Positions 1-64,000 are shown, numbered from the stretch's first letter. The stretch is 64,000 bases of DNA from Chrysemys picta bellii (GCF_011386835.1 NC_088810.1:23002001-23066000); one strand, 5' to 3'. The notes: generated by a model from the letters alone, not told the origin. Made by a program: numbers and translations.

Positions 1-19
1 ATGCAAGGTCCTTCTCTTA

Positions 20-290
20 GGGCTGTTCCACACTAATCCCCCCCCTTCGAACTAAGATACGCAACTTCAGCTACGTTATCCACGTAGCTGAAGTCGAACT
101 ATCTTAGTTCGAACTTACCGCGGGTCCACACGCAGCAGGCAGGCTCCCCGAGCAGGAGTACCGGCGTCAACGGCGAGCACTTCCGGGATCAATCCGGGAT
201 CTATTTATCACGTCTAGACAAGACGCGAAAAATTGATCCCGGAAGTTCGATTGCTTACCGCCGGACCTGGAGGTAAGTACAGACGTACCC
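20..290. mobile_element. PIF/Harbinger-like MITE, TTA TSD
   Basis: GGG...CCC termini flanked by TTA (17-19 and 291-293), internal hairpins, CpG-rich; empty paralogous sites at about 11860 and 23350. Confidence 0.75.
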
Positions 291-409
291 TTAGAAAACT
301 ACTTCATCATTGCCAGAATGGTGTTTAAACTGCTGTCTACACCCTAAGCATCACTTTCTATATCTAAGTATTAAGAAGAACAAAACACTCTATGAAACTT
401 AGTAGAGAA

Positions 410-900
410 TTTCCCCTTATTACATATTGCCTTTGCTTTATCGTCTACATGGTTTTGCAGTTTACACTAATGCTCATATTGTGCTTTGTCTTATTTGATG
501 CTGAATGGTCTATCACAAGTGATTTAATTTGCTGGAAAACAGGATATTGCTTTCAAACTCTACAGTGGCAAGAAATGCATCACGTTGGAGCCAGTGATTG
601 GTTGTAGCTCTTATTCTAACCCTGAAAATACATTTTACGTACTCTGCATTAATACAACTTGGAAGTTTAAACTCTGTAGCTCATTCCTTGAAAGATTATG
701 CTGCATTATAGTATTGGACTTTTGGTTTTCCTTTCCCTTCCATTCCTTCTTTCCAATTCACTGTGAATGAAATTTTGCCCTGTGCAGATGATCAGTGCCA
801 GCCATATCCACTAATCAACCCTTATGTAATGAAGTACATAAGGAAGTAGAGAATCAGATCTATTAACTGAGCAATAGAATTCCGCAGGTCCTCTTTAGCC
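410..900 (+). pseudogene. Solo CBP 3' UTR remnant without CDS
   Basis: Colinear similarity to 4610-5100, including the TGGTTTTCCTTTCCCTTCCATTC...CCCTGTGCAGAT block. Confidence 0.7.
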
Positions 901-1614
901 TGAGATTTTTTAATCTTGTCTAAGGAATATGAATGCCCCTTTCTCCTGTCATATTAACCAGAATGATGGAACTCAACTCTCTATGTGGTTTTGAAATTAG
1001 ATACTTTACATATTTTAATGCAAAATCCAGCAATGCCTTAACCCATGTAAGTACAAGGACACATTGATGGGGGAAAAAAATCCTTCCACAATTAAAAGAA
1101 TGGCAAGTCCTTTTTTTCCCAAGATTCACTCAGAAGTTAAACTATCAATGAAGAAAAATTACGACAGTGATAAAGCGATTGAATTGACTCTGATTTAGCT
1201 TGTTCACTGAAGAGAATAAGTGAAGAGAAGTTGCTAGAAAAGCTCTGAGTTGGTATGACATTTGTATGTTGTTTTTAGTCCACCATGAGGAGGTGAGACA
1301 CCCATGTCAATTGCAAAACAAACTATTTTGCACAGGACACTCCTCCCATTACTGGCAATTGTTGTGATCCCTCTTTAGCTCTGTTAGTTAATTCTTGCAC
1401 CCAGACTGTATGTCACACACATGGAAAATCTGGTCCTCCATTTCTAGTAATATGTAACTGGGCACTCCAACTTCAGCTGTGCTGTATTTTCTTTTCTTCT
1501 TTGTCAGAAAATCAACCTCAATTCTTTAGGAATGTCTATACATTTCTTTAGCGAGCAGTTCTGACTATAGTCGATATCGCTCATGTCTTTCGATATAAAG
1601 TAAGAAAAACTGAA

Positions 1615-1790
1615 TGCCAAGGATTTCAGAAGTGACTGGTGATTCCTAGGTGCCCACTTGAGATACCTTATAGGAAATTGGGCTCCAGAGAGCAGGAACT
1701 AAGCAAATTTGAAATGCAGGGAACTTCAAGGTGTCTGAGGTCGGGCACCAAAATCACAAGTCACTTCTGAAAATCTTGTGTTTCGTGAGA
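1615..1790. mobile_element. Old palindromic MITE-like element
   Basis: Imperfect inverted ends GATTTCAGAAGTGACT / AGTCACTTCTGAAAATC; inverted paralog at about 23515-23685, deleted at about 12020. Confidence 0.45.
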
Positions 1791-1952
1791 GAAGTCTTGG
1801 TCATTGTTGCTAAATCATTAACCTCCCTCCTCTTTCCTTCGTAAACTTCATAGAATCTTTTCTTCCACCTACTTTGATGGTAATAGAAAGTGCTACTGAG
1901 GGTGTAGATAGCAGTTTGAAAACCATTCTGGCAATGGTGAGGTAGTTTCTAA

Positions 1953-2248
1953 GGCCTAGTCTACACTTACCGGCTGGTCCGGAGGCACGCCATCGATGTT
2001 CTGGGATCGATTTATCGCGTCTGGTTAAGACGCGATAAATCGATCCCGGATCGATCCCGGAAGTGCTCACAATCGACGCCGGTACTCCAGCTCGCCGAGA
2101 GGAGTATGCGGCGTCGACGGGGGGAGACTTCCGGCCGCGTCTGGACCGCAGTAAGTCCGGACTAAGGTACTTCGAATTCAGCTACGTTATTAACGTAGCT
2201 GAATTTGCGTACCTTAGTCCGAAGTCCGGACTAAGTGTAGACCAGCCC
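1953..2248. mobile_element. PIF/Harbinger-like MITE, TAA TSD
   Basis: TIR GGCCTAGTCTACACTT / AAGTGTAGACCAGCCC, TAA on both sides (1950-1952, 2249-2251), internal palindromes. Confidence 0.85.
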
Positions 2249-3325
2249 TAAAAGAGAAGGACCTTGCATCCTTTGCTAAAGTAGATCATACTCAGGATTA
2301 GTCTAGTTTCCTCTGGAAGCTCATTCCTCAACCATCTCACCATGACTAAGAAGGCTCTATTTCCATCTCTCATGTCGTCTTCTTGGGCTTTCTTTGTTAG
2401 GAGCATTGTCCCAGAAGAAAACCACTCTCGTGTTAGGGCCTGGATAGAGAGACAGTTCCAAGTTTTTAATCGCAAGTCCTTATACAACACTGCATCTTTC
2501 CTTTCAACTACCCCCACTTTTCACTGAAACTCTGGAGGAAGCGTGCACTAGGTAGACCTTGGCTGTACTGTTCTGACCCTCAACTGAGTCCCTAACCTTA
2601 CATCACCGATCACTTGACTGGACATCTCTTCAGACTGGAATGTCTAATCGCATTAGGCTGAAAATCAGGGGCGGGAACAAATCATATTTACCATTGTGAT
2701 CCTGCGTCACTTCTACTTAGAAGGCTTAGGAGGGGTTTAACGTATGTATAGGTCATGTACCGGCATTGTCTCCAGGAGAGTACTGTAACCACATAAGGCC
2801 TGGTTTAAAGGCCATTGAACTGACTGAAAATTCATCCAAGGATTTCAAAAACATAAAGGCTCAAACACATAGTGAAGAGTTACAAGTGGGGATTCTAAGC
2901 ATGTTGAATAAACTTTCCCATCCTCCAAGGAGTTCCAAGGGTAAACTCCATCGTGCTTCCAATTAGAGACTGGTTTGGGAGTAAAGAACTAACATGGAAT
3001 CCTGTCCATGACAGCAGACTGTACCGGTGATACACCCCTGAGTCACCCTCATCCTGTGAAGTCATTCAAAGCAAAATGAAAGAAATGGAGCTAGATTTAT
3101 TCCTGTGTCGACACTGAGGAAGTTAGTAGGATGATACCAGGAAGGTATCTTGCCCGTAAAGATTGCAGATGACAGGAACTGCAGGGTGTCTCGTGCATGT
3201 CATCCTATGTGGGACTGAGAATTGAGTAACTGATTAACCATGATCAAAGCCATTACAACAATTCAAGGAATTAACCAGGCAAGAAAACATTTTGTTTCAT
3301 TAAAGATCAGGTATCAACGCCAAAA

Positions 3326-3368
3326 GGGTGTTTCCTCTGCTTCCCATTGGCTAATAAAGCACATAAAA
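3326..3368 (+). promoter_or_regulatory. A1 core promoter: GGGTG (CACCC) box, inverted CCAAT, variant TATA (CATAAAA)
   Basis: GGGTG 3326-3330, ATTGG 3346-3350, CATAAAA 3362-3368; exon 1 ends at the GTAAGT donor at 3430. Confidence 0.8.
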
Positions 3369-4060
3369 GTACTTGGAACTGCAGGTTGTTCTATCCACTT
3401 CTCTTGACTTCATCTCCTTGGTGCACCGGGTAAGTCTATTTAACTTCATTTGTATCAATTGTTGTTTTAATGATAGTTTTAAATATGAACAGAATCCTTC
3501 ACTAATACTCTATGATTATAGAGCTGTTGGAGACGGGGGTATCTTGCCTTCCATAAGAGACTTTCTGTAGTTCATCAATTGGTGAGCCTGATGGATGCAG
3601 TCTTAAAAATATCAGATTGGGAATTTCAAATCTACATATCGGATTGGGACCCCCCATTTCCAATAATTACATTCAGGGATTGTCCTCTCTGCCTCTACAG
3701 AACAAGGACAATGGGGGACCATTCTCAGATGTAGAATTTAGGAGGTCCTGGAGTCCACATGCTCAATTCTATCATTAATCTTCTCCCAGGTCACCCAGTG
3801 ACTTACCAAGACTCTGGTAACCTGTCCCAGAGATAAGAACCATTCATTACAAATGGGTTTTGCACTGGCTAATGGCTGCCTTAAGCAGTGAAAAGGTGAT
3901 TTATACTGAATGTGTCAGGAAAGCTTTACAAAGAAGATATAGGGTTGTATTGAAGAGGCTTCAACAAACAGAGCTATGAATCTCCTTTAATGTTGTGAAT
4001 TGTGTATAATGTTTGCTCTGCTCCCCACTGTGTGTTTCAGGTCTACCACAATAACAAAAG

Positions 4061-4459
4061 ATGTCTTCCAGCAAAGCTCTGTGTTACCCACGCCCACCAT
4101 GTTATCCCGACATCTGCCCAGACCCATACGTTGATGCCTGCAATGAGCCTTGTGTCACATCATGCGGTGACTCGAGCGCAGTGGTCTATGCCCCACCGGT
4201 TGTCGTGAGATTCCCGGGACCAATTCTCGCTACCTGCCCTCAAGACAGCGTTGTGGGAAGCACCTTACCAAATTTACCCTATGGATATGGGGGCTCATAT
4301 GGGGGTGGTAGTTTAGGTGGCTCAGTCGGTTATGGGGGTGCTTATGGAGTTGGATACGATGCTAGGTATGGTGGTGGATATGGGGGCTTATATGGGTATG
4401 GGAAGGGATATGGTAGGAAGTGCTATTCTTCCCGCTTTGGAAGCTGTGGCCCATGCTAA
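4061..4459 (+). CDS. Corneous beta-protein (beta-keratin), type A, 132 aa (gene A1)
   Basis: Cys/Pro N-terminus, CBP core box ([33 protein letters not shown]), Gly-Tyr tail ending SCGPC. Intron 3430-4040 (GTAAGT...TTTCAG), ATG 20 nt into exon 2. Confidence 0.95.
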
Positions 4460-5194
4460 ACCCAGAAGAAAGATCTACGGAACAAGAAACAACCGGGAAA
4501 TGAAAGAGACGATGGAGATTCCCCTCTTAGCTAATGGAAAATGAGAACCTACAATTCCACATGAAACCAGTGGGGGCGATGTATAAATCAGGCCTATCAA
4601 TGTCTTCCCTTGTTAAATGTTACCTTAACTTTATGGTCTAATGGTTTTGCAGCATACATTTATGTTCATAATGTGCTTTGTCCTATTTGATGCTGAAAGG
4701 TCCACAACAAGTAACTTAATGTGATGAAAAATGGGACATGATTTTCAAATCTGCAGCTGCTAGAAAGACAGCAGAACATCGTGTGTCAAATGCATCACTT
4801 TGGAGATAGTGATTGCTTGTAGCTCCTATTGTATGCCAGAAAATACACTCTCTGTGCGCTGCGTTAATTCATTCTGCAATGTAAACTCCACTGCTCATTC
4901 CCATTAAAAATTATGCTGCATTATATTATTGACGTTCTGGTTTTTCTTTCTCCTCCATTCTTTCTTTCCAAAGCACTCTGGGTGAAATTCTCCCCTGTGC
5001 CAATGGTCAGTACCAGCCCTATGCACTAATCAATGACACGCAAGCCGACAAGTGAGAAGAGAATCAGGTGTATTAATTGCCCAATAGCACTCTGTAGGTC
5101 CTCTACACAGGAGGGTGTTACCCCCTTGTAACATTGTCTCTAATAGAATGGGAATAACTAAATGACTTTCAACATGAATACATTTCCCTGCTCT

Positions 5195-6165
5195 AAATAC
5201 TCTACAGAATCGTATAAATCTTTAAATATAAGGCTGGAGGAGACCTCAAGAGGTCATGTAGTCCATCTGTCTATGCTGAGGCAGGGTTAAGTACAACTAG
5301 ACCATCCCTCACAGGTGTTTGTATAACTTGTTCTTAAAAACCTCCAGTGACGGGGATTCTATAACTTCCCTTGAAAACCTAAAATCACAGCTTAGTTATC
5401 ATGATAGTGAGAAAGTTTATACTTATAAAGAATCATCAAATCATAGAATGATAGGGCTTGAAGGGACCTCGAGAGGTCATCTAGTCCAGTCCCCTGCACT
5501 CATGGCAGGACTAAGTATTCTAGACCATTCCTGACAGGTGTTTGTCCAACCTGCTCTTAGAAATATCCAATGATGGAGATTCTGCAACCTCCCACGAAAA
5601 TTTATTCCACTGCTTAACCATCCTGACAGTTTGGAATTTTTTCCTAATGTCCAACCTAAACCTCCCTTGCTGCAATTGAAGCCCATTGCTTCTTGTCCTA
5701 TCTTCAGAAGTTAACGAGAGCAATTTTTCTCCCTCTTCCTTCTAACAACCTTTTGTATACTTGAAAACTGTTATCATGTCTCTTCTCAGTCTTCTCTTCT
5801 CCAAAGTATATAAACCCAATTTCTGCAATGTTCTCTTGTAGCTCATGTTTCTAGACATTTAATAATTTCTGTTGCTCTTCTCTGGACTTTCTCCAAATCT
5901 TTCCTGAAATGTGGCTCCCAGAACTGGACACAATATTCTATTTGAGGGCTAATCAGCATGGAGTAGATTGGAAGAATTACTTCTCGTGTCTTGCTTATAA
6001 CACTCCTGATAATACATTCCAGAATGATGATTGGTTTTTTTGTTTGTTTGTTTTTTTCTAACAGTGTTACACTGTTGACTCATATTTAGCTTGTGGTCCA
6101 CTATGACCCCCAGATCCCTTCCTGCAGTACTCCTTCCTACGCAGCCATTTCCCACTTTGTATTTT
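5195..6165 (-). mobile_element. CR1 LINE 3' fragments (younger copy 5429-6165 next to an older tail at 5195-5428)
   Basis: Minus-strand peptide [22 protein letters not shown]...LDKHLSGMV typical of the CR1 ORF2 C-terminus; ATTCTATG-type end. Confidence 0.85.
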
Positions 6166-6234
6166 AGCCTCTGATCCTGCTTCATTTTCACTGGCATTCA
6201 CTATTTTGGACGTCCAATCACCACCAAACCGAAA

Positions 6235-7255
6235 CAAAGAAGTCATTAAGCATTCCACATTTTCTGTTATTATTCCCTACCTCCCAACACATTAAGTAAT
6301 GTCCTTGGTCTTCCTCTTGCTTCTAATGTATTTGTAGAATGTTTTCTTGTTACCTTTATGTCTCTCGCTAGTTTGATCTCGTTCTGTGCCTTGGCCTTTC
6401 TAATTTTTTCCCTATGTACTTGTGTTATTACCCTTTTAATTTGTCCTAGTTTCCACTTTTTGTAGGACTCTTTTTTGATTTTTAGATCTTTGAAGATCTC
6501 CTGGTTAAGCCAGGGTGGTCTCTTGCCACATTTCCTATCTTCCCTATGCAGCGGGATAGTTTGCTCTTGTGCCCTTAATAATATCTCTTTGAAAAAATAC
6601 CTTCTTCAATTGTTTTTCCCTTTAGACTTGCTTCCAATGGGTTCTTACCTCCTACCAACTCCCTGATTTAGCTAAAGTCTGCCTTCTTAAAATCCATTGT
6701 CTTTATTGTGCTGCTCTCCCTCCTGCCATTCCTTAGACTCATGAACTCTATCATTTCATGATCACTTTCAACCAAACTGCCTTCCACTTTCAAATTCTCA
6801 ACCCCTTCTTCCCTATTTGTCAAAATCAAATCTCGAACAGCCTCTCCCCTAGTAGCTTTCTCCACCTTTTGAAATAAAAAATTGTTTCCAATACATTCCA
6901 AGAAATTGTTGGATAATCTGTGCCCTGCTCAGTTATTTTCCTAACAGAAGTCTGGGTAGTTGAAGTCCCCCATCACCACTAAGTCCTGTGCTTTGGATAA
7001 ATTTGTTAGTTGTTTAAAAAAAGCCTCATCCACCTCTTCTTCCTGGTGGTCTGTAGTAGACCCCTACCATGATATCAGCCTTGTTTTTTACCCCTTTTAT
7101 CCTTACCCAGAGACTTACAACAAGTCGGTTTCCTTTTTCCATCTCAACCTCAGTCCAAGTGTGTACATTTTTTATATATATAAGGCAACACCTCTTCCCT
7201 TTTTTCCCTGCCTATCCTTCCTCAGCAAGCCGTACCCTTCTATACCAATATTCAA
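6235..7255 (-). mobile_element. CR1 ORF2 fragment (end of endonuclease domain and tether), decayed
   Basis: ORF 6668-6901: ...DLILTNREE...[13 protein letters not shown]...DFKKADF, matching the APE endonuclease SDH motif of CR1. Confidence 0.85.
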
Positions 7256-8134
7256 GTCCAACTCTAGTTGAGCACCCGAGACGTGAGGCATCACAAATCA
7301 CAATCACTTCTGAAAATCTTGGGCTTGGCTATATTCATAGATTTCCTGAGTCATCTTGGTCAGATCAATATCCTCTCTTTGGTCTCTTCATATGCAACTC
7401 TCGCTCAGTTTTTCCTTCCTTAGCTCTCCAATACTGTCTAGCATTGTGGTGTTGACCAACAAGATTGGATTCCTTTACCCTGTATGGCATGGACTTTGTG
7501 CTCCTTCCTATCCACTACAGCCAGCTTGGCATTTTGTTATGGTTCAAGTCTCTCGTCTGGCTCTGAAGAGACCTCTGTTTGGCTGGGACATAGGTGCACA
7601 CCCCTCTGGCCCCTTTGGTTCAGCATGGAAAGGAGCAAAGGGCAATTCAGTCTTTCTTCCTGCTGCAGAAAAAGTTGGAATGTGTGGAAACCCAAACATA
7701 ATTTGACATGACATGAAACGTTGGCTTGGTGCACCCGTGGTGGACAGATTTAGGGCTAGAAGTTGGCAAGAGTTAGCCGGAGATTGGGATACACGTGCTG
7801 AATTTCCATTGTTGTGATTTTTATATTACTATTTTATTTTGCATGTCATGGTACGTTTTCTCATAATTTTGCTGCATATTTAGTTTTTGAAGGGGCTCAC
7901 ATATATTCAGTATTTGAGGTGGAATGATGGGAGGGACGTATGTCTCCCAGCTGTCTGGAATTGAGAGGTGGGTGGGACTGAAAGACTCACCACAGTGAAT
8001 ATCCCAGTTTCCTGGTCCTTCTCCCCTATAGGTCCTAATCCTTTTGTTTACAACTTCAGGCACTAACAAAAAGGCTGCCTATCTCATTCTTCTCAACTTA
8101 TGGTTGAGATGAAATTTCTAACAAGTGGGTGCCA

Positions 8135-9010
8135 AACCGGCTGAAAGTCTGGACTCAAAGACTAGTTATCAATGGTCTATTTTCTAGGTGGGAGGCCATA
8201 TGTAGCAGGGACACTTAGGAGGTTGTTCTGGTTCCTGTACTATGCGATATTTTCATTAATGAGTTGCATAATGGTGTGGAGACGAGGCTTAGACAATTAG
8301 TGGATGACACCAAATTGAGAGGGGTTGCAAGCACTTTGGAGGGCAGGTTTTGAATTCCAAATCTGCTTGACAAATCGCAGAATGAATCTGAAATCAACAA
8401 GCTGAAATTGAATAAATACAAGTGCAAAGTCGTATAATTTAGGAAGCAAATTGTTCTGCTCTAACTAGTTGTGTGATGGTGTTTCAGATGGTGTATTTTG
8501 TCTGGTTTGGGGCAACAGACATTAGCAGGAAAGATGTGGACCAATTGGAGAGAGTCCAGAGGAGAGCTATAAAAAAGAAGAAAGGTTTAGAAAACCAGAA
8601 CTATGAGGAAACTTTAAAGAAAACCAGGCATGTTTGGAATTGAAAAATGAAAACTGGGCATCTGATAACAGTCTTCATGTATATTCAGGGCTATTATAGG
8701 GAGGATTGTGATCAATTCTTCTCAGTGACCACTAAAGGATACACAAGGAGTAACTATCTTAACCTGAGACAACGGAGTCTTAGGTTATATATAAGCATAA
8801 AATTTCTAATTCTAATTCTAATGATAGTTAAGCACTGATTTTAGGTTTTCAAGGGAAGTTGCAGAATCGTCATCCCTGGAGGATTTTAAGAACAGGATAG
8901 CCAAACACCGGTAAGGGTTGGTCTATGCTCTATGTTTACTTGGCCCTGCCTCAGCTCAGGGAGCTGAAGTTGATGGCCTCTAACGGTCACTTCTAGCCCT
9001 CTGTTTCAAA
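8135..9010 (+). mobile_element. Old CR1 RT/3' fragment abutting the A2 3' end
   Basis: Decayed GATGACACCAAATTGAGAGGGGTTGCAAGCAC (DDTKL.G.A) and CR1 3' tail. Confidence 0.75.
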
Positions 9011-9769
9011 GATTCTACAGTTCTGTATAATAATTAGAACAGAGAAATATATTGTAATTGAAATGTATTTAGTTAGTTAGAGTCTATCAGAGACATGTGT
9101 AACAACAGGGTAATTCCCCCCGTAGAGTGCCTGCATAATCCTACTAACCAATTAATGTACCTGATTTTCCTCTTACTTATGGATTTGAGTGGGATTGATT
9201 AGTACATAGGGTTGGTATTGACCATCGGCACAGGGGAGAATTTTACCCAGAGTGCTTTGGAAAGAAAGAATGGAGGGGAAGGGAAAACCAGAAGGCCAAT
9301 ATTAAGATGCAGCATATTTTTTAATGGCAATGAGTGTCGGAGATTACACTTACAGAATGAATTAATGCAAAGCACAGACACTGTATTCTCAGGGTTACAA
9401 TAGGAGCTACAAGCAATCACTATCTCCAAAGTGATGCATTTGACACACGATGTTCTGTTCTCTTTCTCACAGCTGTAGATTTGAAAACCGTGTCCCATTT
9501 TTCATGAAATGAAGTTACTTGTTGTAGAACTTTCAGCCTCAAAGAGGACAAAGCACAATATGAACATAAGAGTAACCTGCACAATTATTACACCATACAG
9601 TTAACGTACCATGTAACAAGGGAAGACATTGATAGGCCTGATTTACACACAGCCCCCACTGGTTTCATGTGGAGTTGTAGGTTCTCATTTTCCATTAGCT
9701 AAGAGGGGAATCTCCATCGTCTCTTTCATTTCCTGGTTGTTTCTCGTTCCGTGGATCTTTCTGCTGGGT

Positions 9770-10168
9770 TTAGCATGGGCCACAGCTTCCAAAGCGGGAA
9801 GAATAGCACTTCCTACCATATCCCTTCCCATACCCATATAAGCCCCCGTATCCACCACCATACCCAGCACCGTATCCACCTCCATAAGCACCCCCAGAAC
9901 TGACTGAGCCACCAAAACTACCACCCCCATATGAGCCCCCATATCCATAGGGTAAATTTGGTAAGGTGCTTCCCACAACGCTGTCTTGAGGGCAGGTAGC
10001 GAGAATTGGTCCCGGGAATCTCACGACAACCGGTGGGGCATAGACCACTGCGCTCGAGTCACCGCATGATGTGACACAAGGCTCATTGCAGGCATCAACG
10101 TATGGGTTTGGGCAGATGTCGGGATAACATGGCGGGCGTGGGTAACACAAATCTTTGCTGGAAGACAT
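9770..10168 (-). CDS. Corneous beta-protein type A, 132 aa (gene A2)
   Basis: Same core box. True start MSSSKDL at 10168; the ORF-track extension lies in the intron. Intron 10189-10749. Confidence 0.95.
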
Positions 10169-10810
10169 CTTTTGTGATTGTGATAGACCTGAAACACACA
10201 GGGGTAAAGAAAACACGCAATTCACAGTGGCATAGCAGATTCACAGCTGGTTTAATATGGTAAAACATGATTAGAAGGTCTATTTATAAAAAGATCCATA
10301 TCTGATCCCATTTCTTCCCTTTAACCCTGTTCACCATTCACCCTAAGTCTTCTGCCTAACTAACCCCTGAGACGCCTTCGGACAGTCTCTCTTCCTCCTT
10401 CCCATGCCAAGCAACTTTCCTATATCTTTGGGTCCCATCCACAAACTTTTCTTCATCTACTAAGCCTTTATTGGACACTTTTCCTTGAAGATTTCCCTTT
10501 CCAATCCGCATTTACTACGAATGAAAGGGTCCCAATCCCATATGAAGATTTGAAAATCGCAACATACTATTTATAAGACTGCAGCCACCAACGTCTTCAA
10601 TTGACAAGCTACAGAAAGTCTCCTATCGAAAGCAAGATGCCCTTTGCACCAGCAGATCAAAAATCACGTAGTGTTGGTGCAGGATTCAGTCCATAGTTAA
10701 AACTATCACTAAAGCAACAATTGGAGCCAATTGAGTTAAATAGACTTACCCTGGTCACGAAGGCAATGAAGTCAGGAGAAGTGGATAGAACCACCTGCAG
10801 TTCCCAGCAC

Positions 10811-10853
10811 TTTTATACGCATTCTTAGCCAATGGGAAGCATAGAAAACACCC
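10811..10853 (-). promoter_or_regulatory. A2 core promoter (TATAAAA, CCAAT, CACCC)
   Basis: TTTTATA 10811-10817, CCAAT 10829-10833, CACCC 10849-10853; donor at 10749. Confidence 0.85.
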
Positions 10854-13209
10854 TTATGCACTGAGACCTGATCATTAACCAAACCAAATATTTTCTTGCC
10901 TGTCTAATTCCTCTAATTGTTGCAATGGCTTTAATCATGGTTAATCAATTACTTAATTCTCAGTCAAACATAGGATGACATGCACAATACTCCCTGCAGT
11001 TTCTGTCATCTGAAATCTTTACGGGCAAGATGCCTTCCTGGTATCATCCTATTAACTTGCTTGGTGTCAACACAGGTATAAATGTAGTTCCATTTTTATT
11101 CTTCTGCTTTCAATTACTTCACAGTATGAGGTTGACTCAGGGGTGTATCACTCGCACAATCTGCTGTCATGCATGGGATTACATGTAAGTTTGTTATATC
11201 CAAACTAGTACCTAATTACCAGCAAGGTGGAGTTTACCCTTGGAACTCCTTGGCGGATGGGAGAGTTTATTCGGCATGCTTAGAATCCCCACCCATAACT
11301 CTTCACTTAGTGTTTGAGACAATATGTTTTTGAAATCCATTGTTGCCTTTTCAGTCAGTTCAATGGTCTTCAAACCAGGCCTTCTGGGTGACACTACTCT
11401 CCTAGAAACAGAGCCAGATCATGCCCAATTCTTAAGTTAAATCCCTCCTAAGCTTTCAAAATAGAACTGAAGCAGGATCGAAGCGGTGCATATTATTTCT
11501 ATTGAACCCTGATTTTCAGCCTAATGCTAATAAACATTCAAGTCTGAAAGGACGTCCAGTCAAGTGATCAGTGATTTAAGGTTAGGGACTCACCTGGGAA
11601 TCAGAACAGGACACCTAAGGACGCCCTACTGCAGTGTTGTGTAAAGGTTTGGGATTAAAATCTTGACACTGGAAGACCACAGGAGGGTGGTTTTCTTCTG
11701 GGGCAATGCACCTGACCAAGAAAGCCCAGGAAAACTCACATGAGAGATGGAAATAAATCCCACTTGGTTATGGCGAGATAGTTGAGGAATGAGCTTCCAG
11801 CAGAAATTAGATTAATCCAGGCTATGATCTACGTTAGCAAAGGATACAAGGTCCTTCTCTTCTAGAAACTATCCCACCATTGCCCGTATTTTGTTCAACT
11901 GCTATCTACTCCTTCAGCAGCAATTTGTAGGACCAGGGCCGTAGGAAGAAGAAAAGCCTCTATGAAGCTTACCAGGTAAATAGAAGGGAGGTTAATGATT
12001 TTGCAACAAGGACCAAGACCAGTCACCTTTGAAATCTCCGGTTTCAGTGCTTCTCTCTTTAAATTGAAAGACATGAGACCTTTCAACTAGTGTCAGAACT
12101 TCTTGTTAAAGAAATGTATAGACATTCCTAAAGAACTGATGACGATAAGATACATCATGGCTAAGATGGAGTGCCTAGGAACTTATTACTTGAAATCGAG
12201 GACAAGATTATCAGGTGGTGTAAAGAGGAAGAAAGTCATTGTCCTGGATTCAAATTCCCATCACAGTAGGTTGTTTCACAACTGATTTTCCAAGCACAGG
12301 AGAATGAAACTATCTCTGGAGCAGCGGGCTAACTCAGAGATCTATGCTCCATTTGAATCCTCTTTAGCCCTACGTTGAATGTTTAAAAGAAATGTAAATG
12401 GTGCATAGTCTTTAGCTGGCCCATTCTTGAGGAGAGGATTGCCAACCACAGGGCCATATTTGAAGTCATCTCAATGCATTGGAAAGATGCCCTTGGATTT
12501 CACTGGGCACGGGATAAGGGCCCATATGAAATAGCTCTAGGTGAGCCTCCTAAGCATATGAAGAAAATCTCCCCACCTCCCTAATGAGATTCCAGGATAA
12601 ATTTTAAACTGATACAAGACTGGTTTTAAAGAACTGGCATGGAATCCTGGCAGGAAAGCAACGTCCATGTTTCCATGTGCATGTCATACCGTCTGGGAGT
12701 GAGAATTAACTAATAGCCTTAAAGAGGGATCACAACAATTGCCAGTAATGGGAGGAGTTTTCTGTGCAAAAAATTTTTATTTTGTAAGTGACATGGACTT
12801 CCTTGCATGCTGTACGAAAATAGAGCATAATCTGGATTACTCTCATTTCCTCTGGAAGCTCATACTGCAGTAACCCTCCCTCATTACTAAGTAGGTTTTT
12901 TTCCATCTCTCATGTGAGTCTTCCTGAGGAGTATTGTCTCAGAATTGTCTTTTCTGGTCACGGCTGGAGATGACATTCCAAGATTTTAATCCCAAGCCTT
13001 TATAGAACACTTCACCCTTTCCGTTCAACTACCTGCACTTTTTGCTGCAAATCTAGAGGAATCCTGCTATAGGCTGGCCTTCGATGTTCAGTTGTGATCC
13101 TCATGTGAGTGCCTAACCTAAATCCACTGATCATTTGACTGGACATCTCTTCAGACTGGAATGTCTAATAGCATTAGCCTGAAAATCAGGGGTGAACATA
13201 AATAATATG

Positions 13210-13403
13210 TCAAGTATCAGAGGGGTAGCCGTATTAATCTGGATCTGTGAAAAGCAACAAAGAATCCTGTGGCACCTTATAGACTAACAGACGTATTGGA
13301 ACATAAGATTTTTGCATGTATCTGATGAAGTGGGTATTAACCCACGAAAGCTTATGCTCCAATACATTTGTTAGTCTATAAGCTGCCACGGGACTCTCTG
13401 TTG
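13210..13403 (+). mobile_element. Penelope-like element fragment with inverted arms, 12-bp TSD
   Basis: TSD ATAAATAATATG at 13198-13209 and 13404-13415; empty site at about 24838-24850; inverted arms 13268-13308 and 13351-13391. Confidence 0.75.
13318..13357 (+). ncRNA. Minimal type I hammerhead ribozyme motif (Penelope-type)
   Basis: GTAT-CTGATGA-A-GTGGG(TATTAA)CCCAC-GAA-AGCT-T-ATGC: both catalytic boxes, 5-bp stem II, palindromic AGCT stem III, 4-bp stem I with one G-U pair. Confidence 0.7.
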
Positions 13404-14044
13404 ATAAATAATATGAACCACTTTGATCCTGCTTCACTTCTATTTTGAAAACTTAGGAGGGATTTAACTTAAGCCTAGGGCATGTACTGCCCTGTTTCCA
13501 GGAGAGTATTGTAACCCAGAAGGGCTGGCTTCAAAACTATTGAACAGATTAAAAATGCATCCAAGGATTTCAAAAATATATTGGCCCAAACACATAGTGA
13601 AGAATTACAGATGGGGATTTTAAGCATGCTGAATAAACTCTCCCATCCACCAAGGAGTTCCAGGGTAAACACCTTGCCACTAATTATTTTCTAGTCTGGA
13701 TATTATGGACTAACATGGAATCCTGTGCATGACAGCAGATTGTGCTTCTGATACATCCCTGAGTCACCGTCATACTGTGAAATAATTCAAAGCAGAATAA
13801 AGAAATGGAACTAGATTTATTCCTGTGTTGACACCAAGGAAGTTAGGAGGATGACACCAGGAAACTATCGTGCTAAAAAAGATTTAAGATGACAGGAACT
13901 ACAAGGTGTAATATGCATGTCATCCTATTTGGGACTGAGAATTGAGTAATTGATTAACCATGATCAAAGCCATTACAACAATTAGAGGACTTAGCCAGGC
14001 AAAAAAACATTTGGGTTGCTTAATGATCAGGTCTCAGTGCATAA

Positions 14045-14087
14045 GGGTGTTTCCTCTGCTTCCCATTGGCTAAGAAAGCATATAAAA
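14045..14087 (+). promoter_or_regulatory. A3 core promoter
   Basis: GGGTG 14045, ATTGG 14065, TATAAAA 14081-14087; donor at 14149. Confidence 0.85.
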
Positions 14088-14814
14088 GTGCTTGGAACTG
14101 CAGGTGGTTCTATTCACTTCTCTTGACTTCATCCCCTTGGTGCACTGGGTAAGTCTATTTAACTCCCTTTGTTTTAGTGATAGTTTTAAATATGAACGGA
14201 ATCCTTCACCAATACTCTGTGACTTTACAGATGTTGTAGAAGGGAGCATCTTGCTTTCCGTAGGAGACTTTCTGTAGCTCATCAATTGCTGAGCATTGTG
14301 GATGCAGTCTTAGAAATATCAGGTTGGGGATTGGGATTGGGACCCCCCCATTCCAAATAATTACTGTTGGGGGTTCTCCTCTCTGCATATAGAAGATGCA
14401 GTACCATGGGGCAGCATTCTCAATAGTAGCATTTCGGAGATCCTGGAGTTCACGTGCTCAATTCTATCATTAATCTCAACCAGGAGGGCCTCATTCCTTC
14501 TCCCAGGGCACCCAGTGACTCTCTAAGCAATGGTGGTCAAGTCACTTCAACTGAGCCTCTAACCTGCCACAGGGATAATAACCACTCATTTCATAGGCGT
14601 TCTCCACAGCTTAACAGTTGCCTTGAGCAGTGAAATGCTGGCTTACTCTGAATGGGGCAGGAAAGCTTTTTGCAGATTTAAGAAGATGATTTAGGGTTGT
14701 ATTAGAGTGGCCTCAAAAAACAGAGATCTCTGAATGTCTTGTAACACTCAGAATTGTGTGTAATGTTTACTCTGCTCCCCACTGTGTGTTTCAGATATAC
14801 CACAATCACAAAAG

Positions 14815-15213
14815 ATGTCTTCCAGCAAAGCTCTGTGTTACCCACGCCCGCCATGTTATCCCGACATCTGCCCAGACCCATACGTTGATGCCTGCAATGA
14901 GCCTTGTGTCACATCATGCGGTGACTCGAGTGCTGTGGTCTATGCCCCACCGGTTGTCGTGAGATTCCCGGGACCAATTCTCGCTACCTGTCCTCAAGAC
15001 AGCGTTGTGGGAAGCACCTTACCAAATTTACCCTATGGATATGGGGGCCCATATGGAGGTGGTAGTTTCAGTGGCTCAGTCGGTTATGGGGGTGCTTATG
15101 GAGGTGGATATGGTGCAGGGTATGGTGGTGGATACGGGGGCTTATATGGGTATGGGAAGGGATATGGTCGGAAGTGCTATTCTTCCCGCTTTGGAAGCTG
15201 TGGCCCATGCTAA
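14815..15213 (+). CDS. Corneous beta-protein type A, 132 aa (gene A3)
   Basis: Core box and Gly-Tyr tail; intron 14149-14794; AATAAATAAA at 15897-15906. Confidence 0.95.
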
Positions 15214-15896
15214 ACCCAGAAGAAAGATCCACGGAACGAGAAACAACCAGCAAATGAGATAGAAGATAAAGATTCCCCACTCACCTAATGGACGATGAGC
15301 GTGTATATCTCCATATGACATCCTTGGGGGCTGTGTACTAATCAGGCCTATCTATATTGTCCCCTTGTTATATGTTACCTTAACTTTATGGTCTAATGGT
15401 TTTGCAACTCCTCTTGTGCTTTATCCTATTTGATGGTGAAAGGTCTACAACAAGAACTGAATTGGATGAAAAATGGGACATAATTTCCCAATGTATACCT
15501 GAAAGAAAAACAGCAGAACATCTTGTGTGAAATGCGTCACTTTTTAGATAGTGATTGCTTGTAGCGCCTATTGTAGCCCCGAAAATACATTCTCTGTGCT
15601 CTGCATTAATTCATTCTGCAATGTAAAGTGCACTGCTCATTCCCATTAAAAATTATGTGGCATTACATTACTGACTTTCTGGTTTTCCTTTCTCCTCCAT
15701 TCTTTCTTTCCAAAGCACTCTGGGTGAAATTCTCCTCTGTGTCGATGGTCAGTACCAGCCCTATGCACTGCATCCATCACACTCAAGCCCATAAGTGAGA
15801 AGAGAACTAGGTATATTAATTGCCCAATAGCACTGTGTAGGTCCTCTGCACAGGAGGGTGTTACCCCCTTGTTACACTTGTCTCTGATAGACTGGG

Positions 15897-15906
15897 AATA
15901 AATAAA
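15897..15906 (+). terminator. Overlapping double poly(A) signal AATAAATAAA (A3)
   Basis: About 690 nt after the stop, at the end of the conserved 3' UTR block; same position in paralogs. Confidence 0.65.
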
Positions 15907-16004
15907 TGACTTTCAAAAAGAATATATTTCCCTGCTCTAAATATTCTATCGAATCACAGAATTCTGTCAGTATAAGGGTGGAGGACACCTTCAGAAGTCA
16001 TGTA

Positions 16005-16553
16005 AAGGGCAACAAAAATGATTAGCAGTATGGAAAAGCTTCCGTATGAGCGAGATGAATAAGACTGGAACTTTTCAGCTTGGAAAAGAGATGGCTAAGG
16101 GGAGATGTAATTGAGGTCTATAAAATCGTGACTGGTGCGGAGAAAGTAGATAAGGAAGTGTTGTTTACTGCTTCTCATAACACAAGAACTCGAGGTCACC
16201 TAATGAAATTAATAGGCAGCAGGTTTAAAACAAATAAAAGGAAGTATTTCTTGACACAACGCACAGTCAACCCCTAGAACTCGTTGCCAGAGGCTGTTGT
16301 GAAGGCAAAGACCATAACAGGGTTTAAAAAAGAACTAGATAAATTCATGGCGGATAGGTCCATTAATGGCTATTAGTCAGGATGAGCAGGGATGTTGTCC
16401 CTAGCCTCTGTTTGCCAGAAGCTGGGAATGGGCAACAGGGGATGGATCACATGATGATTCCCAGTTCTGTTCATTCCCTCTGGGGCACCTGCCATTGGCC
16501 ACTGTCGGAAGACAGGACCTTTGTCTGACCAGCAGGGCCATTCTTTTGTTCTT
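16005..16553 (+). mobile_element. 5'-truncated CR1 inserted into an older antisense CR1 tail
   Basis: [15 protein letters not shown]...RTRGHLMKL peptide, TTCTTTTG-TTCTTATG tail, ATGTA TSD (16000-16004, 16554-16558). Confidence 0.85.
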
Positions 16554-17022
16554 ATGTAGACCATCTCTCTACACTGAGACAGGACCAACCACACCTAAAT
16601 GATCCCTGATGTGTTTGTATAACTTGTTCTTAAAACCTCCAGTGACGGGGATTCCATTACTTCCCTTCAAAGCCTAAAATCACAGCTTAGCTATTATGAT
16701 AGTTAGAAAGCTTATGCTTATATGTAACCTAAATGTCCCTTGTTGCAGATTAAGTCAATTACTTCTTGTCCCACCTTTAGTGTACATAGAGAGTAGATGG
16801 TTACCATCCTCTCTATAAGAGCCCTGAACACACATGAAGACTATTGTCACATCTCTCCCTCTGTTTTTGATTTCCTAAGTTTAAACATGCCCAGTTTTTT
16901 GTAACCTTTCTTTATAACTAGTGAACAACAAGCTAGTGAAGAACACGCAAAGCTATTGACGAACAAACAAAAGGGTAAATTCTCATGTTAAACTGCTGTA
17001 ATTCTGGAGTTACTCTGTAGAG

Positions 17023-17356
17023 CAGTGGTTCTCAAAACTAGGCCCGCTGCTTGTTCAGGGAAAAACCCCTGGTGGGCCAGGCCGGTGTGTTTACCTGCCG
17101 CATCCGCAGTTTCAGCCAATCGCGGCTCCCACTGGCCGTGGTTCGCCGCTCCAGGCCAATGGGAGCTGCATGAAGTGGTGCAGGCCGAGGGACGTGCTGA
17201 CCGCCCTTCCTGCAGCCCCCATTGGCCTGGAGCTGCGAACTACGGCCAGTGGGAGCCGTGATCGGCTGAACCTGCGGAGGCTGCAGGAAAGCAAAGCGGC
17301 CCGGCCCACCAGGGGCTTACCCTGAACAGGCGGCAGCCCTAGTTTGAGAACCACGG
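17023..17356. mobile_element. hAT-type palindromic MITE
   Basis: TIR CAGTGGTTCTCAAA; left target CTGTAGAG (17015-17022), right copy degenerate (CTGTTGCG); the arms are inverted repeats. Confidence 0.85.
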
Positions 17357-18061
17357 CTGTTGCGGACAAAGGAGATATGCTGGGTTTTTACAAGTGCAAA
17401 GGAGAATAGAATCCAGCCCTGTGTCTTGTACCAGCAGCAGGTCAAAGCCAAGCCTTTAATCTCGCCAAGCTATCTAGTTAAAGCATGATTTTCTGAAGGA
17501 TCAGGCGTTATTGGGACACTCAGTTTTGGGCTGCCAGAGAAACATTCATGGAGTTCCCTTTTCAGAGGGTGAGTGCTGAACAATATCAGAAAGGCCCTGT
17601 CAAGGTAACTCTAGTTGAGCACCCAAGACGTGAGGCATTACATCTTACTGGAGATTTCTGAAAATCTTGGCCTTGGTTCTAGTCATAGATTCTCTGACTC
17701 ATCTTGGTCAGATCGATTCCCTCTCTTCAGTCTCCTCATTTGCAACACTGACTCAGTATTTCCCCCCGTGACTCTCCAATACTGTCCCACATCAGGGTGT
17801 TGGCCAACGAGGTTGGATTCCTTTACCCTGGATGGTATAGGATTCTTGACCCTCCCAATTAATTACAGCCAGCTTGGCCCTGGGTTATGGCTCGAGTCTC
17901 TCCTCTGGCTCTGAGGAGACTTCTGTTTGGCTGGGATGTACCTTAACACCTCTTTGGCCCCTTTGGTTCAGCTTGGAAAGGAGCAAAGGGCAATTCAGTC
18001 TTTCCTCCTGCTGCAGAAAAAGTTGGAATGTGTGGAAACCCAAACACATTTTGACATGAAA

Positions 18062-19260
18062 TTGTAGGAGTAGGCTGATAAAGTTTGCAGATGACACAAA
18101 GTTGGGAGGTATTGCCAATTCGGAGGAGGACCTGGATATTCTGCAGGGAGGCTTGAATGACTATGTAAATTGGAGTAACAGAAATAGGGTTTAATTTAAT
18201 AGTGAAAAGTGTAAGGTGATGCATTTAGGGATGACTAACAAGAATTTTAGTTACAAGCTGGGGACGCATCGGTTGGAAGTAACGGAGGAAGAGAAAGACC
18301 TCGGAGTCCTGGTAGACCGCAGGATGACTATGAGTCGAAAATGTGACTTGGCAGTGAAAAAAGCCAATGCGGTCTTGGGATGCATTAGGCGAGGTATATC
18401 TAGTAGGGATAAGGAGGTGCTGCTTCCGTTGTACAAGGTGAGACCTCATTTGGAGTACTGTGTGCAGTTCTGGTCTCCCATGTTTAAAAAAGATGAACTC
18501 AAACTGGAACGGGTACAGAGAAGGGCCACTAGGATGATCAGAGGAATGGAAAACCTGTCGTATGAAAGGAGACTCGAGGAGCTCGGTTTGTTTAGCCTAA
18601 CCAAACGAAGGCTGAGGGGGGATATGATTGCTCTCTTCAAATATATCAGAGGAATAAACACCAGGGAGGGAGAGGAATTATTTCAGCTCAGTACTAATGT
18701 GGACACGAGAACGAATGGATATAAACTGGCCGTGGGGAAGTTTAGGCTTGAAATTAGACAAAGGTTTCTGACCGTCAGAGGGGTGAAATATTGGAACAGC
18801 CTTCCGAGGGAAACGGTGGGGGTGAAGGACCTGTCTGGCTTTAAGATTAAGCTAGATAAGTTTATGGAGGGAATGGTTTAAGGGGATAACATGATTTTAG
18901 TCAAATAAACAGTGTGCCATCGCTGGTAAATAGTATCAGTGGCCAATGAGGGTCTGGCTGGAGAATCTTGCCTACATGCTCGGGGTTCTACTGATCACCA
19001 TATTTGGGGTCGGGAAGGAATTTTCCTCCAGGGTAGATTGGCAGAGGCCCTGGAGGTTTTTCTCCTTCCTCCGCAGCATGGGGCAGGGGTCGCCAGCTGG
19101 AGAATTCTCTGCTACTTGAAGTCTTTAAACCACAGGATTTGGGGACTTCAACAGCAGAGTCAAGGGAAAGGGGTTGGGACGGCTATTGTGGCCTGCATCA
19201 TGCGGGAGGTCAGACTAGATGATCATAATGGTCCCTTCTGACCTTAAAGTCTATGAGTCT
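18062..19260 (+). mobile_element. Young 5'-truncated CR1 (RT FADD motif to 3' end)
   Basis: FADD at 18084-18095, in frame with ORF 18216-18881 apart from one TAA. AGTCTATG tandem tail, ATGAAA TSD (18056-18061, 19261-19266); empty sites at about 7712 and 29520. Confidence 0.9.
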
Positions 19261-19684
19261 ATGAAACGTTGGCTTGGTGCACCCGTGCACTGGTGCGCCT
19301 GATTTAGGGCAAGCAGTTGGCAAGATTTAGCCGGAGATTGGGATACACGTGCTGAATTTCCATTGTTGTAATCATTGTATCACTATTTTGTTTTGTACAT
19401 TTTCTAATAATTTTGCTGCATATGTAGTTTTTGAAGGGGCTCACACATATTCAGTATTTGAGGTGGAATGATGGGAGGGACATATGTCTCCCAGCTCTCT
19501 GGAACTGAGATCTGGGTGGGACTGAAAGATTCACCACAGAAAATATCCCTGTTTCTTGGTCCTTCTCCCGTATAGCTCCGAATCCTTCCGGTTACAGCTT
19601 CAGACATGAACAGAAAGGCTGCCTATCTCTTTATTAGCAATTTACGGTTGAGATGAAATTTCTAAAATGTGGGTGTCTAACTGG

Positions 19685-20570
19685 TAGAAAGTCTGGACTC
19701 AAAGACTAGTTATCAATGCTTTTTCTTTCTACGTGGGAGGCCATATGTAGCAGGGATATGTAGGAGGTTGTCCTGTTCCTGTACTATGCGATATTTTCAT
19801 TAATGACTTGGGTAACGGTGTGGAGAGTAGACTTAGACAGTTAGTGAATGACACCACTTTGAGAGGGGTTGCAAGCACTTTGGAGGGCAGGATTTGAATT
19901 CTAAATCGCCTTGATAAATCGCAGAAAGGGTCTGAAATCAACAAACTGAAATTCAGTAAAGACAAGTGCCAAGTCCCATACGTAGGAAGCAAATTGTCCA
20001 GCTCTAACTGGCGGGGATGGGGCTTCGGATGCAGCATTTTGTCTTGTTTTGGGCAACAGACATTAGCAGGAAAGATCTGGACCGATTGGGGCGAGTCCAG
20101 AGGAGAGCTACAAAAATGGTAAAAGCTTTAGATTACCTGAACTAAGAGGAAAGGTTAAGGAAAAGTGGGCATATTTAGAAATGAGAAGTGAAAATTGTGG
20201 CGGGGGGTATCTGATAGCTGTCTTCATGTATGTTCCGGCCTCTTAGAGACAGGATGGTGTTCAATTGTTGCCCGTGTTCACTAGAGGAAGCAGAAGGAGG
20301 AACTATTTTAATCTTCAGCAAGGGAGCTTTAGGTTATATATAAGCATCACGTTTCTAACTTTGATGATAGTTAAGCATTGCTTTTAGATTGTCAAGGGAA
20401 CTTGCGGAATCCCTATCCCTGGAGAATATAAAGTACAGGATAGCCAAACACCTGTCTGGGATGATCTAGGTGTACTTGGTTCTGCCTCAGCTCACTGGAC
20501 TGGACTAGATGTGTACTCTTGAGGTTCCTTCCACTGCTATATTACAAAGACTGTACAATTCTGTATAACA
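19685..20570 (+). mobile_element. Old CR1 fragment abutting the A4 3' end
   Basis: Paralog of 8135-9010. Confidence 0.7.
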
Positions 20571-21248
20571 TTTAGAGCAGGAAACACGGTATTTCCTCCA
20601 TGTAGAGTGCCTGCATAATTCTATTAACCAATTAATGTATCTGATTCTCTTCTTATTTACAGATTTGAGTGGGATTGATTAGTTCATAAGGTTGGTATTG
20701 ACCATCTACACAGGGGAGAATTTCACCCAGAGTGCTTTGGAAAGAAAGAATGGAGGGGAAGGGAAAACCAGAAGGCCAATATTAAGATGCAGCATATTTA
20801 TTAATGGGAATGAGTGTCGGAGATTACACTTACAGAATAAATTAATGCAAAGCACAGACACTGTATTCTCAGGGTTACAATAGGAGCTACAAGCAATCAC
20901 TATCTCCAAAGTGACGCATTTGACACACGATGTTCTGTTCTCTTTCTCACAGCTGTAGATTTGAAAACCGTGTCCCATTTTTCATGAAATGAAGTTACTT
21001 GTTGTAGAACTTTCAGCCTCAAAGAGAACAAAGCACAATATGAGCATAAGAGTAAGCTACAAATTATTACACCATACAGTTAACGTAACACGTAACAAGG
21101 GAAGACATTGATAGGCCTGATTTACACACAGCCCCCACTGGTTTCATGTGGAGTTGTAGGTTCTCATTTTCCATTAGCTAAGAGGGGAATCTCCATCGTC
21201 TCTTTCACTTCCTGGTTGTTTCTTGTTCCGTGGATCTTTCTGCTGGAT

Positions 21249-21647
21249 TTAGCATGGCCCACAGCTTCCAAAGCGGGAAGAATAGCACTTCCTACCATAT
21301 CCTTTCCCATACCCATATAAGCCACCGTATCCACCACCATACCCAGCACCGTATCCACCTCCATAAGCACCCCCAGAACTGACTGAGCCACCGAAACTAC
21401 CACCCCCATATGGGCTCCCATATCCATAGGGTAAATTTGGTAAGGTGCTTCCCACAACGCTGTCTTGAGGGCAGGTAGCGAGAATAGGTCCGGGGAATCT
21501 CACGACAACCGGTGGGGCATAGACCACTGCGCTCGAGTCACCGCATGATGTGACACAAGGCTCGTTCCAGGCATCAACATATGGGTTTGGGCAGATGTCG
21601 GGATAACATGGTGGACGTGGGTAACACAAATCTTTGCTGGAAGACAT
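21249..21647 (-). CDS. Corneous beta-protein type A, 132 aa (gene A4)
   Basis: Paralog of A2, start at 21647; intron 21668-22236; Trp instead of Cys at residue 27. Confidence 0.95.
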
Positions 21648-22297
21648 CTTTTGTGATTGTGATAGACCTGAAACACGCAGTAGAGACAGGGTAAAGAAAA
21701 CACGCAGTTCACAATGGCATAGCAGATTCACAGCTGGTTTAATATGGTAATAGATGATTAGAAGGTCTATTTATAAAAAGATCCATATCTGATCCCATTT
21801 TTTCCCTTTAACCCTGTTCACCATTCACCCTAAGTCTTCTGCCTAACCAACCCCCGTGATGCCTTCGGACAGTCTGTCTTCCTCCTTCCCCTGGCAAGCA
21901 ACTTTCCTATATCTTTGGGTCCCATCCACGAACTTTTCTACATCTACTAAGCCATTATTGGCCACTTTTCCTTGAGGATTTCCCTGTCCAATCCCCATTT
22001 ACTGCGAATGAAAGGATCCCAATCCCATATGAAGATTTGAAAATCGCAACATACTATTTATAAGACTGCAGCCACCAATGTCTTCAATTGACAAGCTACA
22101 GAAAGTCTCCTATCGAAAGCAAGATGCCCTCTGCTCCAACAGATCAAAAATCACGTAGTGTTGGTGCAGGATTCACTCCATAGTTAAAACTATCACTAAA
22201 GCAACAATTGGAGCCAATTGAGTTAAATAGACTTACCCTGGTCACGAAGGCGATGAAGTCAGGAGAAGTGGATAGAACCACCTGCAGTTCCCTGCAC

Positions 22298-22340
22298 TTT
22301 TATACGCATTCTTAGCCAATGGGAAGCATAGAAAACACCC
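22298..22340 (-). promoter_or_regulatory. A4 core promoter
   Basis: TTTTATA 22298-22304 with CCAAT and CACCC at conserved spacing; donor at 22236. Confidence 0.85.
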
Positions 22341-25300
22341 TTATGTACTGAGACCTGATCATTAACCAAACCAAATATTTTCTTGCCTGTCTAATTCCTC
22401 TAATTGTTGTAATGGCTTTAATCATGGTTAATCAATTACTTAATTCTCAGTCAAACATAGGATGACATGCACAATACTCCCTGCAGTTTCTGTCATCTGA
22501 AATCTTTACGGGCAAGATGCCTTCCTGGTATCATCCTATTAACTTGTTTGGTATCAACACAGGTATAAATGTAGTTCCATTTTTATTCTTCTGCTTTCAA
22601 TGACTTCACAGTATGAGGTTGACTCAGGGGTGTATCACTCGCACAATCTCCTGTCATGCACTGGATTACATGTAAGTTTGTTATATACAAACTAGTACCT
22701 AATTACCAGCAAGGTGGAGTTTACCCTTGGAACTCCTTGGCGGATGGGAGAGTTTATTCGCGATGCTTAGAATCCCCACCCATAACTCTTCACTTAGTGT
22801 TTGAGACAATATGTTTTTGAAATCCATTGATGCCCTTTCAGTCAGTTCAATGGCTTTCAAACCAGGCTTTCTGGGTGACACTACTCTCCTAGAAACAGAG
22901 CCAGATCATGCCCAACGCTTAAGTTAAATCCCTTCTAAGCTTTCAAAGTAGAACTGAAGCAGAATCGAAGTGGTGCATATTATTTCTATAGAACCCTGAT
23001 TTTCAGCCTAATGCTAATAAACATTCAAGTCTGAAGGGACGTCCAGTCAAGTGATCAGTGATTTAAGGTTAGGGACTCACCTGGGAATCAGAACAGGACA
23101 CCTAAGGACGCCCTACTGCAGTGTTGTGTAAAGGTTTGGGATTAAAATCTTGACACTGGATCACCACAAGAGGGTGGTTTTCTTCTGGGGCAATGCGCCT
23201 GACCAAGAAAGCCCAGGAAGACTCACATGCGAGATGGAAATAAAGCCCACTTGGTCATGGCAAGATAGTTGAGGAATGAGCTTCCAGCAGAAATTAGACT
23301 AATCCAGGCTATGATCTACCTTAGCAAAGGATGCAAGGTCCTTCTCTTCTAGAAACTACCCCACCATTGCCCGTATTTTTTTCAACTGCTATCTACCCCT
23401 TCAGCAGCACTTTCTAGGACCAGGGCCGTAGGAAGAAGAAAAGACTCTATGAAGCTTACCAGGTAAATAGAAGGGAGGTTAATGATTTTACAACAAGGAC
23501 CAAGACTTCTCTCGCTAAACACAAGGCCAGTATATTCAAGAGACTAGTGATATCGGTGCCATACTTCAAACACCATGAAGATCCCTGCATTTCCAATGTG
23601 TTCAGTTCTTGCTCTATGGAGTCCAATTTCCTATAAGTTATCTCAAGTGGGCACCATGAATCTCCAGTCACTTTTGAAATCTCCGGTTTCAATGCTTCTC
23701 TCTTTAAATTGAAAGACATGAGACCTTTCAACTAGTGTCAGAACTTCTTGTTAAAGAAATGTATAGACATTCCTAAAGAACTGATGACGATAAGATACAT
23801 CATGGCTAAGATGGAGTGCCTAGGAACTTTTATTACGTGAAATCGAGGACAAGCTTTTCAGGTGGTGTAAAGAGGAAGAACGTCATTGTCCTGGATTCAA
23901 AAGTCCCATCACAGTAGGTTGCTTCACAACTGATTTTCCAAGCACGGGAGAATGAAACAGAGCAGCGGGCTAACTCAGAGATCTATGCTCCATTTGAATC
24001 CTCTTTAGCCCTACGTTGAATGTTTAAAAGAAATGTAAATGGTGCATAGTCTTTAGCTGGCCCGTTCTTGAGGAGAGGATTGCCAACCACAGGGCCATAT
24101 TTGAAGTCATCTCAATGCATTGGAAAGATGCCCTTGGATTTCACTGGGCACAGGATAAGGGCCCATATGAAATAGCTCTAGGTGGGCCTCCTAAGCATAT
24201 GAAGAAAATCTCCCCACCTCCCTGATGAGATTCCAGGATAAATTTTAAACTGATACAAGACTGGTTTTAAAGAACTGGCATGCAATCCTTGCAGGAAAGC
24301 AACGTCCATGTTTCCATGTGCATGTCATACCGTCTGGGAGTGAGAATTAACTAATAGCCTTAAAGAGGGATCACAACAATTGCCAGTAATGGGAGGAGAT
24401 TTCTGTGTAAAAATTTTTTATTTTGTAGGTGACATGGACTTCCTTGCATGCTGTACGAAAATAGAGCATAATCTGGATTACTCTCATTTCCTCTGGAAGC
24501 TCATACTTCAGTAAACCTCCCTCATTACTAAGTAGGTTTTTTTCCATCTCTCATGTGAGTCTTCCTGAGGAGTACTGTCTCAGAATTGTCTTTTCAGGTC
24601 ACGGCTGGTGATGACGTTCCAAGATTTTAAACCAAGCCTTTATAGAACATTGCACCCTTTCCGTTCAACTACCCGCACTTTTCGCTGCAAATCTAGAGGA
24701 ATCCTGCTATAGGCTGGCCTTCGATGTTCAGTTGTGATCCTCAAGTGAGTGCCTAACTTAAATCCACTGATCACTTGACCGGACATCTCCTCAGACTGGA
24801 ATGTCTAATAGCATTAGGCTGAAAATCAGGGATGAACATAAATAATATGAACCACTTTGATCCTGCTTCACTTCTATTTTGAAAACTTAGGAGGGAGTTA
24901 ACTTAAGCCTAGGGCATGTACTGCCCTGTTTCCAGGAGAGTATTGTAACCCAGAAGGGCTGGCTTCAAGACTATTGAACAGATTAAAAATATATCCAAGG
25001 ATTTCAAAAATATATTGGCCCAAACACATAGTGAAGAATTACAGATGGGGATTTTAAGCATGCCGAATAAACTCTCCCATCCACCAAGGAGTTCCAGGGT
25101 AAACACCTTGCCACTAATTATTTTCTAGTCTGGATATTACGGACTATGGAATCCTGTGCATGACAGCAGATTGTGCTTCTGATACATCCCTGAGTCACCC
25201 TCATACTGTGAAATAATTCAAAGCAGAATAAAGAAATGGAAGTAGATTTATTCCTGTGTTGACACCAAGGCAGTTAGTAGGATGACATCAGGAAACTATC

Positions 25301-25475
25301 GTGCTAAAAAAGATTTAAGATGACAGGAACTACAAGGTGTAATATGCATGTCATCCTATTTGGGACTGAGAATTGAGTAATTGATTAACCATGATCAAAG
25401 CCATTACAACAATTAGAGGACTTAGCCAGGCAAAAAAACATTTGGGTTGCTTAATGATCAGGTCTCAGTGCATAA

Positions 25476-25518
25476 GGGTGTTTCCTCTGCTTCCCATTGG
25501 CTAAGAAAGCATATAAAA
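25476..25518 (+). promoter_or_regulatory. A5 core promoter
   Basis: GGGTG 25476, ATTGG, TATAAAA 25512-25518; donor at 25580. Confidence 0.85.
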
Positions 25519-26246
25519 GTGCTTGGAACTGCAGGTGGTTCTATTCACTTCTCTTGACTTCATCCCCTTGGTGCACTGGGTAAGTCTATTTAACTCCATT
25601 TGTTTTAGTGATAGTTTTAAATATGAACAGAATCCTTCACCAATACTCTGTGACTTTAGAGACGTTGGAGAAGGGAGCATCTTGCTTTCCGTAGGAGACT
25701 TTCTGTAGCTCGTCAATTGCTGAGCGTGGTGGATGCAGTCTTAGAAATAGCAGGTTGGGGATTGGGATTGGGACCCCCCCATTCCAAATATTTACTGTTG
25801 GGGGTTCTCCTCTCTGCCTATAGAGGGTGCAGTACCATGGGGGAGGATTCTCAATAGTAGCATTTCGGAGACCCTGGAGTTCACATGCTCAATTCTATGA
25901 TTAATCTCAATCAGGAGGGCCTCATTCCTTCTCCCAGAGCACCCAGTGACTCGCTAAGCAATGGTGGTCAAGTCACTTCAACTGAGCCTCTAACCTGCCA
26001 CAGGGATAATAACCACTCATTTCATAGGTGTTCTCCAAAGCTTAATGGTTGCCTCGAGCAGTGAAATGCTGGTTTACTCTGAATGGGGCAGGAAAGCTTT
26101 TTTGCAGATTTAAGAAGAAGATTTAGGGTTGTATTAGAGTGGCCTCAAAAAGCAGAGATCTCTGAATGTCTTGTAACACTCAGAATTGTGTGTAATGTTT
26201 ACTCTGCTCCCCACTGTGTGTTTCAGATATACCCCAATCACAAAAG

Positions 26247-26645
26247 ATGTCTTCCAGCAAAGCTCTGTGTTACCCACGCCCACCATGTTATCCCGACATC
26301 TGCCCAGACCCATACGTTGATGCCTGCAATGAGCCTTGTGTCACATCATGCGGTGACTCGAGCGCAGTGGTCTATGCCCCACCGGTTGTCGTGAGATTCC
26401 CGGGACCAATTCTCGCTACCTGCCCTCAAGACAGCGTTGTGGGAAGCACCTTACCAAATTTACCCTATGGATATGGGGGCCCATACGGAGGTGGTAGTTT
26501 CAGTGGCTCAGTCGGTTCTGGGGTTGCTTATGGAGGTGGATACGGTGCTGGGTATGGTGGTGGATATGGTGGCTTATATGGGTATGGGAAGGGATATGGT
26601 AGGAAGTGCTATTCTTCCCGCTTTGGAAGCTGTGGCCCATGCTAA
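26247..26645 (+). CDS. Corneous beta-protein type A, 132 aa (gene A5)
   Basis: Paralog of A3; intron 25580-26226; AATAAATAAA at 27307-27316. Confidence 0.95.
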
Positions 26646-27306
26646 ACCCAGAAGAAAGATCCACGGAATGAGAAACAACCAGCAAATCAGATAGAAGATA
26701 AAGATTCCCCACTCACCTAATGGACGATGAGCGTGTATATCTCCATATGACATCATAGGGGGCTGTGTACTAATCAGGCCTATCTCTATTGTCCCCTTGT
26801 TATATGCTACCTTAACTTTATGGTCTAATGGTTTTGCAACTCCTCTTGCGCTTTATCCTATTTGATGCTGAAAGTTCTACAACAAGAACAGAATTTGATG
26901 AAAAATGGGACATAATTTCCAAATGTACAGCTGAAAGAAAAACAGCAGAACATCTTGTGTGAAATGCGTCACTTTTTAGATCGTGATTGCTTGTAGCTCC
27001 TATTGTAGCCCTGAAAATACATTCTCTGTGCTCTGCATTAATTCAATGTAAAGTGCACTGCTCATTCCCATTAAAAATTATGTGGCATTACATTATTGAC
27101 TTTCTGGTTTTCCTTTCTCCTCCATTCTTTCTTTCCAAAGCACTCTGGGTGAAATTCTCCTCTGTGCCGATGGTCAGTACCATCCTTATGCACTGCATCC
27201 ATCACACTCAAGCCCATAAGTGAGAAGAGAATCATGTCTATTAATTGCCCGATAGCACTGTGTAGATCCTCTGCACAGGAGGGTGTTACCCCCTTGTTAG
27301 AATAGG

Positions 27307-27316
27307 AATAAATAAA
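27307..27316 (+). terminator. Double poly(A) signal (A5)
   Basis: AATAAATAAA at the paralogous position. Confidence 0.65.
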
Positions 27317-27414
27317 TGACTTTCAAAAAGAATATATTTCTCTGTTCTAAATATTCTATAGAATCACAGAATTCTGTAAGTATAAGGGTGGAGCACACCT
27401 TCAGAGGTCATGTA

Positions 27415-28144
27415 AAGGCCAACAAAAATGATTTATGGTATGGAACAACTTCCGTATGAGGAGAGATTAATAAGAATGGGACTTTTCAGCTTGGAAAAAA
27501 GACGGCTAAGGGGAGATGTAATTGAGGTCTATAAAACCATGACTGGTGCGGAGAAAGTAGATAAGGAAGTGTTGTTTAATACTTCTCATAACACAAGAAC
27601 TCAAGGTCACCTAATGAAATTAATAGGCAGCAGTTTTAAAACATAGAAAAGAAAATAAAATAAATGGAGATATCCTATCTCCTAGAACTGGAAGGGACCT
27701 TGAAAAGGCATTGAGTCCAGCCCCCTGCCTTCACTAGCAGGAGCAAGTAGTGATTTTGCCCCAGATCCCTAAGTGATCCCCTCAAGGATTGAACTCACAA
27801 CTCTGAGTTCAGCAGGCCAATACTCAAACCACTGAGCTATCCCTCCCCCCAAAAGGAAGTATTTCTTCACACAACGCACAGTCAACCCATGGAACTCGTT
27901 GCCAGAGGCTGTTGTGAAGGCCAAGACTATAGCCCGGTTTAAAGAAGATCTAGATAAATTCATGGAGGATAGGTCCATCAATGGTTATTAGCCAGGATGG
28001 GCAGGAATGGTGTCCCTAGCCTCTGTTTGCCAGAAGTTGGGAATGGGCAACAGAGGATGGATCACTTGATGATTCCCTGCTCTGTTCGTTCCCTCTGGGG
28101 CACCTGGCATTGGCCTCTGTCGGAAGGGCCATTCTTTTGTTCTT
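27415..28144 (+). mobile_element. CR1 3' fragment (paralog of 16005-16553) interrupted by a SINE
   Basis: [27 protein letters not shown] peptide; same ATGTA target site. Confidence 0.85.
27652..27850 (-). mobile_element. tRNA-derived SINE with CR1-like tail (tortoise pol III/SINE type)
   Basis: Minus strand GGGGGGAGGGATAGCTCAGTGG (A box)...GAGTTCAATCC (B box)...TTTA tail; AAAAG TSD; absent at the paralogous site near 16237. Confidence 0.85.
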
Positions 28145-28613
28145 ATGTAGTCCGTCTCTCTACACTGAGACAGGACCAACCACACCTAAATGATCCCTGA
28201 TGTGTTTGTATAACTTGTTCTTAAAACCTCCAGTGACGGGGATTCCATTACTTCCCTTCAAAGCCTAAAATCACAGCTTAGCTATCATGATAGTTAGAAA
28301 GCTTATGCTTATATGTAACCTAAATGTCCCTTGTTTCAGATTAAGTCAATTACTTCTTGTCCCACCTTTAGTGTACATAGAGAACAGTTGGTCACCATCC
28401 TCTCTATAAGAGCCCTGAAAATACATGAAGACTATTGTCACATCTCTCCCTCTGTTTTTGATTTCTGAAGTTTAAACATGCCCAGTTTTTTGTAACCTTT
28501 CTTAATAACTAGTGAACAACAAGCTAGTGAAGAACACACAAAGCTATTGACGAACAAACAAAAGGGTAAATTCTCATGTTAAACTGCTGTAATTCTGGAC
28601 TTACTCTGTAGAG

Positions 28614-28817
28614 CAGTGGTTCTCAAAACTAGGGCTGCCGCTTCTTCAGGGAAAGCACGTGGCGGGCCGGGCCGGTTTCTTTACCTGCCACATCTGCAGG
28701 TTCAGCCGATCGTGGCTCCCAGTGGCCGTGGTTCGCCGCTCCGGGCCAATGGGACTGCGGGAAGCAGTGCGGGCCGGGGGACGTGCTGGCCGCCTTTCCC
28801 TAGATTGAGAACCACTG
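28614..28817. mobile_element. hAT-type MITE, internally deleted, perfect 8-bp TSD CTGTAGAG
   Basis: TSD at 28606-28613 and 28818-28825; TIR CAGTGGTTCTCAA / TTGAGAACCACTG. Confidence 0.85.
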
Positions 28818-30619
28818 CTGTAGAGGACAAAGGAGCTATGCTGGGTTTTTACAAGTGCAAAGGAGAACAGAATCCAGCCATGTGTCTTGTAGAAACCAGC
28901 AGGTCAAAGCCAAGCCTTTAATCTCGCCAAGCTATCTAGTTAACGCATGATTTTCTGAAGGATCAGGTGTTATTGGGACACTCAGTTTTGGGCTGCCAGA
29001 GAAACATTCATGGAGTTCCCTTTTCAGAGGGTGAGTGCTGAGCAATATCAGAAAGGTCCTGTCAAGATAATTCTAGTTGAGCACCCAAGACGTGAGGCAT
29101 CACATCTTACTGGAGATTTCTGAAAATCTTGGCCTTGGTTCTAGTCATAGATTCTCTGACTCATCTTGGTCAGATCGATTCCCTCTCTTCAGTCTCCTCA
29201 TATGCAACACTGACTCAGTATTTCCCCCCGTGGCTCTCCAATACTGTCCCACATCAGGGTGTTGGCCAACGAGGTTGGATTCCTTTACCCTGGATGGTAT
29301 AGGATTCTTGACCCTCCCAATCCATTACAGCCAGCTTGGCCCTGGGTTATGGCTCGAGTCTCTCCTCTGGCTCTGAGGAGACCTCTGTTTGGCTGGGATG
29401 TACCTTAACACCTCTTTGGCCCCTTTGGTTCAGCTTGGAAAGGAGCAAAGGGCAATTCAGTCTTTCTTCCTGCTGCAGAAAAAGTTGGAATGTGTGGAAA
29501 CCCAAACACATTTTGACATGACACGTTGGCTTGGTTCACCCGTGCGCTGGTGGGCCTGATTTAGGGCAAGCAGTTGGCAAGATTTAGCTGGAGATTGGGA
29601 TACACGTGCTGAATTTCCACTGTTGTGATGATCATATCACTATTGTTTTGTATGCCATGGTACATTTTCTCATAATTTTGCTGCATATGTAGTTTTTGAA
29701 GGGGCTCACACATATTCAGTATTTGAGGTGGAATGATGGGAGGGACATATGTCTCCCAGCTCTCTAGAATTGAGATGTGGGTGGGACTGAATGATTGACC
29801 ACAGAAAATATCCCTGTTTCTTGGTCCTTCTCCCCTATAGCTCCGAATCTTTCCGGTTACAGCTTCAGACATGAACAGACAGGCTGCCTATCTCTTTATT
29901 AGCAACTTACGGTTGAGATGAAATTTCTAAAATGTGGGTGTCTAACTGGTAGAAAGTCCGGACTCAAAGACTAGTTATCAATGCTTTTTCTTTCTATGTG
30001 GGAGGCCATATGTAGCAGAGATATGTAGGAGGTTGTCCTGTTCCTGTACTATGCAATATTTTCATTCATGACTTGGGTAACGGTGTGGAGAGTAGACTTA
30101 GACAGTTAGTGAATGACACCACTTTGAGAGGGGTTGCAAGCACTTTGGAGGGCAGTATTTGAATTCCAAATCACCTTGATAAATCGCAGAAAGGGTCTGA
30201 AATCAACAAACTGAAATTCAGTAAAGACAAGTGCAAAGTCCCATACTTAGGAAGCAAATTGTCCAGCTCTAACTTGCAGGGGTGGGGCTTTGGATTCACG
30301 TGCCAAATTTACATTGTTGTGATGATTATATCACTATTTTGTTTTGTATGTCCTGGTACATTTTCTCATAATTTTGCTGCATATATAGTGTTTGAAGGGA
30401 TGTACATGTATTCTGTTTTTGAGGTGCAATGATTGGAGGGACATATATCTCCCAGCTCTGTGGAACTGAGATGTGTGTGGGACTGAAAGACTCACCACAG
30501 AAAATATCCCTGTTTCCTGGCCCTTCTCCCCTATAGCTCCTAACCCTTCTGTTTACATTTCAGACACTAACAAAACAGCTGCCTATCTCTTTATTAGCAA
30601 CTTATGGTCAAGATGAAAT

Positions 30620-31700
30620 TTCTAAAAAGTGTGTGCATACTGGTTGAAAGTCCAGTCTTAAAGGGTCCCTCAGAAGATTGTCCTCGGTCCCATACTATTA
30701 ATTTCATTAATGACTTTGGTAATGTTGTAGAAAATATACTTTTACAATTTGAGAATGACACCCAACTGGGAGGTGGTGTAAGAATTTTGAAGGGCAGGAT
30801 TTGAATTCAAAATCACCATGACAAATCGGAGAATTGGTCTGAAATCAACAAGATGAAATTCAATAAAGACAAGTGCAAAGTCTTATACTTAGAAAATAAA
30901 CAGTGCTACTCTGATCGGCACCAGTGAGGCCTCACATGGAATAATGCAGAGGTAGGCAACCTATGGCATGCATGCCAAAGGCACGCGAGCTGATTTTCAG
31001 TGGCACTCACACTGCCCGGGTCCTGGCCATCGGTCCAGGGGACTCTGCATTTTAATTTAACTTTAAATGAAGCTTCTTATTTTAAAAACTTTATTTACTT
31101 TACATACAACAATAGTCTAGTTTTATATTATAGACTTATAAAAAGAGACCTTCTAAAAACGTTAAAATGTATTACTGGCACGCGGAACCTTAAATTAGAG
31201 TGAATAAATGAAGACTCGGCACACCACTTCTGAAAGGTTGCCAACCTCTGGAGTAATGTGTCCAGTTCTGGGTGACACACTTTAGTGGGAAAAATGTGGA
31301 TCAGCTGGAGATAATCTAGAAGAGATTTACAGAGATGATGAAAGGGTTAGACTGAAGCTATGAGGAAAGGCTAAAGAAAACTGGGCTTGTTTAGTCTTGA
31401 GAAACCAAAAACTGAGGGCGGCTGTTATGTATGTTCAGGGCTCTTGTACAGAGGATGGTGATCAATTGGTCTCCATGCCCACTAAAGGTAGGTTAAGGTA
31501 TAATTTGCTTAATTACAAGAAGACAGATTTAGGTTAGATATCAGCATAATTTTAGGCTTGATTTAGGCTTTCAAGGGAGGTTCTGGAATCCGTGTCACTA
31601 GAGGTTTAAGAACAGGTTAGTCAAACATCCGTCAGCCCTATATTTCGAGGGTTCTATGTTTCCGTATACTATTAAGGGCAGAGCAACACATTCAAGTTGA
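30620..31700 (+). mobile_element. Old CR1 RT/3' fragment abutting the CBP remnant 3' end
   Basis: Decayed NDTQLGG, KFNKDKCKVL and RPH.E..VQFW motifs; CR1 tail. Confidence 0.7.
30947..31250. mobile_element. hAT-type MITE inserted in CR1
   Basis: TIR CAGAGGTAGGCAACCT / AGGTTGCCAACCTCTG; 8-bp TSD GAATAATG / GAGTAATG. Confidence 0.85.
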
Positions 31701-31719
31701 AAGTCATGTGTAACAAGAG

Positions 31720-32430
31720 AGTAATCCCTCCCCTTTACCTTCACAGAAGACCTACACAATTATATTAACCAGTTAATGTACCTGATGCTCTTCTTAATTA
31801 TGGGCATGAGTGGGACTGATTAGTGCATAGGGTTGGTACAGGCCATCTGCACAGGGGAGAATTTCACCCAGAGTGCATTGGAAAGAAAGACTGCAAGGGA
31901 AAGGAAAACCAGAAGGCCGATACTATGATGCAGCATAAACTTTTAATGGGACTGAGCAGCAGAGTTTACACTCACAGAATGAATTAATGCAGAGTACAGA
32001 GAATGTATTTTCCGGATTACAATAAAAGCTACAACCAGTCACCAATGCAATCAAAAATGCAGTATTTCACGCAAGATGTTCTGTTCTCTTTCTTGCAGGT
32101 GCAGAATTTGAAAATCATGTCAAGTTTCCAACCAAATTAAGTCACTTATGGTAGGACAGGACACAGCACAATATGAGCATAAGACTAAACTACAAAACCA
32201 CTAGACCATAAAGCAAAGGTAACATATAAAAAGAAGAAGCCACAGACAGGCCGGATTTATACAGATGATGAACACCCACAGCCCCCCTGATTTCAAGTGG
32301 AGTGGTAGGGTCTTACTTTCCATTAGCTGAGTGGTGAATCTCTACCTTGTCTGTCATTTCCTTGTTTCTTGTTCCGTGGATCTTTCTTCTGGGTTTAACA
32401 TGGGCCACAACTTCCAAAGCGGGAAGAATA
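31720..32430 (-). pseudogene. CBP remnant: last 11 codons ([11 protein letters not shown]) plus full 3' UTR; upstream coding sequence not recognisable
   Basis: Reverse complement of 32395-32430 encodes the type A C-terminus. 31720-32394 aligns to CBP 3' UTRs. The frame upstream has an in-frame TAG and no clear core box. Confidence 0.75.
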
Positions 32431-33459
32431 GGGAACAGAGGAAACATAACACGCTGTTGACAATGGAATAGGAGAATCACCGTTGGTGTTATATGGTAAT
32501 GTGGGCTATGTAGGTCCCTTTTTGCAGGCTACATATCTGGGTATTCTTATACACATCCACACCAACCAGCCAGCTCCCAGTATTGCTGACATAGTTGCTC
32601 TTAGCTGTCTTTTCTGTGAGATCCAAACTGGTAGGTGCACACTGAGAATACCTACTGGATTGGGACCCACAGGTAAAATAGGAAAGTGAATGCCTGCTCT
32701 CAGGATCTGCCTGGGAGTAAAGGGGAAGTTAGATGTCTTAGTCTCTCCGTGGATTTGGTTTCAGGAAATTAAAGGCTTGATAAAATTAGCAAGTGCTGAG
32801 CCCCTTTGAAATTCTGTTACTATTGGAGTCACCCAAGATCACACCGGAAATCTGTGCCAGAGAACAGGTCCCAAATCAGATTTTTGGAGGCCCTATTTGT
32901 GCTATGTCCACATGAACTTCCGTTCCCATCAAGCCCTTGAGGATGAGTAAAAATCATCAAGTCTCATTACTAAACCCACAATAGATAATATTTCCATCAT
33001 GGATGCCTGCGATTTTCAAACCATTTAGATAATTATAGCACAGAATAGCATGGCGATGCAGTAGATTATTCACACGTTCTTGTTAAACCAGTTTAACACA
33101 GGGTCTAAACCATCATACTTACCTTTCACTCAAATGTGCTACTTTGACTTGCACCAGCCAAAGACCTAGACCTAAAATGGCGAGTTGTAACAGTAAGAAA
33201 CTAAATATTGCATCAGGTCAGTGGTCCATCTCACCCAGGATATTATCGCTAGTAATGTGCAGCATCACAAGCCTCAGTTTAAGGTATAAGAATCCTGAAG
33301 TTGTCCACTATAGAGTAAACTGCCCTTAAGGTGACTTTATTCCTAATCCACCTAAAGTAGAGGTTAGCTTTGCCCTGAAGTTCAACACATACATATCCCT
33401 TCCAAACTCTGAGTTTCTTCTATACGTAGAAGCTCGATCTGCTAACCTGACTAGGACAG

Positions 33460-33835
33460 TAGAGGTGCTATTCAATTGTTATATTTCAAACCTGATCTCC
33501 ACCGCTTTATGGAAACAGCAGGGTCAGATCAGCAGCCCAGGTAACCCATTGTGATTCCAGTGAAGTCACCCCAGGAGCTGGCAATGTGTCGTTACACATA
33601 GAGAGTCAGAGTTGTGCAGTCTATTATCCACGTCATCTGAGGCTGAGATTTTTCATAATAGTCTAAAGCATTTCCAAACCACAATTATACTTACTAGGAA
33701 CTGGGGTCCCATCCCATATGTGGATTTGAAAATCCCAACCAGATATTTTTAAAGACGGCATGTGCCAATACCCACAATTGACTTGCTACAGAAAGTCTCC
33801 TGTGTAAACAAAGATGCTTTCTGTGTCAGCAATAC
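33460..33835 (-). pseudogene. Orphan CBP intron fragment lacking exon 1 and promoter
   Basis: Aligns to the type B intron (e.g. 35160-35520: ATGGAAACAGCAGGGTCAGATCA, GCTACAGAAAGTCTCC); abuts the 3' end of B1. Confidence 0.7.
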
Positions 33836-33886
33836 TAACATCATAGAGTATTTGCGAAGAGGGAAATATAGTCTTTTTGAGAGTCA

Positions 33887-33896
33887 TTTATTTATT
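33887..33896 (-). terminator. Double poly(A) signal (B1)
   Basis: TTTATTTATT on the + strand. Confidence 0.65.
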
Positions 33897-34616
33897 CCCA
33901 ATCTATTAGAGACAAGTGTAACAAGGGAGTAATTCCCTCCTGTGCAGAGAACCTACACAGTGCTATTGGCCAATTCATGTACTGATTCTCTTCTTTCTTT
34001 TGGGCATTAGTGGGATTGATATAGTGAATAGAGGTTGCGCGGACTATCTGCACAGGGGAGAATTTCATCCAGAGTGCTTTGGAAAGAAAGAAAGAAAGAA
34101 TGGAGGGGAAAGGAAAACCAGAAGGCCGAAAATATGATGCAGCATCATTTTTAATGGGAACGAACATCAGAGTTTGCACTTACAGAATGAATTAATGCAG
34201 AGTACAGAAATGGTATTTTCAGGGTTACAAAGAGAGCTTCCACCAATCACCAGCTGCAGAGTGATGCATGTCACACAATCTGTTCTGCCATCTTGCAGCC
34301 AGCCACGCAGTGGGAAAATCATCTCACATTTTCCACCAGATTAAGCCACTTGTGGTAGACTGTTCAGCATCAAAAAGGACAAAGCATAATATGAGCGTAA
34401 GACTAAACAGCAAAACCACTACACCATAAAGAAAAGGTAACATATAACGAGAAGAAGCCATACAGAGCCCTGGATTATATAGGCAATGAACACACACAGC
34501 CCCTAATGATTTCGAGTGGAGCTGTAGGCTCTGATTTTCCATAAGTTGAGTGGTGAATCTCTCTCTTCTCTTTCATTTCCTGGTTGTTTCTTCTTCTATG
34601 GTTCTTTTTTCTGGGT

Positions 34617-35087
34617 TTAACATGGGCCACAGCTTCCACGGCGGGAAGAATAGCACCTCCCACCATATCGCCTCCCATACCCGCATAAGCCACCATAGCC
34701 ACCCCCGTATCCACCACCATAACCACATAAGCCCCCATAACCATATGAGCCTCCATAACTGCTTAAGCCCCCATAACCATAACCACCCTCTAAAGCACCC
34801 CCATATCCACTACCATAACCAATTGGGCCACCCAAAGCACCACCCCCAAATGAGCCCCCAGCTCGGTAGGGTAGAGCTGGTAAGGTGCTTCCCACTAGGC
34901 TGTGTTGAGGACAAGAAGAGAGAATTGGTCCTGGGAATAGCACGGAAACCGGTGGTGGATAGACCACTGCTGTTGAATCTGCACACGAGGTGACACAAGG
35001 CTCATTGCGGGCAACAACACATGGATCTGGGCATATGTCAGGATAACACGGGCTGGGTCGGCAAGACAGGTCTTTGCAGGAAGACAT
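34617..35087 (-). CDS. Corneous beta-protein type B, 156 aa (gene B1)
   Basis: MSSCKDLSC start, core box [33 protein letters not shown], Gly-Tyr tail; intron 35108-35611. Confidence 0.95.
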
Positions 35088-35672
35088 TTTTTGTGATTGT
35101 CGTAAACCTGAAACACACAGAAGGGAGCAGAGGAAACTTAACACGCTTTAGGTAGAGCGGCCTTCAATAGTTATATTTCAAATCTGCCCTCCATGGTTTA
35201 ATGGAAACAGCAGGGTCAGATCATCAGCCCAGGCAACCTATTGTGATTCCAGTGAAATCACCCAAAGCGCTGGCCATGTGTATTTAAACATAACGTGTCA
35301 GAATAATACAGTCTATTATCTAAGGCTGAGATTTTTCATAATTGTCTAACGAATTCCCATGTCCAATCCCAAATTATAATTATTGGGAACGGGGGTCCCA
35401 ATCCCATATGTAGATTTGAAAATCCAAACCAGATATTTTTAAAGTCAGCATGTGCAAACGTCTACGACTGACTAGCTACAGAAAGTCTCCTATGCAAAGA
35501 AAGACGCCTCCTGTCCCAACACTTGTAAAATCATAGCGCACAGGACTTAGTTCAAAATTCAAACGATTAATAAAGCAGCAATTGGTGGCAGTTGGAGCCA
35601 AAGAAACTTACCAAGCTCACCAAGGAGAGGAAGTCAAGAGAAGTGGATAGAACAACCTGGAGTTGCAGGCAC

Positions 35673-35715
35673 TTTTATACACCTTCTTAGCCAATGGGAA
35701 GGATAGTAAACACCC
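35673..35715 (-). promoter_or_regulatory. B1 core promoter
   Basis: TTTTATA 35673-35679, CCAAT, CACCC 35711-35715; donor at 35611. Confidence 0.85.
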
Positions 35716-37589
35716 TCCATGCACTCGGACCTTGTCATTAACCCCAAAAACTATTTTCTTGAATGGGCAACTCCTCTAATTATTGTAATAGCTTTGATCA
35801 TAGTTAATGATTACTGGTCAATTCACTGTCCCACATAGGATGACATGCATGCTACTACTTGTGGTTCTCTTTCATCTTGAATCTTTATGGGCCTGATATC
35901 TTCACGGTATTATCCCACTGACTTTCTTGGTGTCAACATGGGAATCAATCTAGCTCCAGTTCTTTCATTCTGCTTTGAAGAACTTCAGAGTATGAGGGTG
36001 ACTCAGAGATGTATCACTTGTACAATCTGCTGTCATGGACAAGATTCCATGTTAGTTCTTTATATCCAAACTAGTATCTAATTAGCGCAAGGCAGAGTTT
36101 ACCCTTGGAACTCCTTGGAGGAACAGAGGCATTAATCTGCATGCTTGGAATACCTACCCATAACTATCCCCAAACATGTGTTTGCGCCAACCCAACATGC
36201 TTTTGAAATCCCTGGATGTCTTTCTAACCAGTTCCATGGCCTTCAAATCAGGCCTTCTGGCTTACAATACTCTCCTGGACTCACAGCCATTACATGACCT
36301 ATTAAAAACTTCAGTACCTGCTAAGCTTTCAAAGTAGACCTGAAGCAGGATTGAATAGGTACATATGTCTTTGTGTTCTACCTGTGCCCAGAAATGACAT
36401 TAAGCTTAATGCGCTTAGACATTCCAATCTGAAGTGAAATCCTGTCAAGTGATCAGTGATTTAGAGTCACAAACTCAGCTGATGATCACAATAGAGCACA
36501 TAAGGTCTACTTAATGCACTCATTCCCCTGAGTTGCAGCGAAAAGTGGCAGTAGGTGAAAGGAAAAAGTGCAATGTTGTATTAAAGCTTGGGATGAAAGT
36601 CTTGGAACTGCATCTCCATCCAGGACCTAAGAGGACAATGATGTTCTTCTGGGACAATGCTGCTAAGAAAGCCCAGGAAGAATCACATGACAGATGGAAA
36701 TGAAGCCCACTGTCACAAACACACCGAATAAGTTTGTTCTCCCACAGATATGAAGAACACAACAACAAAGTCACTTTTGGGACTCAGGACTGCCAGGCAA
36801 TTACTTCAGTAAAGGAGTCTAATGTCTTTTAATGTAGCTTGACACTCAGCACCTCAAATGACCTTCATTTTTTAAAGTGAATTGGCATGAGCATGACAAA
36901 AGTTACAGAACAAGGAAATCTTGAATCTCTGCCACCCTTTTGGATTTACTCTTGATGGAGCTCTCGAGCCCTGCTTTGGCACCATTTTTTCACCCACGTT
37001 GCAGTACTGTAAAGGAAAACACTAGCTTCAGGTGGTGGAGAATAAGGCACTTTGGTTTCATTTCAGAACGCATTCTGTACGTATTTGGGGCCTGAAGTTT
37101 TTCTCCCTTGGCCGTCCAATGCTGTCCTGCAGCGGGGTGTTGACCTGCTAGGTTAGATTTGTTTTCCCTGGATGGATGCCCGATGCTTCTAGCTCCTCTC
37201 GATCAATTATAGCCAGCTTGGCATTGGGTAATGGTATGAGTATCACCTCTGGCTCTAAGGAGCCCTCTGATTGGCTGGGAGATAGCTGCACACGTCCCTA
37301 CCCCTTTGCTTCAGCCTGAGAAGGAGCAAATAGCGATTTAGTCTTTCTTTTGAATGTAGAAATGTTGGAATGTGTGGAAACCCAAACACAATCTGACTTG
37401 ACCTGAAAATTTGGCTCGAAGCAGCCATGTGCTGGTGGGCAACATTTAGGGCAAGCTATTGTTTTTATCCTCAGCAGACTGAATGGGCACATATCTGCTG
37501 AATCTATACGGTTCTGATGTTGATATCACTATCTGGTTTTCTTTGTGTTGCGTATGTGCCAATATAATGCATCATAATTTTGTAACATA

Positions 37590-37964
37590 CAGTAGAACCT
37601 CAGGGTTATGGACACTGGAGTTACCAACTGACCGGTCAACCACACACCTCATTTGGAACCAGAAGTATGCAATCAGGCAGCAGCGGAGGCAGCAACAACA
37701 AGAAAAAGCAAATACAGCACCATGTGAAACATAACTACTGAAAAAGTTAAGGGAAAGTTTAACAAAAATTTGACAACTGTTCTGTGCTTGTTACATTTAA
37801 ATTAAGATGGTTAAAAGCAGCATTTTTCTTCTGTAGAGTAAAGTTTCAAAGCAGGATTAAGTCAATGTTCAGTGGTAAACTTTTAAAAGAACCGCCCACA
37901 TGTTTTGTTCAGCATTACGAACAACCTCTATGCATAAGGTGGTTACAATTCTGATGTTCTACTG
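37590..37964. mobile_element. Tc1/mariner (pogo/Tigger-like) MITE, 375 bp
   Basis: TA-CAGTAGAACCTC ... GATGTTCTACTG; absent from the homologous type A spacer (CATATGTAG). Confidence 0.7.
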
Positions 37965-38889
37965 TCTGTAGTTTTTGAGGGGTCGCACATATATTCGGTA
38001 TTTGAGGTGGGGTGATGGGAGGCATATATATCTCCCAGCTCTCTGGAAGTGAGATGTAGATGGCACAGAAAGACTCTCCATTGAGAATACCCCTGCTTCC
38101 TGGTCTCCCTCCCCTTTAGCTCCCAATCCTTCCATTTACAGCTTCAGACACTAACAAAACGTCTGCCTAGCTCTTTCCTAACAATTTATCCTTACGCTTC
38201 TTTATGAGTTTAGTAATTCTCACAACACCCATCTGAAACAGGTCATTATTATCTTATTATCTAAGAAAGTGATCATTGACGCTTTCAGCCTAATTCAGTT
38301 GCCCAAGGCCACTCCAGTGGAAAGCCTGGGACTGGAACTCAGGAACACCTAATTACTAATAGTCTTGTTAGTTATAATTTGAACTCTAATATCTCTAGGA
38401 TACCAGCCGTGCTCTCAGCGCCCCATTGTCCTGCTCAGTATATGAACTCAGAGTGTATGCTGCATTATGAACACATTATGACAAACAATAACAAGGGGAT
38501 TACTTTAACTTACTTCTAATAGCGGATAGGAATCTGAGGGTGAAATATGATTCTGAAATATTGTAGAAAAGTGGAATTTTCTTTTATTTAAATCAGCTTG
38601 GGTCACAAGCCTTCAGGGACTTGCACAAGTGCTTAACTTGAATTGTGTGAACAGCCTCATTGAGTTCAAACCATCAACTCAATCACTTGAAACGAAGAAT
38701 GTGAATATGTATTGCAGGAAGGAAGATGTAGAGATTTTTGTGGGGCATAAAACAAGCCAAGTTTTTAGAGTGTATTAATGAGGTGTTGGAGGAAATTCAT
38801 TATTCAACTAAAAACCTTTTCTGATTTTTTATAAGAATAGCACTCATACTTCCTTAAAGGTTATAATACATTAGGGAAAAGACATTACA

Positions 38890-39545
38890 AGTGCTGTCCA
38901 CTAAAGATAGGAGAAGGAAAAGTCTGGAAAAGAAAAGATTGAGAGGGGACATGATAACAGTTTTCAGGTAAGTGAAAGGTTGTTAAAAGGAAGAGGGAGA
39001 AAAATTATTTTTCTTAACCACTGAGGATAGGACAAGAAGCAATGGGCTTAAATTACAGCAAGGGTGGTTTAGGTTGGACATTAGGAAAAACTTCCTAACT
39101 GTCGGGGTGGTTAAGCACTGGACTAAATTGCCCAGGGAGGTTGTGGAATCTTCGTCATTGGAGAGTTTTAAGAGCTGATTAGACAAACCCCTGTCAGAGA
39201 TGGTCTAGATAATATTTAGTCCTGCCATGAGTGCAGGGGACTGGACTAGATGACCTCTCGAGGTCCCATCCAGTCGTATGATTCTATGATAATCTGCAAC
39301 AAGGGAGATTTATGTTATATATCATCGTAAACTTTTTAAATATCATGACAGTTAAGCTCTGATTTTAGGCATTCAAGGGAGCCTGCAGAATCCTCATCAC
39401 TGGAGATTTTGAAGAACAGGTTAAATAAACACCTGTTAGGGATGGTCTAGGTGTACTTGGTCCCACCTTAGTGCAGAGGGATGGACTATATGACCTCTCG
39501 AGGTCTCCTGCTAATTATATTTCAAACAATTGTATGACTCTATAG
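38890..39545 (+). mobile_element. Nested CR1 3' ends (younger copy about 38914-39290 inside an older tail)
   Basis: AGAGGGGACATGATAACAG...GGTTTAGGTTGGACATTAGG...ATTCTATGAT, followed by a second, more decayed CR1 tail. Confidence 0.8.
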
Positions 39546-39584
39546 AATATTTAGAAGATGGAAATATAGTCTTTTTGAGAGTCA

Positions 39585-39594
39585 TTTATTTATT
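39585..39594 (-). terminator. Double poly(A) signal (B2)
   Basis: TTTATTTATT on the + strand. Confidence 0.65.
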
Positions 39595-40292
39595 CCCATT
39601 CTGTAACAAGGGAGTAATTCCCTCCTCTGCAGAGAACTATACAGTGTTATTGACCAATTCATGTACTGATTCTCTTCCTTCTTGTGGGCATGAGTGGGAT
39701 TGATACAGTGCGTAGAGCTTGTGCGGACTATCTGCACAGGGGAGAATTTCATCCAGAGTGCTTTGGAAAGAAAGAATGGAGGGGAAAGGAAAACCAGAAG
39801 GCCGATAATATGATGCAGCATCATTTTTAATGGGAACGAGCATCAGAGTTTGCACTTCCAGAATGAATTAATGCAGAGTACAGAAATTGTATTTTCAGGG
39901 TTACAAAGAGAGCTACAACCCATCACCAGCTGCAGAGTGATGCATGTCACACAATCTGTTCTTCCGTCTTGCAGCCAGCCACCCAGTGGGAAAATCATCT
40001 CACATTTTCCACCAGATTAAGTCACTTGTGGTAGACTGTTCATCATCAAAAAGGACAAAGCATAATTGGAGCGTAAGACTAAACTGCAAAACCACTACAC
40101 CATAAAGAAAAGGTAACATATAACAAGAAGAAGCCATACAGAGCCCTCGATTATATAGGCAATGAACACCCAAAACCCCCGCTGATTTTGAGTGGAGCTG
40201 TAGGCTCTAATTTTTCATAAGTTGAATGGTGAATCTCTCTCTTCTCTTCCATTTCCTGGTTGTTTCTTCTTCCGTGGTTCTTTCTTCTGGGT

Positions 40293-40841
40293 TTAACATG
40301 GGCCACAACTTCCACGGCGGGAAGAATAGCACCTCCCACCATATCTCCTCCCATACCCGCATAAGCCACCATAGCCACCCCCGTATCCAGCACCATAACC
40401 ACATAAGCCACCATAGCCACCCCCGTATCCAGCACCATAACCACATAAGCCCCCATAACCATATGAGCCTCCATAACCGCTTAAGCCCCCATAACCATAT
40501 GAGCCTCCATAACCGCTTAAGCCCCCATAACCATAACCACCCTCTAAAGCACCCCCATATCCACTACCATAACCAATTGGGCCACCCAAAGCACCACCCC
40601 CAAATGAGCCCCCAGCTCCATAGGGTAGAGCTGGTACCGTGCTTCCCACTAGGCTGTGTTGAGGGGAAGTAGAGAGAATTGGTCCTGGGAATAGCACGGA
40701 AACCGGTGGTGGATAGACCACTGCTGTTGAATCTGCACACGAGGTGATACAAGGCTCATTGCGGGCAACAACACATGGTTCTGGGCATATGTCAGGATAA
40801 CACGGGCTGGGTCGGCAAGACAGGTCTTTGCAGGAAGACAT
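40293..40841 (-). CDS. Corneous beta-protein type B, 182 aa (gene B2)
   Basis: Core box and expanded Gly-Tyr tail; intron 40862-41366. Confidence 0.95.
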
Positions 40842-41427
40842 TTTTTGTGATGGTCGTAAGCCTGAAACACACAGAAGGGAGCAGAGGAAACTTAACACGC
40901 TTTAGGTAGAGCGGCTGTTCAATAGTTATATTTCAAATCTGACCTCCATGGTTTAATGGAAACAGCAGGGTCAGATCATCAGCCCAGGCAACCCATCGTA
41001 ATTCCAGTGAAATCACCCAAAAAGCTGGCCATGTGTATTTACACAAAAAGTGTCAGAATAATACAGTCTATTATCTAAGGCTGAGATTTTTCATAATTGT
41101 CTAACGAATTCCCATGTCCAATCCCAAATTATAATTATTGGGAACGGGGGTCCCAATCCCATATGTAGATTTGAAAATCCCAACCAGATATTTTTAAAGT
41201 CAGCATGTGCAAACGTCTATGACTGACTAGCTACAGAAAGTCTCCTATGCAAAGAACGACGCCTCCTGTCCCAACACTTGTAAAATCCTAGCGCACCGGA
41301 CTTAGTTCAAAATTCAAACGATTAATAAAGAAGAAATTGGTGGCAGTTGGAGCCAAAGAAACTTACCGAGCTCACCAAGGAGAGGAAGTCAAGAGAAGTG
41401 GATAGAACAACCTGGAGTTGCAGGCAC

Positions 41428-41470
41428 TTTTATACACCTTCTTAGCCAATGGGAAGGATAGTAAACACCC
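41428..41470 (-). promoter_or_regulatory. B2 core promoter
   Basis: TTTTATA 41428-41434, CCAAT, CACCC; donor at 41366. Confidence 0.85.
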
Positions 41471-43341
41471 TTTATGCCCTCAGACCTTGTCATTAACCCC
41501 AAAAACTATTCTCTTGAATGGGCAACTCCTCTAATTATTGTAATAGCTTTGATCATAGTTAATGATTACTAGTCAATTCACTGTCCCACATAGGATGACA
41601 TGCATGCTACTACTTGTGGTTCCCTTTCATCTTGAATCTTTATGGGCCTGATATCTTCATGGGATTATCCCACTGACTTTCTTGGTGTCAACACGGGAAT
41701 CAATCTAGCTCCAGTTCTTTCATTCTGCTTTGAAGAACTTCAGAGTATGAGGGTGTCTCAGAGATGTATCACTTGTACAATCTGCTGTCACGGACAAAAT
41801 TCCATGTTAGTTTTTTATACCCAGACTTGTATCTAATTAGCGGCAAGGCGGAGTTTACCCTTGGAACTTCTTGGAGGAACAGAGGCATTAATCTGCATGC
41901 TTGGAATACCTACCCATAACTATCCCCAAACATGTGTTTGCGCCAACATGCTTTTGAAATCCACGGATGTCTTTCTAACCAGTTCCATGGCCTTCAAATC
42001 AGGCCTTCTGGCTTACAATACTCTCCTGGACTCACAGCCAATACATGACCTATTAAAAACTTCAGTACCTGCTAAGCTTTCAAAGTAGACCTGAAGCAGG
42101 ATTGAATAGGTACATATATCTTTGTGTTCTACCTATGCCCAGACATGGCATTAAGCCTAATGCGCTTAGACATTCCAATCTGAAGTGAAATCCTGTCAAG
42201 TGATCAGTGATTTAGAGTCACAAACTCAGGTGATGATCACAATAGAGCACATAAGGTCTACTTAATGCACTCATTCCCCTGAGTTGCAGCGAAAAGTGGC
42301 AGTAGGTGGAAGGAAAAAGTGCAATGTTGTATTAAAGCTTGGGATGAAAGTCTTGGAACTGCATCTCCATCCAGGACCTAAGAGGACAATGATGTTCTTC
42401 TGGGACAATGCTGCTAAGAAAGCCCAGGAAGAATCACATGACAGATGGAAATGAAGCCCACAGTCACAAACACACCGAATAAATTTGTTCTCCCACAGAT
42501 ATCAAGAACACAACAACAAAGTCACTTTTGGGACTCAGGACTCCCATGCAATTACTTCAGTAAAGGAGTCTAATGTCTTTTAATGTAGCTTGACACTCAG
42601 CACCTCAAATGACCTTCATTTTTTAAAGTGAATTGGCATGAGCATGACAAAAGTGACAGAACAAGGCAATCTTGAACTTCTGCCACCCTTTTGGATTTAC
42701 TCTTGATGGAGCTCTCGAGCCCTGCTCTGGCACCATTTTTACACCCACGTTGCAGTACTGTAAAGGAAAACACTAGCTTCAGGGTGGTGGAGAATAAGGC
42801 ACTTTGGTTTCATTTCAGAACACATTCCGTAAGTATTTGGGGCCTGACGTTTTTCTCCCTTGGCCGTCCAATGCTGTCCTGCAGCGGGGTGTTGACCTGC
42901 TAGGTTAGATTTGTTTTCCCTGGATGGATGCCCGCTGCTTCTAGCTCCTCTCGATCAATTATAGCCAGCTTGGCATTGGGTAATGGTATGAGTATCGCCT
43001 CTGGCTCTAAGGAGCCCTCTGATTGGCTGGGAGATAGCTGCACACGTCTCTACCCCTTTGCTTCAGCCTGAGAAGGAGCAAATAGCGTTTTAGTCTTTCT
43101 TTTGAATGTAGAAATGTTGGAATGTGTGGAAACCCAAACACAATCTGACTTGACCTGAAAATTTGGCTCGAAGCAGCCATGTGCTGGTGGGCAACATTTA
43201 GGGCAAGCTATTGTTTTTATCCTCAGCAGATTGAATGGGCACATATCTGCTGAATCTATATGGTTCTGATGTTGATATCACTATCTGGTTTTCTTTGTGT
43301 TGCGTATGTGCCAATATAATGCATCATAATTTTGTAACATA

Positions 43342-43716
43342 CAGTAGAACCTCGGGGTTATGGACACTGGAGTTACCATCTGACCGGTCAAACACACACC
43401 TCATTTGGAACCAGAAGTATGCAATCAGGCAGCAGCAGAGGCAACAACAACAAGAAAAAGCAAATACAGCACCGTGTGAAACATAACTACTGAAAAAGTT
43501 AAGGGAAAGTTTAACAAAAAATTGACAACTGTTCTGTTCTTGTTACATTTAAATTAAGATGGTTAAAAGCAGCATTTTTCTTCTGTAGAGTAAAGTTTCA
43601 AAGCAGGATTAAGTCAACGTTCAGTGGTAAACTTTTAAAAGAACCGCCCACATGTTTTGTTCAGCATTACGAACAACCTCCATGCATAAGGTGGTTACAA
43701 TTCTGATGTTCTACTG
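43342..43716. mobile_element. Tigger-like MITE (paralogous copy)
   Basis: Same termini and site as 37590-37964. Confidence 0.7.
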
Positions 43717-44644
43717 TCTGTGGTTTTTGAAGGGTCACACATATATTCGCTATTTGAGGTGGGGTGATGGGAGGGATATATATCTCCCAGCTCTCTGGAA
43801 TTGAGATGTAGATGGCACAGAAAGACTCTCCATTGAGAATACCCCTGCTTTCTGGTCTCCCTCCCCTTTAGCTCCCAATCCTTCCATTTACAGCTTCAGA
43901 CACTAACAAAACGTCTTCCTAGCTCTTTCCTAACAATTTATCCTTACGCTTCTTTATGAGTTTAGTAATTCTCACAACACCCATCTGAAACAGGTCATTA
44001 TTATCTTATTATCAAAGAAAGTGATCATTGACGCTTTCAGCCTAATTCAGTTGCCCAAGGCCACTCCAGTGGAAAGCCTGGGACTGGAACTCAGGAACAC
44101 CTAATTACTAATAGTCTTGTGAGTTATAATTTGAACTCTAATATCTCCAGGATACCAGCCGTGCTCTCAGGGCCCCATTGTCCTGCTCAGTATATGAACT
44201 CAGAGTTTATGCTGCATTATGAACACATTATGACAAACAATAACAAGGGGATTATTTTAACTTACTTCTAATAGCGGATAGGAATCTGAGGGTGAAATAT
44301 GATTCTGAAATATTGTAGAAAAGTGGAATTTTCTTTTATTTATATCAGCTTGGGTCACAAGCCTTCAGGGACTTGCACAAGTGCTTAACTTGAATTGTGT
44401 GAACAGCCTCATTGAGTTCAAACCATCAACTCAATCACTTGAAACGAAGAATGTGAATATGTATCGCAGGAAGGAAGATGTAGAGATTTTTGTGGGGCAT
44501 AAAACAAGCCAAGTTTAAGAGTTTATTAATGAGGTGTCGGAGGAAATTCATTATTCAACTAAAAACCTTTTCCGATTTTTTATAAGAATAGCACTCATAC
44601 TTCCTTAAAGGTTATAATACGTTAGGGAAAAGACATTACAAGTG

Positions 44645-45295
44645 CTGTCCACTAAAGATAGGAGACGTAAAAGTCTGGAAAAGAGAAGACTGAGAGGGGA
44701 AACGATAACAGTTTTCAAGTAAGTAAAACGTTGTTAAAAGGAAGAGGGAGAAAAATTATTCTTCTTAACCACTGAGGATAGGACAAGAAGCAATGGGCTT
44801 AAATTACAGCAAGGGCGGTTTAGGTTGGACATTAGGAAAAACTTCCTAACTGTCGGGGTGGTTAAGCACTGGACTAAATTGCCCAGGGAGTTTGTGGAAT
44901 CTTCGTCATTGGAGATTTTTAAGAGCTGATTAGACAAACCCCTGTCAGAGATGGTCTAGATAATATTTAGTCCTGCCATGAGTGCAGGGGACTGGACTAG
45001 ATGACCTCTCGAGGTCCCATCCAGTCGTATGATTCTATGATAATCTGCAACAAGGGAGATTTATGTTATATATCATCATAATCTTTTTAACTTTCATGAC
45101 AGTTAAGCTCTGATTTTAGGCTTCCAAGGGAGACTGCAGAATCCTCATCACTGGAGGTTTTGAAGAACAGGTTAAATAAACATCTGTTAGGGATGGTCTA
45201 GGTGTACTTGGTCCCACCTTAGTGCAGAGGGATGGACTATATGATCTCTCGAAGTCTCCTGCTAATTATATTTCAAACAATTGTATGACTCTATA
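44645..45295 (+). mobile_element. Nested CR1 3' ends (paralog)
   Basis: Near-identical to 38890-39545. Confidence 0.8.
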
Positions 45296-45335
45296 GAATA
45301 TTTAGAAGAGGGAAATATAGTCTTTCTGAGAGTCA

Positions 45336-45345
45336 TTTATTTATT
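45336..45345 (-). terminator. Double poly(A) signal (B3)
   Basis: TTTATTTATT on the + strand; lies outside the 7967-bp duplicated unit. Confidence 0.65.
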
Positions 45346-46044
45346 CCCATTCTGTAACAAGGGAGTAATTCCCTCCTCTGCAGAGAACCTACACAGTGTT
45401 ATTGACCAATTCATGTATTGATTCTCTTCTTTCTTATGGGCATGAGTGGGATTGATACATTGCATCGAGCTTGCGTGGACTATCTGCACAGGGGGGAATT
45501 TCACCCAGAGTACTTTGGAAAGAAAGAATGGAGGGGAAAGGAAAACCAGAAGGCCAATAATATGATGCAGCATCATTTTTAATGGGAACAAACATCAGAG
45601 TTTGCACTTACAGAATGAATTAATGCAGAGTACAGAAATGGTATTTTCAGGGTTACAAAGAAAGCTACAACCCATCACCAGCTGCAGAGTGATGCATGTC
45701 ACACAATCTGTTCTGCCATCTTGCAGCCAGCCACGCAGTGTGAAAATCATCTCACATTTTCAACGAGATTAAGCCACTTGTGGTAGACTGTTCAGCATCA
45801 GAAAGGACAAAGCATAATATGAGCGTAAGACTAAACTGCAAAACCACTACACCATAAAGAAAAGGTAACATATAACAAGAAGAAGACATACAGAGCCCTG
45901 AATTATATAGGCAATGAACACCCACAGCCCCCACTGATTTCGAGTGGAGCTGTAGGCTCTAATTTTTCATAAGTTGAATGATGAATCTCTTTCTTCTCTT
46001 CCATGTCCTGGTTGTTTCTTCTTCCGTGGTTCTTTCTTCTGGGT

Positions 46045-46551
46045 TTAACATGGGCCACAACTTCCACGGCGGGAAGAATAGCACCTCCCACCATATCTCC
46101 TCCCATACCCGCATAAGCCACCATAGCCACCCCCGTATCCAGCACCATAACCACATAAGCCACCATAGCCATATGAGCCTCCATAACCGCTTAAGCCCCC
46201 ATAACCATATGAGCCTCCATAACTGCTTAAGCCCCCATAACCATAACCACCCTCTAAAGCACCCCCATATCCACTACCATAACCAATTGGGCCACCCAAA
46301 GCACCACCCCCAAATGAGCCCCCAGCTCGGTAGGGTAGAGCTGGTAAGGTGCTTCCCACTAGGCTGTGTTGAGGGGAAGTAGAGAGAATTGGTCCTGGGA
46401 ATAGCACGGAAACCGGTGGTGGATAGACCACTGCTGTTGAATCTGCACACGAGGTGATACAAGGCTCATTGCGGGCAACAACACATGGATCTGGGCATAT
46501 GTCAGGATAACACGGGCTGGGTCGGCAAGACAGGTCTTTGCAGGAAGACAT
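46045..46551 (-). CDS. Corneous beta-protein type B, 168 aa (gene B3)
   Basis: Core box; intron 46572-47075. Confidence 0.95.
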
Positions 46552-47136
46552 TTTTTGTGATGGTCGTAAACCTGAAACACACAGAAGAGAGCAGAGGAAA
46601 CTTAACACGCTTTAGGTAGAGCGGCCTTCAATAGTTATATTTCAAATCTGTCCTCCATGGTTTAATGGAAACAGCAGGGTCAGATCATCAGCCCAGGCAA
46701 CCCATTGTAATTCCAGTGAAATCACCCAAAGCGCTGGCAATGTGTATTTACACATAACATGTCAGAATAATACAGTCTATTATCTAAGGCTGAGATTTTT
46801 CATAATTGTCTAACGAATTCCCATGTCCAATCCCAAATTATAATTATTGGGAACAGGGGTCCCAATCCCATATGTAGATTTGAAAATCCCAACCAGATAT
46901 TTTTAAAGTCAGCAGGTGCAAACGTCTATGACTGACTAGCTACAGAAAGTCTCCTATGCAAAGAACGATGCCTCCTGTCCCAACACTTGTAAAATCATAG
47001 CGCACAGGACTTAGTTCAAAATTCAAACGATTAATAAAGCAGCAATTGGTGGCAGTTGGAGCCAAAGAAACTTACCAAGCTCACCAAGGAGAGGAAGTCA
47101 AGAGAAGTGGATAGAACAACCTGGAGTTGCAGGCAC

Positions 47137-47179
47137 TTTTATACACCTTCTTAGCCAATGGGAAGGATAGTAAACACCC
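47137..47179 (-). promoter_or_regulatory. B3 core promoter
   Basis: TTTTATA 47137-47143, CCAAT, CACCC; donor at 47075. Confidence 0.85.
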
Positions 47180-48226
47180 TTTATGCCCTCAGACCTTGTC
47201 ATTAACCCCAAAAACTATTTTCTTGAATGGGCAACTCCTCTAATTATTGTAATAGCTTTGATCATAGTTAATGATTACTAGTCAATTCACTGTCCCACAT
47301 AGGATGACATGCATGCTACTACTTGTGGTTCCCTTTCATCTTGAATCTTTATGGGCCTGATATCTTCCTGGGATTATCCCACTGACTTTCTTGGTGTCAA
47401 CACGGGAATCAATCTAGCTCCAGTTCTTTCATTCTGCTTTGAAGAACTTCAGAGTATGAGGGTGACTCAGAGATGTATCACTTGTACAATCTGCTGTCAT
47501 GGACAAGATTCCATGTTAGTTCTTTATATCCAAACTAGTATCTAATTAGCGCAAGGCAGAGTTTACCCTTGGAACTCCTTGGAGGAACAGAGGCATTAAT
47601 CTGCATGCTTGGAATACCTACCCATAACTATCCCCAAACATGTGTTTGCGCCAACATGCTTTTGAAATCCCTGGATGTCTTTCTAACCAGTTCCATGGCC
47701 TTCAAATCAGGCCTTCTGGCTTACAATACTCTCCTGGAGTCACAGCCAATACATGACCTATTAAAAACTTCAGTACCTGCTAAGCTTTCAAAGTAGACCT
47801 GAAGCAGGATTGAATAGGTACATATATCTTTGTGTTCTACCTGTGCCCAAAAATGACATTATGCCTAGTGCGCTTAGACATTCCAGTCTGAAGTGAAGTC
47901 CTGTAAAGTGATCAGTGATTTAGAGTCACAACTCAGGTGATGATCACAATAGAGCACATAAGGTCTACTTAATGCACTCATTCCCCTGAGTTGCAGCGAA
48001 AAGTGGCAGTAGGTGAAAGGAAAAAGTGCAATGTTGTATTAAAGCTTGGAATTAAAGTCTTGGAACTGCATCTCCATCCTGGACCTAAGAGGACAATGAT
48101 GTTCTTCTGGGACAATGCTGCTAAGAAAGCCCAGGAAGAATCACATGACAGATGGAAATGAAGCCCACTGTCACAAACACACCGAATAAATTTGTTCTCC
48201 CACAGATATCAAAAACACAACAACAA

Positions 48227-48412
48227 ATAGCTCAGTGGTTTGAGCATTGGCCTGCTAAACCCAAGTTGTGAGTTCAATCCTTGAGGGGGCCACTTGGGGA
48301 TCTGGGGCAAAATCAGTACTTGGTCCTGCTAGTGAAGGCAGGGGGCTGGACTCGATGACCTTTCAAGGTTCCTTTTAGTTCTAGGAGATGGGATATCTCC
48401 ATTTATTTATTT
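48227..48412 (+). mobile_element. tRNA-derived SINE (5' G-head missing)
   Basis: ATAGCTCAGTGG A box, GAGTTCAATCC B box, (ATTT)n tail; empty sites at about 36770 and 42520. Confidence 0.85.
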
Positions 48413-49236
48413 AAAGTCACTTTTGGGACTCAGGACTCCCAGGCAATTACTTCAGTAAAGGAGTCTAATGTCTTTTAATGTAGATTGACACTCAGCACCT
48501 CAAATGACCTTCATTTTTTAAAGTGAATTGGCATGAGCATGACAAAAGTTACAGAACAAGGCAATCTTGAACTTCTGCCACCCTTTTGGATTTACTCTTG
48601 ATGGAGCTCTCGAGCCTTGTTCTGGCACCATTTTTACACCCAGGTTGCAGTACTGTAAAGGAAAACACTAGCTTCAGGGTGGTGGAGAATAAGGCACTTT
48701 GGTTTCATTTCAGAACACATTCCGTAAGTATTTGGGGCCTGACGTTTTTCTCCCTTGGCCGTCCAATGCTGTCCTGCAGCGGGGTGTTGACCTGCTAGGT
48801 TAGATTTGTTTTTCCTGGATGGATGCCCGATGCTTCTAGCTCCTCTCGATCAATTATAGCCAGCTTGGCATTGGGTAATGGTATGAGTATCGCCTCTGGC
48901 TCTAAGGAGCCCTCTGATTGGCTGGGAGATAGCTGCACACGTCTCTACCCCTTTGCTTCAGCCTGAGAAGGAGCAAATAGCGATTTAGTCTTTCTTTTGA
49001 ATGTAGAAATGTTGGAATGTGTGGAAACCCAAACACAATCTGACTTGACCTGAAAATTTGGCTCGAAGCAGCCATGTGCTGGTGGGCAACATTTAGGGCA
49101 AGCTATTGTTTTTATCCTCAGCAGACTGAATGGGCACATATCTGCTGAATCTATATGGTTCTAATGTTGATATCACTATCTGGTTTTCTTTGTGTTGCGT
49201 ATGTGCCAATATAATGCATCATAATTTTGTAACATA

Positions 49237-49611
49237 CAGTAGAACCTCAGGGTTATGGACACTGGAGTTACCAACTGACCGGTCAACCACACACCTCATT
49301 TGGAACCAGAAGTATGCAATCAGGCAGCAGCAGAGGCAACAACAACAAGAAAAAGCAAATACAGCACCGTGTGAAACATAACTACTGAAAAAGTTAAGGG
49401 AAAGTTTAACAAAAAATTGACAACTGTTCTGTGCTTGTTACATTTAAATGAAGATGGTTAAAAGCAGCATTTTTCTTCTGTAGACCAAAGTTTCAAAGCA
49501 GTATTAAGTCAACCTTCAGTGGTAAACTTTTAAAAGAACCGCCCACATGTTTTGTTCAGCATTACGAACAACCTCCATGCATAAGGTGGTTACAATTCTG
49601 ATGTTCTACTG
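49237..49611. mobile_element. Tigger-like MITE (paralogous copy)
   Basis: Same termini and site. Confidence 0.7.
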
Positions 49612-50534
49612 TCTGTGGTTTTTGAAGGGTCGCACATATATTCGGTATTTGAGGTGGGGTGATGGGAGGGATATATATCTCCCAGCTCTCTGGAACTGAG
49701 ATGTAGATGGCACAGAAAGACTCTCCGTTGAGAATACCCCTGCTTCCTGGTCTCCCTCCCCTTTAGCTCCCAATCCTTCCATTTACAGCTTCAGACACTA
49801 ACAAAATGTCTGCCTAGCTCTTTCCTAACAATTTATCCTTACGCTTCTTTATGAGTTTAGTAATTCTCACAACACCCATCTGAAACAGGTCATTATTATC
49901 TTATTATCTAAGAAAGTGAACACTGATGCTTTCAGCCTAATTCATTTGCCCAAGGCCACTCCAGTGGAAAGCCTGGGACTGGAACTCAGGAACACCTAAT
50001 TACTAATAGTCTTGTTAGTTATAATTTGACCTCTAATATCTCCAGGATAGCAGCCATGCTCTCAGGGCCCCATTGTCCTGCTCAGTATATAAACTCAGAG
50101 TGTATGCTGCATTATGAACACATTATGACAAACAATAACAAGGGGATTATTTTAACTTACTTCTAATAGCGGATAGGAATCTGAGGGTGAAATATGATTC
50201 TGAAATATTGTAGAAAAGTGGAATTTTCTTTTATTTATATCAGCTTGGATCACAAGCCTTCAGGGACTTGCACAAGTGCTTAACTTGAATTGTGTGAACA
50301 GCCTCATTGAGTTCAAACCATCAACTCAAACACTTGAAACAAAGAATGTGAATATGTATCGCAGGAAGGGAGATGTAGAGATTTTTGTGGGGCATAAAAC
50401 AAGCCAAGTTTTTAGAGTGTATTAATGAGGTGTCGGAGGAAATTCATTATTCAACTAAAAACCTTTTCCAATTTTTTATAAGAATAGCACTCATACTTCC
50501 TTAAAGGTTATAATACGTTAGGGAAAAGACATTA

Positions 50535-51930
50535 CCTTATTAATGGAGAGTAATTGTTTTAGAAACTCAAGTGTATCTTGTTAATAGTAAGGCTTTTGAT
50601 TCAGTCCAACATGGGATTCTCTTAAACAAATTAGGGAAACATTTCCCTCGACAACATGTTCGAGATGTAATTTCTAAAAAGTGGGTGCATAACTGGTTGA
50701 AAGTCCAGACTCAAAGATTAATTATCAATGGTTTCCTTTGTATGTGGGAGACATATTTAGTGGGGACCCAAAAGAGGCTGTCCTGAGTCCAGTATTATGC
50801 GATATATTCTTTAATGACTTTAGTAATGGTGTGGAGAGTTCACTTATACAATTTGTGAATGACATCAAGCTGAACGGGGTTGCAAGCATTTTGGAGGGCA
50901 GGATTTGAATTCAAAATGACCTTGACAAATCTGAGAATTGGTCTGAAATCAACAAGATGAAATCCAATAAAGAAAAGTGCAAAGTCTTATCATTACGATA
51001 GAAACTGTCCTGCTCTAATTGGCACCAGTTAGGCCTCAGATGGAGCATTGTGTCCAGTTCTAAATGACGCACTTAGGTAGGAAAGATGTGGACTAATTGC
51101 AGAGAGACCAGAGGAGAGCTACGAAAATGATAAAAGGTTTAGAAAATTGGAGCTATGAGAAAAAGTTAAAGAAATCTTGGGAAATTTAGTCCTGAGAAAC
51201 CAAAAACTGAGGGAGTGGGGATCTAATAACAGTCTTCATGTGTGTTCCGGAGTGTTATAGAGAAGATGGTGGTCAATTTTTCTCCATATCCACTAAAGAT
51301 AGGACAAGGAAAATCTGGAAAAGAAAAGATTGAGAGGGGACATGATAACAGTTTTCAGGTAAGTAAAAGGTTAAAAGAAAGAGGGAGAAAAATTGTTCTT
51401 CTTAACCACTGAGGATAGGACAAGAAGCAACGGGCTTAAATTGCAGCAAGGGAGGTTTAGGTTGGACATAGGAAAAACTTCCTTACTGTCAGGGTGGTTA
51501 AGCACTGGACTAAATTGACCAGGGAGGTTGTGGAATCTTCATCATTGGAGATTTTTAAGAGCTGATTAGACAGACCCCTGTCAGAGATGGTCTAGATAAT
51601 ACTTAGTCCTGCCATGAGTGCAGGGGACTGGAGTAGATGACCTCTCGAGGTCCCATCCAGTCGTATGATTCTATGATAATCTGCAACAAGGGAGATTTAT
51701 GTTATATATCATCATAAACTTTTTAACTATCATGACAGTTAAGCTCTGATTTTAGGCTTCCAAGGGAGATTGCAGAATCCTCACCACTGGAGGTTTTGAA
51801 GAACAGGTTAAATAAACACCTGTTAGGGATGGTCTAGGTGTACTTGGTCCCACCTTAGTGCAGAGGGATGGACTATATGACCTCTTGAGGTCTCTTCCTG
51901 CCTTATATTTCAAACAATTCTATGACTCTA
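50535..51930 (+). mobile_element. Old CR1 RT fragment plus nested CR1 3' ends
   Basis: KAFDSVQHGILLNKLGK (RT KAFD motif) and AGAATTGGTCTGAAATCAACAAGATGAAA; about 750 bp longer than the two left-hand paralogs. Confidence 0.8.
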
Positions 51931-51972
51931 TAGAATATTTAGAAGAGGGAAATATAATCTTTTTGAGAGTCA

Positions 51973-51997
51973 TTTATTTATTCCCATTCTATTTATT
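51973..51997 (-). terminator. Triple poly(A) signal (B4, possibly serving B5 too)
   Basis: TTTATTTATT plus a short tandem duplication of ATTTATTCCCATTCT that adds a third hexamer. Confidence 0.6.
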
Positions 51998-52696
51998 CCC
52001 ATTCTGTAACAAGGGAGTAATTCCCTACTGTGCAGAGAACCTACACAGTGTTATTGACCAATTCATGTACTGATTCTCTTCTTTCTTATGGGCATGAGTG
52101 GGATTGACACAGTGCATAGAGCTTGTGTGGACTATCTGCACAGGGGAGAATTTCATCCAGAGTACTTTGGAAAGAAAGAATGGAGGGGAAAGGAAAACCA
52201 GAAGGCCGATAATATGATGCAGCATCATTTTTAATGGGAACGAACATCAGAGTTTGCACTTACAGAATGAATTAATGCAGAGTACAGAAATGGTATTTTC
52301 AGGGTTACAAAGAAAGCTACAACCCATCACCAGCTGCAGAGTGATGCATGTCACACAATCTGTTCTGCCATCTTGCAGCCAGCTACCCAGTGTGAAAATC
52401 ATCTCACATTTTCCACGAGATTAAGCCACTTGTGGTAGACTGTTCAGCATCAAAAAGGACAAAGCATAATATGAGCGTAAGACTAAACTGCAAAACCACT
52501 ACACCATAAAGAAAAGGTAACATATAACAAGAAGAAGCCATACAGAGCCCTGGATTATATAGGCAATGAACACCCACAGCCCCCACTGATTTCGAGTGGA
52601 GCTGTAGGCTCTGATTTTTCATAAGTTGAATGGTGAATCTCTCTCTTCTCTTCCATGTCCTGGTTGTTTCTTCTTCCGTGGTTCTTTCTTCTGGGT

Positions 52697-53239
52697 TTAA
52701 CATGGGCCACAGCTTCCACGGCGGGAAGAATAGCACCTCCCACCATATCTCCTCCCATACCCGCATAAGCCACCATAGCCACCCCCATATCCTCCACCAT
52801 AACCACATAAGCCCCCATAACCATATGAGCCTCCATAACCGCTTAAGCCCCCATAACCATATGAGCCTCCATAACCGCTTAAGCCCCCATAACCATATGA
52901 GCCTCCATAACTGCTTAAGCCCCCATAACCATAACCACCCTCTAAAGCACCCCCATATCCACTACCATAACCTATTGGGCCACCCAAAGCACCACCCCCA
53001 AATGAGCCCCCAGCTCGGTAGGGTAGAGCTGGTAAGGTGCTTCCCACTAGGCTGTGTTGAGGGGAAGAAGAGAGAATTGGTCCTGGGAATAGCACGGAAA
53101 CCGGTGGTGGATAGACCACTGCTGTTGAATCTGCACACGAGGTGATACAAGGCTCATTGCGGGCAACAACACATGGATCTGGGCATATGTCAGGATAACA
53201 CGGGCTGGGTCGGCAAGACAGGTCTTTGCAGGAAGACAT
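52697..53239 (-). CDS. Corneous beta-protein type B, 180 aa (gene B4): intact ORF and splice acceptor, but no exon 1 or promoter of its own
   Basis: Same protein as B6. Exon 2 starts at 53259, but the intron is cut at about 53435 by the 3' UTR of B5. Confidence 0.8.
52742..52937 (-). repeat. Coding minisatellite of 36-nt (and 42-nt) units in the type B Gly-Tyr tail
   Basis: AAGCCCCCATAACCATATGAGCCTCCATAACCGCTT repeated; unit number differs between paralogs. Boundaries approximate. Confidence 0.8.
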
Positions 53240-54011
53240 TTTTTGTGATGGTCGTAAACCTGAAACTCACAGAAGAGAGCAGAGGAAACTTAACACGCTT
53301 TAGGTAGAGCGGCCTTCAATAGTTATATTTCAAATCTGTCCTCCATGGTTTAATGGAAACAGCAGGTCAGATCATCAGCCCAGGCAACCCATTGTAATTC
53401 CAGTGAAATCACCCAAAGCGCTGGCAATGTGTATTATCAATGTGGACTATCTGCACAGGGGGGAATTTCACCCAGAGTACTTTGGAAAGAAAGAATGGAG
53501 GGGAAAGGAAAACCAGAAGGCCAATAATATGATGCAGCATCATTTTTAATGGGAACAAACATCAGAGTTTGCACTTACAGAATGAATTAATGCAGAGTAC
53601 AGAAATGGTATTTTCAGGGTTACAAAGAAAGCTACAACCCATCACCAGCTGCAGAGTGATGCATGTCACACAATCTGTTCTGCCATCTTGCAGCCAGCCA
53701 CGCAGTGTGAAAATCATCTCACATTTTCAACGAGATTAAGCCACTTGTGGTAGACTGTTCAGCATCAGAAAGGACAAAGCATAATATGAGCGTAAGACTA
53801 AACTGCAAAACCACTACACCATAAAGAAAAGGTAACATATAACAAGAAGAAGACATACAGAGCCCTGAATTATATAGGCAATGAACACCCACAGCCCCCA
53901 CTGATTTCGAGTGGAGCTGTAGGCTCTAATTTTTCATAAGTTGAATGATGAATCTCTTTCTTCTCTTCCATGTCCTGGTTGTTTCTTCTTCCGTGGTTCT
54001 TTCTTCTGGGT

Positions 54012-54518
54012 TTAACATGGGCCACAACTTCCACGGCGGGAAGAATAGCACCTCCCACCATATCTCCTCCCATACCCGCATAAGCCACCATAGCCACCCC
54101 CGTATCCAGCACCATAACCACATAAGCCACCATAGCCATATGAGCCTCCATAACCGCTTAAGCCCCCATAACCATATGAGCCTCCATAACTGCTTAAGCC
54201 CCCATAACCATAACCACCCTCTAAAGCACCCCCATATCCACTACCATAACCAATTGGGCCACCCAAAGCACCACCCCCAAATGAGCCCCCAGCTCGGTAG
54301 GGTAGAGCTGGTAAGGTGCTTCCCACTAGGCTGTGTTGAGGGGAAGTAGAGAGAATTGGTCCTGGGAATAGCACGGAAACCGGTGGTGGATAGACCACTG
54401 CTGTTGAATCTGCACACGAGGTGATACAAGGCTCATTGCGGGCAACAACACATGGATCTGGGCATATGTCAGGATAACACGGGCTGGGTCGGCAAGACAG
54501 GTCTTTGCAGGAAGACAT
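54012..54518 (-). CDS. Corneous beta-protein type B, 168 aa (gene B5); 3' UTR truncated
   Basis: Same protein as B3 (offset 7967); intron 54539-55042; 3' UTR ends at the 53442 junction, before the AATAAATAAA position. Confidence 0.9.
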
Positions 54519-55103
54519 TTTTTGTGATGGTCGTAAACCTGAAACACACAGAAGAGAGCAGAGGAAACTTAACACGCTTTAGGTAGAGCGGCCTTCAATA
54601 GTTATATTTCAAATCTGTCCTCCATGGTTTAATGGAAACAGCAGGGTCAGATCATCAGCCCAGGCAACCCATTGTAATTCCAGTGAAATCACCCAAAGCG
54701 CTGGCAATGTGTATTTACACATAACATGTCAGAATAATACAGTCTATTATCTAAGGCTGAGATTTTTCATAATTGTCTAACGAATTCCCATGTCCAATCC
54801 CAAATTATAATTATTGGGAACAGGGGTCCCAATCCCATATGTAGATTTGAAAATCCAAACCAGATATTTTTAAAGTCAGCAGGTGCAAACGTCTATGACT
54901 GACTAGCTACAGAAAGTCTCCTATGCAAAGAACGATGCCTCCTGTCCCAACACTTGTAAAATCATAGCGCACAGGACTTAGTTCAAAATTCAAACGATTA
55001 ATAAAGCAGCAATTGGTGGCAGTTGGAGCCAAAGAAACTTACCAAGCTCACCAAGGAGAGGAAGTCAAGAGAAGTGGATAGAACAACCTGGAGTTGCAGG
55101 CAC

Positions 55104-55146
55104 TTTTATACACCTTCTTAGCCAATGGGAAGGATAGTAAACACCC
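55104..55146 (-). promoter_or_regulatory. B5 core promoter (nearest upstream promoter for both B5 and B4)
   Basis: TTTTATA 55104-55110, CCAAT, CACCC; donor at 55042. Confidence 0.85.
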
Positions 55147-56193
55147 TTTATGCCCTCAGACCTTGTCATTAACCCCAAAAACTATTTTCTTGAATGGGCA
55201 ACTCCTCTAATTATTGTAATAGCTTTGATCATAGTTAATGATTACTAGTCAATTCACTGTCCCACATAGGATGACATGCATGCTACTACTTGTGGTTCCC
55301 TTTCATCTTGAATCTTTATGGGCCTGATATCTTCCTGGGATTATCCCACTGACTTTCTTGGTGTCAACACGGGAATCAATCTAGCTCCAGTTCTTTCATT
55401 CTGCTTTGAAGAACTTCAGAGTATGAGGGTGACTCAGAGATGTATCACTTGTACAATCTGCTGTCATGGACAAGATTCCATGTTAGTTCTTTATATCCAA
55501 ACTAGTATCTAATTAGCGCAAGGCAGAGTTTACCCTTGGAACTCCTTGGAGGAACAGAGGCATTAATCTGCATGCTTGGAATACCTACCCATAACTATCC
55601 CCAAACATGTGTTTGCGCCAACATGCTTTTGAAATCCCTAGATGTCTTTCTAACCAGTTCCATGGCCTTCAAATCAGGCCTTCTGGCTTACAATACTCTC
55701 CTGGAGTCACAGCCAATACATGACCTATTAAAAACTTCAGTACCTGCTAAGCTTTCAAAGTAGACCTGAAGCAGGATTGAATAGGTACATATATCTTTGT
55801 GTTCTACCTGTGCCCAAAAATGACATTATGCCTAGTGCGCTTAGACATTCCAGTCTGAAGTGAAGTCCTGTAAAGTGATCAGTGATTTAGAGTCACAACT
55901 CAGGTGATGATCACAATAGAGCACATAAGGTCTACTTAATGCACTCATTCCCCTGAGTTGCAGCGAAAAGTGGCAGTAGGTGAAAGGAAAAAGTGCAATG
56001 TTGTATTAAAGCTTGGAATTAAAGTCTTGGAACTGCATCTCCATCCTGGACCTAAGAGGACAATGATGTTCTTCTGGGACAATGCTGCTAAGAAAGCCCA
56101 GGAAGAATCACATGACAGATGGAAATGAAGCCCACTGTCACAAACACACCGAATAAATTTGTTCTCCCACAGATATCAAAAACACAACAACAA

Positions 56194-56379
56194 ATAGCTC
56201 AGTGGTTTGAGCATTGGCCTGCTAAACCCAAGTTGTGAGTTCAATCCTTGAGGGGGCCACTTGGGGATCTGGGGCAAAATCAGTACTTGGTCCTGCTAGT
56301 GAAGGCAGGGGGCTGGACTCGATGACCTTTCAAGGTTCCTTTTAGTTCTAGGAGATGGGATATCTCCATTTATTTATTT
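56194..56379 (+). mobile_element. tRNA-derived SINE (paralog)
   Basis: Same sequence and site as 48227-48412. Confidence 0.85.
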
Positions 56380-57203
56380 AAAGTCACTTTTGGGACTCAG
56401 GACTCCCAGGCAATTACTTCAGTAAAGGAGTCTAATGTCTTTTAATGTAGATTGACACTCAGCACCTCAAATGACCTTCATTTTTTAAAATGAATTGGCA
56501 TGAGCATGACAAAAGTTACAGAACAAGGCAATCTTGAACTTCTGCCACCCTTTTGGATTTACTCTTGATGGAGCTCTCGAGCCTTGTTCTGGCACCATTT
56601 TTACACCCAGGTTGCAGTACTGTAAAGGAAAACACTAGCTTCAGGGTGGTGGAGAATAAGGCACTTTGGTTTCATTTCAGAACACATTCCGTAAGTATTT
56701 GGGGCCTGACGTTTTTCTCCCTTGGCCGTCCAATGCTGTCCTGCAGCGGGGTGTTGACCTGCTAGGTTAGATTTGTTTTTCCTGGATGGATGCCCGATGC
56801 TTCTAGCTCCTCTCGATCAATTATAGCCAGCTTGGCATTGGGTAATGGTATGAGTATCGCCTCTGGCTCTAAGGAGCCCTCTGATTGGCTGGGAGATAGC
56901 TGCACACGTCTCTACCCCTTTGCTTCAGCCTGAGAAGGAGCAAATAGCGATTTAGTCTTTCTTTTGAATGTAGAAATGTTGGAATGTGTGGAAACCCAAA
57001 CACAATCTGACTTGACCTGAAAATTTGGCTCGAAGCAGCCATGTGCTGGTGGGCAACATTTAGGGCAAGCTATTGTTTTTATCCTCAGCAGACTGAATGG
57101 GCACATATCTGCTGAATCTATACGGTTCTGATGTTGATATCACTATCTGGTTTTCTTTGTGTTGCGTATGTGCCAATATAATGCATCATAATTTTGTAAC
57201 ATA

Positions 57204-57578
57204 CAGTAGAACCTCAGGGTTATGGACACTGGAGTTACCAACTGACCGGTCAACCACACACCTCATTTGGAACCAGAAGTATGCAATCAGGCAGCAGCAG
57301 AGGCAACAACAACAAGAAAAAGCAAATACAGCACCGTGTGAAACATAACTACTGAAAAAGTTAAGGGAAAGTTTAACAAAAAATTGACAACTGTTCTGTG
57401 CTTGTTACATTTAAATGAAGATGGTTAAAAGCAGCATTTTTCTTCTGTAGACCAAAGTTTCAAAGCAGTATTAAGTCAACCTTCAGTGGTAAACTTTTAA
57501 AAGAACCGCCCACATGTTTTGTTCAGCATTACGAACAACCTCCATGCATAAGGTGGTTACAATTCTGATGTTCTACTG
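57204..57578. mobile_element. Tigger-like MITE (paralogous copy)
   Basis: Same termini and site. Confidence 0.7.
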
Positions 57579-58501
57579 TCTGTGGTTTTTGAAGGGTCGC
57601 ACATATATTCGGTATTTGAGGTGGGGTGATGGGAGGGATATATATCTCCCAGCTCTCTGGAACTGAGATGTAGATGGCACAGAAAGACTCTCCGTTGAGA
57701 ATACCCCTGCTTTCTGGTCTCCCTCCCCTTTAGCTCCCAATCCTTCCATTTACAGCTTCAGACACTAACAAAACGTCTGCCTAGCTCTTTCCTAACAAAT
57801 TATCCTTACGCTTCTTTATGAGTTTAGTAATTCTCACAACACCCATCTGAAACAGGTCATTATTATCTTATTATCTAAGAAAGTGATCATTGATGCTTTC
57901 AGCCTAATTCATTTGCCCAAGGCCACTCCAGTGGAAAGCCTGGGACTGGAACTCAGGAACACCTAATTACTAATAGTCTTGTTAGTTATAATTTGACCTC
58001 TAATATCTCCAGGATAGCAGCCATGCTCTCAGGGCCCCATTGTCCTGCTCAGTATATAAACTCAGAGTGTATGCTGCATTATGAACACATTATGACAAAC
58101 AATAACAAGGGGATTATTTTAACTTACTTCTAATAGCGGATAGGAATCTGAGGGTGAAATATGATTCTGAAATATTGTAGAAAAGTGGAATTTTCTTTTA
58201 TTTATATCAGCTTGGATCACAAGCCTTCAGGGACTTGCACAAGTGCTTAACTTGAATTGTGTGAACAGCCTCATTGAGTTCAAACCATCAACTCAAACAC
58301 TTGAAACAAAGAATGTGAATATGTATCGCAGGAAGGGAGATGTAGAGATTTTTGTGGGGCATAAAACAAGCCAAGTTTTTAGAGTGTATTAATGAGGTGT
58401 CGGAGGAAATTCATTATTCAACTAAAAACCTTTTCCAATTTTTTATAAGAATAGCACTCATACTTCCTTAAAGGTTATAATACGTTAGGGAAAAGACATT
58501 A

Positions 58502-59897
58502 CCTTATTAATGGAGAGTAATTGTTTTAGAAACTCAAGTGTATCTTGTTAATAGTAAGGCTTTTGATTCAGTCCAACATGGGATTCTCTTAAACAAATTA
58601 GGGAAACATTTCCCTCGACAACATGTTCGAGATGTAATTTCTAAAAAGTGGGTGCATAACTGGTTGAAAGTCCAGACTCAAAGATTAATTATCAATGGTT
58701 TCCTTTGTATGTGGGAGACATATTTAGTGGGGACCCAAAAGAGGCTGTCCTGAGTCCAGTATTATGCGATATATTCTTTAATGACTTTAGTAATGGTGTG
58801 GAGAGTTCACTTATACAATTTGTGAATGACATCAAGCTGAACGGGGTTGCAAGCATTTTGGAGGGCAGGATTTGAATTCAAAATGACCTTGACAAATCTG
58901 AGAATTGGTCTGAAATCAACAAGATGAAATCCAATAAAGAAAAGTGCAAAGTCTTATCATTACGATAGAAACTGTCCTGCTCTAATTGGCACCAGTTAGG
59001 CCTCAGATGGAGCATTGTGTCCAGTTCTAAATGACGCACTTAGGTAGGAAAGATGTGGACTAATTGCAGAGAGACCAGAGGAGAGCTACGAAAATGATAA
59101 AAGGTTTAGAAAATTGGAGCTATGAGAAAAAGTTAAAGAAATCTTGGGAAATTTAGTCCTGAGAAACCAAAAACTGAGGGAGTGGGGATCTAATAACAGT
59201 CTTCATGTGTGTTCCGGAGTGTTATAGAGAAGATGGTGGTCAATTTTTCTCCATATCCACTAAAGATAGGACAAGGAAAATCTGGAAAAGAAAAGATTGA
59301 GAGGGGACATGATAACAGTTTTCAGGTAAGTAAAAGGTTAAAAGAAAGAGGGAGAAAAATTGTTCTTCTTAACCACTGAGGATAGGACAAGAAGCAACGG
59401 GCTTAAATTGCAGCAAGGGAGGTTTAGGTTGGACATAGGAAAAACTTCCTTACTGTCAGGGTGGTTAAGCACTGGACTAAATTGACCAGGGAGGTTGTGG
59501 AATCTTCATCATTGGAGATTTTTAAGAGCTGATTAGACAGACCCCTGTCAGAGATGGTCTAGATAATACTTAGTCCTGCCATGAGTGCAGGGGACTGGAG
59601 TAGATGACCTCTCGAGGTCCCATCCAGTCGTATGATTCTATGATAATCTGCAACAAGGGAGATTTATGTTATATATCATCATAAACTTTTTAACTATCAT
59701 GACAGTTAAGCTCTGATTTTAGGCTTCCAAGGGAGATTGCAGAATCCTCACCACTGGAGGTTTTGAAGAACAGGTTAAATAAACACCTGTTAGGGATGGT
59801 CTAGGTGTACTTGGTCCCACCTTAGTGCAGAGGGATGGACTATATGACCTCTTGAGGTCTCTTCCTGCCTTATATTTCAAACAATTCTATGACTCTA
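58502..59897 (+). mobile_element. Old CR1 RT fragment plus nested CR1 3' ends (duplicate)
   Basis: Copy of 50535-51930 at offset 7967. Confidence 0.8.
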
Positions 59898-59939
59898 TAG
59901 AATATTTAGAAGAGGGAAATATAATCTTTTTGAGAGTCA

Positions 59940-59964
59940 TTTATTTATTCCCATTCTATTTATT
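59940..59964 (-). terminator. Triple poly(A) signal (B6)
   Basis: Copy of 51973-51997 at offset 7967. Confidence 0.6.
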
Positions 59965-60663
59965 CCCATTCTGTAACAAGGGAGTAATTCCCTACTGTGC
60001 AGAGAACCTACACAGTGTTATTGACCAATTCATGTACTGATTCTCTTCTTTCTTATGGGCATGAGTGGGATTGACACAGTGCATAGAGCTTGTGTGGACT
60101 ATCTGCACAGGGGAGAATTTCATCCAGAGTACTTTGGAAAGAAAGAATGGAGGGGAAAGGAAAACCAGAAGGCCGATAATATGATGCAGCATCATTTTTA
60201 ATGGGAACGAACATCAGAGTTTGCACTTACAGAATGAATTAATGCAGAGTACAGAAATGGTATTTTCAGGGTTACAAAGAAAGCTACAACCCATCACCAG
60301 CTGCAGAGTGATGCATGTCACACAATCTGTTCTGCCATCTTGCAGCCAGCTACCCAGTGTGAAAATCATCTCACATTTTCCACGAGATTAAGCCACTTGT
60401 GGTAGACTGTTCAGCATCAAAAAGGACAAAGCATAATATGAGCGTAAGACTAAACTGCAAAACCACTACACCATAAAGAAAAGGTAACATATAACAAGAA
60501 GAAGCCATACAGAGCCCTGGATTATATAGGCAATGAACACCCACAGCCCCCACTGATTTCGAGTGGAGCTGTAGGCTCTGATTTTTCATAAGTTGAATGG
60601 TGAATCTCTCTCTTCTCTTCCATGTCCTGGTTGTTTCTTCTTCCGTGGTTCTTTCTTCTGGGT

Positions 60664-61206
60664 TTAACATGGGCCACAGCTTCCACGGCGGGAAGAATAG
60701 CACCTCCCACCATATCTCCTCCCATACCCGCATAAGCCACCATAGCCACCCCCATATCCTCCACCATAACCACATAAGCCCCCATAACCATATGAGCCTC
60801 CATAACCGCTTAAGCCCCCATAACCATATGAGCCTCCATAACCGCTTAAGCCCCCATAACCATATGAGCCTCCATAACTGCTTAAGCCCCCATAACCATA
60901 ACCACCCTCTAAAGCACCCCCATATCCACTACCATAACCTATTGGGCCACCCAAAGCACCACCCCCAAATGAGCCCCCAGCTCGGTAGGGTAGAGCTGGT
61001 AAGGTGCTTCCCACTAGGCTGTGTTGAGGGGAAGAAGAGAGAATTGGTCCTGGGAATAGCACGGAAACCGGTGGTGGATAGACCACTGCTGTTGAATCTG
61101 CACACGAGGTGATACAAGGCTCATTGCGGGCAACAACACATGGATCTGGGCATATGTCAGGATAACACGGGCTGGGTCGGCAAGACAGGTCTTTGCAGGA
61201 AGACAT
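60664..61206 (-). CDS. Corneous beta-protein type B, 180 aa (gene B6)
   Basis: Core box, three 12-aa tail units; intron 61227-61729. Confidence 0.95.
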
Positions 61207-61790
61207 TTTTTGTGATGGTCGTAAACCTGAAACTCACAGAAGAGAGCAGAGGAAACTTAACACGCTTTAGGTAGAGCGGCCTTCAATAGTTATATTTCAA
61301 ATCTGTCCTCCATGGTTTAATGGAAACAGCAGGTCAGATCATCAGCCCAGGCAACCCATCGTAATTCCAGTGAAATCACCCAAAGCGCTGGCAATGTGTA
61401 GTTACACATAACGTGTCAGAATAATACAGTCTATTATCTAAGGCTGAGATTTTTCATAATTGTCTAACGAATTCCCATGTCCAATCCCAAATTTTAATTA
61501 TTGGGAACAGGGGTCCCAATCCCATATGTAGATTTGAAAATCCCAACCAGATATTTTTAAGGTCAGCATGTGCAAACATCTACGACTGACTAGCTACAGA
61601 AAGTCTCCTATGCAAAGAAAGACACCTCCTGTCCCAACACTTGTAAAATCATAGCGCACCGGACTTAGTTCAAAATTCAAACGATTAATAAAGCAGCAAT
61701 TGGTGGCAGTTGGAGCCAAAGAAACTTACCAAGCTCACCAAGGAGAGGAAGTCAAGAGAAGTGGATAGAACAACCTGGAGTTGCAGGCAC

Positions 61791-61833
61791 TTTTATACAC
61801 CTTCTTAGCCAATGGGAAGGATAGTAAACACCC
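61791..61833 (-). promoter_or_regulatory. B6 core promoter
   Basis: TTTTATA 61791-61797, CCAAT, CACCC; donor at 61729. Confidence 0.85.
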
Positions 61834-62878
61834 TTTATGCCCTCAGACCTTGTCATTAACCCCAAAAACTATTTTCTTGAATGGGCAACTCCTCTAATTA
61901 TTGTAATAGCTTTGATCATAGTTAATGATTACTAGTCAATTCACTGTCCCACATAGGATGACATGCATGCTACTGCTTGTACCCTTTCATCTTGAATCTT
62001 TATGGGCCTGATATCTTCATGGGATTATCCCACTGACTTTCTTGGAGTCAACACGGGAATCAATCCAGCTGCAGTACTTTCATTCTGCTTTGAAGAACTT
62101 CAGAGTATGAGGGTGTCTCAGAGATGTATCACTTGTACAATCTGCTGTCACGGACAAAATTCCATGTTAGTTTTTTATACCCAGACTTGTATCTAATTAG
62201 CGCAAGGCGGAGTTTACCCTTGGAACTCCTTGGAGGAACAGAGGCATTAATCTGCATGCTTGGAATACCTACCCATAACTATCCCCAAACATGTGTTTGC
62301 GCCAACATGCTTTTGAAATCCCTGGATGTCTTTCTAACCAGTTCAATGGCCTTCAAATCAGGCCTTTTCGCTTACAATACTCTCCTGGACTCACAGCCAA
62401 TACATGACCTATTAAAAACTTCAGTACCTGCTAAGCTTTCAAAGTAGACCTGAAGCAGGATTGAATAGGTACATATGTCTTTGTGTTCTACCTATGCCCA
62501 GAAATGACATTAAGCCTAATGCGCTTAGACATTCCAATCTGAAATGAAATCCTGTCAAGTGATCAGTGCTTTAGAGTTACAAACTCAGCTGATGATCAAA
62601 ATAGAGCACATAAGGTCTACTTAATGCACTCATTCCCCTAAGTTGCAGCGAAAAGTGGCAGTAGGTGAAAGGAAAAAGTGCAATGTTGTATTAAAGCTTG
62701 GAATTAAAGTCTTGGAACTGCATCTCCATCCAGGACCTAAGAGGACAATGATGTTCTTCTGGGACAATGCTGCTAAGAAAGCCCAGGAAGAATCACATGA
62801 CAGATGGTAATGAAGCCCACTGTCACAAACACATTGAATAAGTTTGTTCTCCCACAGATATCAAGAACACAACAACAA

Positions 62879-63064
62879 ATAGCTCAGTGGTTTGAGCATT
62901 GGCCTGCTAAACCCAAGTTGTGAGTTCAATCCTTGAGGGGGCCACTTGGGGATCTGGGGCAAAATCAGTACTTGGTCCTGCTAGTGAAGGCAGGGGGCTG
63001 GACTCGATGACCTTTCAAGGTTTCTTTTAGTTCTAGGAGATGGGATATCTCCATTTATTTATTT
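62879..63064 (+). mobile_element. tRNA-derived SINE (paralog)
   Basis: Same site; near-identical sequence. Confidence 0.85.
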
Positions 63065-63887
63065 AAAGTCACTTTTGGGACTCAGGACTCCTATGCAATT
63101 ACTTCAGTAAAGGAGTTTAATGTCTTTTAATGTAGCTTGACACTCAGCACCTCAAATGACCTTCATTTTTTAAAGTGAATTGGCATGAGCATGACAAAAG
63201 TGACAGAACAAGGCAATCTTGAACCTCTGCCACCCTTTTGGATTTACTCTTGATGGAGCTCTCGAGCCCTGCTCTGGCACCATTTTTACACCCATGTTGC
63301 AGTACTGTAAAGGAAAACACTAGCTTCAGGGTGGTGGAGAATAAGGCACTTTGGTTTCATTTCAGAACACATTCTGTAAGTATTTGGGTCCTGACGTTTT
63401 TCTCCCTTGGCCGTCCAATGCTGTCCTGCAGCGGGGTGTTGACCTGCTAGGTTAGATTTGTTTTCGTGGATGGATGCCCGGGGCTTCTTGCTCCTCTCCA
63501 TCAATTATAGCCAGCTTGGCATTGGGTAATGGTATGAGTATCGCCTCTGGCTCTAAGGAGCCCTCTGATTGGCTGGGAGATAGCTGCACACGTCTCTACC
63601 CCTTTGCTTCAGCCTGAGAAGGAGCAAATAGCGATTTAGTCTTTCTTTTGAATGTAGAAATGTTGGAATGTGTGGAAACCCAAACAGAATTTGACTTGAC
63701 CGGAAAATTTGGCTCGAAGCAGCCATGTGCTGGTGGGCAACATTTAGGGCAAGCTTTTGTTTTTATCCTCAGCAGACTGAATGGGCACATATCTGCTGAA
63801 TCTATATGGTTCTGATGTTGATATCACTATCTGGTTTTCTTTGTGTTGCGTATGTGCCAATATAATGCATCATAATTTTGTAACATA

Positions 63888-64000
63888 CAGTAGAACCTCA
63901 GGGTTATGGACACTGGAGTTACCAACTGACCGGTCAACCACACACCTCATTTGGAACCAGAAGTATGCAATCAGGCAGCAGCGGAGGCAACAACAACAAG
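63888..64000. mobile_element. Tigger-like MITE, cut by the window end
   Basis: TA-CAGTAGAACCTC start. Confidence 0.65.

Follow-up and report, generated by a model that had tools for sequence, protein, structure and literature searches.

The window, a stretch of 64,000 nucleotides of the Chrysemys picta bellii assembly (GCF_011386835.1, NC_088810.1:23002001-23066000), lies inside a cluster of corneous beta-protein (beta-keratin, PF02422) genes that spans at least 250 kb, and contains two subfamilies of these genes, A-type and B-type. The A-type subfamily has five genes, which encode 132 aa each and are found between 4 and 27 kb in alternating orientation. The B-type subfamily has six genes, all of them on the minus strand: B1 (CDS 34617-35087), B2 (CDS 40293-40841), B3 (45341-46551), B4 and B5, which are described below, and B6 (60664-61887). 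B3 is a complete gene with a CDS at 46551-46045 and a full 3' UTR, which shows an ATTAAA at 45583 and the distal signal AATAAATAAA at 45345-45336. B6 is also complete, with a promoter and exon 1 region at 61887-61677, a donor at 61729, an intron of 503 nt and a CDS at 61206-60664. The closest database proteins are turtle keratins, and the best of them is a Chrysemys picta bellii entry whose first 74 residues are identical. Exact-protein look-ups with B4, B5, B1, A3 and this Chrysemys match found no record in other assemblies or transcripts. The Logan contigs of P0083 proved to be a bird-type keratin without match to the window.

B5 shows all the parts of a two-exon gene on the minus strand. 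A TATA box (TATAAAA) is located at 55110-55104, with a conserved ATTGG box (an inverted CCAAT) ahead of it. The non-coding exon 1 extends over 55043-55080; its 3' end is set by an invariant GGTAAGT donor, and its 5' end was placed, from the promoter alignment, about 30 nt past the TATA box. The donor G is found at 55042 (TTG|GTAAGT), 68 nt past the TATA box, and is followed by an intron of 504 nt (54539-55042) that ends in the acceptor AG at 54540-54539. Exon 2 up to the stop codon (54012-54538) has a 20-nt leader and a CDS (54518-54012) of 168 aa with a PF02422 core scoring 73.6 bits (cut-off 25). The 3' region that is kept extends over 53442-54011 (570 nt). All eight aligned promoters, which come from both subfamilies, share without variation the inverted CCAAT box, the TATA box, exon 1 and GGTAAGT. 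In SEDC genes, the donor lies 60-90 nt past the TATA box and the acceptor 10-30 nt ahead of the ATG (Holthaus et al. 2016, PMC4760078), and the B5 spacings of 68 and 20 nt fall within these published ranges. A preliminary description of this DNA had placed the B5 promoter, an exon 1 donor at 55042, an acceptor at 54538 and a CDS of 168 aa on the minus strand, and each of them is found there.

B4, located downstream of B5 on the same strand, has a coding exon but lacks the 5' part of a gene. It starts with an intron remnant of B6 type (53260-53433), which is the last 174 of 503 nt and retains the pyrimidine tract and the TTTCAG acceptor. The coding exon up to the stop codon (52697-53259) has a 20-nt leader and a CDS (53239-52697) of 180 aa, with a PF02422 core scoring 71.9 bits against the same cut-off. 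The full 3' UTR (51973-52696) follows, with an ATTAAA at 52235-52230 and AATAAA at 51997, 51982 and 51978. The same description had listed for B4 an intron end of about 175 nt, the acceptor at 53259, the 180-aa CDS, the 3' UTR and three AATAAA, all of which we also find, and had stated that B4 has neither exon 1 nor TATA box of its own. This absence agrees with a search using the B5 promoter and exon 1 as probe, which found no exon 1 or TATA homologue between B5 and B4 (53260-54011); its matches were at 35769-35559, 41524-41314, 47233-47023, 55200-54990 and 61887-61677, as well as at the A-type genes, and sit upstream of B1, B2, B3, B5, B6 and the A-type genes. A cryptic B4 promoter was considered and rejected as the main reading: the only TATA-like motif there is a TATATAA near 53872, whose nearest usable donor is about 150 nt off, outside the 60-90 nt rule, and every B-type 3' UTR has both this TATATAA and the GTGAGA donor at 53722.

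The arrangement of B5 and B4 corresponds to a head-to-tail tandem duplication of 7,967 bp, in which B5 was copied from B3 and B4 from B6. Copy A (45475-53433) contains B3 minus its distal 3' end, intergenic DNA, B4 and the 174 nt of intron; copy B (53442-61400) contains B5, intergenic DNA, B6 and, from the intron of B6, the 3' 174 nt. A self-BLAST of the window aligns 45475-53436 with 53442-61404 over 7,963 columns at 99.85% identity, whereas the other units of the array are only 94-97% alike in the self-comparison, and given this one long self-alignment the arrangement is far beyond chance. Compared base by base, the two copies differ at 11 substitutions (eight transitions and three transversions), without any indel in 7,959 bp. 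With paralogs as outgroup, derived states are present in both copies; the copy differences look biological rather than like consensus errors. B4 is identical to B6 nucleotide for nucleotide along the acceptor, the CDS, the 3' UTR and 2 kb beyond, and the sole B4-specific base is a T at 53393, in the intron remnant, against a C at 61360 in B6. From the divergence of 0.14%, and with an assumed rate of ~1e-9 per site per year, the duplication would be roughly a million years old or less. As a separate observation, 10 of the 11 copy differences fall within 46890-49923 (post hoc binomial P ~5e-4).

Between the two copies, an offset comparison shows a filler of 8 nt on the minus strand, ATTGATAA (53434-53441), which is present in neither parent. 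Together with the preceding CAC, the filler repeats a CACATTG found 13 nt further on, which makes a local repeat of 7 nt. No homology was found between the two parental breakpoints, one in the B6 intron and the other in the B3 3' region, and the full junction sequence has a single occurrence in the assembly. End joining or template switching typically leaves a junction of this look, and unequal crossing-over does not. Unequal crossing-over between array units was also rejected on the length of the copied segment, which equals 1.2-1.4 units, and on breakpoints without shared homology. The off-register, non-homologous tandem duplication that the preliminary description had proposed as the origin is thus upheld by the self-alignment and the non-homologous junction. 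According to this origin, one recent duplication would have copied a segment with one end 570 nt beyond the stop codon of B3 and the other 174 nt ahead of the acceptor of B6, and would thereby have set B4, without promoter or exon 1, at a distance of 183 nt from where the retained B5 3' region ends.

The locus offers a base-resolution view of how a beta-keratin array can grow, by an off-register and non-homologous duplication and not by unit-for-unit unequal crossing-over. Such duplications yield promoterless copies as a by-product, which is ordinary where gene families grow; the locus itself has no bearing on a major open question. The genes B3, B5 and B6 are like the SEDC-type corneous beta-protein genes (PMC4760078) in the TATA-donor distance of 68 nt, the short non-coding exon 1 and the acceptor 20 nt before the ATG; furthermore, they share with them the single coding exon with a PF02422 core, the tandem arrays grown by segmental duplication and the occurrence of partial genes. 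B4 differs from these genes: it is a coding exon with an acceptor, has neither exon 1 nor TATA box, and lies within the region downstream of a different gene. Over 10 partial genes for beta-keratins have already been reported in Chrysemys picta (PMC4760078).

The consequence of the duplication for B5 depends on its 3' end. The B5 3' region stops matching B3 at 53442, which is +570 after the stop codon, while AATAAATAAA of B3 lies at +700, so that about 130 nt are missing in B5. It keeps a proximal ATTAAA at 53545-53550 on the minus strand (+462 after the stop codon), next to a conserved U/GU-rich element, which is the probable poly(A) signal of B5, and the distance from this hexamer to the breakpoint is 103 nt. 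The 3' regions of nine window genes were compared with those of 19 further paralogs of the same cluster (28 in total). An ATTAAA is found at about +380 to +462 in 27 of the 28 UTRs, the exception having an AATAAA 4 nt later, and the downstream U/GU-rich element TGGTTTTCC is likewise present in 27 of 28. The most conserved 3' stretch corresponds to UTR columns 461-560 (0.94-0.98 versus a mean of 0.83), with a drop past about +600, and the ATTAAA hexamer ranks 14th among 795 six-column UTR windows (sixth-best-to-first ranking). The whole of this conserved poly(A) block lies inside the B5 3' region. By its sequence, B5 has its own poly(A) signal, as a complete unit does, made up of the retained ATTAAA and the downstream element.

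The distal AATAAA is absent in three of these nine window genes (three of the five A-type) and in 11 of the 19 other paralogs, all of them with ORFs. Half of the compared paralogs (14 of 28) therefore combine an intact ORF with the lack of a distal AATAAA, and the state of B5 is normal for the family. Both hexamers are present in one Chelydra gene and in one Carettochelys gene; both are ancient, and the distal site is probably functional too. Of the claim that the B5 3' UTR is cut, the loss of the distal AATAAA stands, but the terminator is not lost with it, as the ATTAAA block conserved in 27 of 28 paralogs is kept. The preliminary description had itself cautioned that ATTAAA variants remain at 53545-53550 and 53349-53354; both are present, the second one at 53354-53349 on the minus strand, and the first lies in the conserved poly(A) block. 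Since this most strictly conserved block is intact in B5, what had been a caveat becomes the main expectation. A 3' UTR of about 480 nt would fit avian feather keratin mRNAs.

Given these features, we favor with moderate confidence the reading that takes B5 as a normal gene and B4 as a partial duplicate, young and largely silent. B5, with its promoter, exon 1, intron, CDS and poly(A) block kept, would act as a normal two-exon gene, and most of its transcripts would be expected to end about 20 nt past the ATTAAA at 53550-53545. Transcription of B4 would need polymerases that run past the B5 poly(A) site, and production of its protein would further need exon 1 to skip the near-identical proximal acceptor. 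B4 would thus be a partial duplicate that was dead on arrival, and is predicted to be largely silent. The intact B4 ORF is explained by the youth of the copy, which has no differences from B6, and gives no sign of selection. For annotation, this means that ORF-based surveys would count B4 as a gene despite its missing promoter, and that expression assigned to B4 from multi-mapping reads would really be that of B6.

The first alternative concerns the assembly itself. The two copies could be haplotypes, or an uncollapsed overlap, of one B3-B6 segment, in which case B4 and B5 would not be extra genes; we consider this possible, although rather doubtful. Near-identical adjacent copies in a hard-to-assemble array, with a difference at the level of heterozygosity, are features shared with false duplications of assemblies (PMC9516828), and tandem arrays are known to be hard to assemble (PMC3673632). 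An [x-y][x-y] layout with 0.14% substitutions is what would be expected from unmerged allelic contig ends, and it fits two haplotypes. However, false duplications on the same scaffold typically flank a gap (Ko et al. 2022, PMC9516828), and here the window contains no N and there is no gap between the copies. Moreover, the junction joins unrelated sequences with 8 filler bases, which is a type of join that overlap assembly does not yield, the copies show no indels in 7,959 bp, and there is no alternative haplotig of the region elsewhere in the assembly.

Public sequencing runs bear on the same alternative. A 60-nt junction probe (53408-53467), represented by only two sampled words, listed no public run. 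Three DNA runs (X1, X2 and X14) were compared with 52300-58200; among the pieces listed, which are a minority of all pieces, none bridges 53434-53441, and neither a joint nor a loose end is found there. At 55640, 56490, 57123, 57713 and 57799, five of the positions where the copies differ, the three runs carry the copy-A letter, as would be expected of a single segment, and only X2, at 57713, shows the other letter too. The copy-A letter is ancestral by the paralog outgroup at three of these five sites, while 57123 and 57713 are undecided by this outgroup. The contigs of the runs lie mostly at a SINE at ~56.2-56.4 kb and at a second repeat at 57.2-57.6 kb, and contig depth in Logan contigs of other samples is not equivalent to copy number. 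Furthermore, X1, X2 and X14 differ by about 1-2% from the window in the listed pieces and may come from other species or populations, so that their silence on the junction says little. We infer from the absence of a gap and from the filler-bearing join that the junction is probably present in the animal as well as in the assembly.

The second alternative accepts the duplication and takes B5 and B4 as a working fused unit, in which the B5 promoter would serve both coding exons, either by alternative splicing to 54538 or 53259 (168 or 180 aa) or by a read-through mRNA with B4 in its 3' UTR. We regard it as unlikely. The two acceptors are near-identical, with one pyrimidine-tract substitution and one 1-nt indel in 174 nt; nevertheless, the proximal of two equal acceptors is normally preferred, as it is transcribed first, and the B5 acceptor should therefore win. 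The intact ORF and complete poly(A) signals of B4 would suit a working exon, but the integrity of the ORF is accounted for by the age of the copy, as explained above. B5 lacks the canonical distal AATAAA, a signal conserved as far as Carettochelys, and its ATTAAA is only 285 nt from the B4 acceptor, a distance well inside the usual travel of the polymerase past a poly(A) site. If the distal AATAAATAAA site were the main one in vivo, which may be the case, B5 transcripts would then often enter B4. Against this, B5 has an intact proximal poly(A) block, and about half of the paralogs have no other signal of this kind.

Read-through transcripts could also be spliced from within the B5 3' region, where an approximate matrix of our own points to two cryptic donors, AAT|GTGAGA at 53722 and CT|GTAAGT at 53578. 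RNA spliced from these donors to the B4 acceptor would probably be unstable, as its exon junction would lie far past the B5 stop codon and degradation would be expected. In the published literature, our searches found nothing on alternatively spliced beta-keratins of turtles or on their poly(A) signals. Pairs known from 5'-truncated tandem duplicates and from read-through (conjoined) genes are like B5 and B4 in the single junction, the breakpoints in two genes and the promoterless downstream copy, and they also allow read-through or alternative use of terminal exons. They differ from the present pair in that the upstream B5 keeps a conserved poly(A) signal and in that a B4 mRNA would equal that of the parent B6.

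This equality follows from the exon 1 region, which is 100% identical in B3, B5 and B6: with B4 identical to B6, an mRNA joining exon 1 to B4 would be, base for base, the B6 mRNA. The preliminary description had relied on phasing of cDNA reads to tell B4 apart from B6, which is impossible on mature mRNA, where exon 1, CDS and 3' UTR are all identical. Consequently, only RNA that bears the junction, or the T at 53393, is assignable to a B5-B4 unit. A real junction would make the locus a natural experiment, on a small scale, on how near-identical acceptors compete and how a poly(A) site is chosen.

A narrower form of the fused unit, in which the B5 promoter feeds two mutually exclusive coding terminal exons, at 54538 (168 aa) or, with the B5 exon and poly(A) site skipped, at 53259 (180 aa), appears improbable. 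The 180-aa protein has one more 12-residue Gly-Tyr unit than the 168-aa protein. If this form were true, the locus would be the first case of mutually exclusive coding exons in a gene of the epidermal differentiation complex, seen no more than roughly a million years after its birth. Among the four runs compared with 52300-58200, only one is RNA-like, and it gave a single contig of 220 nt, located at 53902-54124.

The corneous beta-protein family has two poly(A) hexamers, one proximal and one distal. The distal AATAAA is tripled by a 15-nt internal duplication that is common to B4 (51973-51997), the promoterless coding copy directly behind B5, to its complete parent B6 (59940-59964) and to L001, the next gene past the end of the window, which encodes 182 amino acids; in B1-B3 this hexamer is doubled, not tripled. 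In the distantly related turtles Chelydra serpentina (L025) and Carettochelys insculpta (L026), both signals are conserved: ATTAAA and the associated U-rich block at the proximal site, and AATAAATAAATGA at the distal site. Despite this conservation, roughly half of the paralogs in the present genome have lost the distal hexamer, a pattern that hints at tandem alternative polyadenylation in the beta-protein family.

Of the 11 sites at which the tandem duplicate copies differ, ten are concentrated in a 3-kb stretch of intron and intergenic sequence (46890-49923 versus 54857-57890), and the other 4.9 kb shows one difference. Possible explanations for this clustering are that the copies have undergone gene conversion with each other or that they are mosaic in origin.

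Long His-rich ORFs of 134-171 amino acids are found on the plus strand, antisense to the B-type Gly-Tyr repeats (52630-53145, 53945-54349, 45978-46382 and 60597-61112), and sense-strand ORFs in other frames also occur in these genes. Neither the antisense nor the out-of-frame sense ORFs are genes; both result from the composition of the repeats.

Elsewhere in the window, a degenerate 3' UTR-like B-type piece (31744-32431) and an intron-like one (33471-33846) show about 80% identity to 52033-52733 and 54594-54967, respectively. The interval separating them lacks an intact beta-protein ORF, so the two pieces probably represent a decayed member of the array. The A-type block (4061-26645) contains five beta-protein genes of 132 amino acids each on alternating strands (+,-,+,-,+), in which a two-gene unit of about 11.5 kb is repeated with about 95-96% identity (e.g., 9104-12019 versus 20583-23506).

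The interspersed repeat at 56194-56380 (copy at 48227-48413) has a tRNA-like head and resembles a turtle SINE, and Rfam gave no match for it. Repeats of this type are found upstream of B3, B5 and B6 and are absent upstream of B1 and B2. The repeat at 56194-56380 reached a contig depth of 1e5-1e6 in all four sequencing runs compared, including the RNA-like run. A second repeat is located at 57225-57618.
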